NCBI GenBank assembly: GCA_001776545.1
Contig: MFBZ01000022.1
Span: forward strand, 14,065-78,064
Direction of reading: 5' to 3'
Source: Candidatus Curtissbacteria bacterium RIFCSPLOWO2_12_FULL_41_16
Lineage (GTDB): Bacteria; Patescibacteriota; Microgenomatia; Curtissbacterales; GWA2-41-24
DNA length: 64,000 nt
The translations under genes were made by a program, and so were the position numbers. The notes beneath the pieces are model-generated. The model was not told the DNA's origin, ran no database searches, and worked only from the letters and a program-made list of their open reading frames with translations. Of this stretch, positions 1 to 64,000 are shown in pieces; positions within the stretch are counted from its first letter, which is position 1, and each line of letters begins with the position of its first letter.

Positions 1-1017
1 GCGAGGTTTGAAAGAAAATTGGGGGATTTTTGAGGTGAGTGGCAGGCGGTTGGCGGACGGTTGACGGTTTACGCGGGGAGAAATTTTCTTTTCAAAAAAC
101 TGTGGACTTGGTTTTGATTCAACTGTTGTTTGGATTTGACCAAGTTTGGCAAAGTATCCAAAAGTATTTTTTAAACCTTCGGTCAATTTAACTTTAGGCT
201 CAAAGCCAAAATCATGGATTCTAATAATCGGTTCTTGCTTGGGGATGAAATTTGCACTACCTGCAAAAAATAATCCCAATTCTTTTCCAAAAAAGAGGCG
301 GGCTGTATTTTGGATTTCATAGGCTACCGAAAGTGATGTTTGGGGACCCTCAGAAATCAGGGTGTGGATGTTTTTAGAATCTTGGCCAAAAACAAACTTA
401 TTGATACCAAAAATGACATCAGTGATATAGGCGGGGTAAATTTCCTTTAAGCCTTCATTTTCCAAAATAACTTTATCCGTCTTGATGGCTTGAAAAATCA
501 TACTGGAAAGCTCACTTTGGATAATTGATGCAGGGTCTTTGCTCTGAACTGTAGCTATGGGCATGCCCGGACCGTAAAGGTCTCCGACTAGAAACATTTT
601 AAGGAATTTATTAGTAAAATCGTCTTTTACGAGGTAGTCATACTGTTCACCCTGGGTAATTGGAGCAAAAACAAATATCTTTGATTGAGCTGATTCGGCC
701 TGAGAAATAATATGGGGGGAGGCAGGTGTGACGCCCGGAAGCCGCAAGGACGATTTGTGAGAAACAGCCTCAAGTAAGTCTAGATAAAAAATCAGGTCAA
801 AGCTGGGTAGATATGACGGTAGAGGCTGAGTAAGATCAAGCTCTAAAAGCGTGAAGTTCTGTTTGGGTAGTATGTCCAAAATAAGGCTTGACTTTCCTTG
901 CCCAAAAACTTCACAATTCTCTCCAAGTAGAGATTTAGCAAGGGCGGCACCAAGATATGACCCGACGCTTGTAATTAAGACCTGAGTTTTTTTCGGTTTT
1001 TGGGCAGAGGGTTCCAT
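1..1017 (-). CDS. NAD-dependent epimerase/dehydratase family protein (partial; C-terminus runs off the window start)
   Basis: Minus-strand ORF starts at the ATG at 1015-1017. It translates as MEPSAQKPKKTQVLITSVGSYLGAALAKSLLGENCEVFGQ..., with a Rossmann-like G-x-x-G-x-x-(G/A) motif near the N-terminus. No in-frame stop occurs before position 1. It is absent from the ORF track, which fits an ORF that is open to the window edge. Confidence 0.55.
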   Translation of the reverse strand, partial: MEPSAQKPKKTQVLITSVGSYLGAALAKSLLGENCEVFGQGKSSLILDILPKQNFTLLELDLTQPLPSYLPSFDLIFYLDLLEAVSHKSSLRLPGVTPASPHIISQAESAQSKIFVFAPITQGEQYDYLVKDDFTNKFLKMFLVGDLYGPGMPIATVQSKDPASIIQSELSSMIFQAIKTDKVILENEGLKEIYPAYITDVIFGINKFVFGQDSKNIHTLISEGPQTSLSVAYEIQNTARLFFGKELGLFFAGSANFIPKQEPIIRIHDFGFEPKVKLTEGLKNTFGYFAKLGQIQTTVESKPSPQFFEKKISPRVNRQPSANRLPLTSKIPQFSFKPR

Positions 1018-1051
1018 TAGTTTATACCTTAAAATATCACCATATTTGCGC

Positions 1052-1621
1052 CTAAAGTCGGAAATATGTTTTTAGACCGGTAACAAAAAGGGCAAATGTA
1101 AAACCCGCGACTGCACCAGCTGAAGCTAAAATTTTTTTATTGGGGAAGTTTGGGACCAGATTTGAATTCTCTCCAATGGCTTTTAATTGAATAGGTTCCG
1201 ACCCGGCAAGATCTTGCAGTTTTTGGTTAAACTTTACGACAGCTTTTTGAATAAGCAATCTCGCGCTTTGGGGCGTTTGGCTTGTGACAGCCAGTTTAAT
1301 TACCTGAGGTGCGATTTTTTGCGCACTAATTGTTTCCGGAAAAGTAATAACTTCTTGAGAAAAATCTTGGCTTTCTAAAATACTAACTGCGGTATCGGTA
1401 AAATTTCTGGCTTTTTCTTGGGCAAAATAATCATCCGGATATGACAAGTTCGGTGAATTGATGGACGTTTGAGATGAAGTTACAAAAAAAAGTTGCTCCA
1501 AATGAATCCCTGACGGGAGCTTGGAAACATAAATTAGGGAGAGCGCGGCGCCGATTATAGTAAAAATGAGAATAAAGAATGAATATTGTTTGAAAACTGC
1601 CAGGTATTGTTTGAGTTCCAT
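1052..1621 (-). CDS. Wzz-like polysaccharide chain-length determinant / small bitopic membrane protein
   Basis: 189 aa. The N-terminus (LKQYLAVFKQYSFFILIFTIIGAALSLIYV) resembles Wzz-family N-termini (a short cytoplasmic segment followed by a TM helix). A second TM helix sits at the C-terminus (ILASAGAVAGFTFALFVTGL). The gene sits next to a flippase and a ligase. Confidence 0.4.
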   Translation of the reverse strand: MELKQYLAVFKQYSFFILIFTIIGAALSLIYVSKLPSGIHLEQLFFVTSSQTSINSPNLSYPDDYFAQEKARNFTDTAVSILESQDFSQEVITFPETISAQKIAPQVIKLAVTSQTPQSARLLIQKAVVKFNQKLQDLAGSEPIQLKAIGENSNLVPNFPNKKILASAGAVAGFTFALFVTGLKTYFRL

Positions 1622-1665
1622 GGTACAAATTTAAAATGTAAAATTTTTACTTTTTCAATTTTCAA

Positions 1666-2064
1666 TTATCTAAGTTGTTCATCTAGTGCTTGATTAACCA
1701 AACGATCTGCCTCTTTATTTTGTCCCCTTGGTATGTGGATGTATTGAACTTGGCCAAAATTTGTCTCAAGGGTTCTAATCTTAAATATCAGGTTGCGGAT
1801 TGTGGCATTTTTGACTTTATAAAGACCTGAGAGTTGCGAAACTACCAATTGTGAATCCAGATAAAACTGTAATTGACCTGGATGGCGACCTTTGGCCCAA
1901 GTCAAGGCCTCAATAACGGCAGTATACTCGGCGACATTATTGGTTGCAATACCAATAAAACCTTGGCCTTGATAAACTACAATAGCTTGTTCTTTGACGA
2001 CAAAACCGTAAGCGGCAGGGCCGGGATTACCTCTGGCGCCGCCATCACAAAAGATTTCTATCAT
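1666..2064 (-). CDS. rnhA: Ribonuclease HI
   Basis: 132 aa beginning MIEIFCDGGARGNPGPAAYGFV..., the classic RNase H N-terminal DGG/GNPG signature. C-terminal catalytic residues (HIPRGQNKEADRL) are present. Confidence 0.85.
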   Translation of the reverse strand: MIEIFCDGGARGNPGPAAYGFVVKEQAIVVYQGQGFIGIATNNVAEYTAVIEALTWAKGRHPGQLQFYLDSQLVVSQLSGLYKVKNATIRNLIFKIRTLETNFGQVQYIHIPRGQNKEADRLVNQALDEQLR

Positions 2065-2924
2065 GACAGTGCAATTAGTATTACCCCTAACACCATAATA
2101 GTTGCGCCTACTAACCTTTGCTTGAGGTTCTTTTCTTTGAAGAGAAAGTAACCAAGTAAAACACTGATGATACTGCTTGTACGTTTGATCGAAATGACAT
2201 AGGCTACTAGGGCAAGATTGATAGCGGTCATTTGAAAGGTTAAACCTAAGGCTGAGACCAAACCAATGGGAACGAGAGCCTGGACATTCTTGGAAACGGT
2301 TTGGAGGCTCTGTGTCGATCTGAGTAACATGATCGGAAACATGGCAATGGCCAAAAAGAGATTAACAGCAATTACCCAAAAGATCGGCGAAGAATTCTGA
2401 ACCCCGACCTTATCGAAATTGGCAGTAATACTCCAAATAAAAGCAACGGCCAACATCAGTCTGGGACCTTTTTGCCTGATTAAGGCTTTGAAAGGAGCAA
2501 GGTTACCTTTTCGTCTTTCTGCGATATTCAAAAAATAGGATCCTGCCACAATGAGCAGAATTCCTAATAAGCCTAAGGTCGGTGGAAACTCATGGACGAT
2601 TAGGGGTGAGGTAACCAGCAGAAATACGGGGGTAAAGGTAATCATGGGCACAGCCAGGGATAAATCTGAGAACTTGAGCGCTTTCATATAAAAGATAGTA
2701 GCGGCAATATTAAGAGTTCCACTAACTGCTAAAGCAAGCCAAAACCCGTCCCCTAGTTGGGGCATTTCTATAAACAACAGAGCCGGCAACAAAAATGGCA
2801 GGGCAAAAACTCTAAGTGACCAAGCAGCGATGTACTCGTCAACTTCTCCCAGACTCCTCTTGCTGAAAACATCTTTTAAGGACTCAAAAAGGGCAGTCAG
2901 AACTGCAAATATGAACCAACTCAT
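2061..2924 (-). CDS. EamA/DMT-family transporter
   Basis: About 10 predicted TM helices, as expected for two EamA-like halves. The start is trimmed to MSWFIFAV (ATG at 2922-2924); the longer listed ORF 2061..3131 would overlap the upstream flippase. The trimmed gene overlaps the upstream stop by 4 bp. Confidence 0.5.
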   Translation of the reverse strand: MSWFIFAVLTALFESLKDVFSKRSLGEVDEYIAAWSLRVFALPFLLPALLFIEMPQLGDGFWLALAVSGTLNIAATIFYMKALKFSDLSLAVPMITFTPVFLLVTSPLIVHEFPPTLGLLGILLIVAGSYFLNIAERRKGNLAPFKALIRQKGPRLMLAVAFIWSITANFDKVGVQNSSPIFWVIAVNLFLAIAMFPIMLLRSTQSLQTVSKNVQALVPIGLVSALGLTFQMTAINLALVAYVISIKRTSSIISVLLGYFLFKEKNLKQRLVGATIMVLGVILIALS

Positions 2925-4177
2925 GGGTTTCTCTTCTTTTTCTGGGATATGTAAAAGCCAGCAGCCAGAAGCAACATAATTAACCCTTCGGAAATTACAG
3001 TAATTGTAGCAGCAGCAAGATAACCATATTGGGGAATAAATATTAAGTTGGCCACAATGTTGAAAAGTGCCCCTGCAGCATAAATGTAAGTCAAATATTT
3101 TTGGCGGTCGTAAATAATTAATAAGTGCCAAAGGAGGGCGGAGATGAAGAAAAATGGAAGCCCTAAAGCTAAGATTCTCAATGCGGGGATAGCACCTTGG
3201 GAACTCGGACCGAAAAATAAAGGGATAAAGTATGAGATGACAAATAAAGCTGTGGCCAATATCAGTGAGGTAAAGGTGAGGATTTTTAGCCAGGAAGAAA
3301 GCTGTTTTTTGTAGACATTTTCGTTCTCTTTGTAAAGATTTGAGAGAGCAGGATAGATGGCATTTGAGAAAAAAATCGGTATGGCAAGTGACGCCTCGAA
3401 AAACAGATAGGCAAGTCCGTAAAGTCCAACTTCCGAAGACGTACGGAAATTTGCAAGAATTAAAACGTCAATTCGAAAGTAGATCAGGTTGAAGATGAGA
3501 GCAACGCCTACCGGCCACGCAGGTCCCAAGAAGCTTAAAAATTGCTGGCGCGAGAATGTTGGGGTAAAGTAAGTTTTAACGCGTCTGGCTATTATTAAGT
3601 AAGCTAAAGCTACTAGTGAAATTCCCCCTAAGACATAAGCTGTAGTATATCCAAGAATAGATTTAGTGGTGAGGGTTACGACTATAGCTGTTGCCAGGAT
3701 GATTAAATATCCAAAGGCAGCAGCAAGAGTAGAGAGATCGTAACGGAGAATTTTTTGGAAAAAGGCATTGGTGGTAGTAAAGAGGGCATGGGTGATAATG
3801 GTTGCAGAAGCAATGATGATGCCGGTTTTGACAAGAGGGCTAAAACCCGTGGCTGCGGCTTGATCGTAAGGAAGGACTTGGGTTATAGTCACTGCCATTA
3901 GAGCAAGGGTTATGCCCATTAAAATTCTCAGACCTAAAAGGGGCTTGAGGTGAGTAACTTCGTTTTCCTTGGCGATTTTGATGTAGATTGTGTTTAAGCC
4001 GAAGTCGGCAAGAGTGTAGAAGTAACCGACAAAAACAAAGATTTTAGTGAAATCGCCATATCCTGAGGCGTCAAGAGTTCTGAAAAGGACGAGGGTGATC
4101 AAAAGGGTGATTGAGGCAGTTATGCCTTTGCCGACAATTTGGGCACCCGTATTAAAGTAGATAACTTTTTTAAACAC
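2921..4177 (-). CDS. Polysaccharide biosynthesis protein / Wzx-type oligosaccharide flippase (MOP superfamily)
   Basis: 418 aa polytopic membrane protein. The N-terminus (MFKKVIYFNTGAQIVGKGITASITLLITLVLFRTLDASGYGDF) is typical of Wzx/MATE-like flippases. Confidence 0.55.
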   Translation of the reverse strand: MFKKVIYFNTGAQIVGKGITASITLLITLVLFRTLDASGYGDFTKIFVFVGYFYTLADFGLNTIYIKIAKENEVTHLKPLLGLRILMGITLALMAVTITQVLPYDQAAATGFSPLVKTGIIIASATIITHALFTTTNAFFQKILRYDLSTLAAAFGYLIILATAIVVTLTTKSILGYTTAYVLGGISLVALAYLIIARRVKTYFTPTFSRQQFLSFLGPAWPVGVALIFNLIYFRIDVLILANFRTSSEVGLYGLAYLFFEASLAIPIFFSNAIYPALSNLYKENENVYKKQLSSWLKILTFTSLILATALFVISYFIPLFFGPSSQGAIPALRILALGLPFFFISALLWHLLIIYDRQKYLTYIYAAGALFNIVANLIFIPQYGYLAAATITVISEGLIMLLLAAGFYISQKKKRNP

Positions 4178-4232
4178 GAAACAATTGTAATTGTTAGATT
4201 GTTAGATTGCTATATTGTTAAATTGATTGAAA

Positions 4233-5459
4233 TCAATTTTTCTGATTACTAAGAATATAGCCTGCCGACAGCCAAAAGAGCAGTTGGCCTTGTTGGAGAG
4301 TCCAGAGGAAATGGTCAAGGCTGGCAAAGACAAGGATGACGATAAAGATAGCAACTTTGGGTTTGGTGGTAATTTGGCGAGCAATAACTAAAAGAAAACT
4401 CACAAAAAGTAAAAGGCCAATAATGCCGTTTTCGGCCAAAATTAGCAAGAAGACATTGTGGACAGGTTGCAAGAGTCGAATTTCGGCAAGAGAAAATAGA
4501 TTAAGTTTGGAAAGCTCGAGGATAAAATTGCCTGAACCAACTCCAAACAAGGGGTTAACTTTTGTGATATCAAGGGACGCCTGGGAAAGCATAAGCCTTT
4601 CGGCAATCGTGGCAAGTTGAAAATCCGATACTGATTTTAAAGATCCAACCGCAATAATAGCTAAAAAGACTAGTCCGAATAGTAAATTTTTGGCGGATCC
4701 ACGCATAATTAAACCCGCAAGAACAATCGCCAAAATTGCCGATTTGGAAAAAGTCAGTAAAGTCGCGACCACCGGGACCAGCAAGCTGAAGATCTGGACT
4801 CTTGTTATTCTTTTCGAAAGCTTCAGGGAAGAGAGGATAATCGCACTGATTACAAAGAAGGCGGCAGCTACGTTAGGATGAGGAAAGGTGCCGTATGGCC
4901 TTAAAAGCTGGTGGCCGAGAATTTGGGCATGGGCGATAGCGGTCGTTGAGGAATCAAATGTTCTTTCACCCAATATCCAAAGCCCCAGGGTTCTTTGAAA
5001 GACAAATTGCCAGATCACTAAAGCAGATTGCCAGAGGACCGAGAAGGTAATAACGTGACGGATCACCCCATGCAGGTTTTTTTTAGAAAATGTAACCGAC
5101 GCAGCAATACTTGTAAGACTAAATTCAAAAATTTTTAAAGTAAACCAGAGAGCTGGAAAGGGTTGGTAAGAGATCAAAAAGGAAGTAAAAAACAAATAGA
5201 GATTAAAAAGCGCCAGGATCCAAATAATAGTTTTGGCGTCTTTGTAAATTTTCGGAAGACTCCTCCAATTCTCCAAGACAAAAATTGCCAAATAAGCAAA
5301 AATTGCCAGATCAGAAAGATAAACAGTAATTGCCCGGTAATCAATGGGCAGGCCTAAAACAAAAGAGTGGCTTGGCCAGAAGAATTTGTTTAACTGAATC
5401 GGAAGAGTAGCCAAAACCGCAAGGAAGAGGAAATCTGATTTGGACATTGAATAGGTCAT
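4233..5459 (-). CDS. O-antigen ligase / polymerase (Wzy/WaaL-like) family membrane protein
   Basis: 408 aa with about 10-12 TM helices and a large loop, the topology typical of the O-antigen ligase family. Confidence 0.5.
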   Translation of the reverse strand: MTYSMSKSDFLFLAVLATLPIQLNKFFWPSHSFVLGLPIDYRAITVYLSDLAIFAYLAIFVLENWRSLPKIYKDAKTIIWILALFNLYLFFTSFLISYQPFPALWFTLKIFEFSLTSIAASVTFSKKNLHGVIRHVITFSVLWQSALVIWQFVFQRTLGLWILGERTFDSSTTAIAHAQILGHQLLRPYGTFPHPNVAAAFFVISAIILSSLKLSKRITRVQIFSLLVPVVATLLTFSKSAILAIVLAGLIMRGSAKNLLFGLVFLAIIAVGSLKSVSDFQLATIAERLMLSQASLDITKVNPLFGVGSGNFILELSKLNLFSLAEIRLLQPVHNVFLLILAENGIIGLLLFVSFLLVIARQITTKPKVAIFIVILVFASLDHFLWTLQQGQLLFWLSAGYILSNQKN

Positions 5460-5518
5460 CGGGTAGATGGGCTATCAGGATAGTCGAAGTTTACCTAATG
5501 ACCCAATTGCCTAATAAC

Positions 5519-5980
5519 CTATCGAGGCTTGATAATTAAATACCTACCTGCACCCTCACCTTCGGAAACAGTCGTAACATCAGGATGATCGGTTAAGGCA
5601 GAATGGATGACACGTCTCTCGAAAGCCTTCAGATTAAAAAATGATTCCGGCTCGCCTGTTGCGACTACTTTTTGGGCGACAGAAAGAGCCATGTTTTTCA
5701 GCTTTTCTTCTTTATGTTTGCGCCAGTTATCAACATCTATAAAGATTTCGAAGTCGTTTGAACCGGTTAGGCTTTTGATCCTGACTGCCAAGATAAAACG
5801 AAGGCTTTCTAAATTACTACCATTTTTGCCAATTAAAAGCGGGGAGTCTTCCGAGGCGATGTCGATAAAAAAAGTGTTGTCGGCTCGTGAAACTTCGGCG
5901 GTTGCCGAAACTCCAAGTTTTTCAATAATCGCGGCAATATTTTTGGCTACAAAATTTTCATCTAGCTTTGCTTTTGCCAT
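5519..5980 (-). CDS. jag: Jag/KhpB RNA-binding protein (KH + R3H domains)
   Basis: 153 aa with IGKNGSNLESLRFIL (KH-like) and a C-terminal R3H-like segment (RRVIHSALTDHPDVTTVSEGEGAGRYLIIKP). It lies immediately downstream of yidC, as in the conserved yidC-jag arrangement. Confidence 0.75.
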   Translation of the reverse strand: MAKAKLDENFVAKNIAAIIEKLGVSATAEVSRADNTFFIDIASEDSPLLIGKNGSNLESLRFILAVRIKSLTGSNDFEIFIDVDNWRKHKEEKLKNMALSVAQKVVATGEPESFFNLKAFERRVIHSALTDHPDVTTVSEGEGAGRYLIIKPR

Positions 5981-6792
5981 CTTTTTGGTAAATATTTATT
6001 GAGCGCGCCCGGACCTGAAATAACGTATTGTTGAATAATGCCAATTATAGTGAAAGTGTTCCAATAAAGCGAAAGGCCAACCGGAAACCCGTAAGAAAAA
6101 AAGGCAATCATTAAAGGCATAATGAGGGTCATTTGTGAGCTGACTTGGGCCATGGTATCTTCAATTTCACCTTTGCTATCGGTTTTTTTGACTGGCGTAA
6201 TTGACGGAGACGGTGGGAGGGCGGGGGTAAGCATTTTCGACTGAATCAATTGCAATAGACCTGTCAAAATGGGGATAGCAAGAATCAGAATACCCGCCTG
6301 TTGCCATTGGTTAGGTTTATCAGAAAGATTAAAACCTAAAAAGTAAGTATCCGGTACTTTGTCAAGGTGCAGGAACGAAAAATAAAGTTGGCTGTTGATT
6401 TTATTCAAGAAATCTCCGTTGACTTGAACAATTTTCAGAAGAACATTATAAAGGGCGATAAAAACCGGAATCTGTAAAATCATTGGAAGACAACCAGACA
6501 GAGGATTAACGCCGTGCTCCTTGTAAAGTTTACTGACTTCTTGTTGATGACGGATTTTGTCATGACCATGCTCGAGCTTAATGCGATCCAGGTGCGGCTT
6601 TAGGGCGGCCATTTTTTGGGTGCTTTTGAGCTGAACACCGGTTAGAGGCCAAAGTACTAAACGAATAGTGACGGTGAGAAGGATGATTGCAAAACCCAAG
6701 GCCCAGGGGATGAACAGTGTTTTGAGAGCCGCATAGTATGCGATAAGTAAGTTTAGAATCGGTGTAGTTAAAAAAACTTCAAAAGGATTCAT
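5962..6792 (-). CDS. yidC: Membrane protein insertase YidC
   Basis: 276 aa short-form YidC/Oxa1, multi-TM with the conserved C-terminal core. It sits in the conserved rpmH-rnpA-yidD-yidC-jag block. Confidence 0.85.
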   Translation of the reverse strand: MNPFEVFLTTPILNLLIAYYAALKTLFIPWALGFAIILLTVTIRLVLWPLTGVQLKSTQKMAALKPHLDRIKLEHGHDKIRHQQEVSKLYKEHGVNPLSGCLPMILQIPVFIALYNVLLKIVQVNGDFLNKINSQLYFSFLHLDKVPDTYFLGFNLSDKPNQWQQAGILILAIPILTGLLQLIQSKMLTPALPPSPSITPVKKTDSKGEIEDTMAQVSSQMTLIMPLMIAFFSYGFPVGLSLYWNTFTIIGIIQQYVISGPGALNKYLPKRWQKQS

Positions 6793-6930
6793 GTGTCACG
6801 AATTTATGCGAATTAGTTAATCCGAATTTACCCGAATTGAGCCCAGTATTTATCGTTCCATTAACTTTTAGTAACTTTTAGAGCCTCTAATTGGTGATTG
6901 GGAATTGGAAATTTGAAATTGGAAATTATT

Positions 6931-7140
6931 TTAAACTGGGTCATAATAGGGCTTTTTGGAAAACGGGTGACAGGCGATGAGCCTTTTAAAAGTGATCCAT
7001 GAACCGATAATTAATCCATACTTTTTTGTGGCTTGCAGGGCGTATTGAGAGCAGGTCGGGTCGTAGCGACAAGTACGATTTACTGACTGAAAAAGATAAT
7101 GATAAAAAAAATAGAGAAATCTAACAACCTGCGCGGTCAT
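6931..7140 (-). CDS. yidD: Membrane protein insertion efficiency factor YidD
   Basis: 69 aa with the signature YQ(Y)ALQA...G...WIT.KRLIACHPFSK..YDPV. Confidence 0.8.
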   Translation of the reverse strand: MTAQVVRFLYFFYHYLFQSVNRTCRYDPTCSQYALQATKKYGLIIGSWITFKRLIACHPFSKKPYYDPV

Positions 7141-7415
7141 ATTTTAAGATAGTCTTCTAGTTTCTGTTTAACTTGCTCCATTTTGAGATTTGCAATATTT
7201 TTCTTGATGATAACTGTTATTTGGCCATCTTTCAAATTTAGGCTGTCCAGGGCTTGCCTTATGATTCTTTTAATTCTGTTCCTGTCGGTTGCCTTTTTGA
7301 CAGTCTTTTTGGATATAACAACCTTAGGTTTCGGCCAAGATTGATTCGTTTTTGAATCATGCGATTGATTAACAATCAAAATAAGCTCTTGACCTTGTAG
7401 GCGGGTTGGGGACAT
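7137..7415 (-). CDS. rnpA: Ribonuclease P protein component
   Basis: 92 aa basic protein with an RNRIKRIIRQAL motif, located downstream of rpmH. Confidence 0.8.
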   Translation of the reverse strand: MSPTRLQGQELILIVNQSHDSKTNQSWPKPKVVISKKTVKKATDRNRIKRIIRQALDSLNLKDGQITVIIKKNIANLKMEQVKQKLEDYLKI

Positions 7416-7552
7416 CAGACGGTGAGGCGAGTGCGTTTTTTGGCCCTTCTTTTTGCTATGACATCGCGCCCTGCTGATGTACGCATTCTTTTCCGAAATC
7501 CGTGAGTTTTTGCTCTTTTTCTTTTTTTTGGCTGGTAAGTACGTTTGGGCAT
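7415..7552 (-). CDS. rpmH: 50S ribosomal protein L34
   Basis: Hand translation of the minus strand gives [45 protein letters not shown], the canonical L34 sequence. It is too short for the 60-aa ORF track. Confidence 0.85.
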
Positions 7553-7831
7553 GACTACAGAGTACTAGAAATAACCTGGGATATCAAGACCCGTAAGGGG
7601 TTCTTTTTTGGGGGGGGGAGTAAGGCTTTTGAAGAGCGATGATCGACAGCGATCCTTTGTGTTGTTCAAAGCTACTTATTAACATACTTTTTGGCGGGTT
7701 GACAATTGTGGAAAAGTTTTGCGATTATAGAGTTTAGCTCTAAAATTTCAAAGATCTTCTTGGAGTTGATCTTCTTAAACACTTAGCCTGCTTAGAGCAA
7801 ATATTCAATTACTTAAAACTATTTTTAGGGG
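7553..7831. promoter_or_regulatory. rpmH-dnaA intergenic region: candidate oriC half / dnaA promoter
   Basis: It lies between divergently oriented rpmH and dnaA. It contains a DnaA-box-like TTGTGGAAA (~7703), several GATC sites and a G9 homopolymer (~7607-7616). Confidence 0.4.
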
Positions 7832-9190
7832 TTGTTTCATATGGAAGGCCAAAAAATTTGGGCCAGCATTCTAGCAGGCATCAAATCGCAGATTTCATCT
7901 TCAACGTTTAAAACCTGGTTTGCCGGTTCTTTTGTTTTGGACTACAAAAAAAATGATGGCGAGAATCTTTTGATTGTCGGCGTCAAGAATAATTTTCTCA
8001 AAGAACAAGTTGAGACTAGATATCAGCCAATAATTGATAAAACTGTTAAGAAAAATGGGTTTTTGCAAACAAGGGTAATTTTTGTAGTTTCCAAAAATGA
8101 TAGGCAGGAGGTATTGGGTAAAAACGAGCCACTATTTTCGGGCGTGGCACCAACTTATATTGGTATTTCTCGTAAAATTGATGGTCTTAATCCGAATCAC
8201 ACTTTTGAAAACTTTGTTGTCGGGTCTTCCAATAACTTAGCTTTTTTGGCTTTTAACCAGGTGGGGGGCAATTTGGGCTCAGTGTACAATCCACTTTTTG
8301 TTTATGGACCAACGGGTGTCGGTAAAACCCATCTCCTGCAGGCTTGCGGCAATGCTGTCCTTTTGGAAATCGTAGACGCTAAGGTTCTTTATGTCTCGGC
8401 AGAAAAATTTACAAATGATTACATAGAATCGCTCCGCGACAGAACCATGGCGGCTTTTCGCCAGAAATACCGAGGCGTCGACCTTCTCCTGGTTGACGAT
8501 GTCCAGTTTTTAGCCGGCAAAGAAAGTACGCAGGATGAATTTTTTTACACTTTTAATGAGCTCTATCTTTCGGGAAGACAGATTGTTCTGGCGGCGGATC
8601 GTCATCCCAGAGAGCTAGGAAGACTCAAGGAAAGATTAGTCAGCCGGTTTTTGGGTGGGATGGCGGTCGATGTCGCCAGACCCGACCTGGAGCTGCGTAC
8701 GGCAATTCTTAAGGCTAAGTGCAGAGAGAGGAAACTAAATTTAAATGATGAAATAATTGATTATATTGCGCGTCAATGCAGCAATGAAGTGCGAGAATTG
8801 GAGGGAGTTTTGGTGCAGGTTCTTTCTTTAATCCGGATTTCGGGTAAAATTTCTCTTTTGCAAATTAAAACGGCCATTGAAAGAGGCCGGAAAAATGTGG
8901 TTATAAAACCTGCGCCTGGTAAAATTATTGAGGCCGTGTCTCGTCATTTTAAAATTGCCAGCGGTGATATTTGTGGTTTGAGGCGAAAAGCAAGGTTGGT
9001 CCGTGCTAGACAAGTTTTAATGTACCTTTTAAGACAAGAGCTGGGCTTACCGCTTGGGGTTATTGGGGATCTTATTGGGGGTAGAGATCATTCGACTGTT
9101 CTTTACGGCATTGAGAGAGTTTCAAAAGAGATGGCAGCTGACCGGAGCAAGAATGATGAGGTTTTGCGAATTCGTTCTCTTTTCCAATAA
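7832..9190 (+). CDS. dnaA: Chromosomal replication initiator DnaA
   Basis: 452 aa with Walker A GPTGVGKTHL, AAA+ box LLLVDDVQFL and a C-terminal DNA-binding domain (RQVLMYLLRQELGLPLGVIGDLIGGRDHSTVLYGIERV). An alternative start is MEGQ at 7841. Confidence 0.9.
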   Translation: MFHMEGQKIWASILAGIKSQISSSTFKTWFAGSFVLDYKKNDGENLLIVGVKNNFLKEQVETRYQPIIDKTVKKNGFLQTRVIFVVSKNDRQEVLGKNEPLFSGVAPTYIGISRKIDGLNPNHTFENFVVGSSNNLAFLAFNQVGGNLGSVYNPLFVYGPTGVGKTHLLQACGNAVLLEIVDAKVLYVSAEKFTNDYIESLRDRTMAAFRQKYRGVDLLLVDDVQFLAGKESTQDEFFYTFNELYLSGRQIVLAADRHPRELGRLKERLVSRFLGGMAVDVARPDLELRTAILKAKCRERKLNLNDEIIDYIARQCSNEVRELEGVLVQVLSLIRISGKISLLQIKTAIERGRKNVVIKPAPGKIIEAVSRHFKIASGDICGLRRKARLVRARQVLMYLLRQELGLPLGVIGDLIGGRDHSTVLYGIERVSKEMAADRSKNDEVLRIRSLFQ

Positions 9191-9444
9191 TTTAGGCGGC
9201 TTTTGCACAAAAATGTGGGGTTATTAACGATTCCCTGGGTGTTTCCCACAATTTTTTAGACCATAATTCTACTTTGATTGCCGAGGGTTTTTAAAGATCT
9301 GCACATCTATAATAATTTTAATACTGTTTTTTAAACTTATTTATTTTTATTAAGTCTATTAAGTCTATAATGAAAAAAGGGTTTTTAACTCCAGATTGCG
9401 TAACAATAAAGCTTGATATATAATTTTTCGGCCTTGTCGTTTGA
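9191..9444. promoter_or_regulatory. dnaA-dnaN intergenic region: candidate oriC with DnaA-box-like sites and an AT-rich unwinding element
   Basis: TGTGGGGTTAT and TTCCCACAA (reverse-complement TTGTGGGAA) box-like sites lie at 9215-9260. A >80% AT stretch at 9300-9420 includes the tandem ATTAAGTCT ATTAAGTCT. Confidence 0.45.
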
Positions 9445-10608
9445 ATGAAATTCAAGATACAACAAAACGATCTTCTAAAAACATTGCTTGCCGTCAATAG
9501 GTCTATTTTAGCGAAAACAAACCTCCCTATTCTTTCCGGTGTGTTAATTTCAACCTCTGGCGAGGTCCTTGAGGTTCTTTCTACAAACCTTGAAACAGCA
9601 GCCAGGGTGGGGGCTGTATGTAAAACCGAGACGACAGGCAAGGCGGTTCTTCCGGGGAGGATACTCTTGGAGTTTGTGTCGCAACTCCCAGAAGGAGAGG
9701 TTGTTTTTGAGAAGCTGGGCGAGGAAGTTTTAGTAAAACTAGGCAGCTATGGTGCGCGTTTTGCAACAATGCCAACTGAAGACTTCCCAGCAATTCCGAA
9801 GATTGAAAAAGGACAGACTATAAAATTTAGCGCCGGTGATTTTGTGAGGACGGTTTTAAAAGTTGCATTTTGTGCAGCGGCCGATGAAGGACGGCCGGTT
9901 TTAACCGGTGTTCTTTGCGAGCTTGAGAAGAATCTTCTTTCGATGGTAGCAACAGATGGTTACCGTTTAGGTTTCCAAAAAATAGCAACAACAGGAGAAG
10001 CAGTCCCTTTAAAAATTATTATTCCCTCAAAATCACTTATTGAGGCAGCAAAGCTTATTGGTGAGAGAACCGAGGGGAAAACAGATGAGAGCATAGAAAT
10101 GATTATTGCCGATGATTTTAACCAGGTTAACTTCCAGGTCGATAAACTGCCTAGCGCTAAGACAGGCGTCGAATTTACCTCGAGGCTTATTGAGGGCGAA
10201 TTCCCAAACTGGCAAAAGATCATCCCGACAAGTTTTAATTCACTCGCCAGAATTTCCAAAGAGGAGTTTATTAAATTGGTAAGAATCGCCTCAATCTTTG
10301 CTCGAGATTCCGGGAATATTATTAGACTTAAACTTGAGGGTCATGCGGCAAAGGGCGCTGGGTTAATGACCGTTTTTGCTACCAACAATCAGCTAGGATC
10401 AAACCAGGCTGCATGCGAGATAGAGATGACAGGTCGCGGCGGGGAAATCGCCTTTAATTTTCGTTATCTTTTGGAGATGCTCTCTTCGATTGAGGGGGAG
10501 GATGTCAATTTTGAAATGATTGAGAGTTTAAACCCGGGGAAGTTTACGGAAACAGATAGCAGGGACAACTTTTTCCATATAATTATGCCGGTGAGACTGC
10601 AAAGTTAG
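9445..10608 (+). CDS. dnaN: DNA polymerase III beta sliding clamp
   Basis: 387 aa with three clamp domains. It immediately follows dnaA. Confidence 0.9.
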   Translation: MKFKIQQNDLLKTLLAVNRSILAKTNLPILSGVLISTSGEVLEVLSTNLETAARVGAVCKTETTGKAVLPGRILLEFVSQLPEGEVVFEKLGEEVLVKLGSYGARFATMPTEDFPAIPKIEKGQTIKFSAGDFVRTVLKVAFCAAADEGRPVLTGVLCELEKNLLSMVATDGYRLGFQKIATTGEAVPLKIIIPSKSLIEAAKLIGERTEGKTDESIEMIIADDFNQVNFQVDKLPSAKTGVEFTSRLIEGEFPNWQKIIPTSFNSLARISKEEFIKLVRIASIFARDSGNIIRLKLEGHAAKGAGLMTVFATNNQLGSNQAACEIEMTGRGGEIAFNFRYLLEMLSSIEGEDVNFEMIESLNPGKFTETDSRDNFFHIIMPVRLQS

Positions 10609-10674
10609 TTTCTGGTAATGATTAACCGGTAGCTGGTAATTTGTAACCAGATACCGGTTACCAGGTGCACAATC

Positions 10675-10977
10675 GTGTTTACCCCAATTGGAACTTTAAT
10701 CAAAAATTTCCCTCGTCGCTCTAAAACTCCGGAGGCGGTTTTAGCATTGCAAGTTAGACAGGCTGCCAAAGAATCCTTGGGGGAAATTTGTAGAGATTTG
10801 GGAAGCGATGTTTTGGACTCTGCCAAGATCAAATCTTTTAAAAATGGGATATTAGTAATACAGGCCCCGAGTTTGCTTTGCGCAGAGCTTCAGATGCGCT
10901 CTGAGGGGCTGATACGTGAGATTAATCGGGTGTTTGCGAAAAGACTGGTAACTCATTTAAGGTTTAGGGTTGGATAA
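10675..10977 (+). CDS. DUF721/DciA-like small protein (hypothetical)
   Basis: 100 aa located after dnaN. Weak resemblance to DUF721 proteins that are found near dnaN/recF/gyrB in other bacteria. Confidence 0.35.
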   Translation: MFTPIGTLIKNFPRRSKTPEAVLALQVRQAAKESLGEICRDLGSDVLDSAKIKSFKNGILVIQAPSLLCAELQMRSEGLIREINRVFAKRLVTHLRFRVG

Positions 10978-11556
10978 GAAATTTTGAGGCTCTTCTAAAC
11001 TAAGCCCAGGATGTTGTCGGAGAAAATTTTCCAGGGTTGCCGGCGCAAAATACCAAATTTCGACAATAGTTTTGTCGAATTGGCCGGCAAAGACTAAAAT
11101 ACCTGCTTGACCCCAAAAGTGTCCTGGCGCAAAAGTTCCGTGTTCGCCATAAAGTATTTTTTCTGATTGACCGTATTTTTGGATATAATTATCAAGGGTT
11201 CCCTTTTCATTGCCAATGACTTGTTCTTTGATAAGCGCAATTGTATTTTCTGTAAACTCGACCCGATGAGGTCTAAACTCTTGATTTGATCGGTACTTGT
11301 AGATTGTTTGTTCACCGCTTCCCTCGACTCCTTCTGGAGGACCAAGGATTGATTCGAGCTTTTCTTTAGTAGTTTTACCTGCATAAATATTCCCTTGCCA
11401 CGGAGTCCCCGTGGGACTTTCCGGCCCTTTATTTTTTGATGAGAACGAGAAAATTGCTAGCAGGAACATGCCGATGGAAAGAACTCCTAAAAGCAAGAGG
11501 ATCCATTCGGATTTTAGTATATTGGCAACTCGCGTCAAACTTAGTTTCTCCATCAA
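10957..11556 (-). CDS. Hypothetical N-terminally membrane-anchored protein
   Basis: 199 aa with a single N-terminal TM helix (ILLLLGVLSIGMFLLAIFSF). It is the first gene of the minus-strand T4SS-like block. No recognisable domain. Confidence 0.4.
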   Translation of the reverse strand: MMEKLSLTRVANILKSEWILLLLGVLSIGMFLLAIFSFSSKNKGPESPTGTPWQGNIYAGKTTKEKLESILGPPEGVEGSGEQTIYKYRSNQEFRPHRVEFTENTIALIKEQVIGNEKGTLDNYIQKYGQSEKILYGEHGTFAPGHFWGQAGILVFAGQFDKTIVEIWYFAPATLENFLRQHPGLSLEEPQNFLSNPKP

Positions 11557-14500
11557 TATTCAACTCCTCCAAAAATTTGGGTTTTGGCAAAGTTGTAATG
11601 GACAGGCCTATCATTTTTGAAAGTTGTCCACCCAGGCCCAGGGTTGACCCAAGCGCCACCTGGATAACCGGACCAAGATCTGGGGTTAAAGCTGTGGGTT
11701 TTTGAAACCACATAATCACTAATCATCTCGGCAAAAGACTCTGAGGCAACGCCCCAGGTTATTTCTTGAGGGGGGAAAGGATAGGTAGGCATCAAGCCCT
11801 CCTGGTTGTAAATACCTATAAAGTTGTTGTAGATGCCGGTATTGTAGTTACCAAGCACATGGCCCATCTCATGGATAATGACATATTTGGCAAAACTGGT
11901 TGGTGTCATATTACAGGCAACGGTGATTCTGTTGCCGCCGTTTACTGTTCCGCAGACCCCACTCCCAAGTGAGCCGTCAGAGACGCGAATTAAATAAATA
12001 GTGCCGGCGTTTTGGAGCAGAGAGACAGCCTGTGGTGATTGGTCTAAGTCTTTGCAGATTTCGTCGATGTTGTTATTCTCGGTGGAAGACCAAGGGCCTT
12101 GCCGCTCAATTATTCCGCAAATTGTTGGAGGGTTACCAATGACTACTGTGGCAGTTGTATTGCCGGTGATCGTGGGTTCGCTTTCGGGCGTAGCTGTGAC
12201 TGTGACAGTATTGGCAACGACCGAATCTGAGAAGTCATGTCCGGCTTGAGTGTCGGCAGTAATAGTAAATTGACAGCTCCAAGTTGCATTGGCAGCAAGC
12301 GTCTCAGGGATTGTATCTGCACAAGGCGGTGATATCAAATTACCATTTTTATCTTGAGTTACAGTAAAGTTGCCGTTTTTGGCTTGGACTTTTAATTCAT
12401 CGGTAATTTGCAGACCTGTGAGACCCTTTTCTTTGGCTGTTAGGGTTATAAAGAAAGTAATATCAGCGGGCAATTGGTTATTTTCCAGACGGTTAGGAGT
12501 TGCTGATTTGGTTACTGTAAAAAATGGTGTTTCCCCGGGTGGAGCAATTGCTGTTGGTAAGTCTGCTTCCGGATTAAAAAAGGTGGTGGCGGTGACAATG
12601 CCGATGATGGTGCCGCCAATGGCAACGGCGCTAATGCCGCCGACAACTGGAACTGCGGCAAGGGCCGTTGAGGGAGCAAGACCGGTCAAGCCGATGACAA
12701 AATTGGCAGCACCTGAGAGGAATCCGAGTGCGCCACCGGCCGCTGCGGTAATGCCGCCCCAAACGGTAGAAGCAGCGCCAGTAAAAAATCCGCCGATGGT
12801 ACCGATAATCCCGCTGGTTGTTCCTGTTGCTACACTGGTTGTGCCGGCGAAGAAGTTTTTGATTTGGATCAAGCCGCCGGCTGCCAGCCAGCCAATGCCA
12901 GCGCCAATCGCGGCGCCAATGGGGCCTCCTAAGATAAATCCGATAGCCGCGCCAGTGCCAATTGCTCCGATGGCGCTAAGAACATAATGACCAATAACGT
13001 AGCCAAGTGCGCCTCCGATGAAAGATCCGATATAAGCACCGGCAATGACACCAACGAAGGTTCCCAATGGACCGAAAGCACTGCCTAAGATTCCACCGAC
13101 GACTGCTCCGGTTGTGCCACCGACACCAACACCAATGCCGGCGGTGACGGCAGTTGGCGATCCGGTGAATAAACCCAGGGCAATTGCGCCACCAACTGTT
13201 CCACCAACTATCCCCCCAGTGAACATGCTTAGAGGGATGACTACGGGAGCGGCAAGTAGTCCAAACGGACCGAGGGCGACACAGATGCCAATACCGACTC
13301 CAAGACCGATGGTTGCCCCAATGGTTGCGCCGATTAGAAAACCTGTGAAAGCAGCCTGTCCTAGAGCTAGAAAGAAGAGTCCAAGGCCGCCTAAGACGGC
13401 GCCGGCAATATTTCTGATTTTGTGGCCGATCCCTAAGACTATGCCGGCTGGAGTGAAGCCGATAACACCAGCTGGGGCTATGCCCATGCCAAATGACGGC
13501 GCAAGGCTGGTGACTGAGAATCTAAAGCCGGGGTTTATCTTGCCAAAAAAGGAAAGACTTCCGGGGGCAATGGAGGTAAAAGCCGCGCGGGGGCCAAAAC
13601 AGGGGCTGTTGATAATGGTTTGTGGTCTAAAATAATCAAGTCGATACTCCCAAAAGGATTGGGCGCTGTAGGTTGCTTGAAGTAATGCTAGGCGATCTCT
13701 AAAAATATTGCGAAAGGCGGATGCCCTTTTGGGTTTTTTGAGGGCAAGTTCTTGGGCTTTTTGTAACTTGGCTAATTTGATCCGAGACGTTAGGTAAATT
13801 TTTCTTTCCCGATTGGTTAATGACATTTTCTTTTTAAAGTTTCCGGCCTCTAATGTTGTTTTTTTAAGTTCTCTGTTTAGCCACTCCTGATCATGAGCAA
13901 GAAGTGCCAGTTGGGCATCGGACAAATTTTTATCGGAGGATAGAACTAAGCCAGAACCGGTAGGGAGTCGGAACTTTTGTTCGGGTAAAACTTTTGGTGG
14001 TGCCAGTCTTAAATTGGTTGCTAGGGGAGCGGTTAAATTGCCATAGCCGATTTGTAGGCCTACTCTTTTGACACTCTCATTTTGAGAAATCGCTGTACCT
14101 ATTTTAGCTGTAGCTTTGTTGTGGGCGATTTCTTTGTATTTCTGAAGATCTTCAAATGAAGGAATTGTTGTTGGCGAAATCTTTGGAATCTGGCTTGCGA
14201 ATTCGTCAAGATAAGTAACAAGGTAAGTACCAAGACTTGCTTTGAGAATCTCTTGACTTTGGGGAGTAGCAAGAGGTGCGCTAGTTTCTATGATTTGTTT
14301 AACGTTATCTGAAATAGTGTTTAAAGTTTCTTGGGAAGGTTTTCTAAACGTACTGAGCTCTGTAAGTGATCCTAAAACTGCAGATTTTTCCAGTTGAGGC
14401 TTAAGTGATTCGGCGATTTGTGAGGTAATTGGTGTAACTTTTTGGATAAGTTTTTCTTCGTTGAGTTGAATTTCTGGGGGAAGAGTTTTATCTGGGTTTT

Positions 14501-15176
14501 TGGCAGGAAATGATTTGGAAATTGCTGGGCCTAGGTCTGGGTCTGCGATTAATGTTTGAATGACTGAGTCGGTGATGACATCTTGAGTTTGGGCAAGGTC
14601 GGCAATCTTGGGTATATTTTCAAGTGTTTCACGGGTTACTTCATTGGCGATTTCTTCGGAAATTTTGGCTAGTTGATCTTGAGGAATGTCTTTGATGCCT
14701 AAGGACGTGATAAGTGTTTGGACCTGAGGTGTTAATGCTGAAGTTAGCTTGACGGCCGTTTCTTGTTGATGTTTTCTTAATATTGGTTCGATGGCCTCAA
14801 GTTCGGCCAGAACTCCGAGCGCGGACGGACGACCTTTGGCGGCTTTGGCAGCGGTTAGATCTTCACCAGTGAGTCTTGGTACTGCCGACTCCCTTGGTGT
14901 TTCCAGTTTTTGTGATATTTCGTCGATGACCTCCTTGATTTTTTGTTGGTCGCCGACTATTTTTTGAAGATCAGTGGTTTTGAATCTGCTATAAATCCAG
15001 GTGTCGATTTCGTCCGCTGATATTAATTCCAAACCGGTGAATTGTTTCTGGAGCTCTTTTAAACCCGGTAGTTTTTTACCGTTGCCACGCTTAGGATCCA
15101 GTAAATAGTCGATCGACCAAGTTACGGCTTTGAGAAAGAGGGCGGTATCGAGTTTCGCGGCAGCTTCGGCAGGCAT
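11553..15176 (-). CDS. Giant membrane/surface protein with glycine-zipper segment and C-terminal HExxH zinc-metalloprotease motif
   Basis: 1207 aa. The N-terminal ~500 aa are charged and coiled. The central ~300 aa consist of (G/A)xxxG glycine-zipper TM repeats. The C-terminal part contains VIIHEMGHVLG (HExxH), encoded around 11860-11890 on the minus strand, plus Ig-like beta-rich regions. Confidence 0.6.
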   Translation of the reverse strand: MPAEAAAKLDTALFLKAVTWSIDYLLDPKRGNGKKLPGLKELQKQFTGLELISADEIDTWIYSRFKTTDLQKIVGDQQKIKEVIDEISQKLETPRESAVPRLTGEDLTAAKAAKGRPSALGVLAELEAIEPILRKHQQETAVKLTSALTPQVQTLITSLGIKDIPQDQLAKISEEIANEVTRETLENIPKIADLAQTQDVITDSVIQTLIADPDLGPAISKSFPAKNPDKTLPPEIQLNEEKLIQKVTPITSQIAESLKPQLEKSAVLGSLTELSTFRKPSQETLNTISDNVKQIIETSAPLATPQSQEILKASLGTYLVTYLDEFASQIPKISPTTIPSFEDLQKYKEIAHNKATAKIGTAISQNESVKRVGLQIGYGNLTAPLATNLRLAPPKVLPEQKFRLPTGSGLVLSSDKNLSDAQLALLAHDQEWLNRELKKTTLEAGNFKKKMSLTNRERKIYLTSRIKLAKLQKAQELALKKPKRASAFRNIFRDRLALLQATYSAQSFWEYRLDYFRPQTIINSPCFGPRAAFTSIAPGSLSFFGKINPGFRFSVTSLAPSFGMGIAPAGVIGFTPAGIVLGIGHKIRNIAGAVLGGLGLFFLALGQAAFTGFLIGATIGATIGLGVGIGICVALGPFGLLAAPVVIPLSMFTGGIVGGTVGGAIALGLFTGSPTAVTAGIGVGVGGTTGAVVGGILGSAFGPLGTFVGVIAGAYIGSFIGGALGYVIGHYVLSAIGAIGTGAAIGFILGGPIGAAIGAGIGWLAAGGLIQIKNFFAGTTSVATGTTSGIIGTIGGFFTGAASTVWGGITAAAGGALGFLSGAANFVIGLTGLAPSTALAAVPVVGGISAVAIGGTIIGIVTATTFFNPEADLPTAIAPPGETPFFTVTKSATPNRLENNQLPADITFFITLTAKEKGLTGLQITDELKVQAKNGNFTVTQDKNGNLISPPCADTIPETLAANATWSCQFTITADTQAGHDFSDSVVANTVTVTATPESEPTITGNTTATVVIGNPPTICGIIERQGPWSSTENNNIDEICKDLDQSPQAVSLLQNAGTIYLIRVSDGSLGSGVCGTVNGGNRITVACNMTPTSFAKYVIIHEMGHVLGNYNTGIYNNFIGIYNQEGLMPTYPFPPQEITWGVASESFAEMISDYVVSKTHSFNPRSWSGYPGGAWVNPGPGWTTFKNDRPVHYNFAKTQIFGGVEY

Positions 15177-15278
15177 ACTTTAAAGATATCATGAATTGTT
15201 AAATTGTTTTTCATCAATAGAGCAATTTAGCAATATAAGAGAGCTTGGTATCTCGTAAGCTCGATATAGTAATTGAAT

Positions 15279-17099
15279 CTAGAATTGTTTTAAAACGGCG
15301 GCCGATTTTTTCTGCATCTCCAGAAGCTCTTCGGGCTTGGTGGTTACTAAATAGTGTTCGTCTTCCGAGGCGACTATACGAATGGCGACATGGTTTGGTC
15401 CGGCAAAGAAGATGCCTTCACCAACGTCGGCTGCCAGAAGTAAGTGCTTTTCGCCTTCTGATAGATAAAAGACTTCGGCGATCTGATCGATGGCGGCTGG
15501 CGATTGTTTTAGGAGAATCTGGATTGAAGAATTAGTGACGATAGCCTTACCATAATCGGTTCTTAGAAAGTCGGTAACATCCTGAGTGATAGTGGTCAGA
15601 CCCAGATAATACTTTCTGGCCCTTTTGGCGATACTGTACATGAAGGTAGCGCTGTCAGGGTACTGCATCATATACCAGGCCTCATCGACAATGAGAAGGC
15701 GCTTTCTAATATTGTTTTTAATTCTGGTCCAGATAAAGTCTAAAATCAAATACATGGCAATTGGCCGCAGCTCATCCTCCATGTCTTTAATAGAAAAGAC
15801 AGTAAAAGTATTTTTAATGTCGATATTGCTTTGTTGGTTAAAAATGCCAACCAGCGAGCCTTTAACAAATTTCTCAATGCGATCGGCAAGACCGCGGGCG
15901 GCCTGATCTTCCATGCCAAGAAGTATTTTATAGAGATCTTCCATTAGAGGAGGTTCGTTTTTTTGAGTTGCCGGATCAGGGGTAATCCCTTTGGCTTTAT
16001 AGGTGGCAACTAAGGCTCGGTCTAAAAGAGCATCTTCAGTCGGAGTTAAATTGCCCATGATGACTTTGAAAAGTCCATGCAGAGAAAGAATTTTTAGACC
16101 AAGTTCATTTTCGCCTTCTTCATAAACACCGGAGAGGTCAAATGGATTGATTTTAGCGGGTGAGTTGAAATTAAAAGTAATATATTCCCCGCCGATTGCC
16201 TCACAAAGATTTTTATATTCTTCCTCCGGATCGATGACGATAATTTCAGTACCGAACATTAGGGAGCGAAGAGCTTCGAGCTTCACCAGATACGATTTGC
16301 CGGCACCGGATTTGGCAAAAATGACGGAATTGGCGTTTTCTAAAGAAAAGCGGTCAAAAATCACCAGAGAGCCGTTGTGTTCATTGATCCCATACATAAT
16401 GCCGGTATTTGAGGTTAGTGATGAGGAGATGAAAGGGAAAGTGGTCGCAAGGGAGGTGGTATCCATGTTGCGTGTAATATAGATATGGTCAGTGCCCTGC
16501 GGCAGGGTAGTTTTGAAAGCCTCTTCCTGCTGGAGAGTGGCATGTTTGGGGACTAAAAGCAGTGAGCCCAGGGTTGACTCTACTTGTTTGGTGATGGTAT
16601 CCAGTTCTTCACGACTGTCGGCAGGGATAGTGACATAGAGGGCAAACTGAAAGAAGCGTTCGGCTCCTTTGACTAATTCTTCTTGTAGAACCTGTGCATC
16701 TTCCAAAGCAGCTTGGACGGCCGGGTCGAGAACGCGGCCATGTTGGATATCGGTGGCGATGGTAGCTTCCATTTCGGTGATTTTGCGCTTGAGATCATCA
16801 AGAACTCCCTTTGCCTCGACCGGGTAAGAGTACATGGCAATTTCCAGAGTGTGTTCGAAATTAATTAAGGGAGCAAGCCAATTAGCCTGCACAAATCTGG
16901 GGTAGCCTACGACAAAAAGGGTCCTAAAATATGTTGAGCCAACTTTAATGAAGTCGAAATCGACTTCAATTGCCGGAGGCGCAATGATGTCTTTAACTGA
17001 GACGATGCCAGTCGCAAGTGTTTGAACCCACTGCTTCTGCTTATCGGAAAGCTGGGTCTCTCCTGTTTTTTTAGGCGCAAATGGGTTAAATATGCTCAT
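15279..17099 (-). CDS. VirB4/TraC/TrbE-family type IV secretion ATPase
   Basis: 606 aa with Walker A AKSGAGKS and Walker B LLIVDEAW. Size and motif order match VirB4-like conjugation ATPases. Confidence 0.8.
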   Translation of the reverse strand: MSIFNPFAPKKTGETQLSDKQKQWVQTLATGIVSVKDIIAPPAIEVDFDFIKVGSTYFRTLFVVGYPRFVQANWLAPLINFEHTLEIAMYSYPVEAKGVLDDLKRKITEMEATIATDIQHGRVLDPAVQAALEDAQVLQEELVKGAERFFQFALYVTIPADSREELDTITKQVESTLGSLLLVPKHATLQQEEAFKTTLPQGTDHIYITRNMDTTSLATTFPFISSSLTSNTGIMYGINEHNGSLVIFDRFSLENANSVIFAKSGAGKSYLVKLEALRSLMFGTEIIVIDPEEEYKNLCEAIGGEYITFNFNSPAKINPFDLSGVYEEGENELGLKILSLHGLFKVIMGNLTPTEDALLDRALVATYKAKGITPDPATQKNEPPLMEDLYKILLGMEDQAARGLADRIEKFVKGSLVGIFNQQSNIDIKNTFTVFSIKDMEDELRPIAMYLILDFIWTRIKNNIRKRLLIVDEAWYMMQYPDSATFMYSIAKRARKYYLGLTTITQDVTDFLRTDYGKAIVTNSSIQILLKQSPAAIDQIAEVFYLSEGEKHLLLAADVGEGIFFAGPNHVAIRIVASEDEHYLVTTKPEELLEMQKKSAAVLKQF

Positions 17100-18100
17100 A
17101 CCGTTTTTCTTGATTCCGACTGCACGTTGTCGGGAGTACCCACAATTGTGTCATTGGCATTTTGTTGCGGTCGGACGATTTGGGCAACCCTGGCGGTTGC
17201 CTCCTGAAGGTTTTTTAAAGCCTCTACTTGATTATCGGTCGCTGGTCTTTGAGGTACTGGTCTTAAATTTGGACCAGTTTCGTTAAGAGGGTAAGCAGCA
17301 GCCGGCTGGGTTGGTAGGGAAGTTGGGTAGGCACTAAAGGGTTGGTTCGCAGTAATTTGTGACTTGTCGTCTGCTATTTTTGACTGCTCAGTGGCGGGGA
17401 CCGGATTCGGGCCAGAAGGCGGCGGAGCCGGCGAGGGGATTTCAACGGCCGGTTCAACTATCGGGGTGGTGTATGAGGAGGTGTCCAGAAGAATTCTTTG
17501 GGTTCCGGTCGGCGCCGGGTTGTAGATATCGTAGAAAAGCTCGATTAATTCTTGGGTAGTTAATTGTCTGGCCGAAAGTCCTAACCTGGCCATTTGTTTG
17601 ATTAAATGATCACGTTTGGGCAAAAGCGCGATTTTGGCGTCGGCAATAAGCTGCGATTTACCGCCGCTTTTAGTTGGTTTTCTGCCAGTAATGTTTTTGA
17701 AACCGAGTTCAAGCGGGGAGAAGTTAATGATTAAATAAAATTTTTTATCAAGAACCGTTTTTTGCTGGACAGTCGACTCTATAAAATCCAGATATTTTTG
17801 GATTTGTCTTTTAAGATCAGGGTTTGGTTGGGCATGTTCGGCCTCGGAGAGGCTGGCAAAATACGAGGTAATGTCAGCTTTTTTGGAGCGAATAAGAACT
17901 TCTACCGGAAAGGTTAATGAGTTTAGAAGAGCACCATAGGCATAAATCGTGGCATCCTGTTCGGCTTCAGACAAGAGGTCAAAGTTAACGGCAGTTAAAG
18001 ATAAGACAAGAGCAACCCAACCGGTTTTTAAAATTACCAAGTCGTCTATAATATTCTCTATGTCTAAATGTTCTTGAGTAGAGGCTTTAGTTTTTGCCAT
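17096..18100 (-). CDS. Hypothetical protein with a Pro-rich C-terminus (T4SS-locus associated)
   Basis: 334 aa with a 4-bp start/stop overlap with virB4-like. The C-terminal third is Pro/Gln-rich and low-complexity. No assignable domain. Confidence 0.4.
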   Translation of the reverse strand: MAKTKASTQEHLDIENIIDDLVILKTGWVALVLSLTAVNFDLLSEAEQDATIYAYGALLNSLTFPVEVLIRSKKADITSYFASLSEAEHAQPNPDLKRQIQKYLDFIESTVQQKTVLDKKFYLIINFSPLELGFKNITGRKPTKSGGKSQLIADAKIALLPKRDHLIKQMARLGLSARQLTTQELIELFYDIYNPAPTGTQRILLDTSSYTTPIVEPAVEIPSPAPPPSGPNPVPATEQSKIADDKSQITANQPFSAYPTSLPTQPAAAYPLNETGPNLRPVPQRPATDNQVEALKNLQEATARVAQIVRPQQNANDTIVGTPDNVQSESRKTV

Positions 18101-18109
18101 ATATTAGTA

Positions 18110-19666
18110 TCAGTCCTTTGCTTTGACTTCCAGCGGAGCTAAAATTTGGCCTTCTAAGTTGATAGTGAAAGGCTCGAAGTGGGCCTGTTCACTTTCAATT
18201 TCTACTGAATACTTTCCGTTGGCAAGGGAGGTGACTGAAAGAAACTGTCCGAGTTTGTTGGTTTTAAGGGCACGAACGGGAATGCCATTTTCATCTCTGA
18301 CGATAATGATTGCACCAACAATTGGAGTATTATCTTTGCCACTTGTGGCCTGTCCCGAGAGAGTATTTGGATTAGTGGTTAGAGGAATGATTTTGGCCTT
18401 ACCAAGGCCGGCTGCAATTGAGGTTACGTTGGGATTTTGGCCTACAATAGAGATTTTCGAGTCGGCTATTACCTCTTGTTGCTTGAAGGAGGCATTTTGA
18501 GGAGCTGGTCTCTGGTTTGGTTTTGGAACAAAGTAGGCTTGTTTTGCATGAGCTGCGCGTTGGGTGTGTTTTTCAAAAGAGGTTGTGGTGGCCTGATGAG
18601 ATGGACCAGTCCAGACCGGAGGCTGGTTGCCTTTGGCTGGTTTCGGCTGGGGCTCATTAGTTATTGGTTCTGTAGTTTCCGGGAACCGGAAGCGCTTTTT
18701 AAGCTCTTCGGAAATCTCGAATCTGCGCTCGCCCCTGACTGGTAATTTCGACAGGTCAAAATCGACAGGCGGCGCAAAGTGAAGTTTTCTGACCCTGGTT
18801 TTGCCGACTGGCGGCAAAAAGGCTAGACGTTTGTCTGGCGTTTTAATGGGAATGACAAATTCCTGAGAGAAGTTGATATCTGAGGCCAGGTGACGGGGGT
18901 TTTTAGTTTCCTCTTCTTTCGGAGTGGAGTCTGAGAGCATAAGGAGTTCGACGGGGCCAGCATGGCCCGGGCCAAGTTTGGTTTCAAGGCCAGGGAGTAC
19001 GTAAGGCTTGGCATGGGAAGAAATTTTAACTGATGTGCGGGGTGAGAACATAATTGGAGGTTTGGTAGAAGGCAAGGATTCGGGCATGGGGGGAGTTTGG
19101 GCCAGGGTTAACTGGGGCACGGCTTTGATTTGGGGCAGGGCTTCTGAATAAAAGAGAATTGGCGCGGGTAGCTTTCCTTTGGGCACTTGTCCATATTCTT
19201 GGAGTTCAAGTCTTTGGAGCGCGATTTGCTCTTTGACATCAAGTGGCGCTACCTGACCCTTAGGGAGTGAACGTAAATAAGCAAGGAGCCTGGAGCGGCC
19301 TTGGGCGGTGGTTGTTTCTGGAGGATGTTTTTCGGGCAATGGGGCAGAGGTGACAACATTTAAGAACTCTGGTGTTTTTGATTCCTTAATCCAGGTGCGC
19401 AGCGTTGGTGAAAGAACGGAGCGGATAAAGGCGACTAACCATTTATCCAGTGGACGGCCGCCGAATGGCACAAGAGCGGCGATAAAGCCCAGAACGGCGA
19501 AGATGAGACTGGCGGGAATTTTTAAAATTGGGGCGAGAGGAGAGAAAAAAATCAAGGCGGCGACAGAGAGGGGAATTGCCAATGTTATAAACTGGCGAAC
19601 AGTCAGGTTACCAAAAAGTTTAAATTCAAAAGAAGCAATATGTTGCGGGACAGGATGTTGTTCCAT
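18110..19666 (-). CDS. PrgI/VirB3-like membrane protein with a long C-terminal extension
   Basis: The N-terminus (MEQHPVPQHIASFEFKLFGNLTVRQFITLAIPLSVAALIFF) plus a second TM helix resembles the PrgI (VirB3-like) family of Gram-positive T4SS. The remaining ~400 aa are Pro-rich and end in a beta-sandwich-like segment. Confidence 0.5.
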   Translation of the reverse strand: MEQHPVPQHIASFEFKLFGNLTVRQFITLAIPLSVAALIFFSPLAPILKIPASLIFAVLGFIAALVPFGGRPLDKWLVAFIRSVLSPTLRTWIKESKTPEFLNVVTSAPLPEKHPPETTTAQGRSRLLAYLRSLPKGQVAPLDVKEQIALQRLELQEYGQVPKGKLPAPILFYSEALPQIKAVPQLTLAQTPPMPESLPSTKPPIMFSPRTSVKISSHAKPYVLPGLETKLGPGHAGPVELLMLSDSTPKEEETKNPRHLASDINFSQEFVIPIKTPDKRLAFLPPVGKTRVRKLHFAPPVDFDLSKLPVRGERRFEISEELKKRFRFPETTEPITNEPQPKPAKGNQPPVWTGPSHQATTTSFEKHTQRAAHAKQAYFVPKPNQRPAPQNASFKQQEVIADSKISIVGQNPNVTSIAAGLGKAKIIPLTTNPNTLSGQATSGKDNTPIVGAIIIVRDENGIPVRALKTNKLGQFLSVTSLANGKYSVEIESEQAHFEPFTINLEGQILAPLEVKAKD

Positions 19667-19866
19667 GATTGCAATTGCTAGATTGTTACATTGCTAAATT
19701 GTTGAATTGTTTAAAAATAAGCAGAGCTTTTCTTCGAATAACAATCTAACAATGAAACAATATAACAATATCACCCTACCATATGAAACAAGGTGCGGAA
19801 AGTAGATCAAACAGCCTCAAAATAGGCAGATTTTCACAGATGGAGAGTTAGTGTGATTTGCTGGAA

Positions 19867-20510
19867 CTAGTGTTTTGCAAGCATTGAAAGTTGATATCTT
19901 TTGACTTCTGTGAAGATCTTATTCTTGGCTTTTTCCCAAGAGAAGTCCGCGTCAAGGACTTTAATCGACCTGGGATATTTTTCTTTTTCAGCATCCTCAA
20001 GATAGATTAGTGCGCGCAGAATGAGCATCAGTTGATAGCCAGGGTACTTTTTAATAGCGAAGTTAATAAGTTCTCCTAGCGTGTAGAAGTTGAGAAGATA
20101 ATAGATGTCTATAAAATCGCGCCTTGTGCCCCCTTGAATAATGGCAGCCAGTTTCATGGCGGCAACGTCAGCAAGACTAGCAATACTTATGTCTTGATAT
20201 TGTTTCAGAGGTTCAAGTAGTTGATACGAATAGTAAAAAAAGAAAGTTCTGTTTCGCCTATAATACTTTTTAAGGTATCTTCTGCCGTAAGTAGCGTTTT
20301 GGCATTTGGGAAAGTTTTTTTAATGTCTTTGGCAAGTCGAGGACTTGGGAATTTTTTTTGACTATAGAAGTCAAAGTCGATGGATGTCCGGTGACCAATC
20401 TGCAGTGCTAGTGCTGTGCCGCCGGCGAGATAGAAACCCGGGGCCTTTGGCAATTTCAGCTCTTTGACTATTGCAAGCTGATTTTTATTCAGAATGTGCG
20501 AATGCATCAA
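19867..20510 (-). pseudogene. AbiEii/AbiGii-like nucleotidyltransferase toxin, split by a frameshift
   Basis: Piece 20205..20510 carries GFYLAGGTALALQIGHRTSIDFDFYS (GGTAL...D.D nucleotidyltransferase motif). Piece 19867..20157 carries RRDFIDIYYLL and ALIYLEDAE, which are AbiEii C-terminal motifs. The two pieces lie in different frames. The downstream frame remains open upstream of its ATG and reads ...PLKQYQDISIASLADVAA. A T7 homopolymer (~20217-20224) lies just before the upstream stop at 20205. Confidence 0.45.
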
Positions 20511-20833
20511 ATTTTGAAAAGTTTTTTGTAGAGATTAAGATTTGCGTTAGGGTCCAGATTAATGTAGGCTAACTCTTGTTTAAACTTGGGAGCTTCAACA
20601 CCCAAAATTTTTTGCCAATAAAGCAGGCTTATTTTGTACCACATGCCCCTTCTTGGGTTTCGCAACACACGTCTAATGCCGTTGAGGCTGTAATTGTTAA
20701 ATAGCCATAAAACGGCTTTTTGATCACCGAGATTTAAAACTTGGGTGATGATAGTTTCCTTATGGCGTTTTTTCTCCATTTTTTTAATATCGTAAGACCA
20801 AAGATATGGTTGCAAAAAGTTAGGGAGAGCCAT
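20507..20833 (-). CDS. Putative cognate antitoxin/partner of the AbiE-like NTase (hypothetical)
   Basis: 108 aa. Its stop overlaps the NTase start by 4 bp (ATGA), the classic arrangement for a TA operon. No confident family assignment. Confidence 0.35.
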   Translation of the reverse strand: MALPNFLQPYLWSYDIKKMEKKRHKETIITQVLNLGDQKAVLWLFNNYSLNGIRRVLRNPRRGMWYKISLLYWQKILGVEAPKFKQELAYINLDPNANLNLYKKLFKI

Positions 20834-20970
20834 AAGTATAGTTTAGCATATTTTGAGCGTAATTCGCAGGGGCGGAAAGTAGATTTTTTTCACAAAACAG
20901 AATGCTGGGCCTTCCGAGTGTTCTAACTGATTCCTGCTATGGGCTAGAATTATGGTAAAATAGGGGCAAC

Positions 20971-23900
20971 ATGGCAGAAGTACCTTTGCGTCCGACATTG
21001 CCGGGGGATGAGGAGCCCAGAAGAGTTCCCGGAACTGATGGCCCGTCTCGACTTGGTCGATCCGAGGCGGACGAGGAAAAACGCGCAGAAAAAGTCAAAG
21101 ACCTTAACCAGGAGGCGAAAGAGAAGAGATTAAGAGAGGAGCAAAAAAGGGCATATGAGTTTGTCAAGGAAGCTAAAAAGAGGATTGAAGAGACTAAAGC
21201 AAGAGGCGAGCAAGAAAAGATTCGATACAAGGAAGCGAAAAGTTATCTGGAAGCAGTTTCGTCACTTCAGGACGAAAACCCAGTAATAATTAACCCCGAA
21301 GAGCTTAAAACCTACAAAGATTTGCTTATGAAGCACGGCTATCTTAAGGCTTCCGAGATTAATAAATTAGAGCCCGCCCAGGTAGTGGTTATTTTTCAGG
21401 CAGTGGCCCGAGAGGTGGGGTTTGAAGAACCACAAGAAGAGGATTTTTCTTACACTGAAGGAGAAAATCGAGAGCTGGAGAGAAAAAGAGCAAAGAGTTT
21501 AATCAGACAAGCAGAAAGTGTCGACGAGGAAACCTTAAATGTAGAAAAAGTGGGGCAAAATTTAACTGTTGAGGAATTTGAAAAGGCGGCTGAACGTAGC
21601 GGGCCGGGGACGATGGAGAGACCAGAAAGAAAGGCTGAAGCTCATGAGGGGGAACCAGTTTCATTCATTGTCCAGTCGCGGAAACATCTGGCGGTTTTAT
21701 CTCAGGAAGATGTTGCGCAAATTTGTGAAGCACAGGTCGTGCCTGAACAAATTATCGTTGAGGCGACTTCTGGATGGGAAGATAAGGACTATGTTGACCG
21801 CGGGGAGGCTCTTAGGAAGAATGGTATTTTTAACACTCAAGAACTGACGGCCGAAGGGGTAAAATCCGAGAGGTCTGTAAGCGATGCTCAGGCGGGATCC
21901 GAGATTGTTTATGAGGATAAAGCGAAAAAGATTTTAGTCAGTCAGTCGCCATCTGGCAAATATTATGTTGTTGGAGTGACTGATTTGGAGCCAGAGACAA
22001 TAGGGGATTTATTAAAGAGAGCCAATATTGAAAAAGAGCTAAAGCCCCCTAAAGATTGGCAGGCTATGAGTTTCCCCGAAAAGCGGCAATGGTATAAGGA
22101 GACGGGTATCGAAGTGGTCCCGGTATTTTCAGGGGGTGGTACTCGTTGGGGTGACAATGATCGGATAAGTGAAATAAAAGCGGCAAGTCGTCTAGAAACA
22201 TTACATGCTGTCGAGGAAGATTTATTCCAGCAAGGATTAACCAGCGGGCTTAGCGAAGAAGATGCAAAAAGAGAAGCGATACGACAGCTCGAAGCGGAAG
22301 GAGATCGTACCGAGCTGGGTGAGCATTTAGGGCGACTCAGGAATGCCGAGGTGATCTTGCAGAATTTATTCAACGATTCAGTGAGAGGGATCAATGTTCG
22401 CGGGACGCCACAGATGGCTGATTTGGACTCTTTAATTGCTTTTATTCGTAATTATGGCAGGCAAAACTACAGGTTTGTTAATCAGTTTAATCAGGCGGTG
22501 GAGGGTATTGCTTCGTCTGCGGAAGCAGCTGGGCAACTGGCAGCATTGCATCGTTTTTTGCCTGCAAATGTTATTGCGGAACTAAGTAGGATTCGTAGGG
22601 ACGTGCATGACGATTGGCAGCGAGTCTATAAAGCTATGGATCCCAAGATCAGAGACAGGCTCTTCCAAAGACTCAAAGAAGAAACGCAAAGTTATGCCCA
22701 GTCGCTTCGGGCAGGATTTTATGGGACAAGAGAAGTTGAGGCGCGACTGGCACCGACTATTTTAGAGGAATCCAGAAAAGAATTACTAGGGCAAGAAGGG
22801 TTTATAGAATGGCGGGCCACAATTGAAATTGAGGGAATGAAGACTAACCAATTGGAAGCACTTTTAAAGGGGCCGCCAACAGACTGGCGGGAATCTGAGA
22901 GCCATTTAAATAGCATTTTAAGATTTGTGGAATCTACAGATTTTACCCCAGAGCAGATAAGTTCTGCCTTGCAAAGGGCGGTTGCTATTCCAGAGTCGAT
23001 CCCCATCGGAGTACTAACGGGAGATGAATTGAGTGAGGCAAAAGAAATGCAGGATAGGTTAAATAGAATCCTTAAGGCAACTCAGGCAATGCACACTTTG
23101 AGGGTAACAGCGGAGCGCGCGAGCCTAAATCCGGAGGCTATCGGCAAGGTTTTTGAAGGGTTTGACGACGAGACATTCAGAATTTACTTTAGCCGTTTTG
23201 CCAAGGATGCCTATGGGAAAGATTTTGAATTCAAGGATGCAGCCGGAAACATACAAAAATTCAATCTTTTGGATAAAGCACTGCAGGAGATTTTCAAGAG
23301 ACTGAAGAGGGAAAGAATAGATATGAATTTGGTTGAAGAATTATCAAGGTACGATATAAGTCGGAAGTTAACAGCAGGTGAATTGAATGATATTTGGAGC
23401 AGATGGTACAAACGAACGGGGATAATGGGGACCTTGCCAGAGGTAAGAGGTCGGCTGGAGGAGTTAAGAAAAGAGATGGTTTCGAGGATAAGTAGAAGAG
23501 GCTGGGACTCTTCTGATTGGGCGACTAATTTTGACCGCAAAAAGGCGGTGATTGGCGGGTGGCACGTAGAGGCTAATCTTTTAGGTGTAACCAAAGGGAA
23601 GGCTCGCCCGACACCAGGAAGGCCAATGGGCGAAAGGTATTTTGATCAACGCAGACGAGAACTAAGCGAGAGCTTAGAAATGATTTTGCAAGAGCCGGTG
23701 ATCGGCTTGACCGCGCAGCAGATTAAGGATTTAAGAAATACGGGGCTTTTGGATCAGGTTAACAATAATGCTTACTATCTTGCTTGGACTCTGGCTTTTT
23801 CAGAATACGATACGATTAGGGTTTGGGATAATGGCAGACGTGATGCTTTCGGCAATCAAGGAGACTGGCGAGATATAGTTAAAAGTTGGGATTCAAGCAA

Positions 23901-24876
23901 CTGGTACGGTTTCCATGTCGATCACCTGCCGGAATTTTATCTCAATGAAAATCGGGGTAGGCCAAATGATGTGAACCAGGTTTTATGGAAGCACATGCTG
24001 GGTAAAAGAAGGAAGTATGTTTTGCCGCAGTTGCGATTTTTGGTCAGAACAATAGGCCAGTGCGGGCTTTTAGAAGGGGGGAACGATCCGGAAGCATGGG
24101 GGAACGATCCGGAATTGCGTACCGCGGTGAATAATAAAATGACTGAGCTTTTTGAGGCTCATCGTGCCGAAACCGGTTTGGATTTTGTAGAAGGCAATGA
24201 TGAGGCAAGAGGTTGGGCAAGCGGGGCAGCGATAGCGGAGTTGATTATGAACGGCGATGATGTTATTCCTTTTGACAAGCTTAATTGGAGTGAAGTTTTT
24301 GAAAGATTGGACTGGACTAGCGATTATCAAAAGGAGGAAAGTAACATAAGCAAATATAATTTAATCGATATTTTTGATGACCGGACTCAAGGCCGGCGCT
24401 ATTTTGGTGCAGATCATCTGCAGGCCTATTTGGGGCAGCCGAGTACAGCCAGATTTATGGATGTTAACAGCCGCGAAAAGTTTTATTCCAAAAGGAACGT
24501 GCGCATTTGGCCTTGGATGAAAATGGTTTTGCCAGCCCATAGAGAAATTGGCCATTATTGGAAAAGATGGTTTAAGATGCCCGAGAGGATGCCACTTGCA
24601 GAAGCTGAGGGGGCGGTCGATCTGGCTGTTCAGACTGGAGTATTGGACCCCAAGAGTGTATATCCTCTAAAGAGGCAAATGTTAGGTGTGCGACTGGGTG
24701 CATTTCATATCCCTGGGTGGTGGTGGTTACGAGGCTTAAGGGAGTCAGGGGAGGCTACTCACATTCTCGCTAAAGAGACGGGGAGGGGATATCTGACTTC
24801 GCCTTTGGGGATGTTTTTTGAGTTTCTTCGGCAATTATTTAAGTATAGTGCCGGTGCTTTGGGTGGGCAGTCTTAA
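20971..24876 (+). CDS. Giant hypothetical protein (1301 aa), candidate secreted/T4SS-associated protein
   Basis: Single long ORF on the opposite strand to its neighbours. The N-terminal ~120 aa are extremely K/E/R-rich and coiled. No TM helix and no recognisable catalytic motif. Confidence 0.55.
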   Translation: MAEVPLRPTLPGDEEPRRVPGTDGPSRLGRSEADEEKRAEKVKDLNQEAKEKRLREEQKRAYEFVKEAKKRIEETKARGEQEKIRYKEAKSYLEAVSSLQDENPVIINPEELKTYKDLLMKHGYLKASEINKLEPAQVVVIFQAVAREVGFEEPQEEDFSYTEGENRELERKRAKSLIRQAESVDEETLNVEKVGQNLTVEEFEKAAERSGPGTMERPERKAEAHEGEPVSFIVQSRKHLAVLSQEDVAQICEAQVVPEQIIVEATSGWEDKDYVDRGEALRKNGIFNTQELTAEGVKSERSVSDAQAGSEIVYEDKAKKILVSQSPSGKYYVVGVTDLEPETIGDLLKRANIEKELKPPKDWQAMSFPEKRQWYKETGIEVVPVFSGGGTRWGDNDRISEIKAASRLETLHAVEEDLFQQGLTSGLSEEDAKREAIRQLEAEGDRTELGEHLGRLRNAEVILQNLFNDSVRGINVRGTPQMADLDSLIAFIRNYGRQNYRFVNQFNQAVEGIASSAEAAGQLAALHRFLPANVIAELSRIRRDVHDDWQRVYKAMDPKIRDRLFQRLKEETQSYAQSLRAGFYGTREVEARLAPTILEESRKELLGQEGFIEWRATIEIEGMKTNQLEALLKGPPTDWRESESHLNSILRFVESTDFTPEQISSALQRAVAIPESIPIGVLTGDELSEAKEMQDRLNRILKATQAMHTLRVTAERASLNPEAIGKVFEGFDDETFRIYFSRFAKDAYGKDFEFKDAAGNIQKFNLLDKALQEIFKRLKRERIDMNLVEELSRYDISRKLTAGELNDIWSRWYKRTGIMGTLPEVRGRLEELRKEMVSRISRRGWDSSDWATNFDRKKAVIGGWHVEANLLGVTKGKARPTPGRPMGERYFDQRRRELSESLEMILQEPVIGLTAQQIKDLRNTGLLDQVNNNAYYLAWTLAFSEYDTIRVWDNGRRDAFGNQGDWRDIVKSWDSSNWYGFHVDHLPEFYLNENRGRPNDVNQVLWKHMLGKRRKYVLPQLRFLVRTIGQCGLLEGGNDPEAWGNDPELRTAVNNKMTELFEAHRAETGLDFVEGNDEARGWASGAAIAELIMNGDDVIPFDKLNWSEVFERLDWTSDYQKEESNISKYNLIDIFDDRTQGRRYFGADHLQAYLGQPSTARFMDVNSREKFYSKRNVRIWPWMKMVLPAHREIGHYWKRWFKMPERMPLAEAEGAVDLAVQTGVLDPKSVYPLKRQMLGVRLGAFHIPGWWWLRGLRESGEATHILAKETGRGYLTSPLGMFFEFLRQLFKYSAGALGGQS

Positions 24877-24888
24877 TTCTCAACTTTT

Positions 24889-26409
24889 TTAACCGCCTCC
24901 TTGTTCCAATGGTGGAGGTCTTGTTCCGACACCGCTTTTGAGAGATCTATTTAAGAATGGGACACGCTCTCCATATTTCGCAACCACTCCTTGAGCCATG
25001 CCCCAACTGGCGGCTTGACCGACTGCTCTGATGGGTGCGCCCAGAGGTCTACCAATGACGGCTGCCCCCGCACCGAGGGCGGCAGCTCCGGCACCACCGA
25101 ATTGTGGGCCTTTGGCGCCGATGGCGTTTTTGACAAGATTGGCCGCTTCGGGTGTCATGAAGAGAAATCCGAGAGCTATTATTTTACCAATTGCGCCAGG
25201 ATTAAGTCCACCGACAAGCAATGGGAACTTGAGAGCTTCGGAGGCGACTCCTTGAAGCTCGCCTGCTCCGGTTCCTCCAAATGCCGAAATTCCACCGATT
25301 GCCCCGGCAAATATAATCATTAAGGAAACCGTGGGGAAAACGGCGATATTGGCGGCCATTTGTTTAAACCATTCTTTGGCGCCGGTGTTGCCAGGAAGTG
25401 CCTGGATTAAAAAGAAAAAAGGTGCGACCATTGTCAAAATAATAATCATGACATAGGCCATCAGCAGCATTAAGAAAACCCTAAACATAATAAAAAGAGC
25501 GGCGATGCCGACGATTAAACCGGCTATTCCCCCTACGCCCCATTTAATTAAACCAAGTACAGCGCCGCCAGAGATGACGCTGTCCAATAGGCCCTTGATT
25601 GCTTCAGCTGTTGTAGTGAAAACATCTTTCCAGCCACCGACGATTACACCGAAGATACTTTTGTCAAAAATTACAGATGAAGCTTTAGGGGCAGCAATAA
25701 CACCTGCTTCTGCTAATAATTGAATTATGATGTTTATTACAAGGAACATGAGATCGATCATGAGACCGGCGATGGCATAACTGAAAGTAACTAAGATTAG
25801 AGCCACGACAATTCTGGGAATTGAGTCCTGAACGGTGGCTACGGCTTGCGGTGAAATATGGGCGCGGAACATGATCATGAAGCCGATGATCACAAAGACA
25901 ATAACAAAACCTACGTAGGAGGCATTTCTGAAGACTCTCCAGAGGTTAATTACTGGACTTAAAGCTTTGTATCCTTCTCCTTGGGCATAAACAGGTTGTA
26001 CTGGATTAAACTTTTGGAATTCTTGGGCGAAATATTGGACTCCTGAAGCGGGCGGGTTTCCATATAAACTTGCTACTAAGTTCGATGTTGCAGCTAAGGC
26101 TCCTCTACCTGCGGTGAGTTCATTTGTTTCTGGATGAAGGAGCGAGAATCCTAGGATTTGAGTATTTAAACTGTCAACCGTTCCGGCAATTTGGTTAAAG
26201 TTAAAAATTTTATCATCGAAGATATTTTTATCAATCGCACAGCGGTTAAATTGGTTAATAAGTTCTTGATCTGTTGCGTTTGGGTTGTAAGTGCATTGGG
26301 CGTGGACGGGAGAGATGGTAGCGAGTAGCATGTAGCTGGTAACTAGTAGAAAGGTAACTAGTAACTTGCAACTAGTAACTAGTGACCAGATTTTGGCAGC
26401 TAATTTCAT
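24889..26409 (-). CDS. VirB6/TrbL-like polytopic membrane protein
   Basis: 506 aa with a signal/TM N-terminus, a periplasmic segment, 6 or more TM helices and a Gly-rich C-terminal tail, the organisation typical of VirB6/TrbL. It lies in the same locus as virB4-like. Confidence 0.55.
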   Translation of the reverse strand: MKLAAKIWSLVTSCKLLVTFLLVTSYMLLATISPVHAQCTYNPNATDQELINQFNRCAIDKNIFDDKIFNFNQIAGTVDSLNTQILGFSLLHPETNELTAGRGALAATSNLVASLYGNPPASGVQYFAQEFQKFNPVQPVYAQGEGYKALSPVINLWRVFRNASYVGFVIVFVIIGFMIMFRAHISPQAVATVQDSIPRIVVALILVTFSYAIAGLMIDLMFLVINIIIQLLAEAGVIAAPKASSVIFDKSIFGVIVGGWKDVFTTTAEAIKGLLDSVISGGAVLGLIKWGVGGIAGLIVGIAALFIMFRVFLMLLMAYVMIIILTMVAPFFFLIQALPGNTGAKEWFKQMAANIAVFPTVSLMIIFAGAIGGISAFGGTGAGELQGVASEALKFPLLVGGLNPGAIGKIIALGFLFMTPEAANLVKNAIGAKGPQFGGAGAAALGAGAAVIGRPLGAPIRAVGQAASWGMAQGVVAKYGERVPFLNRSLKSGVGTRPPPLEQGGG

Positions 26410-26510
26410 GCAGACTGAAAGGACTCCTTTTTGGGAAGGCTTAATTTAATAGTAGCACGTGGGGAAATACGCAACAAGTAACACGTAACAGGTGACAGGT
26501 GGCAGGGTGA

Positions 26511-27893
26511 TTAGCCACAGGTTGCTTCCATACCGCATTCGGGGCATTTTCTGACTCCGCTGCCGTAGCGGATAATATAGGTGCATTTTTCTTTCTTGTC
26601 TGTTTCGGGATCTACTTTCCAGCCTGGGCACTGAAAATCGCTTGTATCTTCATCTTCGTCATCGGTAAATGGAGCAAAATCCAAGACTGACTTAGCACCT
26701 ATGGCTCTTGCAAGTTGTTTGAGGAGTGGTGGTTGACTGACATTGAATCCTTTCTGACCGCCCGGACAACCCCGAGCGACGGGGCGAACAGGCTGTCTAC
26801 CGAAATGATTGATAAGATTATTAGTATTTTGAGGTCCGACCTCTGAGAATTCAAACTCTCTTTTGGAGGTCGGACCTCTTAAAAAACAAGTGGCATACGT
26901 GGTCTTTTTTTCTTCTCGGAGCTGTTTTTCAGTTAAGTCCGCCACATTATAGATGGCATTTAAGGTCAGTTTTATTTTTTCGATATCAAGAGGGTTTTCG
27001 ATTAAAGTTCGGATATAGGCAAGGATAAAGGGCGTACAGGCTTCAATGATCTGCTGGTTCACCTGATATTTTTGGGCCGATTTGTCAAAGCCAAAAACAG
27101 CCAAAATTTCCTCAAGAGATTTTTGGGATCTAATGGGAGTTTTTAAGAAGAAGGCCGCATTTAATCCTTCGGATGGGTCTCTAAATTGGGGACTAACAGC
27201 CTGGGCGGCTTTCAGAAAACTTTCAAGTGAATGTGTTGAGTGATATCTCGTCATATTTATTTTGCCCGACTTTTTTTGATAAACATCAAAAAGGTTTTCC
27301 GTGTAGAGGCTACCTTCGGGACTTTGTGGTGAGATGACAATGATTTTGGCTTCTTCCACCTCCGAGGAGCCAGGGCTCACCTCGGAGGTGTTGGTAAAGA
27401 GTTCTTGAATCTTGGCAATGCCTTCGACTTCTGCGGTTTCTCTTTCAGTTTCTGTACTGCCATTTGTGGTCAAGAACCTTCTGCCTTTTTCATATTCTTC
27501 AACGATTGGCCCCGGGTAATCTGGACTATAGAGCCTGCCATCCGTAACAATGAAGTATTCGATGGTACTTTTTTCGACGCCGAATCTTTCTCCTAATGCT
27601 TTTTCTATTTGACGTTTGGTGCGGTTATTGGTTTGGATTAATAATTGGGCGTATTCTTCGGGTGGAATTTTGCCGTTTAGACTCTTAAGATCCAGATAAT
27701 CTTGAATATCGTGGCGGGGATTGTAGCCCATGATGCCCTTGAATTCTTTGGGTATTTCCCAGAAAACGGGTTCTGCTTTTATTAAGACACCCCTGGGGTG
27801 TAAGGCTACTCCCACCCCAGGAGTGGACGTGAAAGGCGAGTCCACCTTGGAGGTGTCATGAGTGTGAGGGATAATGATTGTTCTTTCGGGCAC
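26511..27893 (-). CDS. Hypothetical protein with a C-terminal Cys cluster
   Basis: 460 aa. The C-terminus contains CPGG...CPGW...CPECGMEATCG (putative zinc ribbon). No other assignable domain. Confidence 0.4.
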   Translation of the reverse strand: MPERTIIIPHTHDTSKVDSPFTSTPGVGVALHPRGVLIKAEPVFWEIPKEFKGIMGYNPRHDIQDYLDLKSLNGKIPPEEYAQLLIQTNNRTKRQIEKALGERFGVEKSTIEYFIVTDGRLYSPDYPGPIVEEYEKGRRFLTTNGSTETERETAEVEGIAKIQELFTNTSEVSPGSSEVEEAKIIVISPQSPEGSLYTENLFDVYQKKSGKINMTRYHSTHSLESFLKAAQAVSPQFRDPSEGLNAAFFLKTPIRSQKSLEEILAVFGFDKSAQKYQVNQQIIEACTPFILAYIRTLIENPLDIEKIKLTLNAIYNVADLTEKQLREEKKTTYATCFLRGPTSKREFEFSEVGPQNTNNLINHFGRQPVRPVARGCPGGQKGFNVSQPPLLKQLARAIGAKSVLDFAPFTDDEDEDTSDFQCPGWKVDPETDKKEKCTYIIRYGSGVRKCPECGMEATCG

Positions 27894-28208
27894 AAAAAAA
27901 CCTCCGTGTGCCCGAGTAGGAGGTTAGTTGTGCTTCTTAGGCAACTATCCTGCTCGGGATTCGACTTCGCCATTGCGGTATTCGGACTCCTCACTGCGTT
28001 CGGAGTAAACTATTACTTTGTCTAGTTGCTAAACAATTGTTAACAACATTCGAAGTTAATAATTTATGTCGAACGTATGCGAGACACCGTTGCGGCACAG
28101 TGGGAGAGTTGCACTCCACTTCCCCGCAATGGGAATAAATTACTTAATTTACATTAGCATTTATGGCGAGTGGTAGCAAGAGGAATTTTGTTATAAAGGG
28201 ATTGTCTG

Positions 28209-29981
28209 TTAAGGCTGTTGACCACAGTCAATTTTAACACCGAGAGAATCCTGTAAGGCTTTGGGTTTGAGGGCCAAATCACGGACGATTTCTTTACCGC
28301 AATCGGTAGCGCCAATAAATCTTTTCTTGAGATCCTCATCTCCACTTTCAATTTGTTTGCCAGGTAAGCTTTTGGAAAGAAGATCGGGTAGGCAGTACTT
28401 GACTAAGCGCTCGGCATCACCTTGGGCGCATTCACTAGCAATCTTGCTAGTTTGATTGCAGGCTGCTTGGTTACCATCTTTACATCTTTGCACAAGACTG
28501 GCAAAGGTCGGCGGTAAGAAATAATCGCCGACCGCTTGAGGTGTAAAGAAACTATAAACCCCCGGCCTGCCGGTTTCTTGTAAAGACTGAGTTCCTGTTT
28601 CTGCCTGATCCGAGTAAAGGGTACTATTCCAAATTTCTGCAAGCCAGGGGACGCGAAAGACCGGCCAGATTTTTAGAGGTAAAAAGCAAGTGTACGTACC
28701 GTCGCCGTTATCGTCACAGTGATCAAATATCTTAGCTTTATTTTCTGGATCGATAGTAACTTCGCCTATCCAGGTAATATTAAAGGTACAAACTACGTTG
28801 GGATTATCCTGATCGAGTTTATTCTCGTCAGTTTTATTTTGACAAGTTTCACCAGGTAAAAGTTGATCAGCTGGTAAGGCACAATACTTCTCATTGCCTT
28901 CTTTGGCGGGCTTGGAGATTTTAAAACAGCCTGTCGGAGTAGTATCTGTTTGGGCAAAAGCGGTTTTGATAGGATTGGCCGAATCAAGAGAGATTTTAAT
29001 CACCCGCCGTAAGCTTTTGAGGAGAGCTTCTGGTGTTTGGTCAAGTAGCTTCTTACAGAGCGAGAGAGCTTTGGAAAGAATATTACCCGCATCAGCTTGT
29101 TGAGTGATAGTCCCGTGGTCTCGAAATGATTGGGCGGCATAAGGAACAATCATTTGATTAAGCTGATCAGAGGTGGCAGTGGTTCGCCAAAATTGGGGGA
29201 GGATAAATTCGATTACTCGAGGGAGCGATAAAAGACAAAGTTTGCCTGCCTCGAATTGTCTGATGGTTTCCTTGCCCACAGCTTGTTTAAATTCTAATTT
29301 ACCGACATAGAATTCGCTATAAGCTGTGGGGATTTTTTCCCAGTAGCGGCCCCAAGTGGCCAGCCATTGAGTTCTATCCTCATTGGCCTCGGGTGGGTCA
29401 GGGAGCCCAAATTCGCCAACCAGATCATAAATAGTTTTGGGATCACCCTTACCTTCAATATCTGTGTATTTATTGGTAGATTCGAGAAGTGTGGGTTTAT
29501 TGTAGACATACTCCACATATTTTTTTCTCAAGTCATCAATAAGGATTTTGGCAGAAGTCTTTTGGCCAGGCCCATGGAAAAGATTAAAATTTTGGCTGGA
29601 AAGATTGACAATGTTGGCTAGACGGTGGGCATCATCTTGGAATTTGCCCTCAAGGTAATTGGAATTGGTTGTGGAGAAAAGAGCTTGGAGATTGGAAAAA
29701 TCGACTGTAAAACTAAAAGATTGGGAAACGATGACATCCTCATCGCGTTTACCCTTAACTTGAATTGCTTGATCATCAGTGAATTTGATAGGCGCATCTC
29801 TATTTTCGTCGGTGATGTAATTGTCGGTTAATTTATCGGTTTCAACGGCATTTTCGCATGGTTGAGGATTAGGGGGGCCAGCGGCGCTTGCGCCGCTAGT
29901 GATAAGTGATAAGTGATAAGTGATAAGTAAAAAAAATACTATAAGAGAAATGCGAAAAGTGCTTATGATCATACTTTGCAC
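28209..29981 (-). CDS. Secreted cysteine-rich hypothetical protein
   Basis: 590 aa with an N-terminal signal peptide and about 20 Cys residues. The signal-peptide region is encoded by a (GTGATAA)4 repeat plus a T8 tract. Confidence 0.5.
   Translation of the reverse strand: MQSMIISTFRISLIVFFLLITYHLSLITSGASAAGPPNPQPCENAVETDKLTDNYITDENRDAPIKFTDDQAIQVKGKRDEDVIVSQSFSFTVDFSNLQALFSTTNSNYLEGKFQDDAHRLANIVNLSSQNFNLFHGPGQKTSAKILIDDLRKKYVEYVYNKPTLLESTNKYTDIEGKGDPKTIYDLVGEFGLPDPPEANEDRTQWLATWGRYWEKIPTAYSEFYVGKLEFKQAVGKETIRQFEAGKLCLLSLPRVIEFILPQFWRTTATSDQLNQMIVPYAAQSFRDHGTITQQADAGNILSKALSLCKKLLDQTPEALLKSLRRVIKISLDSANPIKTAFAQTDTTPTGCFKISKPAKEGNEKYCALPADQLLPGETCQNKTDENKLDQDNPNVVCTFNITWIGEVTIDPENKAKIFDHCDDNGDGTYTCFLPLKIWPVFRVPWLAEIWNSTLYSDQAETGTQSLQETGRPGVYSFFTPQAVGDYFLPPTFASLVQRCKDGNQAACNQTSKIASECAQGDAERLVKYCLPDLLSKSLPGKQIESGDEDLKKRFIGATDCGKEIVRDLALKPKALQDSLGVKIDCGQQP
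29882..29925. repeat. (GTGATAA)x4 heptanucleotide tandem repeat followed by an A8/T8 homopolymer, inside the signal-peptide coding region
   Basis: The plus strand reads agtgataagtgataagtgataagtgataagtaaaaaaaa. The minus-strand translation is FFLLITYHLSLITSG. Confidence 0.8.
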
Positions 29982-30029
29982 TTTGCACTTAGTACTTCTT
30001 TGAATCCGGGCAGCAGACTCATTCCTTAA

Positions 30030-30140
30030 GTATAATTGCTACATTGCTACATTGCTACATTGTTTGGTTAAGTTTCTAAATTAAATAATGATGATGTTTT
30101 TCTAAAACAATTTAACAATGGAACAATTTAACAATTTCTA
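30030..30140. repeat. Intergenic 8-bp-period tandem repeat (ATTGCTAC)x3 plus a CAATTTAACAAT cluster
   Basis: attgctacattgctacattgctacattg, then acaatttaacaatggaacaatttaacaattt. It belongs to the (ATTGYTAN)n family seen at nine or more intergenic sites. Confidence 0.7.
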
Positions 30141-30142
30141 TC

Positions 30143-30487
30143 TTACTTTGGTATTTCGACTGTGGTGACATCGACGCCGGTGAGGCCAGCGATTAACTTA
30201 AGGATAAGCCAAGAGGCCACAACTAAAATGATGCCAATGACAGCCATGGTGAGGGTACTACGGGCCTGGCCGGCGGCTTTAGGATCGCCGCCTGAGGTGA
30301 CAAACTGGAAGCCGCCAACCAAAAGCATTACAAAAAAAGCAATACCGGCCGCCGGGGCCAGAAGCTTAATGATTCTTTGAAGAATATCCACGACATCCAA
30401 AAGCTTGGCTGGTGGTGGATCAGTTTGGGCATAGACAGGCGAAACAAAAGCTGTCAAAAGCCCAACCAAAGTTAAGAAAATCCGCAT
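30143..30487 (-). CDS. T4SS pilin-like small membrane protein (paralog 1)
   Basis: Start trimmed to MRIFLT (ATG at 30485-30487). Signal peptide, a hydrophobic helix, a TSGGDPKAAGQAR motif and a second hydrophobic helix, resembling TrbC/VirB2-like and CPR T4SS pilins. Confidence 0.55.
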   Translation of the reverse strand: MRIFLTLVGLLTAFVSPVYAQTDPPPAKLLDVVDILQRIIKLLAPAAGIAFFVMLLVGGFQFVTSGGDPKAAGQARSTLTMAVIGIILVVASWLILKLIAGLTGVDVTTVEIPK

Positions 30488-30497
30488 GAGTTTCTGG

Positions 30498-30887
30498 TTA
30501 TGGTTCGACAGTAGGAATCGTAAACGTACCGCTGATAATGGTGACTCCGAAGAAAGTTTCCACCAATTTAATAATGGCAAAAGCAACCAAGACAATCACC
30601 AGACCAATTAACGCAGCAGTAATCGTATTTCTGGCACCCGCAACCGCTTTTTCGTCTCCACCCGCCAGAATCCAGCGGATGCCTCCCACCAGAAGCATAA
30701 TGAAAGCGATAATGAAGGCGACTACAAGGATAAACTGGATAATTGCCCGGATGATCTTAATAATATCCGCGTTTTTGCTAAGTTGTTCCGGTACAAGATT
30801 ATTCTGGGCAGCGGCTATGGTTGGGAATACAAGAGAACCGGTAAGAATCGCAAGCGGCCCCAGCAATCTTTTGGCATATTTAAACAT
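30498..30887 (-). CDS. T4SS pilin-like small membrane protein (paralog 2)
   Basis: 129 aa with the AGGDEKAVAGAR motif between two hydrophobic helices. Confidence 0.55.
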   Translation of the reverse strand: MFKYAKRLLGPLAILTGSLVFPTIAAAQNNLVPEQLSKNADIIKIIRAIIQFILVVAFIIAFIMLLVGGIRWILAGGDEKAVAGARNTITAALIGLVIVLVAFAIIKLVETFFGVTIISGTFTIPTVEP

Positions 30888-30914
30888 CAGATTCTTTTCA
30901 CCTCCCTTTTAGAT

Positions 30915-31319
30915 TTATCTTTGTGGCAGATTGAATTGGCCAGAGATGATTTGAACATTGAAAAAGGTTTCTACTAATTTGATTATAGCAAAAGCGCCGA
31001 CAACCACAACCAGTCCGATTAAGCCCCAGTAGATTTGGCCCCAGGCGGAAGCGATGGCTTTTTCGTCGCCGCCGGCGAAGATGAATCGGAGACCGGCAAA
31101 AATCATCCAGATGACACCGATGATGAAGGCTGCAATTACTAACAGGAAAATACCGTTCCTGATGAGGCTGGCAACAAAGCCTGAGGGGTTGGTTCCGGCA
31201 GAGGGAATTGAGGACGGGGCCGAGATTTTGCCGAGATCTTGGGCGAGGGCGAGTGAGGGAAGAATAAATAAACTGAAAAAAATTGCGAGGATGGTGATTA
31301 ATTGCTTCATTTTATTCAA
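30915..31319 (-). CDS. T4SS pilin-like small membrane protein (paralog 3)
   Basis: 134 aa with an AGGDEKAIASAW motif and the same architecture. Confidence 0.55.
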   Translation of the reverse strand: MNKMKQLITILAIFFSLFILPSLALAQDLGKISAPSSIPSAGTNPSGFVASLIRNGIFLLVIAAFIIGVIWMIFAGLRFIFAGGDEKAIASAWGQIYWGLIGLVVVVGAFAIIKLVETFFNVQIISGQFNLPQR

Positions 31320-31356
31320 ATAACAATTTAGCCATTTAGCAATTTAACAATTTGTA

Positions 31357-31656
31357 CTATGTTATCGGTACACTTGACCTTAAGAAATATTGGACTACTT
31401 GCAAAATGACAAAAGCCAAAATGGTAACCGTCAAACCAATAATAGCATAGGTTAAGGTTGCTTGGGCCGCAGCCAGTTTTTTTTGGTCTCCTGAGGCAGT
31501 GACGATTTTAATGCCGGAAATAATAATAAAAATAATGGCGATGGCGCCGGCGATGCTGGTTAGGATGAGAATGATGTCGCTGGCGAGAGCGCCGAAAGTT
31601 TCAAAGCGGGCTGGAGGGAAGATAGTTTTGTCAATTGTAAAAGCTAATTGGTTCAT
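31357..31656 (-). CDS. T4SS pilin-like small membrane protein (paralog 4)
   Basis: 99 aa with an ASGDQKKLAAAQ motif and the same architecture. Confidence 0.5.
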   Translation of the reverse strand: MNQLAFTIDKTIFPPARFETFGALASDIILILTSIAGAIAIIFIIISGIKIVTASGDQKKLAAAQATLTYAIIGLTVTILAFVILQVVQYFLRSSVPIT

Positions 31657-31829
31657 GGTTTCTTCCTTCGACCGACTAACGACTAAAGCCGTTCAATAAT
31701 TTTTAATTTTCAATTCACATTCAATTCTTAATGACTTAATTTTGAAATTTAGAAAATGAAAATTCATTGAAAATTGCAAATTGAAAATTACTAAAAGCGC
31801 TAGTCTTTAGTTGGTAGTCGTTAAGCATT

Positions 31830-32204
31830 TTAAACTACCCCACTGTTTCCTAAAAATATCTTGTCAACAATCTGCAAAATGGCAAAGGCCAGGATAATGA
31901 TCACGAAGCCGATGACGGCAAAGGTCAGCCGGCCGCGGGCGGCTGCTGCGGCTTCGGGATTGCCGCCGGAAGTAATAAATTGAATGCCGGAGATGATAAT
32001 GACAATGACGGTGATAAAGCCGGCAATACCCAGAACTACAGGCAAGAATTCGCTAATAATTTTGCCTATCAGTCCTTGTGCAGAAAACTTTTTTTCAACA
32101 TCTGACTTGGGTAAAGTGATTTGGGCAATTATCGCCGTCAGGCCCGTCGGCGCAAGAAGTTTTCTTAATTGATTTTGCATAGTTTTATCCAAAGGTAATT
32201 CCAA
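31830..32204 (-). CDS. T4SS pilin-like small membrane protein (paralog 5)
   Basis: 124 aa with a TSGGNPEAAAAARGR motif and the same architecture. Confidence 0.5.
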   Translation of the reverse strand: MELPLDKTMQNQLRKLLAPTGLTAIIAQITLPKSDVEKKFSAQGLIGKIISEFLPVVLGIAGFITVIVIIISGIQFITSGGNPEAAAAARGRLTFAVIGFVIIILAFAILQIVDKIFLGNSGVV

Positions 32205-33219
32205 GTATATTAAGACCGATAAATTTGAGTATCAAAACCGAGAATATCAAAAACAGCAGTCCGGCGACTGCTCCCACAATTATGTCGCGGCCGCCTGCCA
32301 GTTTTTGCTGGTCGCCGGAAGAAGTCAAGACACGGACTGAGCCGATAACCATTAGAATTAAGGCAATACCGCCGGCAAGGCCAATGGCAATGCCCAAGAT
32401 TTTGCCGGCAAAGGCTGTGGGGTTGGTGGGGATGTCTCCAAGGGCAGTTTCACAGACTCCTCCCGGACAGGGATTTTGGCCGGAAGTTCCGGTACTGGTG
32501 CCCCCACCAGGAGTTTTCCCTTCTTTGACAGTGATGGCTGGTAATTGATAACAAAATTCTGTTGTTGGAGGTATGGTATTAGGAGCAAAATAAAGTTTTA
32601 GGATATGATTGCCCTTTTTTAGTTTTCCGATATTTGCTTGCCACCCTCCTGGGCCAACTGGAGCACCTGCTGTTAAACTTTTAAAATCTTTATCATCAAT
32701 TTTGACACCAAATGATGCAGGATTTGTTCTCAAGGGATCAGAACCTGTAACAGGTTCAAAATATGCCGTAATATCGGTATCTTCATAAAATTCAGCTGGG
32801 CTATAGGCGTCAAACTGAGGACAAGCCCCAGCTCCGGTAGTTGCCTGGACAGTAAAGGTTGAGGAACATTCAATACTGCCATCTGGGCGCTGGAAATCGA
32901 AGGTATAGACGGCATTCACATCGAATGGTCCAACTGACCTTGAGAAATTGCCGTTCGCGTCTGTGGTAATCGGATCACTTATAACGACAAAACCAGGTCT
33001 TCTGACCACAAGCGTGTAAGATTTGTTGGCGAGTGCTGGGTTATTCGAAGTAAACGAAACAGTTGTCTGCTGAGTTGTAGAAATAAAATTGGGAGAAGCA
33101 CCACAACTCCCTACCGCCCTCGCGGTATTATTTAAACCTATAATGCTCCAAAGAAAAATGAGTATTACGAATGAAATAATGAAAGAAATCTTCTTGAAAT
33201 TAAAAATGTTCATCGTCAA
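32185..33219 (-). CDS. Pilin-like protein with an N-terminal beta-sandwich (Ig/adhesin-like) domain
   Basis: 344 aa with a signal peptide and a ~250-aa beta-rich domain. The C-terminus carries the pilin module (TSSGDQQKLAGGRD) flanked by hydrophobic helices. Confidence 0.5.
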   Translation of the reverse strand: MTMNIFNFKKISFIISFVILIFLWSIIGLNNTARAVGSCGASPNFISTTQQTTVSFTSNNPALANKSYTLVVRRPGFVVISDPITTDANGNFSRSVGPFDVNAVYTFDFQRPDGSIECSSTFTVQATTGAGACPQFDAYSPAEFYEDTDITAYFEPVTGSDPLRTNPASFGVKIDDKDFKSLTAGAPVGPGGWQANIGKLKKGNHILKLYFAPNTIPPTTEFCYQLPAITVKEGKTPGGGTSTGTSGQNPCPGGVCETALGDIPTNPTAFAGKILGIAIGLAGGIALILMVIGSVRVLTSSGDQQKLAGGRDIIVGAVAGLLFLIFSVLILKFIGLNILGITFG

Positions 33220-33451
33220 TTTCAGTGTAGCATTAGATAGATAAATTGTTAAATTGTTACATTGCTAAATTGCCGAGTTGGCTATTTGAAGATTTCGGTT
33301 TCGAGAGATTTGGCAAAGGCTTACTTTTTCTCTTGGATATTGTTTTTTCAATTTTTCGTAGTTATTGCTCCCATATATGAATGTGTATGAATGTGTGAAT
33401 CATATCAAGAATCTAGTTTAACACAAAATTAGGCCATGGTATTAAATTGTG

Positions 33452-34027
33452 TTAGATTCCGAAGTAATCACGGTATGGTTTTTCGTTTTCGATGCTGGCT
33501 ACTTTTAGAATTTTGACATCGTCACCTATGTTCAAAAGCTGTCTTAGAAATTCGATTTCATTTTCACAAGGATGGGGTGTTAGGTAGACGCTTTTTTGTA
33601 ATTGAAAGCACTCAAGGCGCTTGAGGATTTCTCTAAGGTAGTTTCTTTCTTTTTTCTTATGTTTGGGAACATCGTAGATAATAAGTCTCCATTTACCGTC
33701 CCACTTTTTGTTCAGTTGCATGTCTTCAAGATTAAACTTCAGTACTTTTATTTTGCCTTTTTCGGTGATTTTAATCGTTTCGTCACCTACAACCTCAACA
33801 ATTTTCCGTTCTTTTAATCTCCTTAAGACTTGCTTGAGCCTTGATTGATTAAACTGGCGCCATTTTTGATAGTCCTTCTCGCGCTTGTAATCCAAGAATG
33901 GCTTTAGAGCAAGGGGAAGGCCTGGTGCAATAATTGTGGCAGCCAAGAACGTGCCGGCTGCCAAAAGAGTAAGTACATTCTTGACCGTTGGACTGATTAA
34001 TTCCTTTTTCGACTTTGTTTTAGCCAT
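33452..34027 (-). CDS. Membrane-anchored protein with a Cas2/PaaX-C-terminal-like domain (hypothetical)
   Basis: Start trimmed to MAKTKSK (ATG at 34025-34027). One TM helix. WRLIIYDVPKHKKKERNYLREILKRLECFQLQKSVYLT resembles the Cas2/VapD-like fold found in PaaX C-terminal domains. Palindromic elements flank the gene. Confidence 0.4.
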   Translation of the reverse strand: MAKTKSKKELISPTVKNVLTLLAAGTFLAATIIAPGLPLALKPFLDYKREKDYQKWRQFNQSRLKQVLRRLKERKIVEVVGDETIKITEKGKIKVLKFNLEDMQLNKKWDGKWRLIIYDVPKHKKKERNYLREILKRLECFQLQKSVYLTPHPCENEIEFLRQLLNIGDDVKILKVASIENEKPYRDYFGI

Positions 34028-34312
34028 AGAGCAATAGTAACACAAATTTAGGCCATGGCATATTTTTGTGTTATTCTTTGATTCATTATTTAATGGGTTT
34101 ATGAGATAATAGAGTCTAATAAACTTCCGAGGGCACTAAAGCCCTCGGTATTGTTCTTTAAGTTTACATGAGCGCAGAAAACCACCAACGTTTGAGATTT
34201 TTATCCCTCGGAAGTATGTATTCGCTTTTTTGCATTCATCCCCGCCTAAATATTCAATTTTTGGCGGGGATATCTAGCAAGCGAATATAAAATTGAGTCT
34301 TTAGCCAACTTT

Positions 34313-35953
34313 ATGAGAAAATTTCTCACCTTTTTGTTAATTTTTGTTTTGGGGCTTTTTTTTATAGTGACTAGTAGTCGGGCGGATGAGCTTGAAGAGT
34401 TGCAAAAGCAGATTAATGATCTAGGGCATCAACTGGAACTTTCCAAAAACGCAACAACACCATTGGTTCTCGAGGTTAAAAATTTGGAGACTCAGTTGGC
34501 ATCAATTAATTCAAGATTATTTCAAATTCAAGAAGATTTGGACAAAGGCGAGGAAGACTTAACTTTTCAAAAACAAATTTTGGCGGCAACTGTGCGCAAT
34601 TTTTATATTCGGAGTTTTGTGGATATTCCACTGTTGACATTTTTTGCCTCAAATGACGCAACAGAGGTGATGAGACTGATCGCTTATCAGGCAGGTCAAA
34701 GTAAGAATGACCGGCAAGTGATAAAAGATATTTCTGAAAAAATTTCCAAACTTGCCAGTGATAAAAAAAGACTGGCGTCTTTACAGGCACAAACCACCAA
34801 GCAATCGCAGTTTTTAAAGGGGGAAATCGCTTCGGCGCGGGCGTACCAATCCGAGCTTGAAGGGAAAATCGCGGCACTGACTGCCCGGCAGCAGGAGATT
34901 TTGGCTGAAAAATCGGGTACGTTTCAGACAACGGTTGGCGATGTTCCGTTGGCAGACGATCCTAACTCCCGGCCTGACTATAACCCGGGATTTTCGCCTG
35001 CATTTGCGGCATTCTCTTTCGGGGCGCCGCATTTTAAAGGTATGAGTCAGTATGGAGCGTTTGGAAGGGCAAAGCTGGGGCAAAATTATGAACAGATTCT
35101 GAAAGCGTATTACGGAGAAGGAGTTGAAATCAAAGACCATAATCCTGACGCGCAAATAACCGTAGATGGGTATGGGACGTATTCACTTGAGGAATATGCA
35201 AAGCGGATTTACGAGATGCCTGGATCGTGGGGCGATGAAGGAGGGATGGAGGCTCTTAGGGCACAAGTGGTAGCAGCGAGGAGCTATGCTTTGGCTCGCG
35301 GCGGGTCGATTTGCGCAACCGAGAGTTGTCAAGTGTTTAAACCAAGTCCCAAGGGTGGTAAATGGGAAGAAGCGGTAAACCAGACGAGGGGGAAAGTCGT
35401 TTATGCAAACGGGGCGCCATTCTCTACATGGTATGCCTCAACGAGCGGCGGATATCAGGAATCGTATAGCAGTAATGGTTACTCAACGCCGGGTTTCTGG
35501 GATACACCTAGCGGTAGAAGTGGGTGGACGAGCCAAGCCTATGAAAAAACCGCGAGCAGCCCGTGGTTTTATAAAGGGTGGTATAAGAGTCGCAGTGGAG
35601 ATAGTTGCGGAAGGAATCATCCCTGGTTGACCAGCGAAGAAATGGCAGATGTTTTGAATGGATGGAAGGTTCTTTTTGAAGGCGGGGGTGATAGTTCAAG
35701 GGTGACACCCCAAGGCTCCTGCTGGGGAGGGAATCCTTATAGTATAAGTGAGTTGCAGTCTATAGGGGGTTATACCAGCGTGTCTGGGGTGAGCGTGGCC
35801 TATTCAGAAAGCGGAGCAACGGCGAATGTGACTTTTCAAACCAATAAGGGGAGCGTGACTATTGGCGGCAATGATTTTTATAAGGCATTTAATTTGCGGG
35901 CTCCCGGGAGGATAGCATTGAAGTCGGGGTTGTTTAATATAGAAAAAAAGTAG
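34313..35953 (+). CDS. Coiled-coil + SpoIID/LytB-domain cell-wall hydrolase-like protein
   Basis: 546 aa with a signal peptide and an N-terminal coiled coil. The C-terminus carries GMSQYGAFGRAK and ALRAQVVAARSYAL motifs characteristic of SpoIID/LytB. Confidence 0.6.
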   Translation: MRKFLTFLLIFVLGLFFIVTSSRADELEELQKQINDLGHQLELSKNATTPLVLEVKNLETQLASINSRLFQIQEDLDKGEEDLTFQKQILAATVRNFYIRSFVDIPLLTFFASNDATEVMRLIAYQAGQSKNDRQVIKDISEKISKLASDKKRLASLQAQTTKQSQFLKGEIASARAYQSELEGKIAALTARQQEILAEKSGTFQTTVGDVPLADDPNSRPDYNPGFSPAFAAFSFGAPHFKGMSQYGAFGRAKLGQNYEQILKAYYGEGVEIKDHNPDAQITVDGYGTYSLEEYAKRIYEMPGSWGDEGGMEALRAQVVAARSYALARGGSICATESCQVFKPSPKGGKWEEAVNQTRGKVVYANGAPFSTWYASTSGGYQESYSSNGYSTPGFWDTPSGRSGWTSQAYEKTASSPWFYKGWYKSRSGDSCGRNHPWLTSEEMADVLNGWKVLFEGGGDSSRVTPQGSCWGGNPYSISELQSIGGYTSVSGVSVAYSESGATANVTFQTNKGSVTIGGNDFYKAFNLRAPGRIALKSGLFNIEKK

Positions 35954-36226
35954 TAAAAGAACGCTATATTCTTTCTGGGGGGAACGAAATTCGAATAAGG
36001 GTTTTTAATTTACGAGCCCCGGGGTATATTTCGATAAGATCACCTCTTTTTAATATTGAACAAAAGTGACGATACGTTAAAAACTTAGCGACTAAGGACT
36101 AAAGGACCATGGGGATTTATTTAGAAATTATGATTTAGACATTAAAGTAATTAGAAGTTTGAGATTATTGGAGAACGTTAGTTATTGGTCTTTAGACGTT
36201 AAGCACCTCTCAAGTATATAATTGAT

Positions 36227-36811
36227 TTGATGGCAACCCATAATCCCTTTGCGATGTTTGCGCCCCAGCCGGTTGGGGTGAGGTTTGAGAATCAAGAAGA
36301 AGGCGAAAAAATCATTTTGCTTTTGCGCGCACACATTGTAACTTTAATCCCAGCAGTTTTGACAACAATTTTTCTGGTTGTGGGGCCAATTTTTGTACCA
36401 AGATTATTAACTTTGGCTAATATTGATCTTACAGATCTTTTGCGAGGTGGGCGGTTATTTTTAATCACATTATTCTGGTATCTGGTGACCTTTGGTTATG
36501 CTTTTTATAAATTTGTTTTTTGGTATTTTAACGTTTACCTTCTGACGAACGAACGCATTATCGACTTTGATTTTAGAGGCGTGCTGCATAAAGAAATTTC
36601 CTATGCGACACTTTTACACATTGAAGACGTAGAGCCAAAGACCGTAGGCTTTTTTGGGACATTTTTTAATTACGGTGATGTTTTCGTGCAAACAGCAGGG
36701 ACTAGGCCGAAATTTGAATTTGAAAAAGTTCCAAGACCAGACGCCGTAGCCGAGGCTATTTTGGATGAGGCGAGAAAGGAAGAGGCTGAGGCGCCGGGAG
36801 AAATAGCTTGA
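36227..36811 (+). CDS. Membrane protein with a bacterial PH (YdbS/YdbT-like) domain
   Basis: 194 aa with two TM helices followed by a LTNERIIDFDFRG...VFVQTAG segment typical of bPH_2 domains. Confidence 0.45.
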   Translation: MMATHNPFAMFAPQPVGVRFENQEEGEKIILLLRAHIVTLIPAVLTTIFLVVGPIFVPRLLTLANIDLTDLLRGGRLFLITLFWYLVTFGYAFYKFVFWYFNVYLLTNERIIDFDFRGVLHKEISYATLLHIEDVEPKTVGFFGTFFNYGDVFVQTAGTRPKFEFEKVPRPDAVAEAILDEARKEEAEAPGEIA

Positions 36812-36815
36812 TAAT

Positions 36816-37043
36816 ATGCCGATTGATGATTTAACAAATGGACTACAGGTAATTTTGGGGGTAAAAGCTTTTTTTGTTTTGTTTTTAATTTTTTTTGCAA
36901 TTTTTGCGCTGATACTTTTTCGACAGATCCAATTGATGGGTAGGTCATTGCCAACTGTGATTAACCCCTATTTGGCGTTTGTGGCAATTTTGCACCTGGG
37001 TGTTTCTTTGGCTCTTCTTTTTGTAGTCATTGGAGTTTTTTAA
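36816..37043 (+). CDS. Small membrane protein (hypothetical)
   Basis: 75 aa with two hydrophobic helices, 4 bp after the upstream stop. Confidence 0.3.
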   Translation: MPIDDLTNGLQVILGVKAFFVLFLIFFAIFALILFRQIQLMGRSLPTVINPYLAFVAILHLGVSLALLFVVIGVF

Positions 37044-38889
37044 AATGGAAGAGTTTTCTTTAAAGATAGAGAAGATTGCCGGTGTTGCCAGTGAACATTC
37101 GGCTTGCGGTGTTTTTAATAAGAAAGTAACTCTTGCCGATGGTACCTTGGGGACGGTTGTTAGCTGTATTTTGGTGAAGTGTGAAGAAGAAGAGGATGCG
37201 CAGGTTGTTCTTCGAGACATCTTCGAGCTGATCACCACTAAATTGGAAGGAGCGGAAGGAAGTATTCTGGCGGCTGTTTGCAAAGTTAGCGAGGCGATGC
37301 AAGAGCTGGTTTTAGGGAGGAAACTTGAGGTTAGTTTTATCGACACTTTTTTCTATGAGAATGTTTGTTATATTGCAAAGTTCGGTGACGGTGTCAGGAT
37401 TTTGGTTTTTGAGACACCCCGCTTTTCTGAAATTAAATTTGAGGCCGGTTCGGGGCCGATTGCGGCGGGGCAGATTTATTTAATTGCAACCGACGCATTT
37501 CTTTCTATTTTTGATTCTTCAGTTTTGACAGATAATCAAAATATCGATCTTGAGGGGATTATCGATGGTTTGGCAACTAAGATTTCCGTGGAGGATAATC
37601 AGAGCGAGACAGGAGCAGCCTTTGTTTATGTGAGGGGTGAAGAGTTGGATGGTGTAAAAGAGACAGGGGGTACAAAGGGAACAGAGGGTATTTTGCAGAT
37701 TGAGGATACTAGGGAAATTAGGGAAGAAGAAATGGTTGAGGCTCGTGAGGAGCAAAAAGTCGAATCGCCTTCTAAATTTAAAAATCCTCTGCCTGGATTT
37801 TTCAAAATAATTTTTGGGGGGCTTTCCAAGCTGCAAAGAGGTGATATCAGGGCGGTTCTTGCGTTACGCAGAAATATCGTGGTTTTTGCCCTTGTTATCC
37901 TTTTAATTTTGGTGATTTCTGTTGGCTGGACTTTGGTTCAAAAATCCCGGAGAGAAAAAATTGCTGAGTTTGAGGCTCATCTTGCGACCGCCTCTTCTAA
38001 GTACCAGGAAGGGGTGGCCATTGCAGAGCTTAACAAAGTTCGAGCAAGGGAAATATTAATTGCGGCAGATCATGAAGCTGGTCTGGCACTGGGAATTTTG
38101 AATGACGAGAAGGCTAAAAAACTGGTTAGTGAGATTTCTGCCAAATTAAAGGAGACAGAGACGACCAGTAATGTTAATTTTGAGGTTATTAGTGAAGTTG
38201 CCAGTCCATTAATCGGGCTTGCAATTTCCGGCAAAAATTTAATCGGCATTTCGGACGATAAAATATTTGAAGTTGAGACGGGCGAGAAAAAGATTCGCGA
38301 AATTAAGAGTTCGGGCAATACAAAAGGCGGTTTTGTTTATGATGAGAGAGTATTTATTTTGACTGACGATAAAGTTTACAGAGTCGATTTAGCAGGTGAA
38401 TCAAAAAAGATTATTGAAGCCGCGGGTTATCATGACATCTCAGTTTTTCTAGGGAATGTCTATCTTCTTTCCGGTGAGCAGATCGCCAAGTTCGTGCCAC
38501 TTGAAGGAGGTGACTTTTGGCCGACAGATTATTTAAATGCGAAAGAAGATTTTGGCATTAAAGGGCGATTTGCCATTGATGGATCGGTTTGGGTGACAGC
38601 CCGGGATAAAATCTTTAAATTCACGAGAGGCGTCAGGCAAAACTTTGAAATTTCCGGCTTAACAAGTAAAGTGGGAGAGTTTGGAGTAATTTACACAAGT
38701 AGTCAGCTGGATAACTTGTATGTAATTGACAGCGTAAATTCAGCCCTTTTGGTTATTGGCAAGGATGGAATTTATAAGCGTGTTTATCAATCTGGTGAGT
38801 TTGCAAGGACAGCGGACATTGTTGTTAACCCTGGCGAGAAGACAATGTATCTAGTTTCCGCGAACAAAATATTAATGGGCAAGCTTTAA
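37030..38889 (+). CDS. Hypothetical protein with one central TM helix (619 aa)
   Basis: The N-terminal ~280 aa are cytoplasmic and possibly PP2C/SpoIIE-like (weak). One TM helix (VVFALVILLILVISVGW). The C-terminal ~320 aa are beta-rich. Confidence 0.4.
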   Translation: MEFFKMEEFSLKIEKIAGVASEHSACGVFNKKVTLADGTLGTVVSCILVKCEEEEDAQVVLRDIFELITTKLEGAEGSILAAVCKVSEAMQELVLGRKLEVSFIDTFFYENVCYIAKFGDGVRILVFETPRFSEIKFEAGSGPIAAGQIYLIATDAFLSIFDSSVLTDNQNIDLEGIIDGLATKISVEDNQSETGAAFVYVRGEELDGVKETGGTKGTEGILQIEDTREIREEEMVEAREEQKVESPSKFKNPLPGFFKIIFGGLSKLQRGDIRAVLALRRNIVVFALVILLILVISVGWTLVQKSRREKIAEFEAHLATASSKYQEGVAIAELNKVRAREILIAADHEAGLALGILNDEKAKKLVSEISAKLKETETTSNVNFEVISEVASPLIGLAISGKNLIGISDDKIFEVETGEKKIREIKSSGNTKGGFVYDERVFILTDDKVYRVDLAGESKKIIEAAGYHDISVFLGNVYLLSGEQIAKFVPLEGGDFWPTDYLNAKEDFGIKGRFAIDGSVWVTARDKIFKFTRGVRQNFEISGLTSKVGEFGVIYTSSQLDNLYVIDSVNSALLVIGKDGIYKRVYQSGEFARTADIVVNPGEKTMYLVSANKILMGKL

Positions 38890-38905
38890 ACCCATCTTTT
38901 GCTTC

Positions 38906-39355
38906 ATGAAGATATTCAACAAAAGAGCCCGTTATAAATACCAAATTCTGGAGAAGGTTGAGGCAGGTGTTGTTTTGACAGGGGCTGAGATTAAATCGAT
39001 AAGGGCAGGACGGGTTGATCTTTCGCAGTCTTTCGGGCGGATTGGCGATGGCGAGGTTTTCTTGGTTAATGCCTATATCAATCCCTGGATGGGGTCGGAG
39101 AGGTTTACTAACGAGAGACGTTCGCGTAAACTCCTGCTTCATAAAAAGCAGATTTTGGCATGGCAGGGGAAAATGGCAGGAGGCAGATTGACGCTGGTTC
39201 CCCTTTCAATTTATATCAAGGGGAATCTGGCTAAAGTTGAGCTGGCACTGGCCAAGAGTAGGGCAAAATTTGACAGACGAGCGGTTTTGAAGATGGAAGC
39301 TATCGAAAGGGATGTCGAGCGGGAGCTTAGGGGTGATAAGTCGGGGGGTTTTTGA
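38906..39355 (+). CDS. smpB: SsrA-binding protein SmpB
   Basis: 149 aa with the typical SmpB N-terminus (KYQILEKVEAGVVLTGAEIKSIRAG) and a basic C-terminal tail. Confidence 0.85.
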   Translation: MKIFNKRARYKYQILEKVEAGVVLTGAEIKSIRAGRVDLSQSFGRIGDGEVFLVNAYINPWMGSERFTNERRSRKLLLHKKQILAWQGKMAGGRLTLVPLSIYIKGNLAKVELALAKSRAKFDRRAVLKMEAIERDVERELRGDKSGGF

Positions 39356-40814
39356 CAAAAATGATAGCTTGATTGTCTTGGTAAACTATTTGCCAATCGG
39401 GCTTTAATTTTAGAACTGCTATCAATGGAAAACTTGGTGGTAAAAAAACAGCGTCGATTTGATACCTTTCAATTTTTTCTTCCCAATCTGGCGCAGCCTG
39501 AATTAAGTTGAGGTATTCGAGGACGAAAGAGCGGCCATTGATGATGAAATTATCCATAGCTCCCCAGTAGAAAACCTTGCGATTTTGGTTTTGGAAAATC
39601 ATAAAATTGCCCCAGTTGGCGTCGTTTAGGATTCGTTTTTCTGGTAAGTTTTTTTCAAGATACAAATTGGCCCTATAAGGCCATGGCCCATAAAATTTGA
39701 TGGTGGACTTGGTTGCCAAAAAGCGACTGTAGTTTTCAGGTGATAAGTAGGCTTGATTTATTTCGAGCAAATTTTTGGCTGCAGTCAAAAATAAGACTGT
39801 GAAGAGGGCAAAGACAGCAAAACGAACTGAAATTGAATTTAATATTTGACTTGCCAATTTTCCCTTAAATTCGAGATAAAGCTGATTGGCAATTGGGACC
39901 AGAAAGACAAACAGTGCAATCGTAAAACGAGATGTGATAAGAGATAAAAGTGAAAAAAGTAAGAGGAAAAACTTTTGCAAAGAGCCGATTTTTGTTTTAA
40001 AGAAGAAAAGAAAAAAGATTATGGCAAAGACTATCACTGCTAGAATCCAGCCGGTTCCCCCAGGTGTAATCAGAGGTTGCCAATCTAAATTGATGCTTGA
40101 GAGGTAAAGATAAGAATTTGAGGTCATAGTGATGGCTTGTAGCCAAGCGCTTAAAAAGTATGGATTGATTAAAGTAGCTAAGATGGAAAGCGTTGATACA
40201 GATAAAAGTGTCCTGGTTTTTTTAAACTGACGTTTTTTATCCTGCGCAAACACTTGCGAGGCAACTATAAGAGCCAAGAGGGTCACTATTCCTAAAATGA
40301 AAGAGCCATGGAAGTTGACCCAAAGAAAAAAGACAAGCGGCATTGCCCAAATAATTTTAGAATTCTGTTTTTGAAATTTGAGGAATAAGAAATAGGTTAT
40401 GGAGAGATAAAGAAGGCCAAAAACTCTCATCCTGCCGCCGGCAATAGTACTTGCCAATAGGACTGCCAATATTAAAAGAGGGTAGCTTACTTTGTTATCT
40501 GATAAAATTTGGGTTATTTTATAAATGAAAAAAAGACAAATAGTTAAGATCAATGAAAATAAGATACTAACCCCATAAAGTCCGAGTAATTTGTAACTTG
40601 CAAAAACTAATATTTCGCCTGCCCATGAGTGATATACGTATGGGTAATTAGATTGGGAGAATGAGAACAAATCTTTTTTGGGGATCGTCTGAGTGTTGAT
40701 GATGTATTCACCAACTCTTAAGTGCCAGCCAAAATCGGTGTCGGTGATGACTTGGAGAGAGAGGAAGAAGATGAAGACGAATGTCAAAAAAAGCAGGAAA
40801 GTTTTCTTGGTCAC
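39327..40814 (-). CDS. GT-C-fold membrane glycosyltransferase-like protein
   Basis: 495 aa with about 12 TM helices in the N-terminal two-thirds and a soluble C-terminal domain. The N-terminal DFGWHL motif suggests a PMT/ArnT/YfhO-like superfamily member. Confidence 0.4.
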   Translation of the reverse strand: MTKKTFLLFLTFVFIFFLSLQVITDTDFGWHLRVGEYIINTQTIPKKDLFSFSQSNYPYVYHSWAGEILVFASYKLLGLYGVSILFSLILTICLFFIYKITQILSDNKVSYPLLILAVLLASTIAGGRMRVFGLLYLSITYFLFLKFQKQNSKIIWAMPLVFFLWVNFHGSFILGIVTLLALIVASQVFAQDKKRQFKKTRTLLSVSTLSILATLINPYFLSAWLQAITMTSNSYLYLSSINLDWQPLITPGGTGWILAVIVFAIIFFLFFFKTKIGSLQKFFLLLFSLLSLITSRFTIALFVFLVPIANQLYLEFKGKLASQILNSISVRFAVFALFTVLFLTAAKNLLEINQAYLSPENYSRFLATKSTIKFYGPWPYRANLYLEKNLPEKRILNDANWGNFMIFQNQNRKVFYWGAMDNFIINGRSFVLEYLNLIQAAPDWEEKIERYQIDAVFLPPSFPLIAVLKLKPDWQIVYQDNQAIIFVKNPPTYHP

Positions 40815-40861
40815 TAAATACAGATTATAAACTTAATGTAACACTTGAGCGGAGGAGAATG

Positions 40862-41259
40862 TGGAGATGGAGGGTTTTGAGCCCTCGTCCAAGATTACAA
40901 ATAAAAAACATCTACAAGCATAGTCCAAGCTAAAAGCTAGTCCGCCTGTGGCGGAAATCTTTAAAGTCTCGTTTGAATTTTTAGCCGATTGACGAGCGAA
41001 ACTCAAACAAAGATCGATAGCTTCGATTTTTAATCTGATCAGAATTAAGAATCTACTCCCGGCTGAGTTTGTGCCCCAATGGCTTCACCGAGAAAAAGCC
41101 AAAGAGACAGGTTCTTAAGCTTTATGCAAAAGCCAAAGCTGGTCGAACCGGTGCGACATCTCTGTCTGCACTTAATTTTGATTCAAAGTTTAACGCACTT
41201 TAGAATCGTGTTCGGCTTGCAGTTTTTAAAGTGCAATCCTGTCGAAACGATACATCCCC
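40862..41259 (-). ncRNA. ssrA: tmRNA (transfer-messenger RNA)
   Basis: The minus strand reads 5' GGGGATGTATCGTTTCGACAGGATTGCAC... at the 5' end and ...GGACGAGGGCTCAAAACCCTCCATCTCCA at the 3' end. The acceptor stem GGGGATG pairs with CATCTCC, with one G-U pair. A T-arm (GAGGG/CCCTC) and the conserved UUCGAC(A/G)GG 5' motif are present. The internal tag-like frame reads GCA CCG GTT CGA CCA GCT TTG GCT TTT GCA TAA, giving APVRPALAFA*. smpB lies 1.5 kb away. CCA is not encoded. Confidence 0.75.
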
Positions 41260-41417
41260 TCGTCGAAGCAAGGCTTTGCTTCGACGACCTTAGACCTTCG
41301 GTCTTTGGTCTAGCGCAAGCCTGCTTCTCCTCTCAAAAATTCTGACGAATTTTTGGAAGACTAGAAGGAATTTTAGCAGAAATTAGCTTCAAAATCAAGC
41401 GGCGATGTAATATAAAT

Positions 41418-42134
41418 GTGATGGTCAATTTGCTCTTTGATTTTCTTTTCCCCAAACGCTGTGTTTCCTGCGGAAAGTTTGGCGCCTACATTTGTAAGGG
41501 TTGTTTTTCAAAAATTGAATATATCGAAAAGCCAGTTTGTTCAGTTTGCCAAAGACAGGCAATAGGCGGCAAGACTCATCCGGGATGTCGGAGCCGGTAT
41601 GGCCTTGATGGTTTGGTGGTGGCTTGTCGGTATCGAGGGCCGGTTAAGCGGGCAATTACCAAAGTTAAGTACAAATGGATCTATGATATTGAGAAAATCT
41701 TTGTGGATTTGACAGCAGACAATCTTTGGCGTTTTGATCTTCCGTCTGATCTGACAATAGTACCAGTACCTCTGCATTCAAAAAGAAAGCGATGGAGGGG
41801 TTTTAACCAAAGCGAGATTTTGGCCAAGTCTTTGGCCAAAAAGTTTGGGGTAGACTTGCGAGATGTTCTCATAAGAACTAGGGAAACCAAGAGTCAAGTT
41901 GGACTCAAAAGAGACGAGAGAAAAGAGAATGTCAAAGGGGCTTTTAGTCTCAACGCTATCCAAACCCGGTTTGGAATAGCTTCACAAACCGGGTTTGTTA
42001 GGAGTGTGGAAGGCAAAAACTTTATGCTTGTCGATGATGTCTATACCAGCGGCGCAACCATGGCGGAATGTTGTCGGGTTCTTAAAAAAGCAGGGGCAAG
42101 GCAAGTTTGGGGACTGACAGTGGCTTTGGGTTAG
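41418..42134 (+). CDS. ComF-family phosphoribosyltransferase (competence protein ComFC-like)
   Basis: 238 aa with two N-terminal CxxC pairs and a C-terminal PRTase motif (LVDDVYTSGATM). Confidence 0.75.
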   Translation: MMVNLLFDFLFPKRCVSCGKFGAYICKGCFSKIEYIEKPVCSVCQRQAIGGKTHPGCRSRYGLDGLVVACRYRGPVKRAITKVKYKWIYDIEKIFVDLTADNLWRFDLPSDLTIVPVPLHSKRKRWRGFNQSEILAKSLAKKFGVDLRDVLIRTRETKSQVGLKRDERKENVKGAFSLNAIQTRFGIASQTGFVRSVEGKNFMLVDDVYTSGATMAECCRVLKKAGARQVWGLTVALG

Positions 42135-42517
42135 GCTTTCAAAACATCAATGTCATATTGCCAAATCTTTTGGTCACTTGTAATTAGGGTTAAACTTTCG
42201 ATCTGAGATTGAGAAATTAACAATCTGTCGAATGGGTCTGCGTGGTAGTGAGGCAATTTTTGTATACCCAAGACGTGCGTCATTTGTATTGGTAATATAA
42301 TAAATCCGGATTGTTTTATTCCTTTTTCAAGAGTTATTGAAGTTTTTAATTTACCTTTCGCTCTTTTTATTACTATTTCCCAGATAGTGGCGGCGGATAA
42401 AATTATTGTGTTTTTAGGATTTTTGAGGATGTTGAATAAGTTTTTATCGAGTCTTTTTTTGTTTTCCATCCACCATATGAAGATATGGGTGTCCAACAAA
42501 AAGCCTTTGCTACTCAC
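42131..42517 (-). CDS. vapC: PIN-domain toxin VapC
   Basis: 128 aa with an LLDTHIFIW N-terminus and the acidic residues of a PIN fold. Its start overlaps the antitoxin stop. Confidence 0.7.
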   Translation of the reverse strand: MSSKGFLLDTHIFIWWMENKKRLDKNLFNILKNPKNTIILSAATIWEIVIKRAKGKLKTSITLEKGIKQSGFIILPIQMTHVLGIQKLPHYHADPFDRLLISQSQIESLTLITSDQKIWQYDIDVLKA

Positions 42518-42743
42518 CGTAAAATAGCTTGTTTATTTCTGGGTCTTCTTCATCAAAATCATCAGAAACCCAAATCTTCCCTTTCCATAAGCCTGGCTTG
42601 CGCGGCTTGAGTTCTTCTTTGTAGGGAGTGAGTTTGACGACGGGTTTGCCGGCTTTGGCAATTATAACCTCTTCGCCTTTTTGTGTCTTTTCTATAAGTT
42701 TTGAAAGATTGGTTTTTGCTTGGTGAATATTAAATATTTGCAT
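42510..42743 (-). CDS. Phd/YefM-family antitoxin
   Basis: Start trimmed to MQIFNIHQAKTNLSKLIE..., the typical Phd/YefM N-terminus. The gene is 8 bp into the VapC ORF. The longer 115-aa ORF would run into the tRNA region. Confidence 0.65.
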   Translation of the reverse strand: MQIFNIHQAKTNLSKLIEKTQKGEEVIIAKAGKPVVKLTPYKEELKPRKPGLWKGKIWVSDDFDEEDPEINKLFYGE

Positions 42744-42831
42744 ATTAACTCCCTTAGCTAACTTAGCTAAGTATAACTTATAAACGTAGCTTTCGTCAAG
42801 ACTTGATTTTTGGTAAAATGTGTTGTTGCTT

Positions 42832-42915
42832 GGAGGGTGGGCCGGACGGCAAGGCACAAGTTTGCTAAACTTGCTGGGCGAAAGTCCAGAGTGGGTTCGA
42901 CTCCCACACCCTCCG
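42832..42915 (+). tRNA. tRNA-Ser (anticodon GCT)
   Basis: Hand-folded cloverleaf: acceptor GGAGGGT/ACCCTCC, anticodon stem CAAGT/ACTTG with loop TTGCTAA, a long variable arm, T-arm GTGGG-TTCGACT-CCCAC and discriminator G. Confidence 0.8.
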
Positions 42916-42923
42916 CTTGATTA

Positions 42924-43010
42924 GGTGGGGTGCGAGAGTGGATTAATCGGATTGTCTTGAAAACAATTGTGGCAGCAATGTCACCGTGGGTTCGAATCCC
43001 ACCCCCACCG
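42924..43010 (+). tRNA. tRNA-Ser (anticodon TGA)
   Basis: Acceptor GGTGGGG/CCCCACC, anticodon stem ATTGT/ACAAT with loop CTTGAAA, an 18-nt variable arm and T-arm GTGGG-TTCGAAT-CCCAC. Confidence 0.8.
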
Positions 43011-43228
43011 CCGAAACCCTTGGGTTGCTCCAAGTCCCATCCACTATGGTCAATTAGCCTATTGGGGCTTGCCAAAAATTCGCAGAAAAGCTTCAGTGTC
43101 CCAGTTATAGCCTGTAATGTTTAAAATCGCCCAAAATGCCCTAAAGGTAATCGCCCACGGTTCTAAGCTTTTGTCGAAAAACAGCCAAAACTAGCAATTT
43201 TTTGTTGAAAAGAGGCTTATTGAAGAAG

Positions 43229-44548
43229 TTATTGGATATTAAGTTGGCGGTCGATTAGCTTGAACCTTGAATTAACACCTTTGAGGATTTTGATGCGTTC
43301 TTCCGGGCTTCCAAACTGTAGTATGTGTAGTAAATAATCTCTCAACATATCAGTTTGTGTTTGGGTATATTCCATCTTGATTTGTGATCCAGCATTATTG
43401 TGAGGCGTCATTTCAAATCTTGATGATTGGTCAGACATCACTGCAAATTTGAGATTCTGTAATCTCTTAATTTCAATCTTGAATTCCTGCATGAGATATG
43501 AGGTATTCAGTCTTATTTCGGGAAGATAGCCGATTAGTTGTTTTATCAATTCTTGCTCGGTAATGTATGGCTCAGGACAATCATACTTTTTGATCCTGTT
43601 GCAATGGTAGTAAATATGGGAGTTTACGATATTTGCTCTTGTCCTCCTGTATTTAATCTCAGCAGTGACACTGCCGCCGCAGCTTCCGCAGATACATATT
43701 TTCTTAAAAGGGAATAATTGTTTATTCCATTGCCTCGGTGCGACCTGAAGCTGTATTTGCACCTTTTCAAAAGTCTGTTTTGATATTAGCGGTGGGTGAG
43801 TACCCTTATACCAGGTGTCCCCATACTTAAACTCACCGTAGTAAAAGGGGTTTTGCAGAACAAAGTATACTTTGCTAAGCGCCAGTCTGCAGCCGTTTTT
43901 GGTTGTAAATTTAACGTCATCAAGCCATTTTTTAACCATCCTGCCGGAAAATCCTTTGTATGCAACCTTGTAAAACATTTCCTTCACAACTGGTGCCCGT
44001 TCAGGATCAAGTTCTACTATTGATATCCGGTTTTCTTTAAGAATATTTTTGTAACCAATTGGTGCTACTCCTGGCCGAATGCCAATCTCGCACTTATTTC
44101 TAAGCCCCCGTTTTACATTTACTCCCCGGTTGTCGTTTTCTAGTTTGGCCTGAGAGCAGAGAATCATAAGTAGAAATTTCTCGTTTGGGTTATTACTAAA
44201 TGTTTGTGAGTAGGTTTTAATTTGAACCAGTTTCTCTTGATCCATCAAATCAACAATTTTTCCCAAATCTCCGGCATTTCTGCTTAAGCGGTCTGGTGCC
44301 CAAGTTATAATGCCGCTAAGTTCACCTTGCTCGATATCAATTAGGAGTTGGTTGAATACTGGCCTTTGCCCGGAGAGTTTTGCCGAATGGCTTTCTTCTC
44401 TAATTTCCTTAATATGTAAGCCTTCTCGGTTAGCCAAAGTCTGCATTTCCTTTATTTGAGAATCGATGCTCATTGCTTGTCTTTCATCAGATTCAGAAGA
44501 TTTGCGGGCATAGAGGCAATAGTTTATCTTTGGGCTTTGACTATCCAT
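43229..44548 (-). CDS. Large serine recombinase (resolvase N-terminal domain + recombinase domain + zinc ribbon)
   Basis: YARKSSESDERQAMSIDSQ catalytic-serine motif at the N-terminus. About 440 aa with a C-terminal Cys cluster (CICGSCGG...CNRIKKYDC). It lies directly downstream of a tRNA-Ser pair. Start trimmed to MDSQ. Confidence 0.8.
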   Translation of the reverse strand: MDSQSPKINYCLYARKSSESDERQAMSIDSQIKEMQTLANREGLHIKEIREESHSAKLSGQRPVFNQLLIDIEQGELSGIITWAPDRLSRNAGDLGKIVDLMDQEKLVQIKTYSQTFSNNPNEKFLLMILCSQAKLENDNRGVNVKRGLRNKCEIGIRPGVAPIGYKNILKENRISIVELDPERAPVVKEMFYKVAYKGFSGRMVKKWLDDVKFTTKNGCRLALSKVYFVLQNPFYYGEFKYGDTWYKGTHPPLISKQTFEKVQIQLQVAPRQWNKQLFPFKKICICGSCGGSVTAEIKYRRTRANIVNSHIYYHCNRIKKYDCPEPYITEQELIKQLIGYLPEIRLNTSYLMQEFKIEIKRLQNLKFAVMSDQSSRFEMTPHNNAGSQIKMEYTQTQTDMLRDYLLHILQFGSPEERIKILKGVNSRFKLIDRQLNIQ

Positions 44549-44721
44549 ATTCAGGGGTACAGAGTACCGCAATAAACATGGAAGTCTAGCTAGGGGAACT
44601 ACTATGGCCAATTGCGAAAGCCTCTCCTCTCGATAATCAAGCCTCTGTTTAGTATAATTCTGGCTCTAATATATGCTTGGCAAATAGATATTTAAAATCC
44701 GTTGATTGTTAAGGAGATTGA

Positions 44722-46023
44722 ATGCATAATGAAGTTGACATGCCTGGTCAAGGACAAAAAGAGATTCAGCTAGATGAGAATCAAAGAGAATTATCTCAAC
44801 GAGTTTTTCAAAGGGCAAGGCAATTAATACAAAAATTCGGAGAAGACTCTACTTGGGGTGAAAGTTTACCAAAAGAAGTAGTTTATCTAGATGTTGAAGA
44901 TTCTGGAGATAGACGAGGCAAAAATAGAATAGTGATTTGGGGAGATGGTGAAGGTGACAAAGTAATCATTTTTTACAATAAAACTTATTCGAAGGGTGTT
45001 TACTTAAATAATCAAGTTACTCTAAAGGACGGTGAGGTAGTAAGACATAATGCCGATATTGAAGATTGGCATGGCGACTCTCCAATTATTAATCCCCCGT
45101 GGCAAGAGCCACCTACACCTGAGATGGTAAAAGTCATGGGCTCCCGTTTTCACCCAGCAGAGTATTCTCACGGTTCACTTAACCTTTCTGAGATTGATAG
45201 ATTTTTATCAGAGGGTAAAGTGGTCTCGAATCCGAAAAAGGATCGAATAGTTGAAGAAGCTATAAAAAGATTAAGTGAGGTTGAGAAAGAAAGAGTGTTT
45301 GGCAAACCCCAAGATGCTGCCCAAAAAGCGAGAGATATATGGTCGGAAGAAGCGATTTTAAGAGATTTAGAAAGAATTAAAAGTTTACCAGAGGAAGAAC
45401 AAAGAGATGTTGAAGAAAGATTAGCCTTATCTTACGTAGAAGCTGCTTTTAAAGAGCTTTCCGCTATAAATTCCCTTGCCAACGACACTCCTGAAGCCGA
45501 AACAAGGCAAAGAATTTTGGATGAAGCAAGAGAGGCAATCAGACGAGAGAAGAAGTTTCATGTCCTAGCGAAGCAGCTTTCTAGAACTGTTTCCGGTGAA
45601 CCGATTGATTGGTCAAAGATCAAGCTTAGAGAGTTTGGCCGGATGTACGAGAGGCATGAGACTTCAGAGTATTGGCAACTTGCAAGACTCGTTTATAAAA
45701 AAGTAATCCAGCTTTCCGAAAAAGATGGCGATACAGCTATTCAAGCTGCGGCTACAATGGAGCTTGCAAGAGTGTTAGAAAAGTTGGGTAGTGACATTAC
45801 TGAAGTCGATAGACTTTATCAGTCTGCGCATCAACTTAATTGGGCTTCAAGAGGTGATAGAAACTACAATAGGCAGGTAACCATTGAAGGTAATATCTTA
45901 AGAAGAAATTTGAAAAAAGGGGATGTTGGTGGTACTTTAAACTCAGCTAAAAGTTTAGGCTGGATGCTGCTTCACGACCCCAAGCAGGCAATCGTACTAG
46001 GTAAGAAGGTTTTAGGTGGTTAA
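44722..46023 (+). CDS. Hypothetical protein (433 aa), island cargo
   Basis: No recognisable motif; charged and helical. A TPR-like gene follows 4 nt later. Confidence 0.4.
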   Translation: MHNEVDMPGQGQKEIQLDENQRELSQRVFQRARQLIQKFGEDSTWGESLPKEVVYLDVEDSGDRRGKNRIVIWGDGEGDKVIIFYNKTYSKGVYLNNQVTLKDGEVVRHNADIEDWHGDSPIINPPWQEPPTPEMVKVMGSRFHPAEYSHGSLNLSEIDRFLSEGKVVSNPKKDRIVEEAIKRLSEVEKERVFGKPQDAAQKARDIWSEEAILRDLERIKSLPEEEQRDVEERLALSYVEAAFKELSAINSLANDTPEAETRQRILDEAREAIRREKKFHVLAKQLSRTVSGEPIDWSKIKLREFGRMYERHETSEYWQLARLVYKKVIQLSEKDGDTAIQAAATMELARVLEKLGSDITEVDRLYQSAHQLNWASRGDRNYNRQVTIEGNILRRNLKKGDVGGTLNSAKSLGWMLLHDPKQAIVLGKKVLGG

Positions 46024-46026
46024 TTT

Positions 46027-46722
46027 ATGAGTGAACAAAAACTTAGTGCAAAAGAACACCACAGGCAAGCAGAAGAGTTAAGGGAAAGCGACAGACATCT
46101 GGAAGCTTTAAAGGAGCTAGATCAAGCTGTCGTTCTATACCAGGAAGATAAAGACTATCAAGGTATTTGTGAAGCATTGCAAAGTAGAGTGCTAACTTTT
46201 AAGCATCTTTATTTTCTTTCAAAAGATACAGCCTTTGCGATAATTGCCCAAAAGGAGGCGGAGGCAAGTCTTGAGGTTGCCCAGCAACATAGTGTTGGCA
46301 ATAAATTGGGGTCTTGTTACTTTAGACTCGGAGAAATTGCAATGATCTTTGACAACTTTCCTCAAGCAATTGATTGGTATCAAAAGGCGCTTGAGGATTA
46401 TCAGGGTAGCCTTTCAGAAAAAGGTGACTATAGATATCATCTAGGTGAAGCACTATACAAAAATGGCCAAAAAGAAGAAGGCAAGAAAACAATTCTGGCA
46501 GGACTTGATGAGATACAAAGAGGTGCACCCGAAGTTGATCCTTTTTTAGTGCATGTTTGGGAATCAGGTCTTCATATGAAGCTAGCCGATCTTTTAAGAG
46601 ACGATGAGCCAGAAGAAGCAAGAAAGCATCTAGATGAAGCCAGGAAAATTGCTGATTCTGACCAAAGACTTATCATTCGCAGAAGACAGATTGAAGAGGT
46701 CGGGAAATCTTTTCGAAATTAG
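46027..46722 (+). CDS. TPR-repeat protein
   Basis: 231 aa with tetratricopeptide-like repeats (AIDWYQKALEDYQG..., YHLGEALYKNGQ...). Confidence 0.5.
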   Translation: MSEQKLSAKEHHRQAEELRESDRHLEALKELDQAVVLYQEDKDYQGICEALQSRVLTFKHLYFLSKDTAFAIIAQKEAEASLEVAQQHSVGNKLGSCYFRLGEIAMIFDNFPQAIDWYQKALEDYQGSLSEKGDYRYHLGEALYKNGQKEEGKKTILAGLDEIQRGAPEVDPFLVHVWESGLHMKLADLLRDDEPEEARKHLDEARKIADSDQRLIIRRRQIEEVGKSFRN

Positions 46723-46743
46723 CTTGTTATTTTCCTAATAATT

Positions 46744-47553
46744 ATGTTTGGAAACACTATTATTTCTAAGTTGGAAGCGGAAATTTCAAAAAAACCATCT
46801 GTCATTGGTCTCGTTTTGGTTGGATCTTACGCTCGAGAAAAAATATACAGTGCAAATGAATATTCCGACATGGAAGTTTACGTCATAGTTTTGGACGGCA
46901 ATGTATCCAAAGTCGAGAAAGATTTAATTGAAATTGCAAAACAACTGGGAGAGATTATATTCCACTACAAAAATAGGTGGGCTGGATTTTCGGTTGTTTT
47001 TGATAACTTATTTCGTCTTGAGCTTCCAGTGATTAAACAGTCAGATATTAAAAGTGTTTTTTTAAGACCGATTGCGCAACCAGTCAAAATTTTGATAGAC
47101 AAAACCAACGGTGAATTAAAGAAGGCTTTGGATACTAGACAAAAAGAAATAGATATCGAATCTCTGTTTCAAGAAACCTTTTTTGATTTCTGGTATATGG
47201 CTGTTTTGGCAGTGCAATATCTTAAAAAAGGAGAATATTGGAATGCCAGACACGCTCAGGAAGTTGTTCTTGTACCTGCACTTATAAAACTTTTTGAGAT
47301 TCTGGATAACAAAGAAGCTTTAATGCTTGAAACCAATAAAAGAATAGAGCAATTTCTTAGCGAAGAAAGACTAAATGTTCTAAAAAAGATTTCCAGTGTT
47401 TACAATTCAGACAACATAAAGGATGTTTTAAAAATCAGTATGGGGGAGTTTGTAAGCGTTTGTAACGAAATTAAGAAAAAATATGGCTTCAGGTACGAGG
47501 AAGATGTTGTGGATAAAGTTAAACCAAAATTAGACAAACTGCTTGGTTCCTGA
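46744..47553 (+). CDS. Nucleotidyltransferase, ANT(6)/streptomycin-adenylyltransferase-like
   Basis: 269 aa. The N-terminal LVGSYAREKIYSANEYSDMEVYVIV segment fits the Pol-beta-type NTase motif (GS...D.E/D) and the overall size and pattern of aminoglycoside 6-adenylyltransferase-family proteins. Confidence 0.45.
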   Translation: MFGNTIISKLEAEISKKPSVIGLVLVGSYAREKIYSANEYSDMEVYVIVLDGNVSKVEKDLIEIAKQLGEIIFHYKNRWAGFSVVFDNLFRLELPVIKQSDIKSVFLRPIAQPVKILIDKTNGELKKALDTRQKEIDIESLFQETFFDFWYMAVLAVQYLKKGEYWNARHAQEVVLVPALIKLFEILDNKEALMLETNKRIEQFLSEERLNVLKKISSVYNSDNIKDVLKISMGEFVSVCNEIKKKYGFRYEEDVVDKVKPKLDKLLGS

Positions 47554-47887
47554 GTTAAAGCATTAAATATATCGAACTATATCAAATCTTAATTTGAGAC
47601 AAGCCCTTTTTATAATCGCTTGCGATTACATCGCGCGCTCTTGTAACGCAAGAGCGATATAGTGTCTCATTTGTCTCATTTAGCCTCGAAGATGAGACAC
47701 TAAACCTCTCCGATTTGGTACAATACCCATCGGGTGACTATGGGAGCGTTGGGTCCCAGACCCACATGCTCCGCCAAGCGAAGGAAGGTTCGTTCATAGT
47801 GCAAACGAAGTGCACTATGCTTCGCAAAGCGAACATCCTGCCGCCTCCGCTGAAGTGCCGTTTGCGACGGTTTGATTCTGCTACAAT

Positions 47888-48556
47888 TTGGCTGTGAAAC
47901 TCTTGCTTACATCTTCCGGCTTCAGAAATAAGTCTATTGCCAAGGCTCTTGCAGACTTAGTTGGCAGATCTTTTGCTAAAACAAATTTGGCATTTATTCC
48001 TACTGCCGCAAATGTGGAGGAGGGTGACAAGTGTTGGTTGATTGATGACTTAACGAACTGTAAGAAACTTGGATTTAAGATGATAGATATTGTAGACATT
48101 TCTGCCATAGCTAAAGAACTTTGGGAGCCAAGATTAAGTGCTGCAGATGTTTTGATGTTTGGGGGAGGAAATACTTTTCATTTAATATACTGGATTCGAA
48201 AGTCTGGGCTGGAGAAACTTCTACCCCGTTTACTCAAACAGAGGGTGTATGTGGGAATTAGCGCTGTAAGTATGGTCACGAGCAAAAGAATCCTTCTAAG
48301 TGAATCCAAGAAGCTATACTATGAGGACCTGAAAGGTCATCAGGACGAAAGAGGGCTTGGTTTTGTAAGTTTCCAGATTCGGCCACATCTGAATAATAGC
48401 TTTTTCCCAAATGTAAAAGAAGAAATTTTAAAAGAACAGGCGAAAAAGATTCCGGAGCAGATTTATGCTCTTGATGACGAGATGGCAATTAAGGTTGAAG
48501 ATAAGAACATCGAGGTTGTAGGAGAAGGTAAGTATTTACTGCTTAATGTAAGTTAA
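47888..48556 (+). CDS. Peptidase S51 (dipeptidase E / cyanophycinase-like) family protein
   Basis: 222 aa with LLLTSSGF at the N-terminus and FGGGNTFHL..., resembling the S51 Ser-His-Glu triad context. Confidence 0.55.
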   Translation: MAVKLLLTSSGFRNKSIAKALADLVGRSFAKTNLAFIPTAANVEEGDKCWLIDDLTNCKKLGFKMIDIVDISAIAKELWEPRLSAADVLMFGGGNTFHLIYWIRKSGLEKLLPRLLKQRVYVGISAVSMVTSKRILLSESKKLYYEDLKGHQDERGLGFVSFQIRPHLNNSFFPNVKEEILKEQAKKIPEQIYALDDEMAIKVEDKNIEVVGEGKYLLLNVS

Positions 48557-48778
48557 ATCGATGAACCGCACGTGGGAGCTTTACCCGCCCGAATTTTTGA
48601 GGCTGCCAGCTCGGGTGCTATCCCTCCGGGTAGGTGAATTGAAAACCCGCAAATAGTATAATCTATACTCACTCGAACGGTGACTGGTTGCAGAGCGATT
48701 TGCTCTAATTGCTCTCGGAAAAAAGTTCCAACATAGTCAACTAGGCACCGCCGAAGCCCTATAACATTTGACTTCCTA

Positions 48779-49606
48779 GTGTGGGTTAAGTATAATTCGC
48801 ATATGTCGTCAGTTGAAAGAGGTTTTATACCAATAACTGAAGCCCAAAGCGAACGAGTCCGATTCCAGGTTGGTTTACCTGATTTTGTGGACCAAGACAG
48901 GATTGGGGTGAATCTTCGTGAGATTCAGAGGCTGTGCCAAATCGGGGGAATTCACAGGCTTGTGGTTCTTGGTGTTGAAGATTTAGATACTTCCAAGACT
49001 GTGCCTCAAATACTTGGTTTTAATAGCCAAGGTTCTACCTACATGGGGAAAGCCGCCTCTAAGGCTGATGTGTCACCATCAGAAAGTTTTTCTGCACCGG
49101 GGTGGGAAGGTAAAAGTCATCCACAACAGTGGTCAGATGCACTCATTGCTGTCAATATGAACCAAGTAAGAGATAGAATTGGAAATGACAAGAGATGGAG
49201 TGAAGGAATTCGTTCTCCAAAAGCATGGTCGCATTATTTGAACAGAGGTATAAAAGATGGGATTTCAAAAGAGGGGATTGCTCAATTGCTAAACTTGAGA
49301 AATAAAGTTGATTTGGCTATTTTTGCTGCTTTTGTCGGTGCTGCTGCAACAGATGCGGTTCCGCTACCGCGGTGGTTTGACCCACACATACCGAGTGTTC
49401 GCGAGGCTATACAAGCCTACTTTACATGGTCCATAACGTGGAATGTTATAGAGAGGTTCATGGATGGCAAGAGGCCTTTCCTAAGTGATGGGAATAATAG
49501 ATACACCGCCTTCTACGGGCCTGAAGTTGATAGGGCTGTACTCCTCAAGGTTCTTACTAAAACTAGAACGCTGGTAAAGCAAATTGAAGGTCAAGCAACA
49601 CAATAA
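48779..49606 (+). CDS. Hypothetical protein (275 aa)
   Basis: No known motif. Preceded by a repeated ~120-nt upstream module. Confidence 0.35.
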   Translation: MWVKYNSHMSSVERGFIPITEAQSERVRFQVGLPDFVDQDRIGVNLREIQRLCQIGGIHRLVVLGVEDLDTSKTVPQILGFNSQGSTYMGKAASKADVSPSESFSAPGWEGKSHPQQWSDALIAVNMNQVRDRIGNDKRWSEGIRSPKAWSHYLNRGIKDGISKEGIAQLLNLRNKVDLAIFAAFVGAAATDAVPLPRWFDPHIPSVREAIQAYFTWSITWNVIERFMDGKRPFLSDGNNRYTAFYGPEVDRAVLLKVLTKTRTLVKQIEGQATQ

Positions 49607-49879
49607 TTCCCTAAAATTGTATAATCTATACTCGAACGGTGACTGGTTGAAGGGCAATTTGTTCTAATTGCTTTTGGAAAAAAGTTCCAACATAGTCAAA
49701 CAGACACCGCTTGTTAAAACTAAACTTTGCTTATCGCCGAGCCTGACTCGGCTTATCGCAAGTTTGTTTTTCCTCTTCAAAATCGCAAGCGATTTTGAGA
49801 TTTTTACTCTTCTCTTTTAAAATTCATTCCGGCAATTTTGATAGTTGTTTTGTGATAAACTTGTAGTTGGATAGTTTTT

Positions 49880-50455
49880 ATGCCCAAGTTTCATAAAACA
49901 GATCATCATGAGGATCATCATACGGGGAGAATTCTCTCCAAAGAAGAACTTGACGCAAAGCATGCGGCAGCACTTGAGGCCAAAGCGATTATTTCCTGGA
50001 AATCTCCGGAGAGAATTTTTAAGGCAAGATCCAAAAAGTATTTTACCAAGGTCGCTCTCTATGGGTTGATTTTTGTGCTGGCGGCAATTGCTTTTGGCGA
50101 GTTTTTCCTGGTAGGGGTAATTATTGCGGTGGTTTTTGTGGTTTATGTTTTGGCGACGGTTGCGCCACACGTTATCGAGCATAAGATTACCAATATGGGC
50201 ATTATCTCCGGGGGACGGGCGTTTTTGTGGGAAGAGCTGGACTCTTTTTGGTTTGATAAGCGCGGCGATGACAGGCTTTTGGTGGTTGCGACTAATTTAC
50301 ATTTCCCGACTCGCTTGATTATTCTGTTAACGACTGTTTCCGAGCGGACACTCCTAGATATTTTGGAAAAACATATCCATTTTCATCATGGCCCGGTGCA
50401 CACGCTTTTTGACAAATGGGCCAATTCGCTACAGAAGAGAATTAACCTCGAGTAA
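49880..50455 (+). CDS. Hypothetical membrane protein (191 aa)
   Basis: Two TM helices in the centre. Preceded by copies of the R2 and R3 modules. Confidence 0.35.
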   Translation: MPKFHKTDHHEDHHTGRILSKEELDAKHAAALEAKAIISWKSPERIFKARSKKYFTKVALYGLIFVLAAIAFGEFFLVGVIIAVVFVVYVLATVAPHVIEHKITNMGIISGGRAFLWEELDSFWFDKRGDDRLLVVATNLHFPTRLIILLTTVSERTLLDILEKHIHFHHGPVHTLFDKWANSLQKRINLE

Positions 50456-50617
50456 AAATTCAATTGTTAAATTGTTTCATTGTTGAATTGTTAGACTGTT
50501 TTGAGTATCTAGTTCCCTTGTAGTAAAATTCCACTGGGTGCTTGTAGTTTCCGCCAGAGGCGGATCAGCCCATGGGTTCTGAGATCCTCAGGATCGAATG
50601 ACCTTTGGCTGACATTT

Positions 50618-50691
50618 GTCCCTGTAGTTCAATTGGACAGAACGCTTCCCTGCGAAGGAAGAGATTGGCCGTTCGAGTCGGCCCAGGGACA
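50618..50691 (+). tRNA. tRNA-Arg (anticodon GCG)
   Basis: Acceptor GTCCCTG/CAGGGAC, D-arm GTTC/GAAC, anticodon stem CTTCC/GGAAG with loop CTGCGAA, T-arm GGCCG-TTCGAGT-CGGCC and discriminator A. Confidence 0.7.
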
Positions 50692-50850
50692 CAATTGGAA
50701 AGGAAGGTTTTATCCCGACGAAATCTTCTGCAAATTCTATTCGATTAAGAAGAAAAAATGATGTTAAGAATTTTTTTGAAATTATAGGGAGTAGTAACCC
50801 GAAACATTTAGATAAATTTAAACGATTCATGTAAAATATACGGGTATTAC

Positions 50851-50941
50851 GGAGGAGTACCCAAGAGGTCGTACGGGCACCGTCTCGAAAACGGTTGGGG
50901 CCGCAAGGCTCACGTGGGTTCGAATCCCACCTCCTCCGCCA
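50851..50941 (+). tRNA. tRNA-Ser (anticodon CGA), CCA encoded
   Basis: Acceptor GGAGGAG/CTCCTCC, anticodon stem ACCGT/ACGGT with loop CTCGAAA, long variable arm and T-arm GTGGG-TTCGAAT-CCCAC, then GCCA. Confidence 0.75.
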
Positions 50942-51099
50942 CGTAATAGATTGCTTGAGCAATTTAAACGTGGCTGGGACGTTAAATTTTATAGAATAAA
51001 ATTTAACGTCTCGCCTAAGATGTATTATGTTTACATACTCCAAAGTCAGAAAAATAGCATTTTGTCAAGTACCCCTTTTAGTAGACAATCATTCTTCGT

Positions 51100-51965
51100 C
51101 TAGGTTTGCGTTTCTTTAAGCCTGTATTGTTCCGGTGACATTTTCAGTCTTGTATGGATTCTTGCCCTGTTGTAGTAGTTGATTGTTAAATGGATTGCCG
51201 CAATGAACTCACCAAGCGTATCGAATCTGTTAAACTCAAGACCTAAATCAGTCTTAAAGTTGTTGTAGAAAGACTCCTGAAAACCATTTTCCCAAGGTGA
51301 TGATTTGGCGCTCATGGATATTTGAATACCCAGTGAATTAAGGAACTTCGTGTACTCTTTTGATGTGTACTCTGATCCTTGATCGGTATGGATAATTCTG
51401 GGCAAGCTGCCCAGCGTCTTTATCGCATCTACAATCGCCTCAATTACCATTTCTTTAGTATGTCTTGCGGCAACAAACCAACCCACAATTTCCCTGGTTA
51501 CCAGATCCATATATGTTGCCAGGTATACTACCTTTGAAAAGTAGATCATGTGGGTAAAATCTCCAACCAAGACTGTACCGGGTATAATCGGGCAGGTACC
51601 TTTGATTAGGTTTTGATATGGCGCTGGAGCTTTTTTCAAATCCCTTCTTTTCGTCCATCTGGCCTTCCTTTTGTATGGCTTTATGTTATACAGCTTCATT
51701 ACTCGACTCGCCTTACCCTTTTCTTGCCAAGGGAAAGGGCAAGAGCTATTCTTCTGTGGCCATAAGCGGGATTGAGAGCCAAAGTTGATAGAATCTGCTC
51801 CCTTAAAAGTTCATCCTGACGGATTCTGGCTTGGCTATTGGTTTTATATGTTGTTGATCTGGATATTTTAAGAAGACGGCAGAGGAAGGTATGACCAAGG
51901 CTTTTGACCTTAGACTGGATTAAAGCGAGGATTTCCCTTCTTTTTTTTTGACTTCTCAAGTTCAA
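51100..51965 (-). pseudogene. IS3-family transposase OrfB, interrupted (two ORF pieces in different frames)
   Basis: Piece 51699..51965 ends in RRVE, followed by TAATG. Piece 51100..51699 continues with the integrase core. Together the two pieces resemble a full IS3 OrfB. Confidence 0.55.
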
Positions 51966-52182
51966 AGGTTAATACTCCAATGATCTGTTTGAGCTGCGAG
52001 TTTTCATTTTTTAGCCTGTTATACTCAAGGAGGCTGATTGTACCCATGGCTTTTCGAGATAGCCAGGTGTAGATGGTTTTCTCGCTGACTCCATACTGGG
52101 CAGCAACTGCTGCTACTTTCTCGCCGCTCTTTACTTTTGTAAGTATTTCGGCCTTAACTTCGGGATTAACCGGTTTAAACAT
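51910..52182 (-). CDS. IS3-family transposase OrfA (HTH)
   Basis: 90 aa with an HTH segment (AAQYGVSEKTIYTWL) and a leucine-zipper-like C-terminus. Confidence 0.7.
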   Translation of the reverse strand: MFKPVNPEVKAEILTKVKSGEKVAAVAAQYGVSEKTIYTWLSRKAMGTISLLEYNRLKNENSQLKQIIGVLTFELEKSKKKKGNPRFNPV

Positions 52183-52253
52183 TTATTTCACCTCCCAATT
52201 GAAGTATATTTTATGAAGAACTACTGTCTATTTTAAGGGGTACCTGTCGTTTG

Positions 52254-52520
52254 TTAGTTTAACCCTACGCCTTTCTCGATATACTTTTGAATGAGGTGTT
52301 GATATGGAACATGTAGCTTACCTGCTTCTACTTTTACTTTAAGAAGTAACTGTTCTGGAAGCCTTATTGAAATTAGCCGCTTGGTTTTCTTAAGGCTTGG
52401 AAAGACCATGCCTCTTTTGAAATCTGATGGTTCAAAGTACTGCGACAGGTCAAGATTAGCCCAAAATTCTGCTTCCTCTTCCTCACTTTTGAACTTTGGT
52501 ACGACGAGTTGTTTTTTCAT
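52254..52520 (-). CDS. brnA: BrnA-like antitoxin
   Basis: 88 aa with an N-terminal MKKQLVVPKFKSEEEEAEFWANLDLSQY motif and a C-terminal RHH-like segment, located downstream of BrnT. Confidence 0.6.
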   Translation of the reverse strand: MKKQLVVPKFKSEEEEAEFWANLDLSQYFEPSDFKRGMVFPSLKKTKRLISIRLPEQLLLKVKVEAGKLHVPYQHLIQKYIEKGVGLN

Positions 52521-52797
52521 ATAAATTCACCTCCTTTTTATTGATGTCGCGCGAAGAAATAATTCTAATTTTGTCTCCTCTTCTGGTAAAAATCTGGTAC
52601 AGCAATCTTCTATTTTGCGTTTTCCCGATGATAATGAAACGTTTTTCTATTGTTGAGTGCCTAATATCTTCATCAAGGGCATTGTCTGTATCAAAGAATA
52701 CCTGTTCTGCTTCCTCTGGTGTAACATTATGACGTGCGATATGAGCTATATTCGCTTCATCCCATTCAAACCCTGCAACATCATCAAGTAAGCTCAT
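52483..52797 (-). CDS. brnT: BrnT-like (DUF497, RelE-fold) toxin
   Basis: Start trimmed to MSLLDDVAGFEWDEANIAHIARHNVTPEEAEQVF, the hallmark BrnT N-terminus. Confidence 0.6.
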   Translation of the reverse strand: MSLLDDVAGFEWDEANIAHIARHNVTPEEAEQVFFDTDNALDEDIRHSTIEKRFIIIGKTQNRRLLYQIFTRRGDKIRIISSRDINKKEVNLYEKTTRRTKVQK

Positions 52798-53179
52798 TAC
52801 TGTATATACAATATATGTATATATTACTATAATGTTCAGTATTTTGTCAATGATCCGCAACCAGCAGTAAGTAAGAAGAAATGAGACACCCTTTTTTACA
52901 GTGTCACATTTGTTCCATTTAGCCTCGCACGTGAGACACCATGTTCTGAAGATTTGATACAATACGATGGTTAGGAGTAGTGGGGACTATAGGAGCGCTG
53001 GGCTCCAGACCCACGTGCTCCGCTCGTCGAAACAAAGCTTTGCTTGTCGCCGAGTCTGACTCGGCTTAGCGCAAGCTTGTTTCTCCTCTTCAAAATTGCT
53101 TCGCAATTTTGAGATTTTTCTTGTTTCGTAGAATTTTCCTAAATCTGGTAAAATCCCATTGTGCCGATTAAGCGGATTT

Positions 53180-53581
53180 TTAGCTCTCAAGGCGTTTGAT
53201 TTGAGAAAATTTGTCAAAATCGTGATCAAAAGAATAGATTTCTTTGATTTTTTTCTTCTGCATTAAAGCGATATGGTAAGCATCGATAAAACTGATGTTT
53301 TGTTCCATGTAGAAAGTAAAAATTCCCGGAAGTAGTTTGTAATTTTCTATGATAATGTTTGGAATTTGTCCAATAGCAATCATTTTATCAGTTATCTCTT
53401 TTTTGGGAAGTTTGTAAGATCTTTCTAAAGTAAAGATTACCTCCGAAAGCGTTAAAAGACTGATGAAGACTTTATTTTTTTCTTGCTCGATCTTTTTAAA
53501 GATTGTTTTAGTCTTGGATGAAAGTATAGGGTCATCGTCCAAAATAAATCGGAGAATAATATTAGTATCAAGAAGAATCAT
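53180..53581 (-). CDS. vapC: PIN-domain toxin VapC (second copy)
   Basis: 133 aa with an MILLDTNIILRF N-terminus and conserved acidic residues. Overlaps the antitoxin by 4 bp. Confidence 0.7.
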   Translation of the reverse strand: MILLDTNIILRFILDDDPILSSKTKTIFKKIEQEKNKVFISLLTLSEVIFTLERSYKLPKKEITDKMIAIGQIPNIIIENYKLLPGIFTFYMEQNISFIDAYHIALMQKKKIKEIYSFDHDFDKFSQIKRLES

Positions 53582-53901
53582 CGATTAGTTTTTGAAAGAG
53601 TTCCAAGCTGACGGAGTATTTTACGGTCTCTTTCAACGGCTGCTTTTGGCCACGCCTGTTCTTCCCATTTGATCAATTTTTGACCAGTAAGTTTCGGTTT
53701 AATTTTAGGTTTTAGCGAGCCGTAGAGGGACATTATTGAGAAACGTTTGGCGGTTTTCACTTTAACCTCTTTCTTTTTAGTGACAATGAATCTTACTTGA
53801 TCGCCACGTTTCAAGCCGAGCACTTTGCGTACTTGGGCCGGAATAGTTACTTGGCCTTTTTGAGTTATAGTCGTAGGTTGTACTTGCATGGTAATACCCA
53901 A
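53578..53901 (-). CDS. AbrB/MazE-family antitoxin (VapB-like)
   Basis: The N-terminal swapped-hairpin segment (TITQKGQVTIPAQVRKVLGLKRGDQVRFIV) is followed by a basic tail. Upstream partner of the PIN toxin. Confidence 0.6.
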   Translation of the reverse strand: MGITMQVQPTTITQKGQVTIPAQVRKVLGLKRGDQVRFIVTKKKEVKVKTAKRFSIMSLYGSLKPKIKPKLTGQKLIKWEEQAWPKAAVERDRKILRQLGTLSKTNR

Positions 53902-53954
53902 ATTTTAGTATTACTAATGCTGATTGTCAATAGACCTTCTAAATCTGTTAAAAT

Positions 53955-54518
53955 TTGCCTGTCATGGCGATTAAGAGGATTTTTAGTGCTGGAGGAATTG
54001 TTATCAGACCCTTAGGCTACGATCCCGTTTCGAAATTTGACGAAACGGGATCGGGAAAAGAGGCTGAAAAGTGGGAGGTTTTGGTGACTCAGCATTCCAA
54101 ACATAAAGGCTGGGATTTTCCCAAAGGCCATCGGGAAATTTATGAATCGGAGGAGCAAACGGCTCTGCGGGAGGTTGAGGAAGAAGCTGGTGTTAAGGCG
54201 GAAATTATCGAGAGGGTTGGCCAAACGCAGTATTTCTACTGGGAAACGGAAGAGCCCGTCTTCGCCCCTTCGACCCTTCGGTTATACTCAGGGCCATTGG
54301 CTTCGCTCAGGGCTACGGTGGGGAAAGAAAAGGTATTAAAAACTGTTGCTTATTATTTGATGAAGTACGTTGGAGAAGGAGAAGCTACAACTGCTTTTGA
54401 GGTTAGTGCTAAAGTTTGGCTACCAATTGATAAGGTTGAGGAGAAATTGACATTTAAGGATACCAAGGAATTGTGGGAGAAGGCGAAAATCAAGATAGAA
54501 GCGATCAGTGACAAGTGA
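53955..54518 (+). CDS. NUDIX hydrolase
   Basis: Nudix box GHREIYESEEQTALREVEEEAGV. The coding sequence contains an embedded copy of a short GC-rich repeat (~54262-54312). Confidence 0.7.
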   Translation: MPVMAIKRIFSAGGIVIRPLGYDPVSKFDETGSGKEAEKWEVLVTQHSKHKGWDFPKGHREIYESEEQTALREVEEEAGVKAEIIERVGQTQYFYWETEEPVFAPSTLRLYSGPLASLRATVGKEKVLKTVAYYLMKYVGEGEATTAFEVSAKVWLPIDKVEEKLTFKDTKELWEKAKIKIEAISDK

Positions 54519-54579
54519 CAAGTTATAAATTAGAGAGAAGCTCCTTGGGAATATAGTCTTCTGGTATAATTTTGGCGCT

Positions 54580-54669
54580 GGAGAGGTCGCATAGTGGACT
54601 AGTGCGCAGACCTGGAAAGTCTGTATACTCGCAAGGGTATCGAGGGTTCGAATCCCTCCCTCTCCGCCA
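54580..54669 (+). tRNA. tRNA-Ser (anticodon GGA), CCA encoded
   Basis: Acceptor GGAGAGG/CCTCTCC, anticodon stem CAGAC/GTCTG with loop CTGGAAA, 18-nt variable arm and T-arm GAGGG-TTCGAAT-CCCTC, then GCCA. Confidence 0.75.
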
Positions 54670-54761
54670 TCCTTCGCCAAGTCGCCGACGCTCCATAGCT
54701 TTGGCGACGGAGCGGCTATAGGGGTGGCTATGCTGGTGGATTGGAAAGAAGTAAGAAATTC

Positions 54762-54834
54762 GCGCCCATAGTTCAATGGACAGAACGTTAGGTTCCGGAC
54801 CTAGAGGCTAGAGGTTCGAGTCCTCTTGGGCGCA
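54762..54834 (+). tRNA. tRNA-Arg (anticodon CCG)
   Basis: Acceptor GCGCCCA/TGGGCGC, D-arm GTTC/GAAC, anticodon stem TTAGG/CCTAG with loop TTCCGGA and T-arm AGAGG-TTCGAGT-CCTCT. Confidence 0.7.
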
Positions 54835-54839
54835 CACTG

Positions 54840-55619
54840 ATGGAAAGGCAAGAGCCTGAGGTACCAATGATTGTCAAAAAGCGCTGGTTTTTAGATTTTA
54901 AGCCAGAAGAAATTGAGATAATCCGGCAAAATCGAGAAACTGTGGTGGTTGTTGATCTTTGGGCGGCAACAACCAACATTGTTTTGATGCTTGCCAAAAA
55001 ACCTCAAAGATTGATTTTAGTCAGCGACGATAAATTTCCGGAAGCCGAAAAAGTTTATCCCCAGTCAGTTCTAATTGGTCAGAGCAAGGTCATCCCCGAG
55101 GAAAAGTTTGCTTCCTCATCTAATAAATCTTCGGATGTGGATAAGGTGGATATTGCGGGAAAAGTAGTCTTATATGTGACGTTTAACGGGACACGAGTTT
55201 TGGAGGCATTTTCCAGTAATGAGAAGGGGTTAATCTTTGCGGGGTCGATGACAAATCTTGAGGCGCTTGTCTTACGACTGAGGGGTTTGAGCCCCAGTAA
55301 GGTAAATGTTGTGGCGTCTGGAAATTTGACCGGTGAAATGGGGGGTGTGGTTTTTATCGAAGATTTTCTTGGAGCGGAGATTATTGAAAAGAAGCTGAAA
55401 GGTCAGGAGCTTGATTTTCAGGCGGCTGCCGAAATGATGAAGCAGGAGATGCTAAAGTATTACCCAGCTGATTTAGAAGAAGCAGAAGACAAAGTTTGGC
55501 CCTACATTTTTGGGCAACAGACCAACATTTTGCCGACAGCTTTTATCAATAACGAGGGTTTTGTGGAGGCGGTTCGACCCTTCGGTTATACTCAGGGCCA
55601 TTGGCTTCGTTCAGGATAA
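54840..55619 (+). CDS. 2-phosphosulfolactate phosphatase (ComB) family protein
   Basis: 259 aa whose size and pattern (VVVVDLWAATTNIV..., FAGS, VVASGN) resemble ComB-family phosphatases. The start is probably the internal MIVKK at 54867. The C-terminal 16 aa are encoded by a copy of the short GC-rich repeat. Confidence 0.5.
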   Translation: MERQEPEVPMIVKKRWFLDFKPEEIEIIRQNRETVVVVDLWAATTNIVLMLAKKPQRLILVSDDKFPEAEKVYPQSVLIGQSKVIPEEKFASSSNKSSDVDKVDIAGKVVLYVTFNGTRVLEAFSSNEKGLIFAGSMTNLEALVLRLRGLSPSKVNVVASGNLTGEMGGVVFIEDFLGAEIIEKKLKGQELDFQAAAEMMKQEMLKYYPADLEEAEDKVWPYIFGQQTNILPTAFINNEGFVEAVRPFGYTQGHWLRSG

Positions 55620-55625
55620 ATTGTT

Positions 55626-57506
55626 ATGGATCAGAAGGACGAGGTTAAAAGTAAGGTTGATTTGGTTGAAGTTATTGCTTCATATATTCCCCTAAAAAAA
55701 ATGGGCAGGAATTTTGCCGGACTTTGCCCGTTTCATTCCGAGAAGACCCCCTCGTTTATGGTTTCTGCCGAAAGGCAGGCTTTTAAATGTTTTGGGTGTA
55801 ACGAGTCAGGTGACGTCTATACTTTTTTAGAAAAAATGGAAGGATGGGATTTTCGGGAAGCCCTGGAGGAGATGGCCAAGAAGGCAGGAGTTGTGCTTGC
55901 CGACTTTAAACCGAGCGGAGTCCAAAAAAATAAGGAAAAGTTAATTGAGATAAATAAGAAAGCCCTGCAATTTTACAAATATTTATTAAATAAACATCCG
56001 ATAGGCGAGACGGCAAGAAAATACCTTATTAGCCGTGGAGTGACCCAAGAGTTTTGGGAGAAATTTGATTTGGGGTATGCTCCGGCTGGCTGGGAAAATC
56101 TTTCCAAATTTTTAAAAAAAAGAGGGTACGACCTTGCGGATATGGCAACAGCAGGGCTTATGATTGCCCGCCTGATGGTGCCTCGAGTGCAGGCGAGCGG
56201 CGGGCAGGGAAGAGACACAAAAGGACCCGGCTTTTCGGAAGGCGGGTATTATGACAGGTTTCGTAATCGGATTATTTTTCCCCTCAAAGACGGGCGGGGT
56301 ACGGTCCTGGGATTTTCGGGCAGGACTATCGATGACGCACAGAAAGAGGCCCCACTTCGCTCAAAGAGTTTCGAGGGGCAAGCAAAGTACATTAATTCTC
56401 CAGAGACGTCTATTTATAACAAGGGTTCGTTGCTTTTTGGTTTGGACGTGGCAAGAGGCGCAATTCGAGACAAGAAAGAAACTGTTTTGGTTGAAGGCGA
56501 ATTTGACGTGATTTCGGCACATAAGGCAGGCGTTTTTAATGTAGTGGCATCTAAAGGGACGGCCCTGACAGAAAGGCAAGTTGTAATCCTTTCGCGGCTT
56601 GCAGAGAAGGTGGTACTTTGTTTTGATACAGATTTGGCGGGAGACGCAGCAGCCAGGCGAGGCATTGAGCTATTGGATCTTGCGGGTCTTGATATTTGTG
56701 TGGTTAGACTTGGAAAGCATAAAGATCCTGACGATTTTGCCCAAAAGGATCCTGCCGGTTTTAAAAAGGCAATAAGTAATGCTTTGAATGTTTATGATTA
56801 TTTTCTTGAATCGGCAACGGCAAGATATGATCCGAAAACGGCAGACGGCAAAAAGAAAATAGGTCAGGAAATTCTACCTGTTCTTGCAAGAATTTCAGAT
56901 GATTTGGTAAGGGCTCATTATACGGATAAGCTCGCGAGGGTTTTGGATTTGGAAGTGACTCTGGTCGCGGCAGCAGTTGACAAAAAAATGGGCAGTCTTT
57001 TTACAACTTTGCAAACAGGGGGAGTTGGAGCGTCCGTCAAAAGCAAGTTAAGCCTTGAGGAATATTTTTTGGCCCTTTTTATTTCACAAGACGAAATAGT
57101 GACTAGTTTTGTGGTTGATGTTAAACCTGGCGATTTTGAAAATGAAAAGGCGGCAAGTTTTTGGAAATGGCTTCGTGATATAATCAGGGCTTCCCAAGCG
57201 CGGACAGGCCATCGTTTGGGCGAAAAGCCCAAAAGTTTAAAAAGGTTACTAGAAAAGCTACCTGGCGATTTGGGAAGTTTTGTTGACCATCTTTATCTTG
57301 CAAATATAAGTCCTGCTTTTGGCGAAAAGGAATTTTGGGCTCAGGAAGTGGCTAAAATTGCTCAAAGAATTAAGAAAGAATCTTTAAAGCGGCAACTTTT
57401 TGAAGTGTCACGGCGTTTAAAAACGGCCCAAGCTGAAAAGAACATGCGCAAGATGACGATTTTGACAAAAAGATTTGATCAGATAGCAAAATATCTTAAA
57501 TCTTAA
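55626..57506 (+). CDS. dnaG: DNA primase DnaG
   Basis: 626 aa with an N-terminal zinc finger ([11 protein letters not shown]...CFGC), a TOPRIM domain (EGEFDVIS) and a C-terminal helical domain. rpoD follows. Confidence 0.85.
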
Positions 57507-57517
57507 GGAGGTCAGTC

Positions 57518-58648
57518 ATGAAAAAGATATCGAGGCGAGGCGACAAACAAGTAACAGAAAAAGAAGAAAAAAAGATCGACATAAAGCTTGAAATTCGCAA
57601 GCTCGTAAAACGAGGGCGAGAACAAGGCTTTGTGACTCAAGATGATGTTTTGGCAATATTTACCAACCCTGAAAATTCAGTAAGCGAAGTTGATGATTTG
57701 TATCATAAGTTTCTCGAAGAGGGGATAGATGTTTTTGACACAACAGAGTTTGACGTCGGTGAGGCGGCAAAGCCGATTTCAGAACTTGAAAAAGAACTGG
57801 AAAGTTTGACAGCGCTCGAGGAAGGTTATCTTTCTGATCCGGTTAGGATGTATCTTCGGGAGATCGGCAGAGTTTCGCTTTTAACCTATGAGGAGGAAGT
57901 TGCACTGGCAAAGAGAATTGAAAAAAATGACAAGCGCGCAAGGGAGAGATTAATCAATGCTAACTTGCGGCTGGTGGTTTCTATCGCCAAGAAGTATGTC
58001 AATCGAGGCTTGACCCTTCTGGATCTTATTGAGGAAGGGAACATTGGATTGATGCGTGCCGTTGTCAAGTATGATTGGCGGCGAGGCTATAAATTCTCAA
58101 CCTATGCGACCTGGTGGATTCGGCAGGCGATAACGCGGGCGATTGCCGATCAGGCACGGACAATTCGAATCCCGGTGCACATGGTTGAGACTATCAATAA
58201 GTTCAATCGAATTTCCAGGAAATTAATGCAGGAGTTGGGCAGGGAGCCTGGACCCGAAGAAGTGGCTGGCGAAATGGGAGTTGGGGAGGATAAGGTACGG
58301 GAAATTATTAAAGTTTCCCAGGAGCCGGCATCTTTGGAGGCACCGGTTGGGGAGGAAGAGGATAGCCGGCTTGGCGATTTTATTCAAGATGTTTCAGCAA
58401 GTCCAACAGATCAGGCAACACAGGCGCTTTTAAAGGATCACATCCGTGAGGTACTTTCGACTTTATCGCCGCGTGAAGCTAAGGTTTTGGAATACCGGTT
58501 TGGTCTTGAGGACGGGAAGCAGAGGACTTTGGAGGAGGTTGGTCGGGAGTTTGGGGTGACCCGAGAGCGAATTAGGCAAATTGAGGCTAAGGCTATTCGC
58601 AAATTGCGACATCCAACCCGGGCAAAAAAACTACGGGATTATTTGTAA
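57518..58648 (+). CDS. rpoD: RNA polymerase sigma-70 factor RpoD/SigA
   Basis: 376 aa with region 2 ([28 protein letters not shown]), region 3 and region 4 ([12 protein letters not shown]...[26 protein letters not shown]). Confidence 0.9.
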
Positions 58649-58752
58649 TTCTCAGCACATTGAGTCAGACTCGATGGGGAGCCCGAAAGGAATAGATTTC
58701 AAATTCGACTTTGTGAGTTTGACAAAGGTGGGCTTGTGATGACAAACTGAGA

Positions 58753-59028
58753 TTGATGTTAACTAATTTGTCGACCGTTGTTTTGGTGGTGGTTATTCTG
58801 GTTTCTATCTCTGCCACATACAATGCTTATCTGCTGCGCGGGGGCAAACTTGCCTGGAGTGAAATCCTGATTGTTTTGGGAATGGTTTCCTTTGTATTTT
58901 CGGTTGTGCTTTCTAAAGTTTTCCCCCAGCAACAGCTTATGGGAGTAACTCTTGCCGATCTTGCCAACGTTTTGGGTTTTGTTTTTTTGCTTTTCGCTTC
59001 TTTGAAAATGCGCTTTGCCCTTAGATAG
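58753..59028 (+). CDS. Small membrane protein (hypothetical)
   Basis: 91 aa with three hydrophobic helices. Confidence 0.3.
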   Translation: MMLTNLSTVVLVVVILVSISATYNAYLLRGGKLAWSEILIVLGMVSFVFSVVLSKVFPQQQLMGVTLADLANVLGFVFLLFASLKMRFALR

Positions 59029-59075
59029 TATTTTCGTGCTTTCCAGATTAATTCTCCACGTGGTTTAATATCAGC

Positions 59076-59339
59076 ATGGATTTTTTGAAGTGGCTTTTTT
59101 CACATCGGACTTGGCTTTGGCATAAATGGCTGGTTATTGCCCAAGCAATTGGTAATTTCCAGGCGCAGGTAATTTTGAGCCTGTTTTATCTGGTGATTCT
59201 TTTGCCAGTCGGATTGATGTTCAGGTTTTTGGCAGACCCGCTTCGCTTACGCTGGCAGAAAGCCCTTCGCCAGAAAACTAATTTCGGAAAGTGGGAGCAT
59301 CCGAAAGAGAACCTTGGGGAGGCAAGGAAGCAGTATTAG
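59076..59339 (+). CDS. Small membrane protein (hypothetical)
   Basis: 87 aa with one or two hydrophobic helices. Confidence 0.3.
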   Translation: MDFLKWLFSHRTWLWHKWLVIAQAIGNFQAQVILSLFYLVILLPVGLMFRFLADPLRLRWQKALRQKTNFGKWEHPKENLGEARKQY

Positions 59340-59409
59340 TAAGAATTTTCAATATTCAAAAATTAAATTTTCAATGAAAATTTCAAATTTCAAATTTCAA
59401 ATTTAAAGA

Positions 59410-61197
59410 ATGTACATTCTTGGGATTTCCTGTTTTTATCATGAGTCGGCAGCTTGCCTTTTAAAAGATGGAAAAGTGGTAGCGGCCAGCGCTGAGGAGC
59501 GGTTTAGTCGCAAAAAACATGACAGTGAATTTCCGAAATTGGCGGTGGGGTTTTGTCTTAAAAAAGCGGGAATTACCGCCGCTGATCTTGATTTTGTGGT
59601 TTTTTACGAAAAGCCTTTTTGGAAATTTTCCAGAATTTTACTTTCTACTTTGGTCTCGTGGCCTTTGGCTTTCCGGCTTTTCGCTAAAGCAATGATTACT
59701 TGGATTTCCGGCAAGCTTTGGGTGAGATCGATTATTGGTGAGGAGTTGAGGGTTGACGTAAAAAAGATTTTGTTTGTGCCTCATCATGTTTCGCACGCGG
59801 CGGCGAGTTTTTATCCTTCAGGTTTTCGTGAAGCGGCGATTTTAACTTGCGATGCGGTAGGGGAATGGACTACAACAACGCTGGGGTTTGGTGAAGGAAC
59901 AAATATAAAGATTGAAAAAGAAATTAAATTTCCACACAGTTTGGGACTTTTGTATTCGGTCTTTACGGCATTTTTGGGATTTGAGGTAAACGACGGCGAG
60001 TACAAAGTTATGGGTATGGCGCCGTATGGCAAACCAAAGTATCTGGATCGGGTCAAGAAACTGGTCAAGGTTTATCCGGACGGCTCGTTTTCTTTGAAAA
60101 TGGAGTATTTTAAGTTTCATAAGTCGGTAGAGTACGCTTACGGCGAAAAGTTTGTCGAGCTTTTCGGCAATCCGAGGACCCGCGATTTGCACTTTTTTAC
60201 AAAGGGCTCCGGTTATCCTTCTTACTTTGGAGAAAGACCTGAGAACTATAAAGAGCTTTGCGGGTTGAATCAGAAGTATGCCGATATTGCTGCTTCCATC
60301 CAGGCGTTTACAGAGGAGACAATTTTGAAGTTGGCTGATTATGTACATCAGCAGACCAAGATGGAAAATCTGTGCATCGGCGGCGGCGTTGGATTAAATA
60401 GCGTGGCCAACGGTTTGCTCTTGAGGCGCGGGCCTTTTAAGCGGATTTTTGTGCAGCCGGCGGCGGGGGATGACGGCGGAAGTATTGGAGCGGCTTTGTA
60501 TGTTTATCATCAGATATTGGGTAAAAGACGAATCTTTGTTCAGGATAATTGTTATTTCGGGGCTGAATTTGGTGAGGCTGAGATTGAAAGTTTTCTTAAA
60601 AAGAAGCGAGTTAAGTACAGAAAAATTGGGACTGAGGAAAAGTTAGTTGACTATCTATCTGGCGAGATTGTTTCCGGGAAAGTTGTCGGTTTTTTCCACG
60701 GGAGAGCGGAGTGGGGTCCGCGGGCACTTGGAGCAAGATCAATAATTGCTGATCCGAGGCGGGAGGAAATGAAGGAGATAGTCAATACAAAAATAAAATT
60801 CAGGGAACCTTACCGGCCTTTTGCGCCGGTAGTTTTGGCTGAATATGCAGGCGATTATTTTGAGGTCGATGGATTGGCACACGAGGATTTAACTAAATTT
60901 ATGCTGGGTGTGTTTCCGGTGAAGAAGTCAGCAAAGAAAGTGATTCCGGCAGTGACTCATGTGGACGGGAGCGGCCGGCTACAGATAATAAGACGTGATC
61001 AAAACGCCCGCTACTACGATTTGATTAAGCGCTTCGGGGATTTGACGGGAGTCTACGTTTTGATGAATACCTCTTTTAATTTAAAAGGTGAACCGATTGT
61101 CAATTCGCCCGAGGATGCTTTGAATACTTTTTCAAAATCGGGCCTCGACATTTTGGCGCTGGAGAGATATATTGTTTTGAAAGAAGATGTTAAGTAA
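59410..61197 (+). CDS. Carbamoyltransferase (NodU/CmcH/TobZ family)
   Basis: 595 aa with an N-terminal MYILGISCFYHESAACLLKDGKVVAASAEERFSRKKHD segment and a C-terminal YrdC-like/Kae1-like arrangement, typical of the family. Confidence 0.75.
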   Translation: MYILGISCFYHESAACLLKDGKVVAASAEERFSRKKHDSEFPKLAVGFCLKKAGITAADLDFVVFYEKPFWKFSRILLSTLVSWPLAFRLFAKAMITWISGKLWVRSIIGEELRVDVKKILFVPHHVSHAAASFYPSGFREAAILTCDAVGEWTTTTLGFGEGTNIKIEKEIKFPHSLGLLYSVFTAFLGFEVNDGEYKVMGMAPYGKPKYLDRVKKLVKVYPDGSFSLKMEYFKFHKSVEYAYGEKFVELFGNPRTRDLHFFTKGSGYPSYFGERPENYKELCGLNQKYADIAASIQAFTEETILKLADYVHQQTKMENLCIGGGVGLNSVANGLLLRRGPFKRIFVQPAAGDDGGSIGAALYVYHQILGKRRIFVQDNCYFGAEFGEAEIESFLKKKRVKYRKIGTEEKLVDYLSGEIVSGKVVGFFHGRAEWGPRALGARSIIADPRREEMKEIVNTKIKFREPYRPFAPVVLAEYAGDYFEVDGLAHEDLTKFMLGVFPVKKSAKKVIPAVTHVDGSGRLQIIRRDQNARYYDLIKRFGDLTGVYVLMNTSFNLKGEPIVNSPEDALNTFSKSGLDILALERYIVLKEDVK

Positions 61198-61489
61198 TTG
61201 TTATATTGCTATATTGTTAAATTGTTAAATTGTTAAAGAACAATAAGCGAAGCTTTTCTTTGAATAAAAAAATTCAACAATCTAACAATTGAAATTATGC
61301 GGTTTTTTAAATCATTTTTTTCAAGAGGTTCAGAAGCAAGAGACTTAATTGAGTTTTTGTGGAAGGCAAAACTTTGGTTTTTGATTCCTTTTGTGGCGGT
61401 GCTTTTATTATTTGGGTTCCTTCTGATTTTTGCCCAGGCTACAGGTGTCGCCCCTTTTATCTACACCCTTTTTTAGTCAAAGAGGAAAT

Positions 61490-61840
61490 TTATTTAAAGG
61501 TAAATATAAGAATTGAGAGAATAGTTAGAATAACATAGTGGATAATTGCAGCGAAAAAGAAACTCACGGGAATAGTTTTGAATTCTAAGGTGTGTTGTCT
61601 AAAAGATTCTACTAAGAAAGAAAAGATACTAGCGATTATTGCAAACGCAAATGCAACGTAGGCAGTTATGAAGAAGAGTGTTATATCTGGTTTCCCTTCA
61701 AAAAAACCCCAAAGATAACCGAAGAAGAATATGAAGGGATAACCGATAATGGGAATAAAAAGAGGCCAAATTTGAATCTTTCTCATTGCAGTCGTTTCAT
61801 ATAATGTAGCTCCTTCAATTTTAGAACCAGCTCGTGTCAC
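61490..61840 (-). CDS. Small polytopic membrane protein (hypothetical)
   Basis: 116 aa with three or four TM helices. Confidence 0.3.
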   Translation of the reverse strand: MTRAGSKIEGATLYETTAMRKIQIWPLFIPIIGYPFIFFFGYLWGFFEGKPDITLFFITAYVAFAFAIIASIFSFLVESFRQHTLEFKTIPVSFFFAAIIHYVILTILSILIFTFK

Positions 61841-61880
61841 GTTGCAAAGATTGCATGAAACTTGGCATAATTTGCGCTAA

Positions 61881-64000
61881 GTGAAAAAGTTTCCCTCCGA
61901 TTCAAAATTTCTGCTTTTAATTGTTGCAATTTTTACTTTTCTTTCGCTTCTTTTGTTCTGGCCGGTTTTTTTAGGGAAAGTTAATTTAAACGGTAATCTT
62001 TTGGTTTCTTTTTACGCGCCGTTTGGCCAGAATTTGCCTTTTAAAAATACCGGCTGGGATCAGCTTAGAATATACTTTCCCTTTTACAGAGTTGCCCTTG
62101 ATGCAATAAAAAATTTTAGTTTGCCGCTTTGGAATCCTTACGCGTTTTCCGGACATCCGCACATGGCGGATTTCCAGACTGCGGTATTTTACCCACTTTC
62201 CATCTTTGGGTTAGTATTGCCCCAGATTGAATTTTGGCACCTGTTGCGTATTACACCGACAATTCTAGCTTCATTTTTTACCTTTCTGTTTCTTAAGAAT
62301 TTGAGATTGTCGATGCTCGCCGCCATTTTTGGATCGCTGACTTTCGGCTTTAGCCCTTTTATTTTGACTTGGGGGGAGGAAGTGGTGATGAGCCCGCATT
62401 CAATTGTTTGGCTGCCGTTAATTCTATGGGCGATTGATCGATATTTAGGTTTTCTGGCTCACCACCGGGGAGTCCCCTTCGGCTTCGCTCAGGGCAAGCA
62501 AGCCCACCACGGGGGTATTGCTGGGCGGTTTTTCTTGGTAATCATTGCCCTTTCCACGGCCTCCTCCTTTTTTGGCGGCTATATGCAGACTACAATTTAT
62601 ATGTTTATTTTTATTTTTGCCTATCTTATCCTTAGAATTTGGCGTAATTCCGTACGTGTCAACTCAAGACACCCTTGGGGTGAATTAGCTTTACACCTGC
62701 GGATTTTGGGAAGTTTTGGTGTTGGAGTTGGCTTGGCGGCCGTTCAACTTTTGCCTTCTGCCGAACTTTATTTTAGCTCTGCCAGATCGCAAATTGTTCT
62801 CCGTCAGACCTTGTTCGATTTTTTACTGCCCATAGAATCGCTTTTAACCTACCTGGCCCCCGATTTTTTTGGGCATCCGGCCACGGGAAACTTCTTTAGA
62901 CCAGGCGTTGCCCAGTACTATGAAGGAATCTTGTTTGTAGGAGTGGCGGCCCTGATTTTTGCAGCCTATGCAATCCTTAATCAGAAGCAGGATAAGTTGG
63001 TCGGCTTTTTGGCAATTTTTGGATTGGTTGCTGCCTCGACAACATTTGATTTGCCAACCGCAAGACTTTTTTTATCTTTGCCGGTTCCATTTCTTTCGAC
63101 ATCGATTGCCAGCAGAGTTCTTTTTATTCCGGCTTTTTGTCTTTCAATTTTGGCAGCCATTGGCCTTGAACGGTGGCTGGCAAGTAAAGACAGAATGGTA
63201 CTGAAAATTATTTTTAGCTTTGGCGTAGTTTACGCGGTAATTATTTTGATTCTTTTGGTGATTAAGTTTTTTCACCTTAATTACTTTGAACATGCCAAAT
63301 TTTTCTCCCAACAGAACGTGCTGGTTAGCTTGAGAAATTTAGTGGTGCCGATTTTCGTCTTCGGGCTAACGGCTACTTTAATCTTTTATGCTAGTTTTAA
63401 GGGGAAATTTAAACAACAGGCGGCTTTTTTGATTACTATTTTGGCCTTTTTGCATATTTTTTACTTTAGTCAAAAATATTTGTCGTTTAGTGAGCGAAAA
63501 TATGTTTTCCCCGAAAACCATGCTCTGAGTTTTATGGCTGAAAATCAAGGAATTTTCCGCTCCTGGGGAATCGGGGATGCTTTTTTGGAAAATAATTTTG
63601 CCAGCCAATACGGTATCTTTTGGCCCGAAGGTTACGATTCTTTGAACAATAGATCTTATGGGGAATTTACGTACGCGATGCAGGGAAATAAACTTTCTGA
63701 TTTCGTTTTTAGGGCCGATGCTGGATTTGGACGAGGGAAGACTGAGGAGCTACTTGGGAATCCAGACAGGCGAAGGCTTATCGATATGGTGGGAATTAAA
63801 TATGTAGTAGCCTTGAGTGATGAAGGGGAAGTGATGAGTCTTTATAACTTCAAAAAGGTTTTTTCAGATGGCAAATATGCGGTATTTGAAAATTTACAAG
63901 TTATGCCCAGAGTTTTTTTGGCTTCAAATTATGAAGGACCCCCGCCAGTTGAGGATGAAGGATTAAGGATTAAGGATGAAGGAAAAATGAGAAGAAGGTT
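61881..64000 (+). CDS. YfhO-family membrane protein (putative glycosyltransferase), partial at the 3' end
   Basis: GTG start at 61881, directly after an in-frame TAA. The translation (VKKFPSDSKFLLLIVAIFTFLSLLLFWPVFLGKVNLNGNLLVSFYAPFGQNLPFKNTGWDQLRIYFPFYRVALDAIKNFSLPLWNPYAFSGHPHMADFQ...) is typical of a YfhO N-terminus. The frame is open to the window end. It contains an in-frame 45-nt insert-like segment at about 62448-62505. Confidence 0.6.
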   Translation, partial: MKKFPSDSKFLLLIVAIFTFLSLLLFWPVFLGKVNLNGNLLVSFYAPFGQNLPFKNTGWDQLRIYFPFYRVALDAIKNFSLPLWNPYAFSGHPHMADFQTAVFYPLSIFGLVLPQIEFWHLLRITPTILASFFTFLFLKNLRLSMLAAIFGSLTFGFSPFILTWGEEVVMSPHSIVWLPLILWAIDRYLGFLAHHRGVPFGFAQGKQAHHGGIAGRFFLVIIALSTASSFFGGYMQTTIYMFIFIFAYLILRIWRNSVRVNSRHPWGELALHLRILGSFGVGVGLAAVQLLPSAELYFSSARSQIVLRQTLFDFLLPIESLLTYLAPDFFGHPATGNFFRPGVAQYYEGILFVGVAALIFAAYAILNQKQDKLVGFLAIFGLVAASTTFDLPTARLFLSLPVPFLSTSIASRVLFIPAFCLSILAAIGLERWLASKDRMVLKIIFSFGVVYAVIILILLVIKFFHLNYFEHAKFFSQQNVLVSLRNLVVPIFVFGLTATLIFYASFKGKFKQQAAFLITILAFLHIFYFSQKYLSFSERKYVFPENHALSFMAENQGIFRSWGIGDAFLENNFASQYGIFWPEGYDSLNNRSYGEFTYAMQGNKLSDFVFRADAGFGRGKTEELLGNPDRRRLIDMVGIKYVVALSDEGEVMSLYNFKKVFSDGKYAVFENLQVMPRVFLASNYEGPPPVEDEGLRIKDEGKMRRR

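Follow-up and report, generated by a model that had tools for sequence, protein, structure and literature searches.

Intergenic arrays of an 8-bp repeat at gene boundaries in Candidatus Curtissbacteria and other CPR genomes, with a possible role as mRNA hairpins

The closest known kinds of element to the repeat family described here are the STRR hairpins of cyanobacteria and the REPINs. STRR hairpins occur between hupS and hupL, where a function in transcript stability or translational coupling has been proposed (PMC2670836). REPINs are doublets of REP sequences, inverted and separated by a short spacer, which form hairpins in single-stranded DNA or mRNA, and REP singlets also occur (PMC3116915). 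In Haemophilus influenzae, the (ATCTTTC)n repeat in the 5'-UTR of hmw1A and hmw2A contributes to a hairpin that is cut by RNase III and thereby sets expression (PMC12721329). The family considered here consists of arrays of the unit ATTGYTAN and was noticed in a 64-kb stretch of DNA (hereafter the window) from Candidatus Curtissbacteria (Microgenomates, CPR), located near dnaA. A further point of comparison is provided by the operators of ribbon-helix-helix proteins (MetJ, omega, and ParG), in which 2-10 contiguous units, direct or inverted, recur with a 7-8-bp period.

Like STRR, the family comprises short units in few tandem copies at many dispersed non-coding sites, with hairpins placed between co-transcribed genes (here rplN, rplX, and rplE in locus L153). 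It differs in that the unit is 8 bp rather than 7 bp, in that the hosts are CPR bacteria (Curtissbacteria, Shapirobacteria, and Falkowbacteria) rather than filamentous heterocyst-forming cyanobacteria, and in that a single unit, in 3-5 copies and with a measurable polarity and wobble bias, is common to distant lineages. Extragenic inverted doublets with a short spacer and a hairpin, the occurrence of singlets, and dispersal through the genome are shared with REP and REPIN elements; however, each arm here is a direct tandem array, whereas each REP is a 20-40-nt imperfect palindrome, neither the 64 kb nor the annotated flanks yielded a RAYT transposase, and doublets are not better conserved than singlets. 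REPs are species-specific, whereas the present unit spans phylum-level lineages. The resemblance to hmw1A/hmw2A lies in a short tandem repeat in a leader (transcription being presumed here) that makes up one arm of a long hairpin, but the Haemophilus repeat is a single-locus, phase-variable tract of at least 10 identical units whose partner arm is a G-rich non-repeat, whereas the present family has many loci, 3-5 imperfect, strain-stable units, and two arms built from the same unit. Ribbon-helix-helix operators resemble the arrays in period, contiguity, and mixture of orientations; they are, however, double-stranded DNA sites at the promoters or centromeres of a defined gene set, whereas the arrays lie between cistrons or at the ends of unrelated housekeeping genes and carry a single-strand-specific wobble bias.

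A first-pass annotation of the window had reported 8-nt-period (ATTGYTAN)n arrays, and these are real: nine arrays of at least three units were found compared with 0.02 in shuffles, and the two-unit pattern ATTGYTANATTGYTA (at most one mismatch) matched 30 times in the window against 0.12 expected from dinucleotide shuffles, in which the maximum was 1. Tandem Repeats Finder returned period-8 arrays at 4190-4225, 19673-19711, 19738-19771, 30035-30062, and 30106-30137, and further ones at 31324-31353, 33242-33272, 50462-50493, and 61196-61237. The family thus stands far above the shuffled background, and it is not confined to the window, occurring also just beyond its left edge and in other genomes. 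An extra module lies about 3.3 kb past the left edge of the window in the host genome (L286 14898-14960); the spread of arrays within that genome is described here for the 64-kb window and the L286 flank. Every array in the window falls between called genes, in agreement with the intergenic placement reported earlier. The annotation had listed single arrays at 15.2k, 19.7k, 30.0k, and 61.2k, where inverted pairs of arrays are found instead; its site at 15190-15230 is real but small (two forward and two inverted units), and that at 28020-28050 is no array but a single overlapping forward/inverted unit. The elements of the window are as follows.

4190-4220, plus strand: 4-unit array, ATTGTTAG ATTGTTAG ATTGCTAT ATTGTTA; R type (NTARCAAT) in the sense of the flanking minus-strand genes
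15195-15234, both strands: small module, 2 units on the plus strand (15195-15209) and 2 units on the minus strand (15220-15234)
19674-19712, plus strand: 5-unit arm, R type in minus-strand sense, ending 7 nt before a PrgI-like ATG (19666)
19713-19738, no strand assigned: spacer with small tip hairpin AAGC-AGA-GCTT
19739-19769, minus strand: 4-unit arm, F type in minus-strand sense, 3 nt after a conserved TGnTAGGGT -10-like box
30035-30065, plus strand: 4-unit arm, ATTGCTAC three times followed by ATTGTTT; R type in minus-strand sense
30105-30135, minus strand: 4-unit arm, F type in minus-strand sense, 7 nt after the stop of a pilin gene (30143)
31321-31351, minus strand: single 4-unit array, F type in minus-strand sense
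33245-33267, plus strand: single 3-unit array, R type in minus-strand sense, 31 nt before the ATG of a 342-aa gene (33213)
50463-50493, plus strand: single 4-unit array, F type, beginning 7 nt beyond the stop codon of plus-strand gene 49880-50455
61197-61235, plus strand: 5-unit arm, F type, beginning on the last base of a carbamoyltransferase stop codon (61195-61197)
61275-61289, minus strand: 2-unit arm, R type in plus-strand sense, ending 7 nt before the ATG of a 59-aa DUF5989 gene (61297)

The array at 4190-4220 is 12 nt from each of its neighbors, the stop of a Wzy-like gene (4233) preceding it and the GTG of a flippase gene (4177) following it, and a mini-hairpin, AAATTGAT/ATCAATTT, at 4221-4240 gives one forward-like unit beside it. 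The small module at 15195-15234, between a VirB4-like stop (15279) and the start of a 1207-aa gene (15176), has a weak predicted hairpin (z = +0.8). In sense RNA, 19739-19769 folds with 19674-19712 at -31.8 kcal/mol (z = -4.7); a core resembling the intervening spacer, AATAAGCrrAGCTTTTCTTyGAA, is found again at 61236-61274. At 30.0k the R-type arm is 62 nt before the ATG of a 587-aa gene (29972), and pairing of 30105-30135 with 30035-30065 in sense RNA (-24.1 kcal/mol, z = -3.5) includes three U·G positions. The single array at 31321-31351 fills the 46 nt that separate a pilin stop (31357) from a 131-aa gene starting at 31310, and that at 50463-50493 is 124 nt upstream of a tRNA-Arg (50618). 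The hairpin of 61197-61235 with 61275-61289 is weak (-17.6 kcal/mol, z = -1.4). An Rfam scan of the window at gathering thresholds returned only tmRNA and six tRNAs; a full-text literature search for the array sequence found no paper, and nothing pertinent came up in the literature on leaderless transcripts, Shine-Dalgarno sequences, tandem repeats, or REP elements of CPR/Patescibacteria.

The ATTGYTAN unit, usually in 3-5 copies, recurs in other CPR genomes (Shapirobacteria and Falkowbacteria), and no (ATTGYTAN)n array was found in 1.24 Mb of control genomes. A scan of a viral collection gave 67 matches, mostly on AT-rich contigs (GC 22-35%) and many in giant-virus MAGs; these are single arrays, sometimes long (up to 12 units), and are counted as a background class rather than as members of the family. 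Conservation of the unit (A99 T97 T97 G97 Y T99 A91 N, in percent) describes a 6-bp core with two looser positions, the core ATTGYT being 97-99% conserved across Curtissbacteria, Shapirobacteria, and Falkowbacteria. Copy number is narrow, at 3-5 units per array with a mode of 4 across genomes, and the units inside one window array differ at Y and N. Among 17 contigs of the same species, from many samples, the arrays are identical except in L005, which at one site has one unit fewer and a 21-bp duplication of the spacer. Among close relatives the distribution is patchy: L285 has five arrays in 21 kb, whereas L282, L283, and L284, whose VirB4 proteins are 83-90% identical to that of the window, have none. 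Upstream of PrgI, the window species and L285 carry the module between the conserved -10-like box and the PrgI ATG, L283 lacks it, and L282 and L284 have different sequence in its place; counted by species, two have the module, a third has 13 nt, and two others have unrelated inserts. In L099, two near-identical composite copies of about 240 bp each start with an array.

Gene neighborhoods elsewhere are dominated by core functions. In L153, modules fill both gaps of rplN-rplX-rplE, where there is no Shine-Dalgarno sequence; others are found ahead of fusA, rpsM, glyA, and dnaB, and one lies between convergent rplY and tRNA synthetase genes. A Shine-Dalgarno-like core precedes only 15 of the 64 window genes. 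Canonical AAGGAGG sites do exist in the window, and the anti-Shine-Dalgarno sequence is therefore probably standard; none of the retrieved loci includes a 16S rRNA gene, with whose 3' end the arrays might have been compared for pairing.

The arrays have a polarity with respect to stop and start codons. The earlier observation that they lie close to minus-strand starts is true but captures only half of it: arrays in forward orientation come after stop codons, and those in inverted orientation come before start codons. The metagenome loci were retrieved through an exact 3-unit match and include some unrelated AT-rich microsatellites, and genes in them were called only roughly, as the longest ORFs of 80 aa or more. 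With this caveat, 19 of 122 arrays read as NTARCAAT are followed within 0-14 nt by the ATG of a long ORF, compared with 2 of 119 when read as ATTGYTAN (p = 1e-4), and in the former the distance from array to ATG peaks at 7-8 nt. Inverted pairs are convergent rather than divergent (24 vs 4), with gaps of -2 to 70 nt, and of the 68 arrays located between co-directional genes, 38 are oriented opposite to the genes and 30 along them. Roughly two thirds of arrays have no recognizable partner and no predicted structure. Where no partner array of two or more units is nearby, forward arrays lie closer to the stop than to the start by 13:6, and inverted arrays closer to the start by 15:7 (p = 0.03). 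All three arrays located upstream of tRNA genes have the forward orientation, and one of these is 1 nt away from its tRNA.

Paired arrays are predicted to fold into long AU-rich hairpins in which 7-bp helices are interrupted by a mismatch at every 8th base, whereas the single arrays of the window have fold z-scores near 0 and no predicted structure. The arms of a pair also differ in composition. In paired modules between co-directional genes, C occupies the Y position in 7 of 41 units of the forward arm and 24 of 49 of the inverted arm (Fisher p = 0.0018), a bias that single arrays lack (0.25 vs 0.30, p = 0.6). Read as sense RNA, the in-register oppositions of paired modules are U-A (15), U·G (17), C-G (4), and C×A (5), such that 36 of 41 are pairable on the sense strand and 24 of 41 on the antisense strand; the excess of U·G over C×A is significant (binomial p = 0.017). 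That U·G wobbles outnumber C×A in pairs, and that the bias is absent from single arrays, points to a hairpin at the RNA level. The N positions show no complementarity, and the sense fold is more stable than the antisense fold in only 9 of 13 modules. The U·G bias could instead track the direction of replication, through G·T in single-stranded DNA, rather than transcription; this is conceivable since genes tend to be co-oriented with replication.

We tentatively favor, at somewhat less than even likelihood, the view that the arrays are arms of a dispersed family of intergenic foldback repeats acting as post-transcriptional punctuation in mRNA. A full module would consist of a forward (ATTGYTAN)3-5 beginning 0-13 nt after the upstream stop codon, a short spacer, often with a small G+C-richer tip hairpin, and an inverted (NTARCAAT)3-5 ending about 7-8 nt before the next start or overlapping it. 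Assuming that it is transcribed, the module would be part of the mRNA, as a 5' leader, an intercistronic segment, or a 3' end, and would fold there into a long, AU-rich hairpin whose 7-bp helices are separated by a 1x1 mismatch every 8 positions. An RNA element is the only reading that suits the modules lying in rplN-rplX-rplE, before fusA, rpsM, glyA, and dnaB, between convergent genes, and between the -10-like box and the PrgI ATG. While the anatomy, polarity, hairpin potential, and sense-strand wobble bias are direct observations, transcription through the module and every functional consequence are what we infer from them. By analogy with STRR and REP/REPIN elements, the hairpin may protect segments of mRNA or direct their processing. 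The closed hairpin may also lock the unstructured A/C/U-rich NUARCAAU stretch that precedes the start codon in this Shine-Dalgarno-poor genome, and ribosomes finishing the upstream gene would open the forward arm and free the downstream start. The exact function would be either mRNA stabilization or processing, or translational coupling of genes that have no Shine-Dalgarno sequence. The hairpin cannot be the whole story, given that about two thirds of arrays are partnerless and have no predicted structure, and a hairpin role alone does not explain the conservation of ATTGYT across lineages or the non-complementary N positions.

A more specialized version of the coupling idea, which we consider doubtful, is that of a device specific to Shine-Dalgarno-poor CPR, with an unstructured (NUARCAAU)n pad and a cis-acting (AUUGYUAN)n lock 0-13 nt after the upstream stop. 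The pad, 7-8 nt before the AUG, would then serve as a Shine-Dalgarno-independent landing site for ribosomes, or a conserved RNA-binding factor might read its ARCAAU core at the 8-nt period; only ribosomes terminating on the upstream gene would melt the lock, so that rplX and rplE would be translated in step.

Other explanations place the function of the arrays, if any, in DNA. Mobility had been raised by the first-pass annotation and is still a live reading, albeit a rather unlikely one: the family would be selfish, non-autonomous DNA of foldback, REPIN, or MITE type, with arrays as terminal transposase binding sites, a hairpin that matters in single-stranded DNA, stop and start neighborhoods that are simply places where insertion is tolerated, and incidental effects on RNA. 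The patchy occurrence among close relatives (L285 vs L282, L283, and L284), the presence or absence of the PrgI module at an orthologous site, the sharing of the unit by distant CPR lineages, the duplicated composite of L099, the constant arm length of 3-5 units, and the REPIN-like layout of inverted doublets (PMC3116915) are all in keeping with this. However, no target-site duplication is visible flanking the modules at 19.7k, 30.0k, and 61.2k or in L153, and no Y1 (RAYT) transposase (PF01797) was present among the scanned window proteins or in the precomputed flank annotations. The two arms act like terminal inverted repeats, and some transposon classes make no target-site duplication. Window copies at separate loci differ at Y, N, and spacers and so show no evidence of recent bursts, decayed mobile elements would not be expected to have the stop/start polarity found for single arrays, and pairing brings no gain in conservation (64% exact units in paired arrays vs 76% in single ones, a comparison open to ascertainment bias, since an exact 3-unit match was used to retrieve the loci). 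The idea of a binding site for a nucleoid or regulatory protein, also suggested at first pass, survives as a candidate that we judge improbable, in the form of operator-like double-stranded sites on which a small protein would bind with one unit per dimer and polymerize along 3-5 units. Such polymerizing binding is known for MetJ on 8-bp metboxes, the omega repressor on 7-bp heptads, and ParG on 8-bp-spaced boxes, and a conserved 6-bp core with two looser positions, the 8-bp period, 3-5 units (mode 4) in direct and inverted orders, as in ribbon-helix-helix layouts, and conservation of the core across lineages, which implies a sequence-specific partner, all suit it. The neighboring genes nevertheless form no regulon (they encode ribosomal proteins, EF-G, SHMT, DnaB, pilins, and transporters), some sites are internal to a ribosomal-protein operon or flanked by convergent genes, a candidate binding protein was not identified, and the strand-specific U·G bias, limited to paired arrays, is left unexplained and is unexpected for a double-stranded DNA site.

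Promoter readings, like the operator and phase-variation ones, fit less well than an RNA hairpin. The earlier proposal of a promoter or UP-like element is not supported, with about half of the arrays pointing away from the adjacent gene, pairs convergent by 24 to 4, arrays also located between rplN, rplX, and rplE and between convergent gene ends, and the PrgI module downstream of a conserved -10-like box. More specifically, forward arrays might be tandem overlapping extended -10 elements or sigma-binding sites: the junction TGYTANATT fits TGnTAnnnT, every unit junction has the key positions, the variable Y and N fall on non-conserved promoter positions, several promoter-like boxes of the host genome carry TGn, and arrays ahead of tRNA genes are forward in all three cases. 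We nevertheless consider this very unlikely. Against it stand the 38 arrays directed against co-directional genes compared with 30 along them, the convergent pairs (24:4), which are the opposite of divergent promoters, the modules within rplN-rplX-rplE and downstream of the PrgI -10-like box, and the would-be A-11, which is the least conserved fixed position (91%); moreover, inverted arrays lie 7-8 nt from starts, and a promoter firing away from the gene there would make no sense. Simple-sequence contingency loci, in which slipped-strand changes in unit number switch surface genes such as T4SS pilins, would account for short tandem repeats beside pilin and T4SS genes and for the missing unit and 21-bp spacer duplication of L005, and have a 7-bp precedent upstream of hmw1A. 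Yet Y/N differences among units suppress slippage, the 17 same-species contigs agree at all arrays bar one site in L005, copy number is fixed at 3-5 across genomes, and neighbors elsewhere are mostly housekeeping genes; we regard this explanation as extremely improbable.

Several further candidates were set aside. A self-contained promoter (TTGYTA as -35 and TANATT as -10) would, as reasoned from the sequence, have a spacing of 14 or 22 nt instead of 16-18, and an inverted unit acting as a leaderless -10 would place G at the required A-11 in the half of start-proximal units that read AGCAAT. A three-frame stop/start pad is not the main selected feature, the T of TAR (complement of A7) being the least conserved fixed position. 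Polar sites of Chi or KOPS type do not agree with the window, which has no strand bias relative to replication (seven plus vs five minus arrays). Known DNA uptake sequences are single 9-12-mers, unlike these tandem arrays. Nor are the modules intrinsic (Rho-independent) terminators: their stems are AU-rich with periodic mismatches, not G+C-rich, the 3' arm stops 7-8 nt short of the next start codon, modules occur inside a ribosomal-protein operon, and T runs come after some copies only.

CPR (Patescibacteria) account for a large share of bacterial diversity, and gene expression in these organisms is almost unstudied. The element described here is a measurable cis-signal exactly at gene boundaries that is common to distant CPR lineages and precedes core genes without Shine-Dalgarno sequences, among them fusA, rplE, rplX, rpsM, and glyA. 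If it acts in mRNA, it would offer a handle on translation and transcript stabilization in operons devoid of Shine-Dalgarno sequences; if it is instead mobile, it would represent, as far as literature searches show, the first foldback/REPIN-like family described in CPR. Either way, the family marks operon structure and trips gene callers and assemblers in CPR genomes.

Period-8 arrays were located by Tandem Repeats Finder at nine places in the window, all of them intergenic relative to the called genes. The two-unit pattern ATTGYTANATTGYTA, allowing at most one mismatch, gave 30 matches against 0.12 expected from dinucleotide-preserving shuffles, and a register-aware scan of the window recovered nine arrays of at least three units compared with 0.02 in shuffles, bearing out the 8-bp arrays reported in the first-pass annotation. 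One site listed there, 28020-28050, carries no array; at another, 15190-15230, the repeat is present as a small 2+2 module. At four sites, named by position as 15.2k, 19.7k, 30.0k and 61.2k, a plus-strand array is followed by a minus-strand array, an order previously overlooked, and these arrays thus form inverted pairs. Here F denotes an ATTGYTAN array and R an NTARCAAT array, both read in the sense of the flanking gene (F4 having four units), and an F array, spacer and R array together constitute a module. Nor are the arrays confined to the window: in the same genome, a module of F4, 1 nt and R4 lies approximately 3.3 kb past its left edge, where rplY and a tRNA synthetase gene converge on it, and other genomes also carry arrays.

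For statistics on anatomy, the window arrays were pooled with those of other genomes. Base conservation in inner units is A99 T97 T97 G97 Y(T70/C30) T99 A91 N(A38 T27 C25 G11), and copy number is narrow, with three units in 41 arrays, four in 63 and five in 13. Inverted pairs are convergent (plus then minus) in 24 cases versus divergent in four, separated by gaps of -2 to 70 nt, and the longer spacers frequently contain a small G+C-richer tip hairpin:

19.7k and 61.2k modules, window: AAGC-NNN-GCTT
L153, comparison locus: GACG..CGTC
L137, comparison locus: CCTGCCTG..CAGGCAGG

Sense RNA of the 19.7k and 30.0k modules is predicted to fold at -31.8 kcal/mol (z = -4.7) and -24.1 kcal/mol (z = -3.5), respectively, as 7-bp helices with single mismatches between them. 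Predicted folding is weak for the 61.2k and 15.2k modules, and RNA folding predicted no structure for single arrays.

Read in gene sense, F arrays fall right after the upstream stop codon and R arrays right before the downstream start codon. A long ORF opens with an ATG 0-14 nt past the array in 19/122 cases when arrays are read as R, versus 2/119 when they are read as F (Fisher p = 1e-4), and the R array-to-ATG distance peaks at 7-8 nt. In pairs, this polarity is a trivial consequence of convergent order; among unpaired arrays, with no partner of at least two units nearby, F was nearer the stop by 13:6 and R nearer the start by 15:7 (p = 0.03). The ORFs that follow R arrays are full-length and belong to known genes, indicating that the predicted starts are real, and their assortment (fusA, glyA, dnaB, rplE, rpsM, an Rrf2 regulator, a T4SS pilin and others) points to no regulon among the neighbours. 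At L153, both gaps of rplN-rplX-rplE are filled by modules that have no Shine-Dalgarno sequence; in the first gap the stop is followed by 2 nt, F3, a tip and R4, the last unit of which overlaps the rplX ATG. Where an array lies upstream of a tRNA gene, its orientation is F (3/3 cases). At one comparison locus (L111, 977-1097) the F array ends 1 nt short of the first tRNA-Ser base, such that either the promoter overlaps the array or the tRNA is cut from a longer array-containing transcript.

The two arms also differ at the variable Y position. In paired modules between co-directional genes, C occupies the Y position in 7/41 F-arm units and 24/49 R-arm units (p = 0.0018), while single arrays show no F/R difference (0.25 vs 0.30). 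In-register oppositions in sense RNA of paired modules comprise U-A (15), U·G (17), C-G (4) and C×A (5); because the U·G and C×A classes trade places in antisense RNA, 36/41 Y positions are pairable in sense versus 24/41 in antisense (U·G versus C×A, p = 0.017). Such a sense U·G bias is the signature of a hairpin acting on the sense single strand. It could in principle instead track replication direction, through G·T in single-stranded DNA, which is inseparable here from gene direction. The N positions are not complementary (n = 29: 10 Watson-Crick, 8 wobbles even between strands, 11 mismatches), and periodic 1x1 loops are thus a real feature.

The window DNA is also found in GCA_001776395.1 and in Rifle aquifer assemblies, and its VirB4-like protein is identical to one from 'Candidatus Curtissbacteria bacterium RIFCSPHIGHO2_01_FULL_41'. 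Its genes include rpmH, rnpA, yidC, dnaA, dnaN, dnaG-rpoD, tmRNA and six tRNAs, together with a T4SS-like cluster (10957-33213) encoding PrgI-like, TraC-like and VirB4-like proteins, a large protein of 1100-1200 aa and several PF18895 pilins. The cluster adjoins dnaN-dnaA-rnpA-yidC in the window species and all four relatives (L282-L285), among which VirB4 identity is 83-90%, and has the appearance of conserved chromosomal core, not of a mobile island. Plus-strand GC skew stays positive over the whole window (1-64000), on both sides of dnaA (7841-9190), with no sign change at the origin expected there. An IS3-family element (rve and HTH_Tnp_1) adjoins a toxin-antitoxin run (BrnT/CopG, PIN/MazE, PIN/PhdYeFM) and a large serine recombinase adjoins two tRNA-Ser genes (42832-43012); these regions, 51100-53889 and 42131-42743, may represent an integrated element. 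A Shine-Dalgarno-like core precedes only 15/64 window genes, and in some genes of the window the ATG comes 6-7 nt after canonical -35/-10 boxes, as at this site:

48803: promoter-like box, TTGACT-17-TATAAT-6-ATG

Together these suggest that many mRNAs of this genome probably have little or no leader.

Scanning public metagenome contigs with three exact units returned at least 119 stretches, from which 80 loci were taken; among the matches listed, 0/80 had a BLAST match to the window and 33/80 carried at least two separate arrays. Exact protein look-ups assigned individual loci to Candidatus Shapirobacteria (L160), Candidatus Falkowbacteria (L131) and, for a locus with one array only, a Bacteroidales MAG (L154). 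In 80 other species, the sequence surrounding rpoD (1.24 Mb in total) contained no array of three or more units. A viral collection gave 67 matches, mostly single arrays, some long (up to 12 units), on contigs that are largely AT-rich (GC 22-35%) and in many cases belong to giant-virus MAGs; these were treated as unrelated background, contaminating the metagenome set to some degree. One 10.8-kb contig classed as viral (L270, IMGVR_UViG_3300002307_002689; 4-98 and 10658-10730) carries at one end a perfect array of 12 units, (TAAATTGC)n, and near the other two inverted arrays with four copies each of the same unit; it resembles a linear element whose terminal inverted repeats are made of the array unit.

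The four relatives, whose VirB4 proteins share 83-90% identity with that of the window, permit a closer comparison: five arrays occur in 21 kb of L285, but none in L282, L283 or L284. An extended -10-like box ending TG(G/T)TA(G/T)GGT is common to the five species upstream of PrgI and lies 13 nt from the ATG in L283. In the window species and L285, an F-spacer-R module is inserted between box and ATG; L282 and L284 have other inserts of similar length, with their own repeats, in its place. This module is thus a predicted 5' leader hairpin that is not obligatory to PrgI. The box terminates a block of ~65 bp (GTGAAAAT...CTTGTTTCATATGGTAGGGT; window 19770-19866) that is conserved in all five species and is probably the promoter and control region of the T4SS operon.

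The 8-bp family is the commonest of several tandem-repeat families in the window genome. Repeats of 7-bp period lie at further gene boundaries (6889-6927, 59378-59404, 26354-26383, 26469-26506, 31742-31789): (TTYCCAA)5 begins 3 nt after the yidD stop in minus-strand reading, (AAATTTC)3.9 ends 6 nt upstream of a carbamoyltransferase ATG, and GTAACTA, ACGTAAC and ACAGGTG repeats precede the 24889-26409 gene. Two more lie within coding sequence (29898-29928 and 63952-63983), where slippage would change the reading frame: (AGTGATA)4.4 in the signal-peptide region of a 587-aa protein, encoding ..LLITYHLSLIT.. and invariant in length in two covering strain contigs, and (AGGATGA)4.6 in a YfhO-like gene. 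The palindrome (T/A)CCGCC-N4-GGCGG(A/T), often nested in GTCATTC...GAATGAC arms, has many copies in several array-bearing contigs (L097, L099, L100, L139, L169, L283), lies directly 3' of forward arrays in L099, L139 and L169, and occurs once in the window (50540-50600), between the 50.4k array and tRNA-Arg. In L285, from a related Microgenomates genome, long foldbacks with arms of roughly (ATCAGTAnn)n then (TACCGAnnn)n follow the stops of two T4SS-cluster genes (7126-7300 and 11855-12100), indicating that tandem-repeat-armed hairpins are general in these genomes and not bound to one unit.

Among known systems, the family comes closest to the cyanobacterial STRRs, whose 7-bp units repeat in tandem and give hairpins in the hupS-hupL interval and at other sites; they are of unknown function, with stability or translational coupling proposed (PMC2670836). 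REPINs have a similar layout, in which inverted doublets outside genes fold as hairpins (PMC3116915), and the Haemophilus hmw (ATCTTTC)n leader provides a case of a hairpin arm made of tandem repeats that works via RNase III (PMC12721329). The present family differs in having an 8-bp unit common to distant lineages, a CPR host, and both arms built from one unit in opposite orientations; a literature search of incomplete coverage found no published description of it.

The suggestion in the first-pass annotation that the arrays are promoter elements agrees with the unit junctions, all TGYTANATT and fitting an extended -10, and with the use of TGn boxes in the window genome. However, 38/68 arrays are oriented against genes, paired arrays face each other, R arrays run up to start codons, conservation among the fixed bases is lowest at the would-be A-11, and modules lie inside a ribosomal-protein operon, so that several results oppose it. 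An operator of MetJ, omega or ParG type fits in part: the 8-bp period, three to five copies and core-plus-spacer conservation match, and a bound protein would account for a core kept across lineages, but the gene contexts do not fit, and nor does the wobble bias. The earlier proposal of mobile DNA, taken here as a selfish foldback or REPIN-like element, also fits in part, given the patchy distribution, the variation among species at the PrgI locus and the two copies in L099 of a composite repeat of 240 bp; no target duplication was seen, nor any RAYT transposase in the window or flank sequence examined, doublets are not better conserved, and single-array polarity is left without a reason. Phase variation by change in unit number is unlikely, as units are imperfect and a lone strain contig differs, at one site only: L005 (13680-13760, window 61197-61275) has one unit fewer and a 21-bp spacer-hairpin tandem duplication (AATAAGCrAAGCTTTTCTTTG), net +13 bp, the only difference at array sites compared among same-species contigs.

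Only anatomy, polarity, folding potential and sense-strand bias are observed; that the module is transcribed, and every functional effect, is inferred. That it is a transcribed foldback element working in mRNA is possible, if not quite probable. A hairpin alone leaves the conserved core and many single arrays unexplained, and the picture probably still lacks a partner with sequence specificity, be it a protein or a mobilising enzyme. At cistron boundaries, in leaders and at 3' ends, the module hairpin would serve to stabilise segments of the transcript or to process them. The R stretch is G-poor, has no predicted structure when free, and ends at Shine-Dalgarno distance from starts that have no Shine-Dalgarno sequence, and the F arm begins inside the area that a ribosome covers while at the upstream stop codon, a spacing that suggests a role for the module in translational coupling.

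Follow-up and report, generated by a model that had tools for sequence, protein, structure and literature searches.

PrgK (pCF10) and TraG (pIP501) represent the VirB1 class in Gram-positive T4SSs; both are peptidoglycan hydrolases anchored in the membrane. In pCF10, prgK is presumably located directly after prgJ (virB4). The Gram-positive VirB1 homologues combine a membrane anchor with extracellular enzymatic domains, and the intracellular domain of PrgK is sizeable (PMC12857230). In Southlakia epibionticum ML1 (Saccharibacteria), the gene immediately downstream of virB4 is essential and encodes a 1113-aa protein (SEML1_0007) with a Hedgehog/DD-peptidase fold at its C-terminal end; lysozyme-like and Cys-proteinase domains are encoded by the gene that follows (Wang et al. 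2023, Table S2). The hydrolase gene(s) downstream of virB4 in this organism have been considered a possible VirB1 substitute (PMC12102498).

The window analyzed here (the whole 64,000-nt stretch of DNA) was assigned to a chromosome of Patescibacteria (Microgenomatia, Curtissbacteria-like). It contains a T4SS locus adjoined by dnaA/dnaN, whose genes described below are all on the minus strand. They encode PrgI (VirB3-like) with a C-terminal extension (518 aa; positions 18110–19666; Pfam PrgI, 2.4e-9), a 334-aa TrsD/TraC-like protein (17096–18100), a 606-aa VirB4-like ATPase (15279–17099; Pfam P-loop_TraG, 1.9e-29, and AAA_10) and an array of six T4SS pilins (VirB2-like; 30143–33219; Pfam T4SS_pilin, 1.6e-11 to 6.8e-4, and TrbC). 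The 334-aa protein itself gave no significant match in the Pfam search; its homologues in two related loci (L005 and L006) carry the TraC-like domain PF26593, and it fits the TrsD component of PMC12102498. A 506-aa polytopic membrane protein (24889–26409), for which Pfam and PDB searches returned no match, is a candidate divergent VirB6, and its homologue in locus L007 adjoins a protein with M23 and HExxH domains. Large Cys-rich secreted proteins are also encoded by the locus. This set of genes beside dnaA/dnaN agrees with the T4SS of Patescibacteria described in PMC12102498.

The ORF directly downstream of virB4 (11553–15176) has an ATG start and encodes a protein of 1207 aa composed of four parts: a Pro-rich N-terminus, a glycine-zipper membrane region, a beta-sandwich stalk and a C-terminal HEMGH domain (referred to as the head). 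The ORF check thus confirmed the preliminary description of a 1207-aa protein with a membrane segment and a HEMGH motif, and the T4SS-like nature ascribed to the locus is supported by PrgI, the TrsD-like protein, VirB4 immediately upstream and the six pilins. Full-length orthologues are present in loci L019 (1209 aa, 48% identity) and L003 (1144 aa, 39% identity), and relatives of the gene are linked to T4SS genes in L003, L005, L006 and L007.

In its position directly after virB4 and in its probable layout, from an intracellular N-terminus through an anchor to an extracellular enzyme (PMC12857230), the protein resembles PrgK and TraG; moreover, the M23 (LytM-type) and CHAP heads carried by sister scaffolds belong to the same families as those of PrgK and TraG. 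However, no sequence homology with these two proteins was detected. The head is an M34-like HExxH gluzincin instead of an SLT, muramidase, LytM or CHAP domain, the anchor is a multi-span glycine zipper of ~315 aa in place of one TM helix, a beta-sandwich stalk is present, and the head is exchanged as a cassette along with the downstream gene. SEML1_0007 of S. epibionticum shares the location between virB4 and dnaN/dnaA in a Patescibacteria T4SS locus, a similar size (Wang et al. 2023, Tables S1, S2; PMC12102498) and a C-terminal zinc-peptidase-type head of ~155–190 aa, as judged by position, size and domain description, but its head is of the Hedgehog/DD-peptidase type (M15-like) and not M34-like.

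The AF2 model of the head (aa 1014–1207; 11556–12137; pLDDT 93.8, pTM 0.91) found its best Foldseek matches in PPEP-2, PPEP-3, PPEP-1 and lethal factor (LF; anthrax), with a probability of 1.0 and TM scores of 0.50–0.54. The likeness to the PPEPs and to the LF catalytic domain (MEROPS M34) covers the whole-domain fold, the HExxH motif, a Tyr residue and the Glu ligand in E-x-F-A-E (LF: EFFAE); the size (~190 aa) is that of the PPEPs, and an extracellular location would also be shared. On the other hand, identity to the PPEPs is only 13–16%, the head family falls below the Pfam ATLF threshold (best E=0.056, for the stand-alone homologue P0002) and the head has extra Cys pairs. It is also joined to a membrane scaffold encoded by a T4SS operon, and, judging from this context, its substrate may be the cell wall. 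Among PDB sequences, the head profile matched 9urd_A best (E=1.3e-3), followed by LF (E=5.6e-3) and PPEP-1 (E~0.06), in alignments extending from HExxH toward the C-terminus and, for 9urd_A, from before HExxH through E-D-F-x-E. 9urd_A ([quoted passage not shown]) and 4l7a (a putative zinc-binding metallopeptidase of Bacteroides, also among the structural matches) differ in being Bacteroidota lipoproteins tied to nutrient import, without a T4SS link. In total, 183 homologues of the head were detected among 1.84 billion representatives.

The residues expected of such an enzyme are conserved. HEMGH (H1102, E1103, H1106; 11859–11873; translation checked), predicted to bind zinc through its two His residues and to provide the catalytic base through its Glu, is unchanged in 148 of the 152 aligned homologues and aligns with HEFGH of LF; given the H and E content of the protein, 0.004 occurrences of HExxH would be expected by chance. 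Tyr1132 (11781–11783), located in a T-Y-P motif, conserved in 89% of homologues and invariant in sets A2 and A3, is a candidate transition-state-stabilizing residue; the titles of PDB entries name E143A/Y178F as the catalytic mutants of PPEP-1. The third zinc ligand is predicted within E1146-S-F-A-E1150 (11727–11741), a gluzincin motif which aligns with E-F-F-A-E of LF and E-D-F-V-E of 9urd_A and shows high conservation across homologues (E1146 98%, F1148 91%, A1149 85%, E1150 93%). Glu1146 lies 40 residues past His1106, farther than the 15–30 residues suggested beforehand. The C-terminal metalloprotease-like domain, proposed earlier from its HExxH motif, is accordingly, on the strength of the model, the fold match and the conserved residues, a genuine HExxH zinc-peptidase fold, and of the two groups considered at that time (metzincins and gluzincins) it belongs to the gluzincins, with a fold of the M34 type. 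A metzincin was ruled out separately, as HEMGHVLGNYN has Asn for the third His of HExxHxxGxxH.

The head is very probably extracytoplasmic, since its stand-alone homologues (P0002 and others) bear N-terminal signal peptides, orthologues with a single TM segment exist and 23 Lys/Arg residues precede the membrane region. It follows a stalk (approx. aa 886–1013; 12138–12521) which is all-beta in the AF2 model of aa 870–1207 (mean pLDDT 89), gives Ig-like/FnIII-like sandwich matches in Foldseek and is kept throughout the family; weak DUF7507 matches were obtained in P0015 and L084. The “Cys-containing beta-rich segment” noted previously beside HExxH is indeed beta-rich, but it forms a beta-sandwich domain of its own. 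Stalk and head meet at the junction motif IGNPPTIC (aa 1013–1020; 12117–12140), where homology to M23-headed orthologues ends: BLASTP alignments with these proteins start at residue 1 and stop at aa 1020–1034. The form (V/I)xIGNPPxC is common to M34-headed and M23-headed proteins and to stand-alone P0002.

Examination of the ORF following virB4 in 46 related loci revealed the same Gly-rich scaffold (residues 1 to ~1020), with a head beyond IGNPPxC that varies by locus. Peptidase_M23 (Pfam 3.8e-17) predominates and CHAP (1.7e-9) occurs in some loci, while the head of the 1207-aa protein is M34-like. The pairing of a hydrolase with a membrane scaffold, earlier regarded as unusual, is therefore the general design of the post-virB4 gene, and it is the choice of hydrolase that is unusual. 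The next gene encodes a 199-aa membrane-anchored protein (10957–11556) and is, judging by the stop/start overlap TGATG and the sequence GGAGGAG 10 nt upstream, translationally coupled to the 1207-aa gene. The only Pfam match of this protein is a weak one to DUF4309, and its orthologues come after every HExxH-bearing gene. Head type and the type of membrane-anchored gene located downstream agree in all 46 loci; because head and downstream gene are exchanged together, the 199-aa protein is considered a head-specific partner.

These data suggest that the gene probably encodes a T4SS-associated, PrgK/VirB1-like envelope hydrolase whose catalytic head is new and whose partner matches that head. Among the roles previously proposed (effector, surface protease or pore-forming anchor), an anchored surface protease fits best, an effector would fit only as a polymorphic-toxin-like variant, and nothing observed points to pore or channel formation. 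The zinc endopeptidase would be held outside the membrane by the stalk, with zinc bound by His1102, His1106 and Glu1146, Glu1103 as the general base and Tyr1132 assisting, a chemistry proposed by analogy to the fold relatives. It may cut peptide bonds of the envelope, i.e. peptidoglycan stem peptides/cross-links or wall-associated proteins, and thereby open a route for the T4SS channel or pilus. The envelope-cutting role is proposed because in sister genomes this very position of the scaffold is occupied by peptidoglycan hydrolases, M23 or CHAP; we infer it from position and domain swapping, and not from properties of the head itself. Beyond IGNPPxC, the head cassette seems to be swapped jointly with the gene that comes next, whose membrane-anchored 199-aa product could be a regulator or immunity protein and would most simply act as an inhibitor/regulator limiting self-damage.

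The same exchange might also indicate a polymorphic effector and immunity pair, in which the scaffold would be a T4SS-tied delivery vehicle, the head a weapon or tool and the 199-aa product an immunity protein. We regard this as rather unlikely, as is the corresponding proposal that the head is aimed at the envelope of the host bacterium or of competitors while the immunity protein guards the producer and its kin. The formal hallmarks of toxin loci such as CdiA-CT/CdiI, Rhs and LXG are recognizable: the N-terminal part and the junction motif (IGNPPxC) are conserved, the C-terminal enzyme is exchangeable, and a small downstream gene tracks the head in 46/46 loci, although a head-specific regulator would yield equal co-variation. 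On the VirB4 tree, built by simple NJ from identity distances and lacking support values, the head types are intermingled, and genomes whose VirB4 proteins are 90–93% identical carry differing heads. Such a mix is not an obvious expectation for an enzyme acting on the producer's own wall, which is presumably similar among these genomes. Locus L001 contains, downstream of a differently headed scaffold and partner pair, a stand-alone HExxH domain that keeps the junction motif and has its own partner, resembling an orphan cassette. Furthermore, VirB4 is 66–90% identical across related loci, and the 1207-aa protein evolves much faster (33–68% identity to L003, compared with 89% for VirB4); the T4SS is also essential for epibiotic growth of Saccharibacteria. 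However, the head is tethered to the producer membrane via a polytopic anchor and a short stalk, and neither a release/cleavage site nor a translocation signal was identified in the 1207-aa protein. In contrast to the toxin systems, the carrier here spans the membrane several times and is encoded within a core T4SS operon, and membrane-anchored M23, CHAP and SLT heads reproduce the layout of the housekeeping VirB1 homologues of Gram-positive bacteria, wall-hydrolase heads being typical of T4SS assembly factors. Finally, the partners match no recognizable immunity-protein family.

The characterized M34-like proteins cut proteins: LF cleaves MAPKKs, and the PPEPs cleave Pro-Pro bonds of surface adhesins. 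We know of no peptidoglycan-cleaving member of this fold group. As the PDB titles of the structural matches, headed by Pro-Pro endopeptidases and LF, mention peptide substrates only, the head might act as a PPEP-1-like surface protease, either processing T4SS pilins or secreted proteins or shedding adhesins in a switch between attached and free states, and the six pilins and large Cys-rich secreted proteins are possible substrates. We find this improbable: the specificity of the PPEPs cannot be transferred at such low identity, orthologous scaffolds bear bona fide peptidoglycan hydrolase domains at the same position, and the HExxH domain is elsewhere fused to Peptidase_M23 (P0110, P0140) or Amidase_2 (P0063). 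In addition, M23-headed loci would lack the processing activity, yet the pilin array occurs widely among Microgenomatia and Saccharimonadia (PMC12102498).

The N-terminal soluble region of the 1207-aa protein (aa 1–545; 13542–15176) has no signal peptide and matched no Pfam family. It had been described as coiled, but it is not a coiled coil: it contains 34 prolines, a search for heptad periodicity was negative, and Pro/Gly-free stretches of ~35 aa number only three, within residues 410–517. With 31–36% identity to orthologues and no homology found to N-terminal regions of remoter members of the family, its sequence is fast-evolving and clade-specific. Gene order and charge distribution, including the K/R-rich 100-aa stretch ahead of the membrane region (23 K/R in residues 401–500), suggest that these ~545 residues are cytoplasmic and may be placed at the base of the machine, beside VirB4, TrsD and PrgI.

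The membrane region (aa 555–870, ~315 aa; 12567–13514) is rich in Gly (24%) and Ala (15%), has just 3 charged residues between positions 562 and 868, and holds roughly 10–13 hydrophobic segments. The glycine zipper of ~300 aa noticed initially withstood statistical analysis: GxxxG occurs 35 times, compared with 18.9±3.3 in composition-preserving shuffles, and it exceeds a composition effect, since enrichment of Gly-Gly pairs is confined to spacings i+4 (z=4.7) and i+8 (z=3.8), and their counts at spacings 1, 2, 3, 5 and 6 do not exceed the shuffle mean. The segments may pack into an unusually long helix bundle serving as the membrane anchor. The region is alignable with orthologues at 32–48% identity, with indels that remove or add entire Gly-rich stretches, and family members differ in the length of the membrane span, from 28 aa (one TM) at the shortest to ~340 aa. 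In orthologues from other clades, the place of the bundle is taken by one to four TM segments (a single one in P0015), so that a large bundle seems dispensable for the core role of the gene. Thus, although the zipper periodicity is statistically real, its length is kept (245–340 aa) in the Curtissbacteria-like clade and VirB6 homologues are scarce in Microgenomatia (PMC12102498), it is very improbable that the zipper is the functional core of a VirB6-like subunit or membrane-perturbing pore with an accessory peptidase, given these short-anchored orthologues, the indels, the separate 506-aa VirB6 candidate and the lack of any similarity of the 1207-aa protein to TrbL/VirB6 or pore-formers.

Two long plus-strand ORFs opposite the gene (12370–12987 and 13045–13635) were rejected as genes: they are Pro-rich and arise as antisense artefacts where the protein is encoded by Gly/Ala codons. 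These codons also account for a local rise in GC content to 0.50.

The ORF at positions 11553–15176 (minus strand) encodes 1207 residues, and its ATG was accepted as the true start because orthologs align from residue 1. Four regions can be distinguished in the protein: (i) a soluble N-terminal region (residues 1–545), in which Leu, Ala, Lys and Glu are abundant, (ii) a glycine-zipper membrane region (residues ~555–870; 24% Gly, 15% Ala and 3 charged residues in 307 positions), (iii) a Thr-rich stalk (residues ~886–1013) and (iv) a C-terminal head (residues 1014–1207) with the sequence HEMGH at 1102–1106. The Gly/Ala codon run of the second region accounts for the rise in GC content at 12001–14000 (0.50 vs ~0.42). 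Two plus-strand ORFs (12370–12987 and 13045–13635) were rejected as genes, being Pro-rich antisense by-products of GGN/GCN codons. Searches with the full protein against Pfam, NCBIfam and PHROGs returned nothing significant (PG_binding_4 and YgjP-like matches were below threshold), and comparison with PDB sequences gave noise only.

The presence of a glycine zipper was confirmed statistically: the protein contains 35 GxxxG motifs, compared to 18.9±3.3 in shuffled sequences, and Gly-Gly pairs are enriched only at spacings of 4 (z=4.7) and 8 (z=3.8) residues. Weak Pfam matches to Gly-zipper_Omp were obtained for two relatives, P0001 and P0028. An anchor of ~300 residues is a feature of the clade represented in the window, while elsewhere a single transmembrane (TM) segment suffices. 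Two other proposals of the preliminary description fared less well. The N-terminal region, described as coiled, is no coiled coil: it contains 34 Pro in 545 residues and has no heptad signal; a crude test (not COILS) found no strong 3.5-residue periodicity in any of its 28-residue windows. The proposed pore-forming role gained no specific support, and similarity to TrbL/VirB6 or PrgH was not detected among Pfam, NCBIfam or PDB sequences. Directly N-terminal to the membrane region lies a basic, Pro-free stretch (residues 401–500; 23 K/R). The predicted topology is N-in/C-out, which fits the hydrophobic region, the basic juxtamembrane segment, the single-TM orthologs and the existence of secreted stand-alone homologs. 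The N-terminal domains of this clade and of the clade of homolog P0015 share no homology detectable by jackhmmer or hhalign (probability 0.1%).

The HExxH motif noted earlier in the C-terminal domain proved to be well founded. Its chance expectation in a protein of this composition is 0.004, it lies within a helix (83–101) of the domain model, and HEMGH is invariant in 148 of 152 homologs. An exhaustive HMMER search of 1.84 billion representatives with a three-sequence profile identified 183 homologs of the head, nearly always as the C-terminal domain of proteins of 600–1500 residues; a word-indexed search found two relatives only. In the family alignment His1102, Glu1103 and His1106 are conserved at 97%, i.e. 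in all sequences covering the site, and are followed by Tyr1132 (89%), Glu1146 (98%), Phe1148 (91%), Ala1149 (85%) and Glu1150 (93%), giving the family motif HExxH...TY...ExFAE. The third zinc ligand, suggested earlier as a point to check, would be the conserved Glu1146, placed 40 residues past the second His. The E-S-F-A-E sequence of the head aligns with E-F-F-A-E of anthrax lethal factor (LF). Similarity to metzincins or gluzincins had been left open in the preliminary description; the gluzincin alternative stood, on the basis of the fold matches described below and the ExFAE motif. A metzincin was ruled out by the same fold matches and by the sequence HEMGHVLGNYN, which departs from HExxHxxGxxH in having Asn1112 at the position of the third His (55% of the family have Asn here, and His is never conserved).

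AlphaFold2 modeling gave a mean pLDDT of 89 for residues 870–1207, and of 93.8 (pTM 0.91) for the head alone. When the head alone was compared with the PDB by Foldseek, the top 40 matches were almost exclusively the Pro-Pro endopeptidases (PPEP) 1, 2 and 3 and LF (e.g. PPEP-2 6fpc, PPEP-3 9g0j, PPEP-1 5a0x and LF 1pwv), with whole-domain matches at probability 1.0, TM 0.50–0.54 and ~215 aligned columns. The classification was based on this domain-only search; the search with a two-domain model, dominated by beta-sandwich matches and by M1 aminopeptidases at TM ~0.2, was left out of it. A sequence profile of the head matched the PDB chains 9urd_A (E=1.3e-3), LF (5.6e-3) and PPEP-1 (~0.06), and the profile alignment pairs its HExxH and ExFAE motifs with HEFGH and EFFAE of LF. 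The Pfam family ATLF (PF07737) did not match the window protein, and homolog P0002 reached E=0.056 and 13.6 bits (cut-off 27.4). Judged by its model and motifs, the head is thus M34-like (the fold group of LF and PPEPs) in fold and catalytic residues, yet forms a separate, unannotated sequence family, since the domain falls short of the ATLF threshold. It presumably acts as a zinc-dependent endopeptidase. Members of the family are named "hypothetical protein" in the databases. One of them, P0028 of Candidatus Curtissbacteria (MBI3342258.1), carries the NCBI name "sulfite exporter TauE/SafE family protein"; this label is probably erroneous and due to the hydrophobic stretch with its high Gly content. 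An analogy with phage tape-measure proteins (helical N-terminus, Gly-rich hydrophobic segment, lytic head) found no support, as a fold search of the viral database BFVD returned generic zincin matches only and no link to tape-measure proteins or lysins.

The genomic context is that of a Patescibacteria type IV secretion system (T4SS), with the locus placed beside oriC. Upstream of the gene, on the same strand, are genes for a VirB4-like ATPase (P-loop_TraG, 1.9e-29), a 334-residue TrsD/TraC-like protein and a PrgI/VirB3-like protein, and on the downstream side dnaA and dnaN lie just past the gene of a 199-residue membrane-anchored protein (p199; 10957–11556, minus strand). The proximity of dnaA has been described for Patescibacteria T4SSs, and pilin arrays have been reported in Microgenomatia and Saccharimonadia (PMC12102498); the gene order of the window matches this arrangement in both respects. 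The array (30143–33219, minus strand) comprises six VirB2-like T4SS_pilin genes (PF18895), the last of which encodes a 344-residue protein with a large N-terminal extracellular domain joined to a pilin-like C-terminus. The closest genomic relatives are Candidatus Curtissbacteria MAGs, and the synteny of locus L003 is identical. The linkage extends to other genomes: in the window and in loci L003, L005, L019 and L047, virB4 is immediately followed by a gene with an HExxH head, and in L006 and L007 such a gene belongs to the virB4 cluster. Among distant members of the family, the P0015 gene directly follows genes for PrgI, TraC-like and VirB4 proteins, and P0065 is clustered with PrgI, TraC-like, VirB4 and dnaA genes.

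A metagenome scan with VirB4 provided 80 loci for comparison. In nearly all of those with enough downstream DNA, virB4 is directly followed by an ORF of 550–1600 residues with a central Gly-rich hydrophobic region. The C-terminal ~200 residues of these proteins fall into at least five discrete types: Peptidase_M23 (31 loci; Pfam 3.8e-17 for L011), CHAP (7 loci; Pfam 1.7e-9 and 8.6e-4), the M34-like head recognized by the family HMM (the window, L003/L015, L019, L047 and L005), a type without a Pfam match (2 loci, and also L001), and singletons, for which support was lacking (2 loci). The head shared by L001, L026 and L048, which has no Pfam match, may be lysozyme/SLT-like according to our own reading of "YYNGG"-type motifs. 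Alignments between the window protein and M23-headed proteins start at residue 1 (or ~110) and break off at 1020–1034, just after (V/I)xIGNPPxC, a motif present in both, where the stalk ends; homology extends no further. Everything up to residue ~1020 can be regarded as a conserved scaffold carrying different heads. A tree built from VirB4 distances shows the head types intermingled: the window (M34-like) is nearest to L011 (M23; 90% VirB4 identity), and L019 (M34-like) to L017 (M23; 93%).

Comparison of the window with L003 revealed very uneven evolutionary rates within the one operon: identity is 89% for VirB4, and 33% for the N-terminal region, 32% for the membrane region, 48% for the stalk and 68% for the head.

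The gene that follows the scaffold gene always encodes a protein with an N-terminal TM anchor, and in 46/46 loci the ectodomain of this protein is of the type that goes with the head. Clade structure alone does not account for this agreement, given the intermingled head types on the VirB4 tree. M23 heads are accompanied by a family of ~340–357 residues (29/29), M34-like heads by one of 189–199 residues that includes p199 (6/6) and CHAP heads by a third family (7/7). The M23-associated family (L011 13411–14466, L044 13204–14247 and others) has no Pfam match. In the window, the stop codon of the scaffold gene overlaps the start codon of p199 (TGATG, 11553–11556, minus strand), and a GGAGGAG Shine-Dalgarno sequence lies within the last codons of the scaffold gene (11560–11570, minus strand), ahead of the partner start, which suggests that head and partner are translationally coupled. 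The partner is probably a head-specific regulator or inhibitor. A possible VirB8/PrgL-like identity of p199 gained no support from its sequence: a profile search of the PDB gave no VirB8, PrgL or TraM match and only weak similarity to DUF4309/YjgB. A tandem arrangement was observed in L001 (2–3011), a locus syntenic with the window. Its first module consists of a scaffold with a Pfam-less head and its own 195-residue partner; the second consists of a stand-alone HExxH protein with a signal peptide (236 residues), which keeps the junction sequence IIIGSPPTTNC, followed by a p199 homolog (184 residues). This second pair resembles an orphan cassette.

Action of the head on the wall draws independent support from parallels in other T4SSs and from the domain fusions described below. 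A protein in a comparable position has been recorded in a saccharibacterium. In Southlakia epibionticum, the essential protein SEML1_0007 (1113 residues), encoded directly downstream of virB4, has a C-terminus with a Hedgehog/DD-peptidase fold, and the next gene encodes a protein that combines a Cys proteinase domain with two lysozyme-like ones (Wang et al. 2023, supplementary tables); both have been cited as likely VirB1 substitutes (PMC12102498). In Gram-positive bacteria, VirB1 homologs are attached to the membrane and have their enzyme domains outside the cell; a sizeable part of PrgK is intracellular (PMC12857230). The window protein shares with this class its place directly after virB4, but its head is M34-like and not SLT, muramidase, CHAP or LytM/M23, whereas orthologous scaffolds carry M23 or CHAP. 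Because of its head, it is an analog of VirB1/PrgK by position and architecture and not a member of the class by catalytic domain. The best-supported interpretation is a PrgK/VirB1-type T4SS envelope hydrolase in which an LF/PPEP-like peptidase replaces the catalytic head; the substrate of the head would then lie in the cell envelope.

An alternative that we consider unlikely is that a polymorphic weapon or tool is built into the Patescibacteria T4SS. The conserved scaffold encoded next to virB4, anchored by its glycine zipper, would present interchangeable envelope-degrading heads (M23, CHAP, lysozyme-like or M34-like) directed at the envelope of the host, each with a cognate membrane-anchored candidate immunity protein. 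The type of head would suit the envelope chemistry of the host bacterium to be breached by the epibiont and would act as a determinant of host range. With polymorphic toxin systems the loci share a conserved N-terminus, a conserved junction, a variable C-terminal domain and a co-varying downstream gene. The idea is kept alive by the different heads of genomes with 90–93% identical VirB4, the junction motif at the scaffold/head boundary, the downstream gene matched to the head and the orphan-like module of L001. No cleavage or release signal was identified in the window protein. If the weapon reading were true, the M34-like head would be the first LF/PPEP-type peptidase recruited against a bacterial envelope.

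In the one species tested, epibiotic growth requires the Patescibacteria T4SS. A 2025 survey found no consistent association of VirB1 homologs with virB4 in most classes and suggested other hydrolases as substitutes (PMC12102498). For Microgenomatia-type loci, such a substitute, of the envelope-hydrolase kind preferred here, is identified as the large scaffold protein directly after virB4, whose heads (M23, CHAP or the M34-like family of ~180 sequence clusters) are exchangeable, each with a matched partner gene. This system offers a handle on how ultrasmall cells cross their own or the host wall, and adds a new biological setting to those of the LF/PPEP fold. The T4SS itself has already been published, and for one saccharibacterium so have "peptidase and lysozyme homologues" encoded after virB4. 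In the literature searched, we found neither the M34-like head family nor the glycine-zipper scaffold described, no mention of heads being swapped at a conserved junction or of strict head-partner pairing, and no paper linking PPEP-like or M34 peptidases with Patescibacteria or reporting glycine zippers in Gram-positive T4SS components.

In several other proteins of the HExxH family, a wall-directed domain is joined to the HExxH domain: Peptidase_M23 in P0110 and P0140, and an N-acetylmuramoyl-L-alanine amidase domain in P0063. The gene of P0110, also a distant and T4SS-linked member (locus L007), adjoins a pilin gene and a homolog of the 506-residue polytopic protein of the window. In P0009 (residues ~330–480) and P0096, an extra Cys-rich domain lies between the stalk and the HExxH head; its AIWYEES/AIWIAES motif is reminiscent of lytic transglycosylases, a motif-level lead for a region with no PDB or Pfam match.

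Other genes of the locus were also inspected. Three large proteins of 506, 460 and 590 residues without family matches are encoded at 24889–29981 (minus strand). The 506-residue protein is polytopic, has a Gly-rich C-terminus as well as a signal peptide, and is a candidate divergent VirB6, for which sequence searches gave no support; the last residues of the 460-residue protein, CPECGMEATCG, resemble a zinc ribbon, and the 590-residue protein is Cys-rich and secreted. The stretch separating the PrgI gene from the remainder of the T4SS locus (19867–20833, minus strand) holds two short ORFs that each match another part of the AbiEii toxin and represent a split or degraded gene, followed by a DUF6922 gene; the group resembles the remains of an inserted type IV toxin-antitoxin system. 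A highly charged protein of 1301 residues without a Pfam match is encoded mid-locus on the opposite strand (20971–24876, plus strand). Just past the pilin array, at 34313–35953 (plus strand), lies the gene of a secreted 546-residue protein with a coiled-coil-like N-terminus and a SpoIID domain (1.9e-11), which is another peptidoglycan-remodeling enzyme.

Follow-up and report, generated by a model that had tools for sequence, protein, structure and literature searches.

The 1301-residue protein described here is encoded at a fixed position in a T4SS cluster of Candidatus Curtissbacteria (Microgenomatia, Patescibacteria), and its gene is by far the fastest-evolving gene of that cluster. We regard it as the best current candidate for the cargo or the host-recognition factor of the Patescibacteria T4SS. 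Tentatively, and with a confidence that stays somewhat short of half, we read the product as a polymorphic, T4SS-dedicated passenger, that is a translocated substrate, or as a host-interaction or host-specificity factor. A passenger or host-specificity factor is most likely when set against a core structural subunit, because the body of the protein appears to diversify fast and to be exchanged by recombination between conserved flanks. The protein is modular, almost entirely alpha-helical, made in the cytoplasm and of an orphan fold, and is the polymorphic occupant of a fixed T4SS slot in Microgenomatia.

The window, by which we mean the whole stretch of 64,000 nucleotides that was analysed, holds the dnaA/dnaN-proximal chromosomal T4SS cluster of this organism. 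The genes in and around the slot are:

15279-17099, minus strand: VirB4 (P-loop_TraG, 1.9e-29; Pfam/NCBIfam)
17096-18100, minus strand: TrsD/TraC-like protein (Pfam/NCBIfam)
18110-19666, minus strand: PrgI/VirB3-like protein (Pfam/NCBIfam)
19867-20833, minus strand: variable slot upstream of the target, here an AbiE-type TA module (Pfam matches)
20205-20510 and 19867-20157, minus strand: AbiEii toxin of that module, split into two ORFs (Pfam)
20507-20833, minus strand: DUF6922 antitoxin of that module (Pfam)
20971-24876, plus strand: the target gene, 1301 aa (ATG-to-stop ORF and translation)
24889-26409, minus strand: polytopic partner of 506 aa with signal peptide, ecto-domain and highly conserved polytopic core, convergent with the target
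26511-33219, minus strand: 460-aa protein, 590-aa protein, then a T4SS_pilin gene array (gene calls, and Pfam on an identical contig)

An earlier note on this DNA had described a 1301-aa plus-strand gene embedded in a minus-strand T4SS-like block, the only one on its strand over about 20 kb, and both statements hold: the ORF is called at 20971-24876, and it is the sole plus-strand gene in the 23-kb block from 10957 to 34045, where all other credible genes lie on the minus strand and the remaining plus-strand ORFs are short and each overlap minus-strand genes. The T4SS-like character of the surroundings is likewise borne out by VirB4, the TrsD/TraC-like and PrgI/VirB3-like proteins and the pilin array, in which a 344-aa protein matches T4SS_pilin. 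The gene had been placed between an AbiE-like TA module and a VirB6-like gene; Pfam supports AbiE, whereas “VirB6-like” describes position and topology. The 506-aa partner lies at the VirB6 position, its seven overlapping Kyte-Doolittle hydrophobic hits amount to about 5 distinct TM segments, it has no match in Pfam or to PDB sequences, and we infer its VirB6 identity from position and topology. Neither the cluster nor the scanned ORFs of the window include a coupling protein.

The target ORF is a real gene and not a chance reading frame, as the identical protein is recorded on at least 23 contigs, HMMER collects 120 cluster representatives and AlphaFold2 predicts a structure with a mean pLDDT of 84. 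A scan for promoters and terminators gave no signal exceeding shuffles. Residues 1-100 consist of 19% E, 13% K and 12% R, in agreement with the charged N-terminus noted previously, and a Kyte-Doolittle scan of the protein finds no hydrophobic segment and thus neither a TM helix nor a signal peptide, again as had been proposed. The protein can be divided as follows, with all parts on the plus strand:

21091-21618, plus strand: N-terminal module, approximately residues 41-216, with the motifs LQDE..VIINPEELK, GYLKASEI.KL.P.Q and GPGT (identity, BLAST, model)
21589-21648, plus strand: linker and recombination breakpoint, approximately residues 207-226 (low pLDDT and identity switch)
21649-22125, plus strand: two small alpha/beta domains, approximately residues 227-385, in the type-B lineage only (alignability, model)
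22648-24873, plus strand: family-defining all-alpha core, approximately residues 560-1301, where nearly all members align (exhaustive search)
24688-24873, plus strand: C-terminal tail made up of a PFRRxRQ-like motif, a helix of roughly 20 aa that is hydrophobic or amphipathic, and a short basic terminus

The N-terminal module is found in about 40 family sequences, is modelled with pLDDT above 90 over model residues 1-110, and shares 58-61% identity with P0002 and P0003, against just 23-28% in the bodies of these two. The linker corresponds to segment 106-125 in the first model, where pLDDT is low. The alpha/beta domains have pLDDT 89-97 and no fold match, and align with L013, L011 and L016 only, not with L001, L003, L009 or L017. 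The core falls into three deep types by identity, bootstrap and alignment-free BLAST bit scores, and retains the invariant residues W614, N765, N786, W850, G872, E993, G996, D1133, D1137, S1173, R1175 and R1178. In the tail, the helix of the window copy is amphipathic; TM-like segments occur in 17 family sequences, in 16 of them near the C-terminus as the tail helix. The last 12 residues, after this conserved helix, carry a net positive charge in 53 of the 58 members. T4SS substrates often have a terminal signal with a positively charged C-terminus, with which this charge would be compatible, but it would also fit a membrane tether, and we know of no secretion signal defined for monoderm T4SSs.

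AlphaFold gave two confident models (pLDDT 84), nearly all-alpha and free of repeats; the one covering residues 102-1301 has pLDDT 84.1 and pTM 0.69. Foldseek searches with the models against PDB and BFVD returned nothing at E<=1e-3, only generic helical matches. For the large model, TM-scores are at most 0.13 in BFVD by either length, and in PDB at most 0.10 by query length and 0.21 by target length; for the N-terminal model they are at most 0.20, with a best PDB fold match at E 0.38. Marginal, non-significant Foldseek matches to phage internal-virion or ejection proteins were given no weight. The target has no match in Pfam, NCBIfam, PHROGs or PADLOC, nor in PDB when searched with its sequence and the family profile, and no profile match to any MPF component. 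The remote-homology search and structure prediction that had been suggested as a check yielded a confident fold but no relatives of known fold. The observation that no catalytic motif could be seen by eye agrees with Pfam, which finds no catalytic domain, and no domain of any kind, in the target and 40 family members.

Several identities can be set aside on this basis. An ARM/HEAT/TPR alpha-solenoid is contradicted by the lack of internal repeats (hhalign of four body segments, probabilities <=2.2%) and by Foldseek solenoid matches with TM-scores of at most 0.10 by query length and 0.21 by target length. A coupling ATPase (VirD4/TcpA) would need features that were looked for and are absent, namely a Walker A motif G....GK[ST] or other P-loop, a TM helix and an AAA/TraG-type Pfam match. 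VirB6 or extended VirB6 proteins have at least 5 TM helices, whereas the target has no TM segment and its 506-aa neighbour has several. A PrgB-type surface adhesin of monoderm T4SSs does not fit a protein that has neither a signal peptide nor a hydrophobic N-terminus and in which Pfam finds no adhesin domain, and a plasmid-borne cargo does not fit a family for which no plasmid occurrence was found.

A word-indexed search for homologues was overwhelmed by the low complexity of the N-terminus, and two scans of genome contigs, the first with low-complexity patterns, returned nothing. The family was counted by exhaustive HMMER search, which yields about 120 clusters, most of them of 1000-1400 aa, that form an orphan family. 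At every locus examined (L001, L003, L009/L010, L008, L011, L012, L013, L016 and L019) a member occupies the same slot, bounded on one side by the PrgI/VirB3-like gene and on the other by the polytopic gene that takes the VirB6 position, and two further loci chosen blind by VirB4 alone (L017 and L018) both carry one; the comparisons took in 7-11 loci. The proposed tie of the gene to the T4SS locus and to VirB4 is thereby upheld. The earlier note had named homology to a housekeeping protein or absence from syntenic T4SS loci as evidence that would speak against its reading; both were looked for and neither was seen. Wherever the flank is held, the member is convergent with the polytopic gene, and this convergent pair is kept even in L018, where the cluster is rearranged. 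The adjoining upstream slot has varied contents: L001 and L003 have nothing there, L016 has a Phd/PIN TA module, and L009, L017, L018 and L019 have a gene with a Trans_reg_C domain, accompanied by AAA_22 in L009, L017 and L018.

Over seven loci, median pairwise identity is 83% for VirB4 (range 80-91%), 66% for TrsD (57-85%), 53% for the polytopic partner and 51% for the PrgI-like protein (46-76%), compared with 25% for the target, whose body is 19-36% identical across loci. The target tree also conflicts, at bootstrap values of 93-100% (200 replicates), with the trees of the four machine genes that flank it. The clade of the window copy, L001 and L013 is supported by VirB4 (98%), TrsD (68%), the PrgI-like protein (94%) and the polytopic partner (96%), but has 0% support in the target core, which instead groups L001, L009 and L017 (100%) and the window copy, L013 and L018 (93%). 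As a control, the fast-evolving 590-aa gene still tracks the machine tree. dS against the closest relative is saturated, so no dN/dS value is given; members within a 90% cluster differ by 1-2 residues.

The window copy is a chimera, with an N-terminal module from one lineage and a body from another. Its residues 76-225 share 55-68% identity with L001 and L003 and at most 30% with the loci nearest in the core, residues 226-1301 are nearest to L016, L013, L018 and L011, and the switch of nearest relatives coincides with the low-confidence linker. In an N-domain alignment of 125 columns the group of the window copy, L001 and L003 has a bootstrap of just 22%, and we base it on pairwise identity (60-62% versus <=31%) and independent BLAST matches instead. 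Family-wide, in extracted segments, identity in the N-module and in the core correlate at just r=0.35, and pairs that disagree do so in either direction. P0117, which lies in the same slot, carries the same N-terminal region on an unrelated body: the family HMM matches only at positions 38-333 (E 5e-30), and its last 600 aa have no homology to the core (hhalign probability 0.1%), although it ends nonetheless in an amphipathic helix and a basic tail.

How might such a protein work? In the passenger or host-interaction reading, the constant parts, namely the N-terminal module and the C-terminal tail, would attach the protein to the machine and the membrane on their cytoplasmic side, and the large body would be the functional, host-facing part, diversifying quickly and passing between lineages by recombination with the conserved flanking genes as anchors. 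Docking to the machine, translocation and action on a host cell are all three steps that we infer. A product with neither Sec signal nor TM helix, genetically linked to a T4SS, is consistent with a T4SS passenger as far as sequence can tell, and the divergence, tree incongruence, intragenic mosaicism and alternative body would fit a substrate or host-interface role. The earlier proposal of a substrate or effector gains from T4SS linkage and variability; no toxin or catalytic domain and no HUH motif came to light, and the likeness to large secreted toxins goes no further than size and composition. Against the favoured reading stand the lack of any recognised effector, toxin or enzyme domain and of an adjacent immunity-like gene, and the fact that alpha-helical scaffolds can diverge fast without diversifying selection, with dS saturated here. 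Single copy, strictly fixed position and invariant polar residues across core types would also fit a machine adaptor, and the C-terminal helix, which in some members resembles a TM segment, would suit a cytoplasmic protein held by a tail anchor and not exported at all.

CagA of Helicobacter pylori, a dedicated translocated substrate of about 1200 aa encoded on a T4SS island, is largely helical, fast-evolving and of its own fold, and depends on a coupling protein and a chaperone. The target may be considered analogous in size, helicity, distinct fold, rate and T4SS-locus encoding, but there is no homology, and neither a coupling protein nor a chaperone was identified here. Polymorphic effectors such as LXG (T7SS), XVIPCD-bearing X-Tfe (T4SS) and Rhs/CdiA combine a constant delivery domain with variable parts; the target resembles them in its constant terminal module, divergent or unrelated bodies and evidence of recombination, and differs in having no immunity gene or toxin domain, a variable part of about 740-1000 aa that is mostly homologous between types, and two termini that both look constant. 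The C-terminal domain of F-plasmid TraG and the TraN types have variable regions that set partner specificity and occur as allelic types. The target is similarly large, allelic and in a VirB6-associated position, whereas its product is soluble and cytoplasmic, not membrane-bound or periplasmic, and has no detectable similarity to them.

The window cluster resembles the MPF-FATA-like T4SS of Patescibacteria in its VirB4, TrsD, PrgI/VirB3, VirB2-like pilin array and peptidase-bearing large protein, as well as in lying beside dnaA/dnaN and in having neither a relaxase nor a coupling protein close by (Wang et al, 2023, PMC10633639; Quinonero-Coronel et al, 2025, PMC12102498). The target's family of 1000-1400 aa is not among the components described in the available sections of these papers. 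These papers and a further report present Patescibacteria T4SSs as having no relaxase and no nearby coupling protein, and as essential to epibiotic growth in the only species examined for this, a member of the Saccharibacteria (PMC10633639; PMC12102498; PMC12857230).

Could the target instead be a cytoplasmic accessory subunit or adaptor, never exported and tethered by its C-terminal helix to the membrane or to the polytopic partner? This is the main rival, which we consider possible but somewhat less probable than the favoured reading. Such an adaptor might be a substrate receptor in place of the missing VirD4, or a free-standing counterpart of the large hydrophilic alpha-helical domains of “extended VirB6” proteins. 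Strict one-copy presence, the convergent pairing that survives rearrangement, the C-terminal helix, the residues invariant across all core types and the lack of a coupling protein in the cluster or among the scanned window ORFs would all suit it. So would two proteins of Southlakia epibionticum ML1, SEML1_0011, which adjoins the PrgI gene, and the VirB6-like SEML1_0013, both scored essential, with ARM-like helical parts, a KEGG membrane permease assignment (K01992) and a fold match to T4SS/VirB6-type proteins in the supplementary tables (PMC10633639). Like the target, these two and “extended VirB6” proteins are large, near PrgI and have big helical (ARM-like) parts (PMC12857230); unlike them, and comparing by description only, the target has no TM helix or ARM-type repeats and is a separate convergent gene. 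A subunit docking on partners that are 80-91% identical would however be expected to co-evolve with them, and the body is 19-36% identical with a contradictory tree, an unrelated body stands in its place at one locus (P0117), and the protein has neither a P-loop nor ARM/HEAT-type repeats.

That the gene is a passenger of a recombination hot spot with no role in secretion, for instance a defence, anti-defence or conflict gene lodged by chance between two conserved T4SS genes close to the replication origin, is in our view unlikely. The adjoining slot does collect differing TA modules (AbiE, Phd/PIN) and regulators, and the target shows allelic replacement and is transcribed against the rest of the block. 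Unlike the slot contents, however, it is present in every locus examined over VirB4 identities of 80-91%, stays attached to the polytopic gene after rearrangement, has no PADLOC or PHROG match and was found on no plasmid.

The two remaining explanations are not supported. An antibacterial polymorphic toxin delivered by the T4SS, in which, as in LXG, Rhs and X-Tfe effectors, the N-terminal domain serves delivery and is conserved while the toxic C-terminal region varies, would explain the constant N-module joined to divergent or unrelated bodies, the large size and the missing Sec signal, but is very unlikely given that Pfam finds no toxin domain in 40 members, that no locus has a small immunity-like neighbour, the downstream gene always being the conserved polytopic one, and that the three core types share homology along about 740 aa and are not short swapped toxin tips. 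Least probable of all is a relaxase or DNA pilot protein so divergent that profile searches miss it, which would turn the system into a conjugative or DNA-importing one. Large size, cytoplasmic nature and encoding in the locus would suit this, and surveys that saw no relaxase near most Patescibacteria T4SSs allowed for unusual ones (PMC12102498). Against it, the search for HUH relaxase or toxin domains proposed earlier found no H.H motif in the target and no such domain by Pfam in 40 members, the sole histidine-pair match (HVDH, 982-985) lies in family-variable columns, there is no relaxase/Rep Pfam match or nuclease-like fold match, and such extreme variability is untypical of a relaxase.

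What the Patescibacteria T4SS transports is an open question in the literature (PMC10633639; PMC12102498; PMC12857230), for which the passenger or host-specificity reading offers a concrete and testable candidate: it is always in the cluster, made in the cytoplasm and constant at its ends, and its body is replaced from one machine to another where these are otherwise nearly identical. If it is an adaptor, it would define how substrates are recruited by a monoderm T4SS that has no coupling protein, and under either reading the family of about 120 clusters has a confidently predicted fold that matches nothing in PDB or BFVD. More speculatively, and with some doubt, the family may constitute a cargo class of the Patescibacteria T4SS in which the N-module and C-tail feed a coupling-protein-less machine, while the recombining body acts on or inserts into the host bacterium, possibly with the C-terminal helix as a membrane-insertion element, and sets epibiont host range. 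If the protein is cargo or a host-specificity factor, one could look for a correspondence between its types and host taxa and use it to probe host exploitation by ultra-small bacteria.

The open reading frame at 20971-24876 on the plus strand, the target of this analysis, is real and encodes a product of 1301 aa. Every other credible gene between 10957 and 34045 lies on the minus strand, and the target is therefore the sole plus-strand gene in about 23 kb, a stretch longer than the roughly 20 kb for which the earlier note had claimed this. Also borne out are the K/E/R-rich N-terminus (E+K+R make up 44% of residues 1-100) and the lack of a TM helix or signal peptide, as no hydrophobic segment could serve as either; a Walker A motif is likewise absent from the sequence. 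Upstream lies the AbiE-like TA module described previously, consisting of DUF6922 and an AbiEii gene in two ORFs. Downstream, 12 bp separate the target stop codon from a convergent gene for a 506-aa protein. The earlier note called this neighbour VirB6-like: a polytopic membrane protein is indeed encoded there, as a putative VirB6. A protein identical to the target, from Candidatus Curtissbacteria (class Microgenomatia), carries the label 'hypothetical protein'.

The minus-strand block around the target is a T4SS cluster.

Features of the T4SS cluster in the window and beside it
7832-9190: dnaA, beside the cluster
9445-10608: dnaN, beside the cluster
11553-15176, minus: 1207-aa protein, about 6-8 hydrophobic segments in residues 565-862, weak PG_binding_4 match
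26511-27893, minus: 460-aa protein, cluster member
30143-33219, minus: pilin array of five to six small genes, most matching T4SS_pilin (VirB2-like)
minus: VirB4, P-loop_TraG, E 1.9e-29
minus: TrsD/TraC-like protein, cluster member
minus: PrgI/VirB3-like protein, 518 aa, cluster member
minus: 590-aa protein, cluster member

The genes jag/khpB, yidC, dnaA and dnaN (5519-10608) directly adjoin the cluster, which is therefore chromosomal and origin-proximal. The same dnaA/dnaN-side arrangement occurs in three homologous loci (L001, L017, L018), and an origin-proximal T4SS cluster has already been reported for Microgenomatia. We recognise in it the MPF-FATA-like T4SS that was reported for Patescibacteria in 2023-2025. 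According to portions of this literature, such systems lack a relaxase and have no coupling protein close by, carry pilin arrays, often lie near dnaA/dnaN, are essential in Southlakia epibionticum, and have no known substrate (PMC12102498, PMC10633639, PMC12857230). In the portions of the literature on Patescibacteria T4SS that we covered, no large soluble protein is mentioned for the target's slot, between the PrgI/VirB3-like gene and the polytopic gene.

Peptidase_M23 is present in the L001 and L003 orthologues of the 1207-aa protein; the corresponding region holds three genes in L009 and L017 (667-680 aa, about 195 aa, and an M23 peptidase of 204-209 aa) and a single 568-aa M23-bearing gene in L018. 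Within the cluster, stability is lowest for the 460-aa gene: orthologues were found in L009, L011 and L018, and in L001 and L003 an opposite-strand gene of 391-397 aa takes its place. The pilin-array proteins have two to four hydrophobic segments each, and one of them is 344 aa long with a pilin-like C-terminus.

The surrounding machine is of a known kind; the target family is outside all described families. The target has no match in Pfam, NCBIfam, PHROGs, PADLOC or PDB sequences. An exhaustive HMMER search over 1.84 billion cluster representatives gave 120 relatives, 96 of them with E<=1e-30; full-length relatives span about 900-1430 aa, most of them 1000-1400. No Pfam domain was found in the 40 members scanned, and the family profile matched nothing in the PDB. 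Conservation resides in the C-terminal ~740 residues, with 12 invariant columns across 40 members (W614, N765, N786, W850, G872, E993, G996, D1133, D1137, S1173, R1175 and R1178). For residues 102-1301, AlphaFold2 gives a nearly all-alpha model (58-sequence alignment; pLDDT 84.1, pTM 0.69) in which residues ~227-385 form two small alpha/beta domains; a second model, of residues 95-400, shows a compact N-terminal domain (pLDDT 84.2). Neither model had a Foldseek match at E<=1e-3 in PDB or BFVD. Comparing body segments with one another by hhalign showed no internal repeats, and the target is thus not an ARM/HEAT-type solenoid. Relaxases, coupling proteins, VirB6, the PrgB adhesin and solenoid repeats were all considered, and the target fails the defining features of each. 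The C-terminal design is kept across the family: a PFRRxRQ-like motif, a helix of ~20 residues and a short tail, which carries a net positive charge in 53 of 58 members. This helix ranges from amphipathic, in the window's copy, to TM-like; where family sequences have any TM-like segment, it lies near the C-terminus in 16 of 17.

The position of the gene is fixed: all family members on readable contigs occupy this one slot. The full arrangement is seen in L001 (a 677-kb contig), L003, L009 and L013; on the short contigs L008, L011, L012 and L016 the convergent polytopic gene can be recognised, in L016 as a C-terminal fragment only. In a blind test, two VirB4 homologues were picked solely by VirB4 similarity and contig size; in both loci, L017 and L018, the polytopic gene is faced by a convergent family member (E = 0 and 4e-183). 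The L018 cluster is rearranged, with the target on VirB4's strand, yet the pair is intact. The absence from syntenic T4SS loci that the earlier note had named as speaking against its reading was therefore encountered at none of the loci examined. As the sampled VirB4s are all at least 80% identical to that of the window, this linkage holds for this Microgenomatia clade only.

The polytopic partner (24889-26409, minus) combines a signal peptide with an ecto-domain of ~130 aa in which one Cys is mostly conserved, a membrane core of extreme conservation (e.g. FRNISYVGFVIVFVIIGFMIMFRAHISPQAVATVQD) and a variable Gly/Ala-rich tail; in L009, L017 and L019 it is N-terminally extended to 818-935 aa. 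It matches nothing in Pfam or PDB. VirB6 is noted as 'missing' in Microgenomatia in part of one report (PMC12102498), and the partner may be this protein. On the other side of the target, the gap to the PrgI-like gene is an insertion hot spot with contents that differ between loci.

Contents of the gap upstream of the target
Window, 19667-20970: AbiE TA module
L016, 338-987: Phd/PIN TA module
L009, 8563-9819: gene with Trans_reg_C domain; AAA_22 also recorded
L017, 5807-7129: gene with Trans_reg_C domain; AAA_22 also recorded
L018, 11834-13108: gene with Trans_reg_C domain; AAA_22 also recorded
L019, 49-1344: gene with Trans_reg_C domain
L001 and L003: empty, without AbiE module

The Trans_reg_C genes encode 418-440 aa. 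In the window's module (19867-20833, minus), the AbiEii toxin is split into ORFs of 101 aa and 96 aa, covering profile positions 10-88 and 145-185, a probable disruption; the antitoxin, DUF6922, seems intact.

How does the target evolve relative to its machine? Our comparison covers 7-11 loci, all of one clade.

Median pairwise identity across seven loci
VirB4: 83%
TrsD-like: 66%
Polytopic partner: 53%
PrgI-like: 51%
Target: 25%

As judged from these sequences, target divergence is not clock-like. The most similar machines, L001 and L013 (VirB4 91%), have target cores (the all-alpha part, residues ~560-1301) only 27% identical, yet cores are 41% identical between L001 and L017 (VirB4 83%). In NJ trees with 200 bootstraps, built on alignments of 20-40% identity and in agreement with BLAST scores, the clade of W (the window's locus), L001 and L013 is supported by VirB4 (98%), TrsD (68%), PrgI-like (94%) and the polytopic gene (96%). 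The target core gives it 0%, and instead backs {L001, L009, L017} (100%) and {W, L013, L018} (93%). The 590-aa protein, a fast-evolving control, still follows the tree of the machine genes. Alignment-free BLAST bit scores split the cores into three types.

Target core types
Type A: L001, L009, L017
Type B: W, L016, L013, L018, L011
Type C: L003, L012, L008

By its sequence affinities, the window's copy is a chimera. Over residues 76-225 its identity is 55-68% to L001 and L003, of core types A and C, against at most 30% to the loci nearest in core; from residue 226 on, the copy is nearest to type B, to which the alpha/beta insert is confined. The switch coincides with a low-confidence linker past a GPGT motif. 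Across 27 members bearing the N-module (residues ~41-216), identities of N-module and core correlate only at r = 0.35, with discordant pairs in both directions. The relative P0117 lies in the same slot, with a regulator gene on its upstream side; the convergent polytopic gene there shares 57% identity with that of the window. The P0117 match to the family HMM is confined to positions 38-333 (E 5e-30), and no similarity to the core was detectable in its other 600 residues (hhalign probability 0.1%); its C-terminus is still an amphipathic helix with a basic tail.

The target combines a fixed slot and constant ends with a body that diverges rapidly, recombines and is sometimes replaced, within a cluster whose remaining genes are inherited jointly and evolve slowly. 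This is the signature of a protein selected for conflict or specificity, and a core structural subunit would not be expected to show it. Because of this signature, cytoplasmic synthesis without a Sec signal, and a system without a known substrate, the best explanation, which we advance tentatively, is a polymorphic protein dedicated to the T4SS, either as its passenger or as a factor in host interaction. The N-module and C-tail would attach the target to the machine or membrane; the body would be the functional part, exported and acting on the host. CagA is a fast-evolving dedicated substrate encoded in its locus, and some effectors carry a constant delivery domain; in logic, these are the analogies closest to the target. 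With the target, this Patescibacteria T4SS has a component that is hypervariable and mosaic and has an orphan fold.

Somewhat unlikely is a cytoplasmic adaptor or platform subunit, which would fit the constant pairing of target and polytopic gene, the C-terminal tail helix, the invariant residues and the lack of a coupling protein; S. epibionticum moreover has large proteins with helical (ARM-like) parts beside PrgI that were scored essential. However, a subunit that docks on such near-invariant partners should co-evolve with them, and the target shows no such co-evolution. A hot-spot hitchhiker with no tie to secretion is improbable, given universal presence in the loci examined and retention after rearrangement. 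For a classical polymorphic toxin, of which the target satisfies only the architectural half of the definition, the missing toxin domain and immunity gene leave very little room, and a divergent relaxase, with neither catalytic motif nor relaxase-type fold, is barely credible.

At the cluster edge, 33452-34045 (minus) encodes a 197-aa protein with a PaaX_M/Cas2-like domain. About 10 kb past the cluster, a large serine recombinase (43229-44611, minus; Resolvase, Recombinase and Zn_ribbon_recom), adjoined by several ORFs without a Pfam match, may mark an integrated element. Small 23S_rRNA_IVP-family genes lie near the cluster in two unrelated loci (L008, 6089-6451; L019, 7328-7882).
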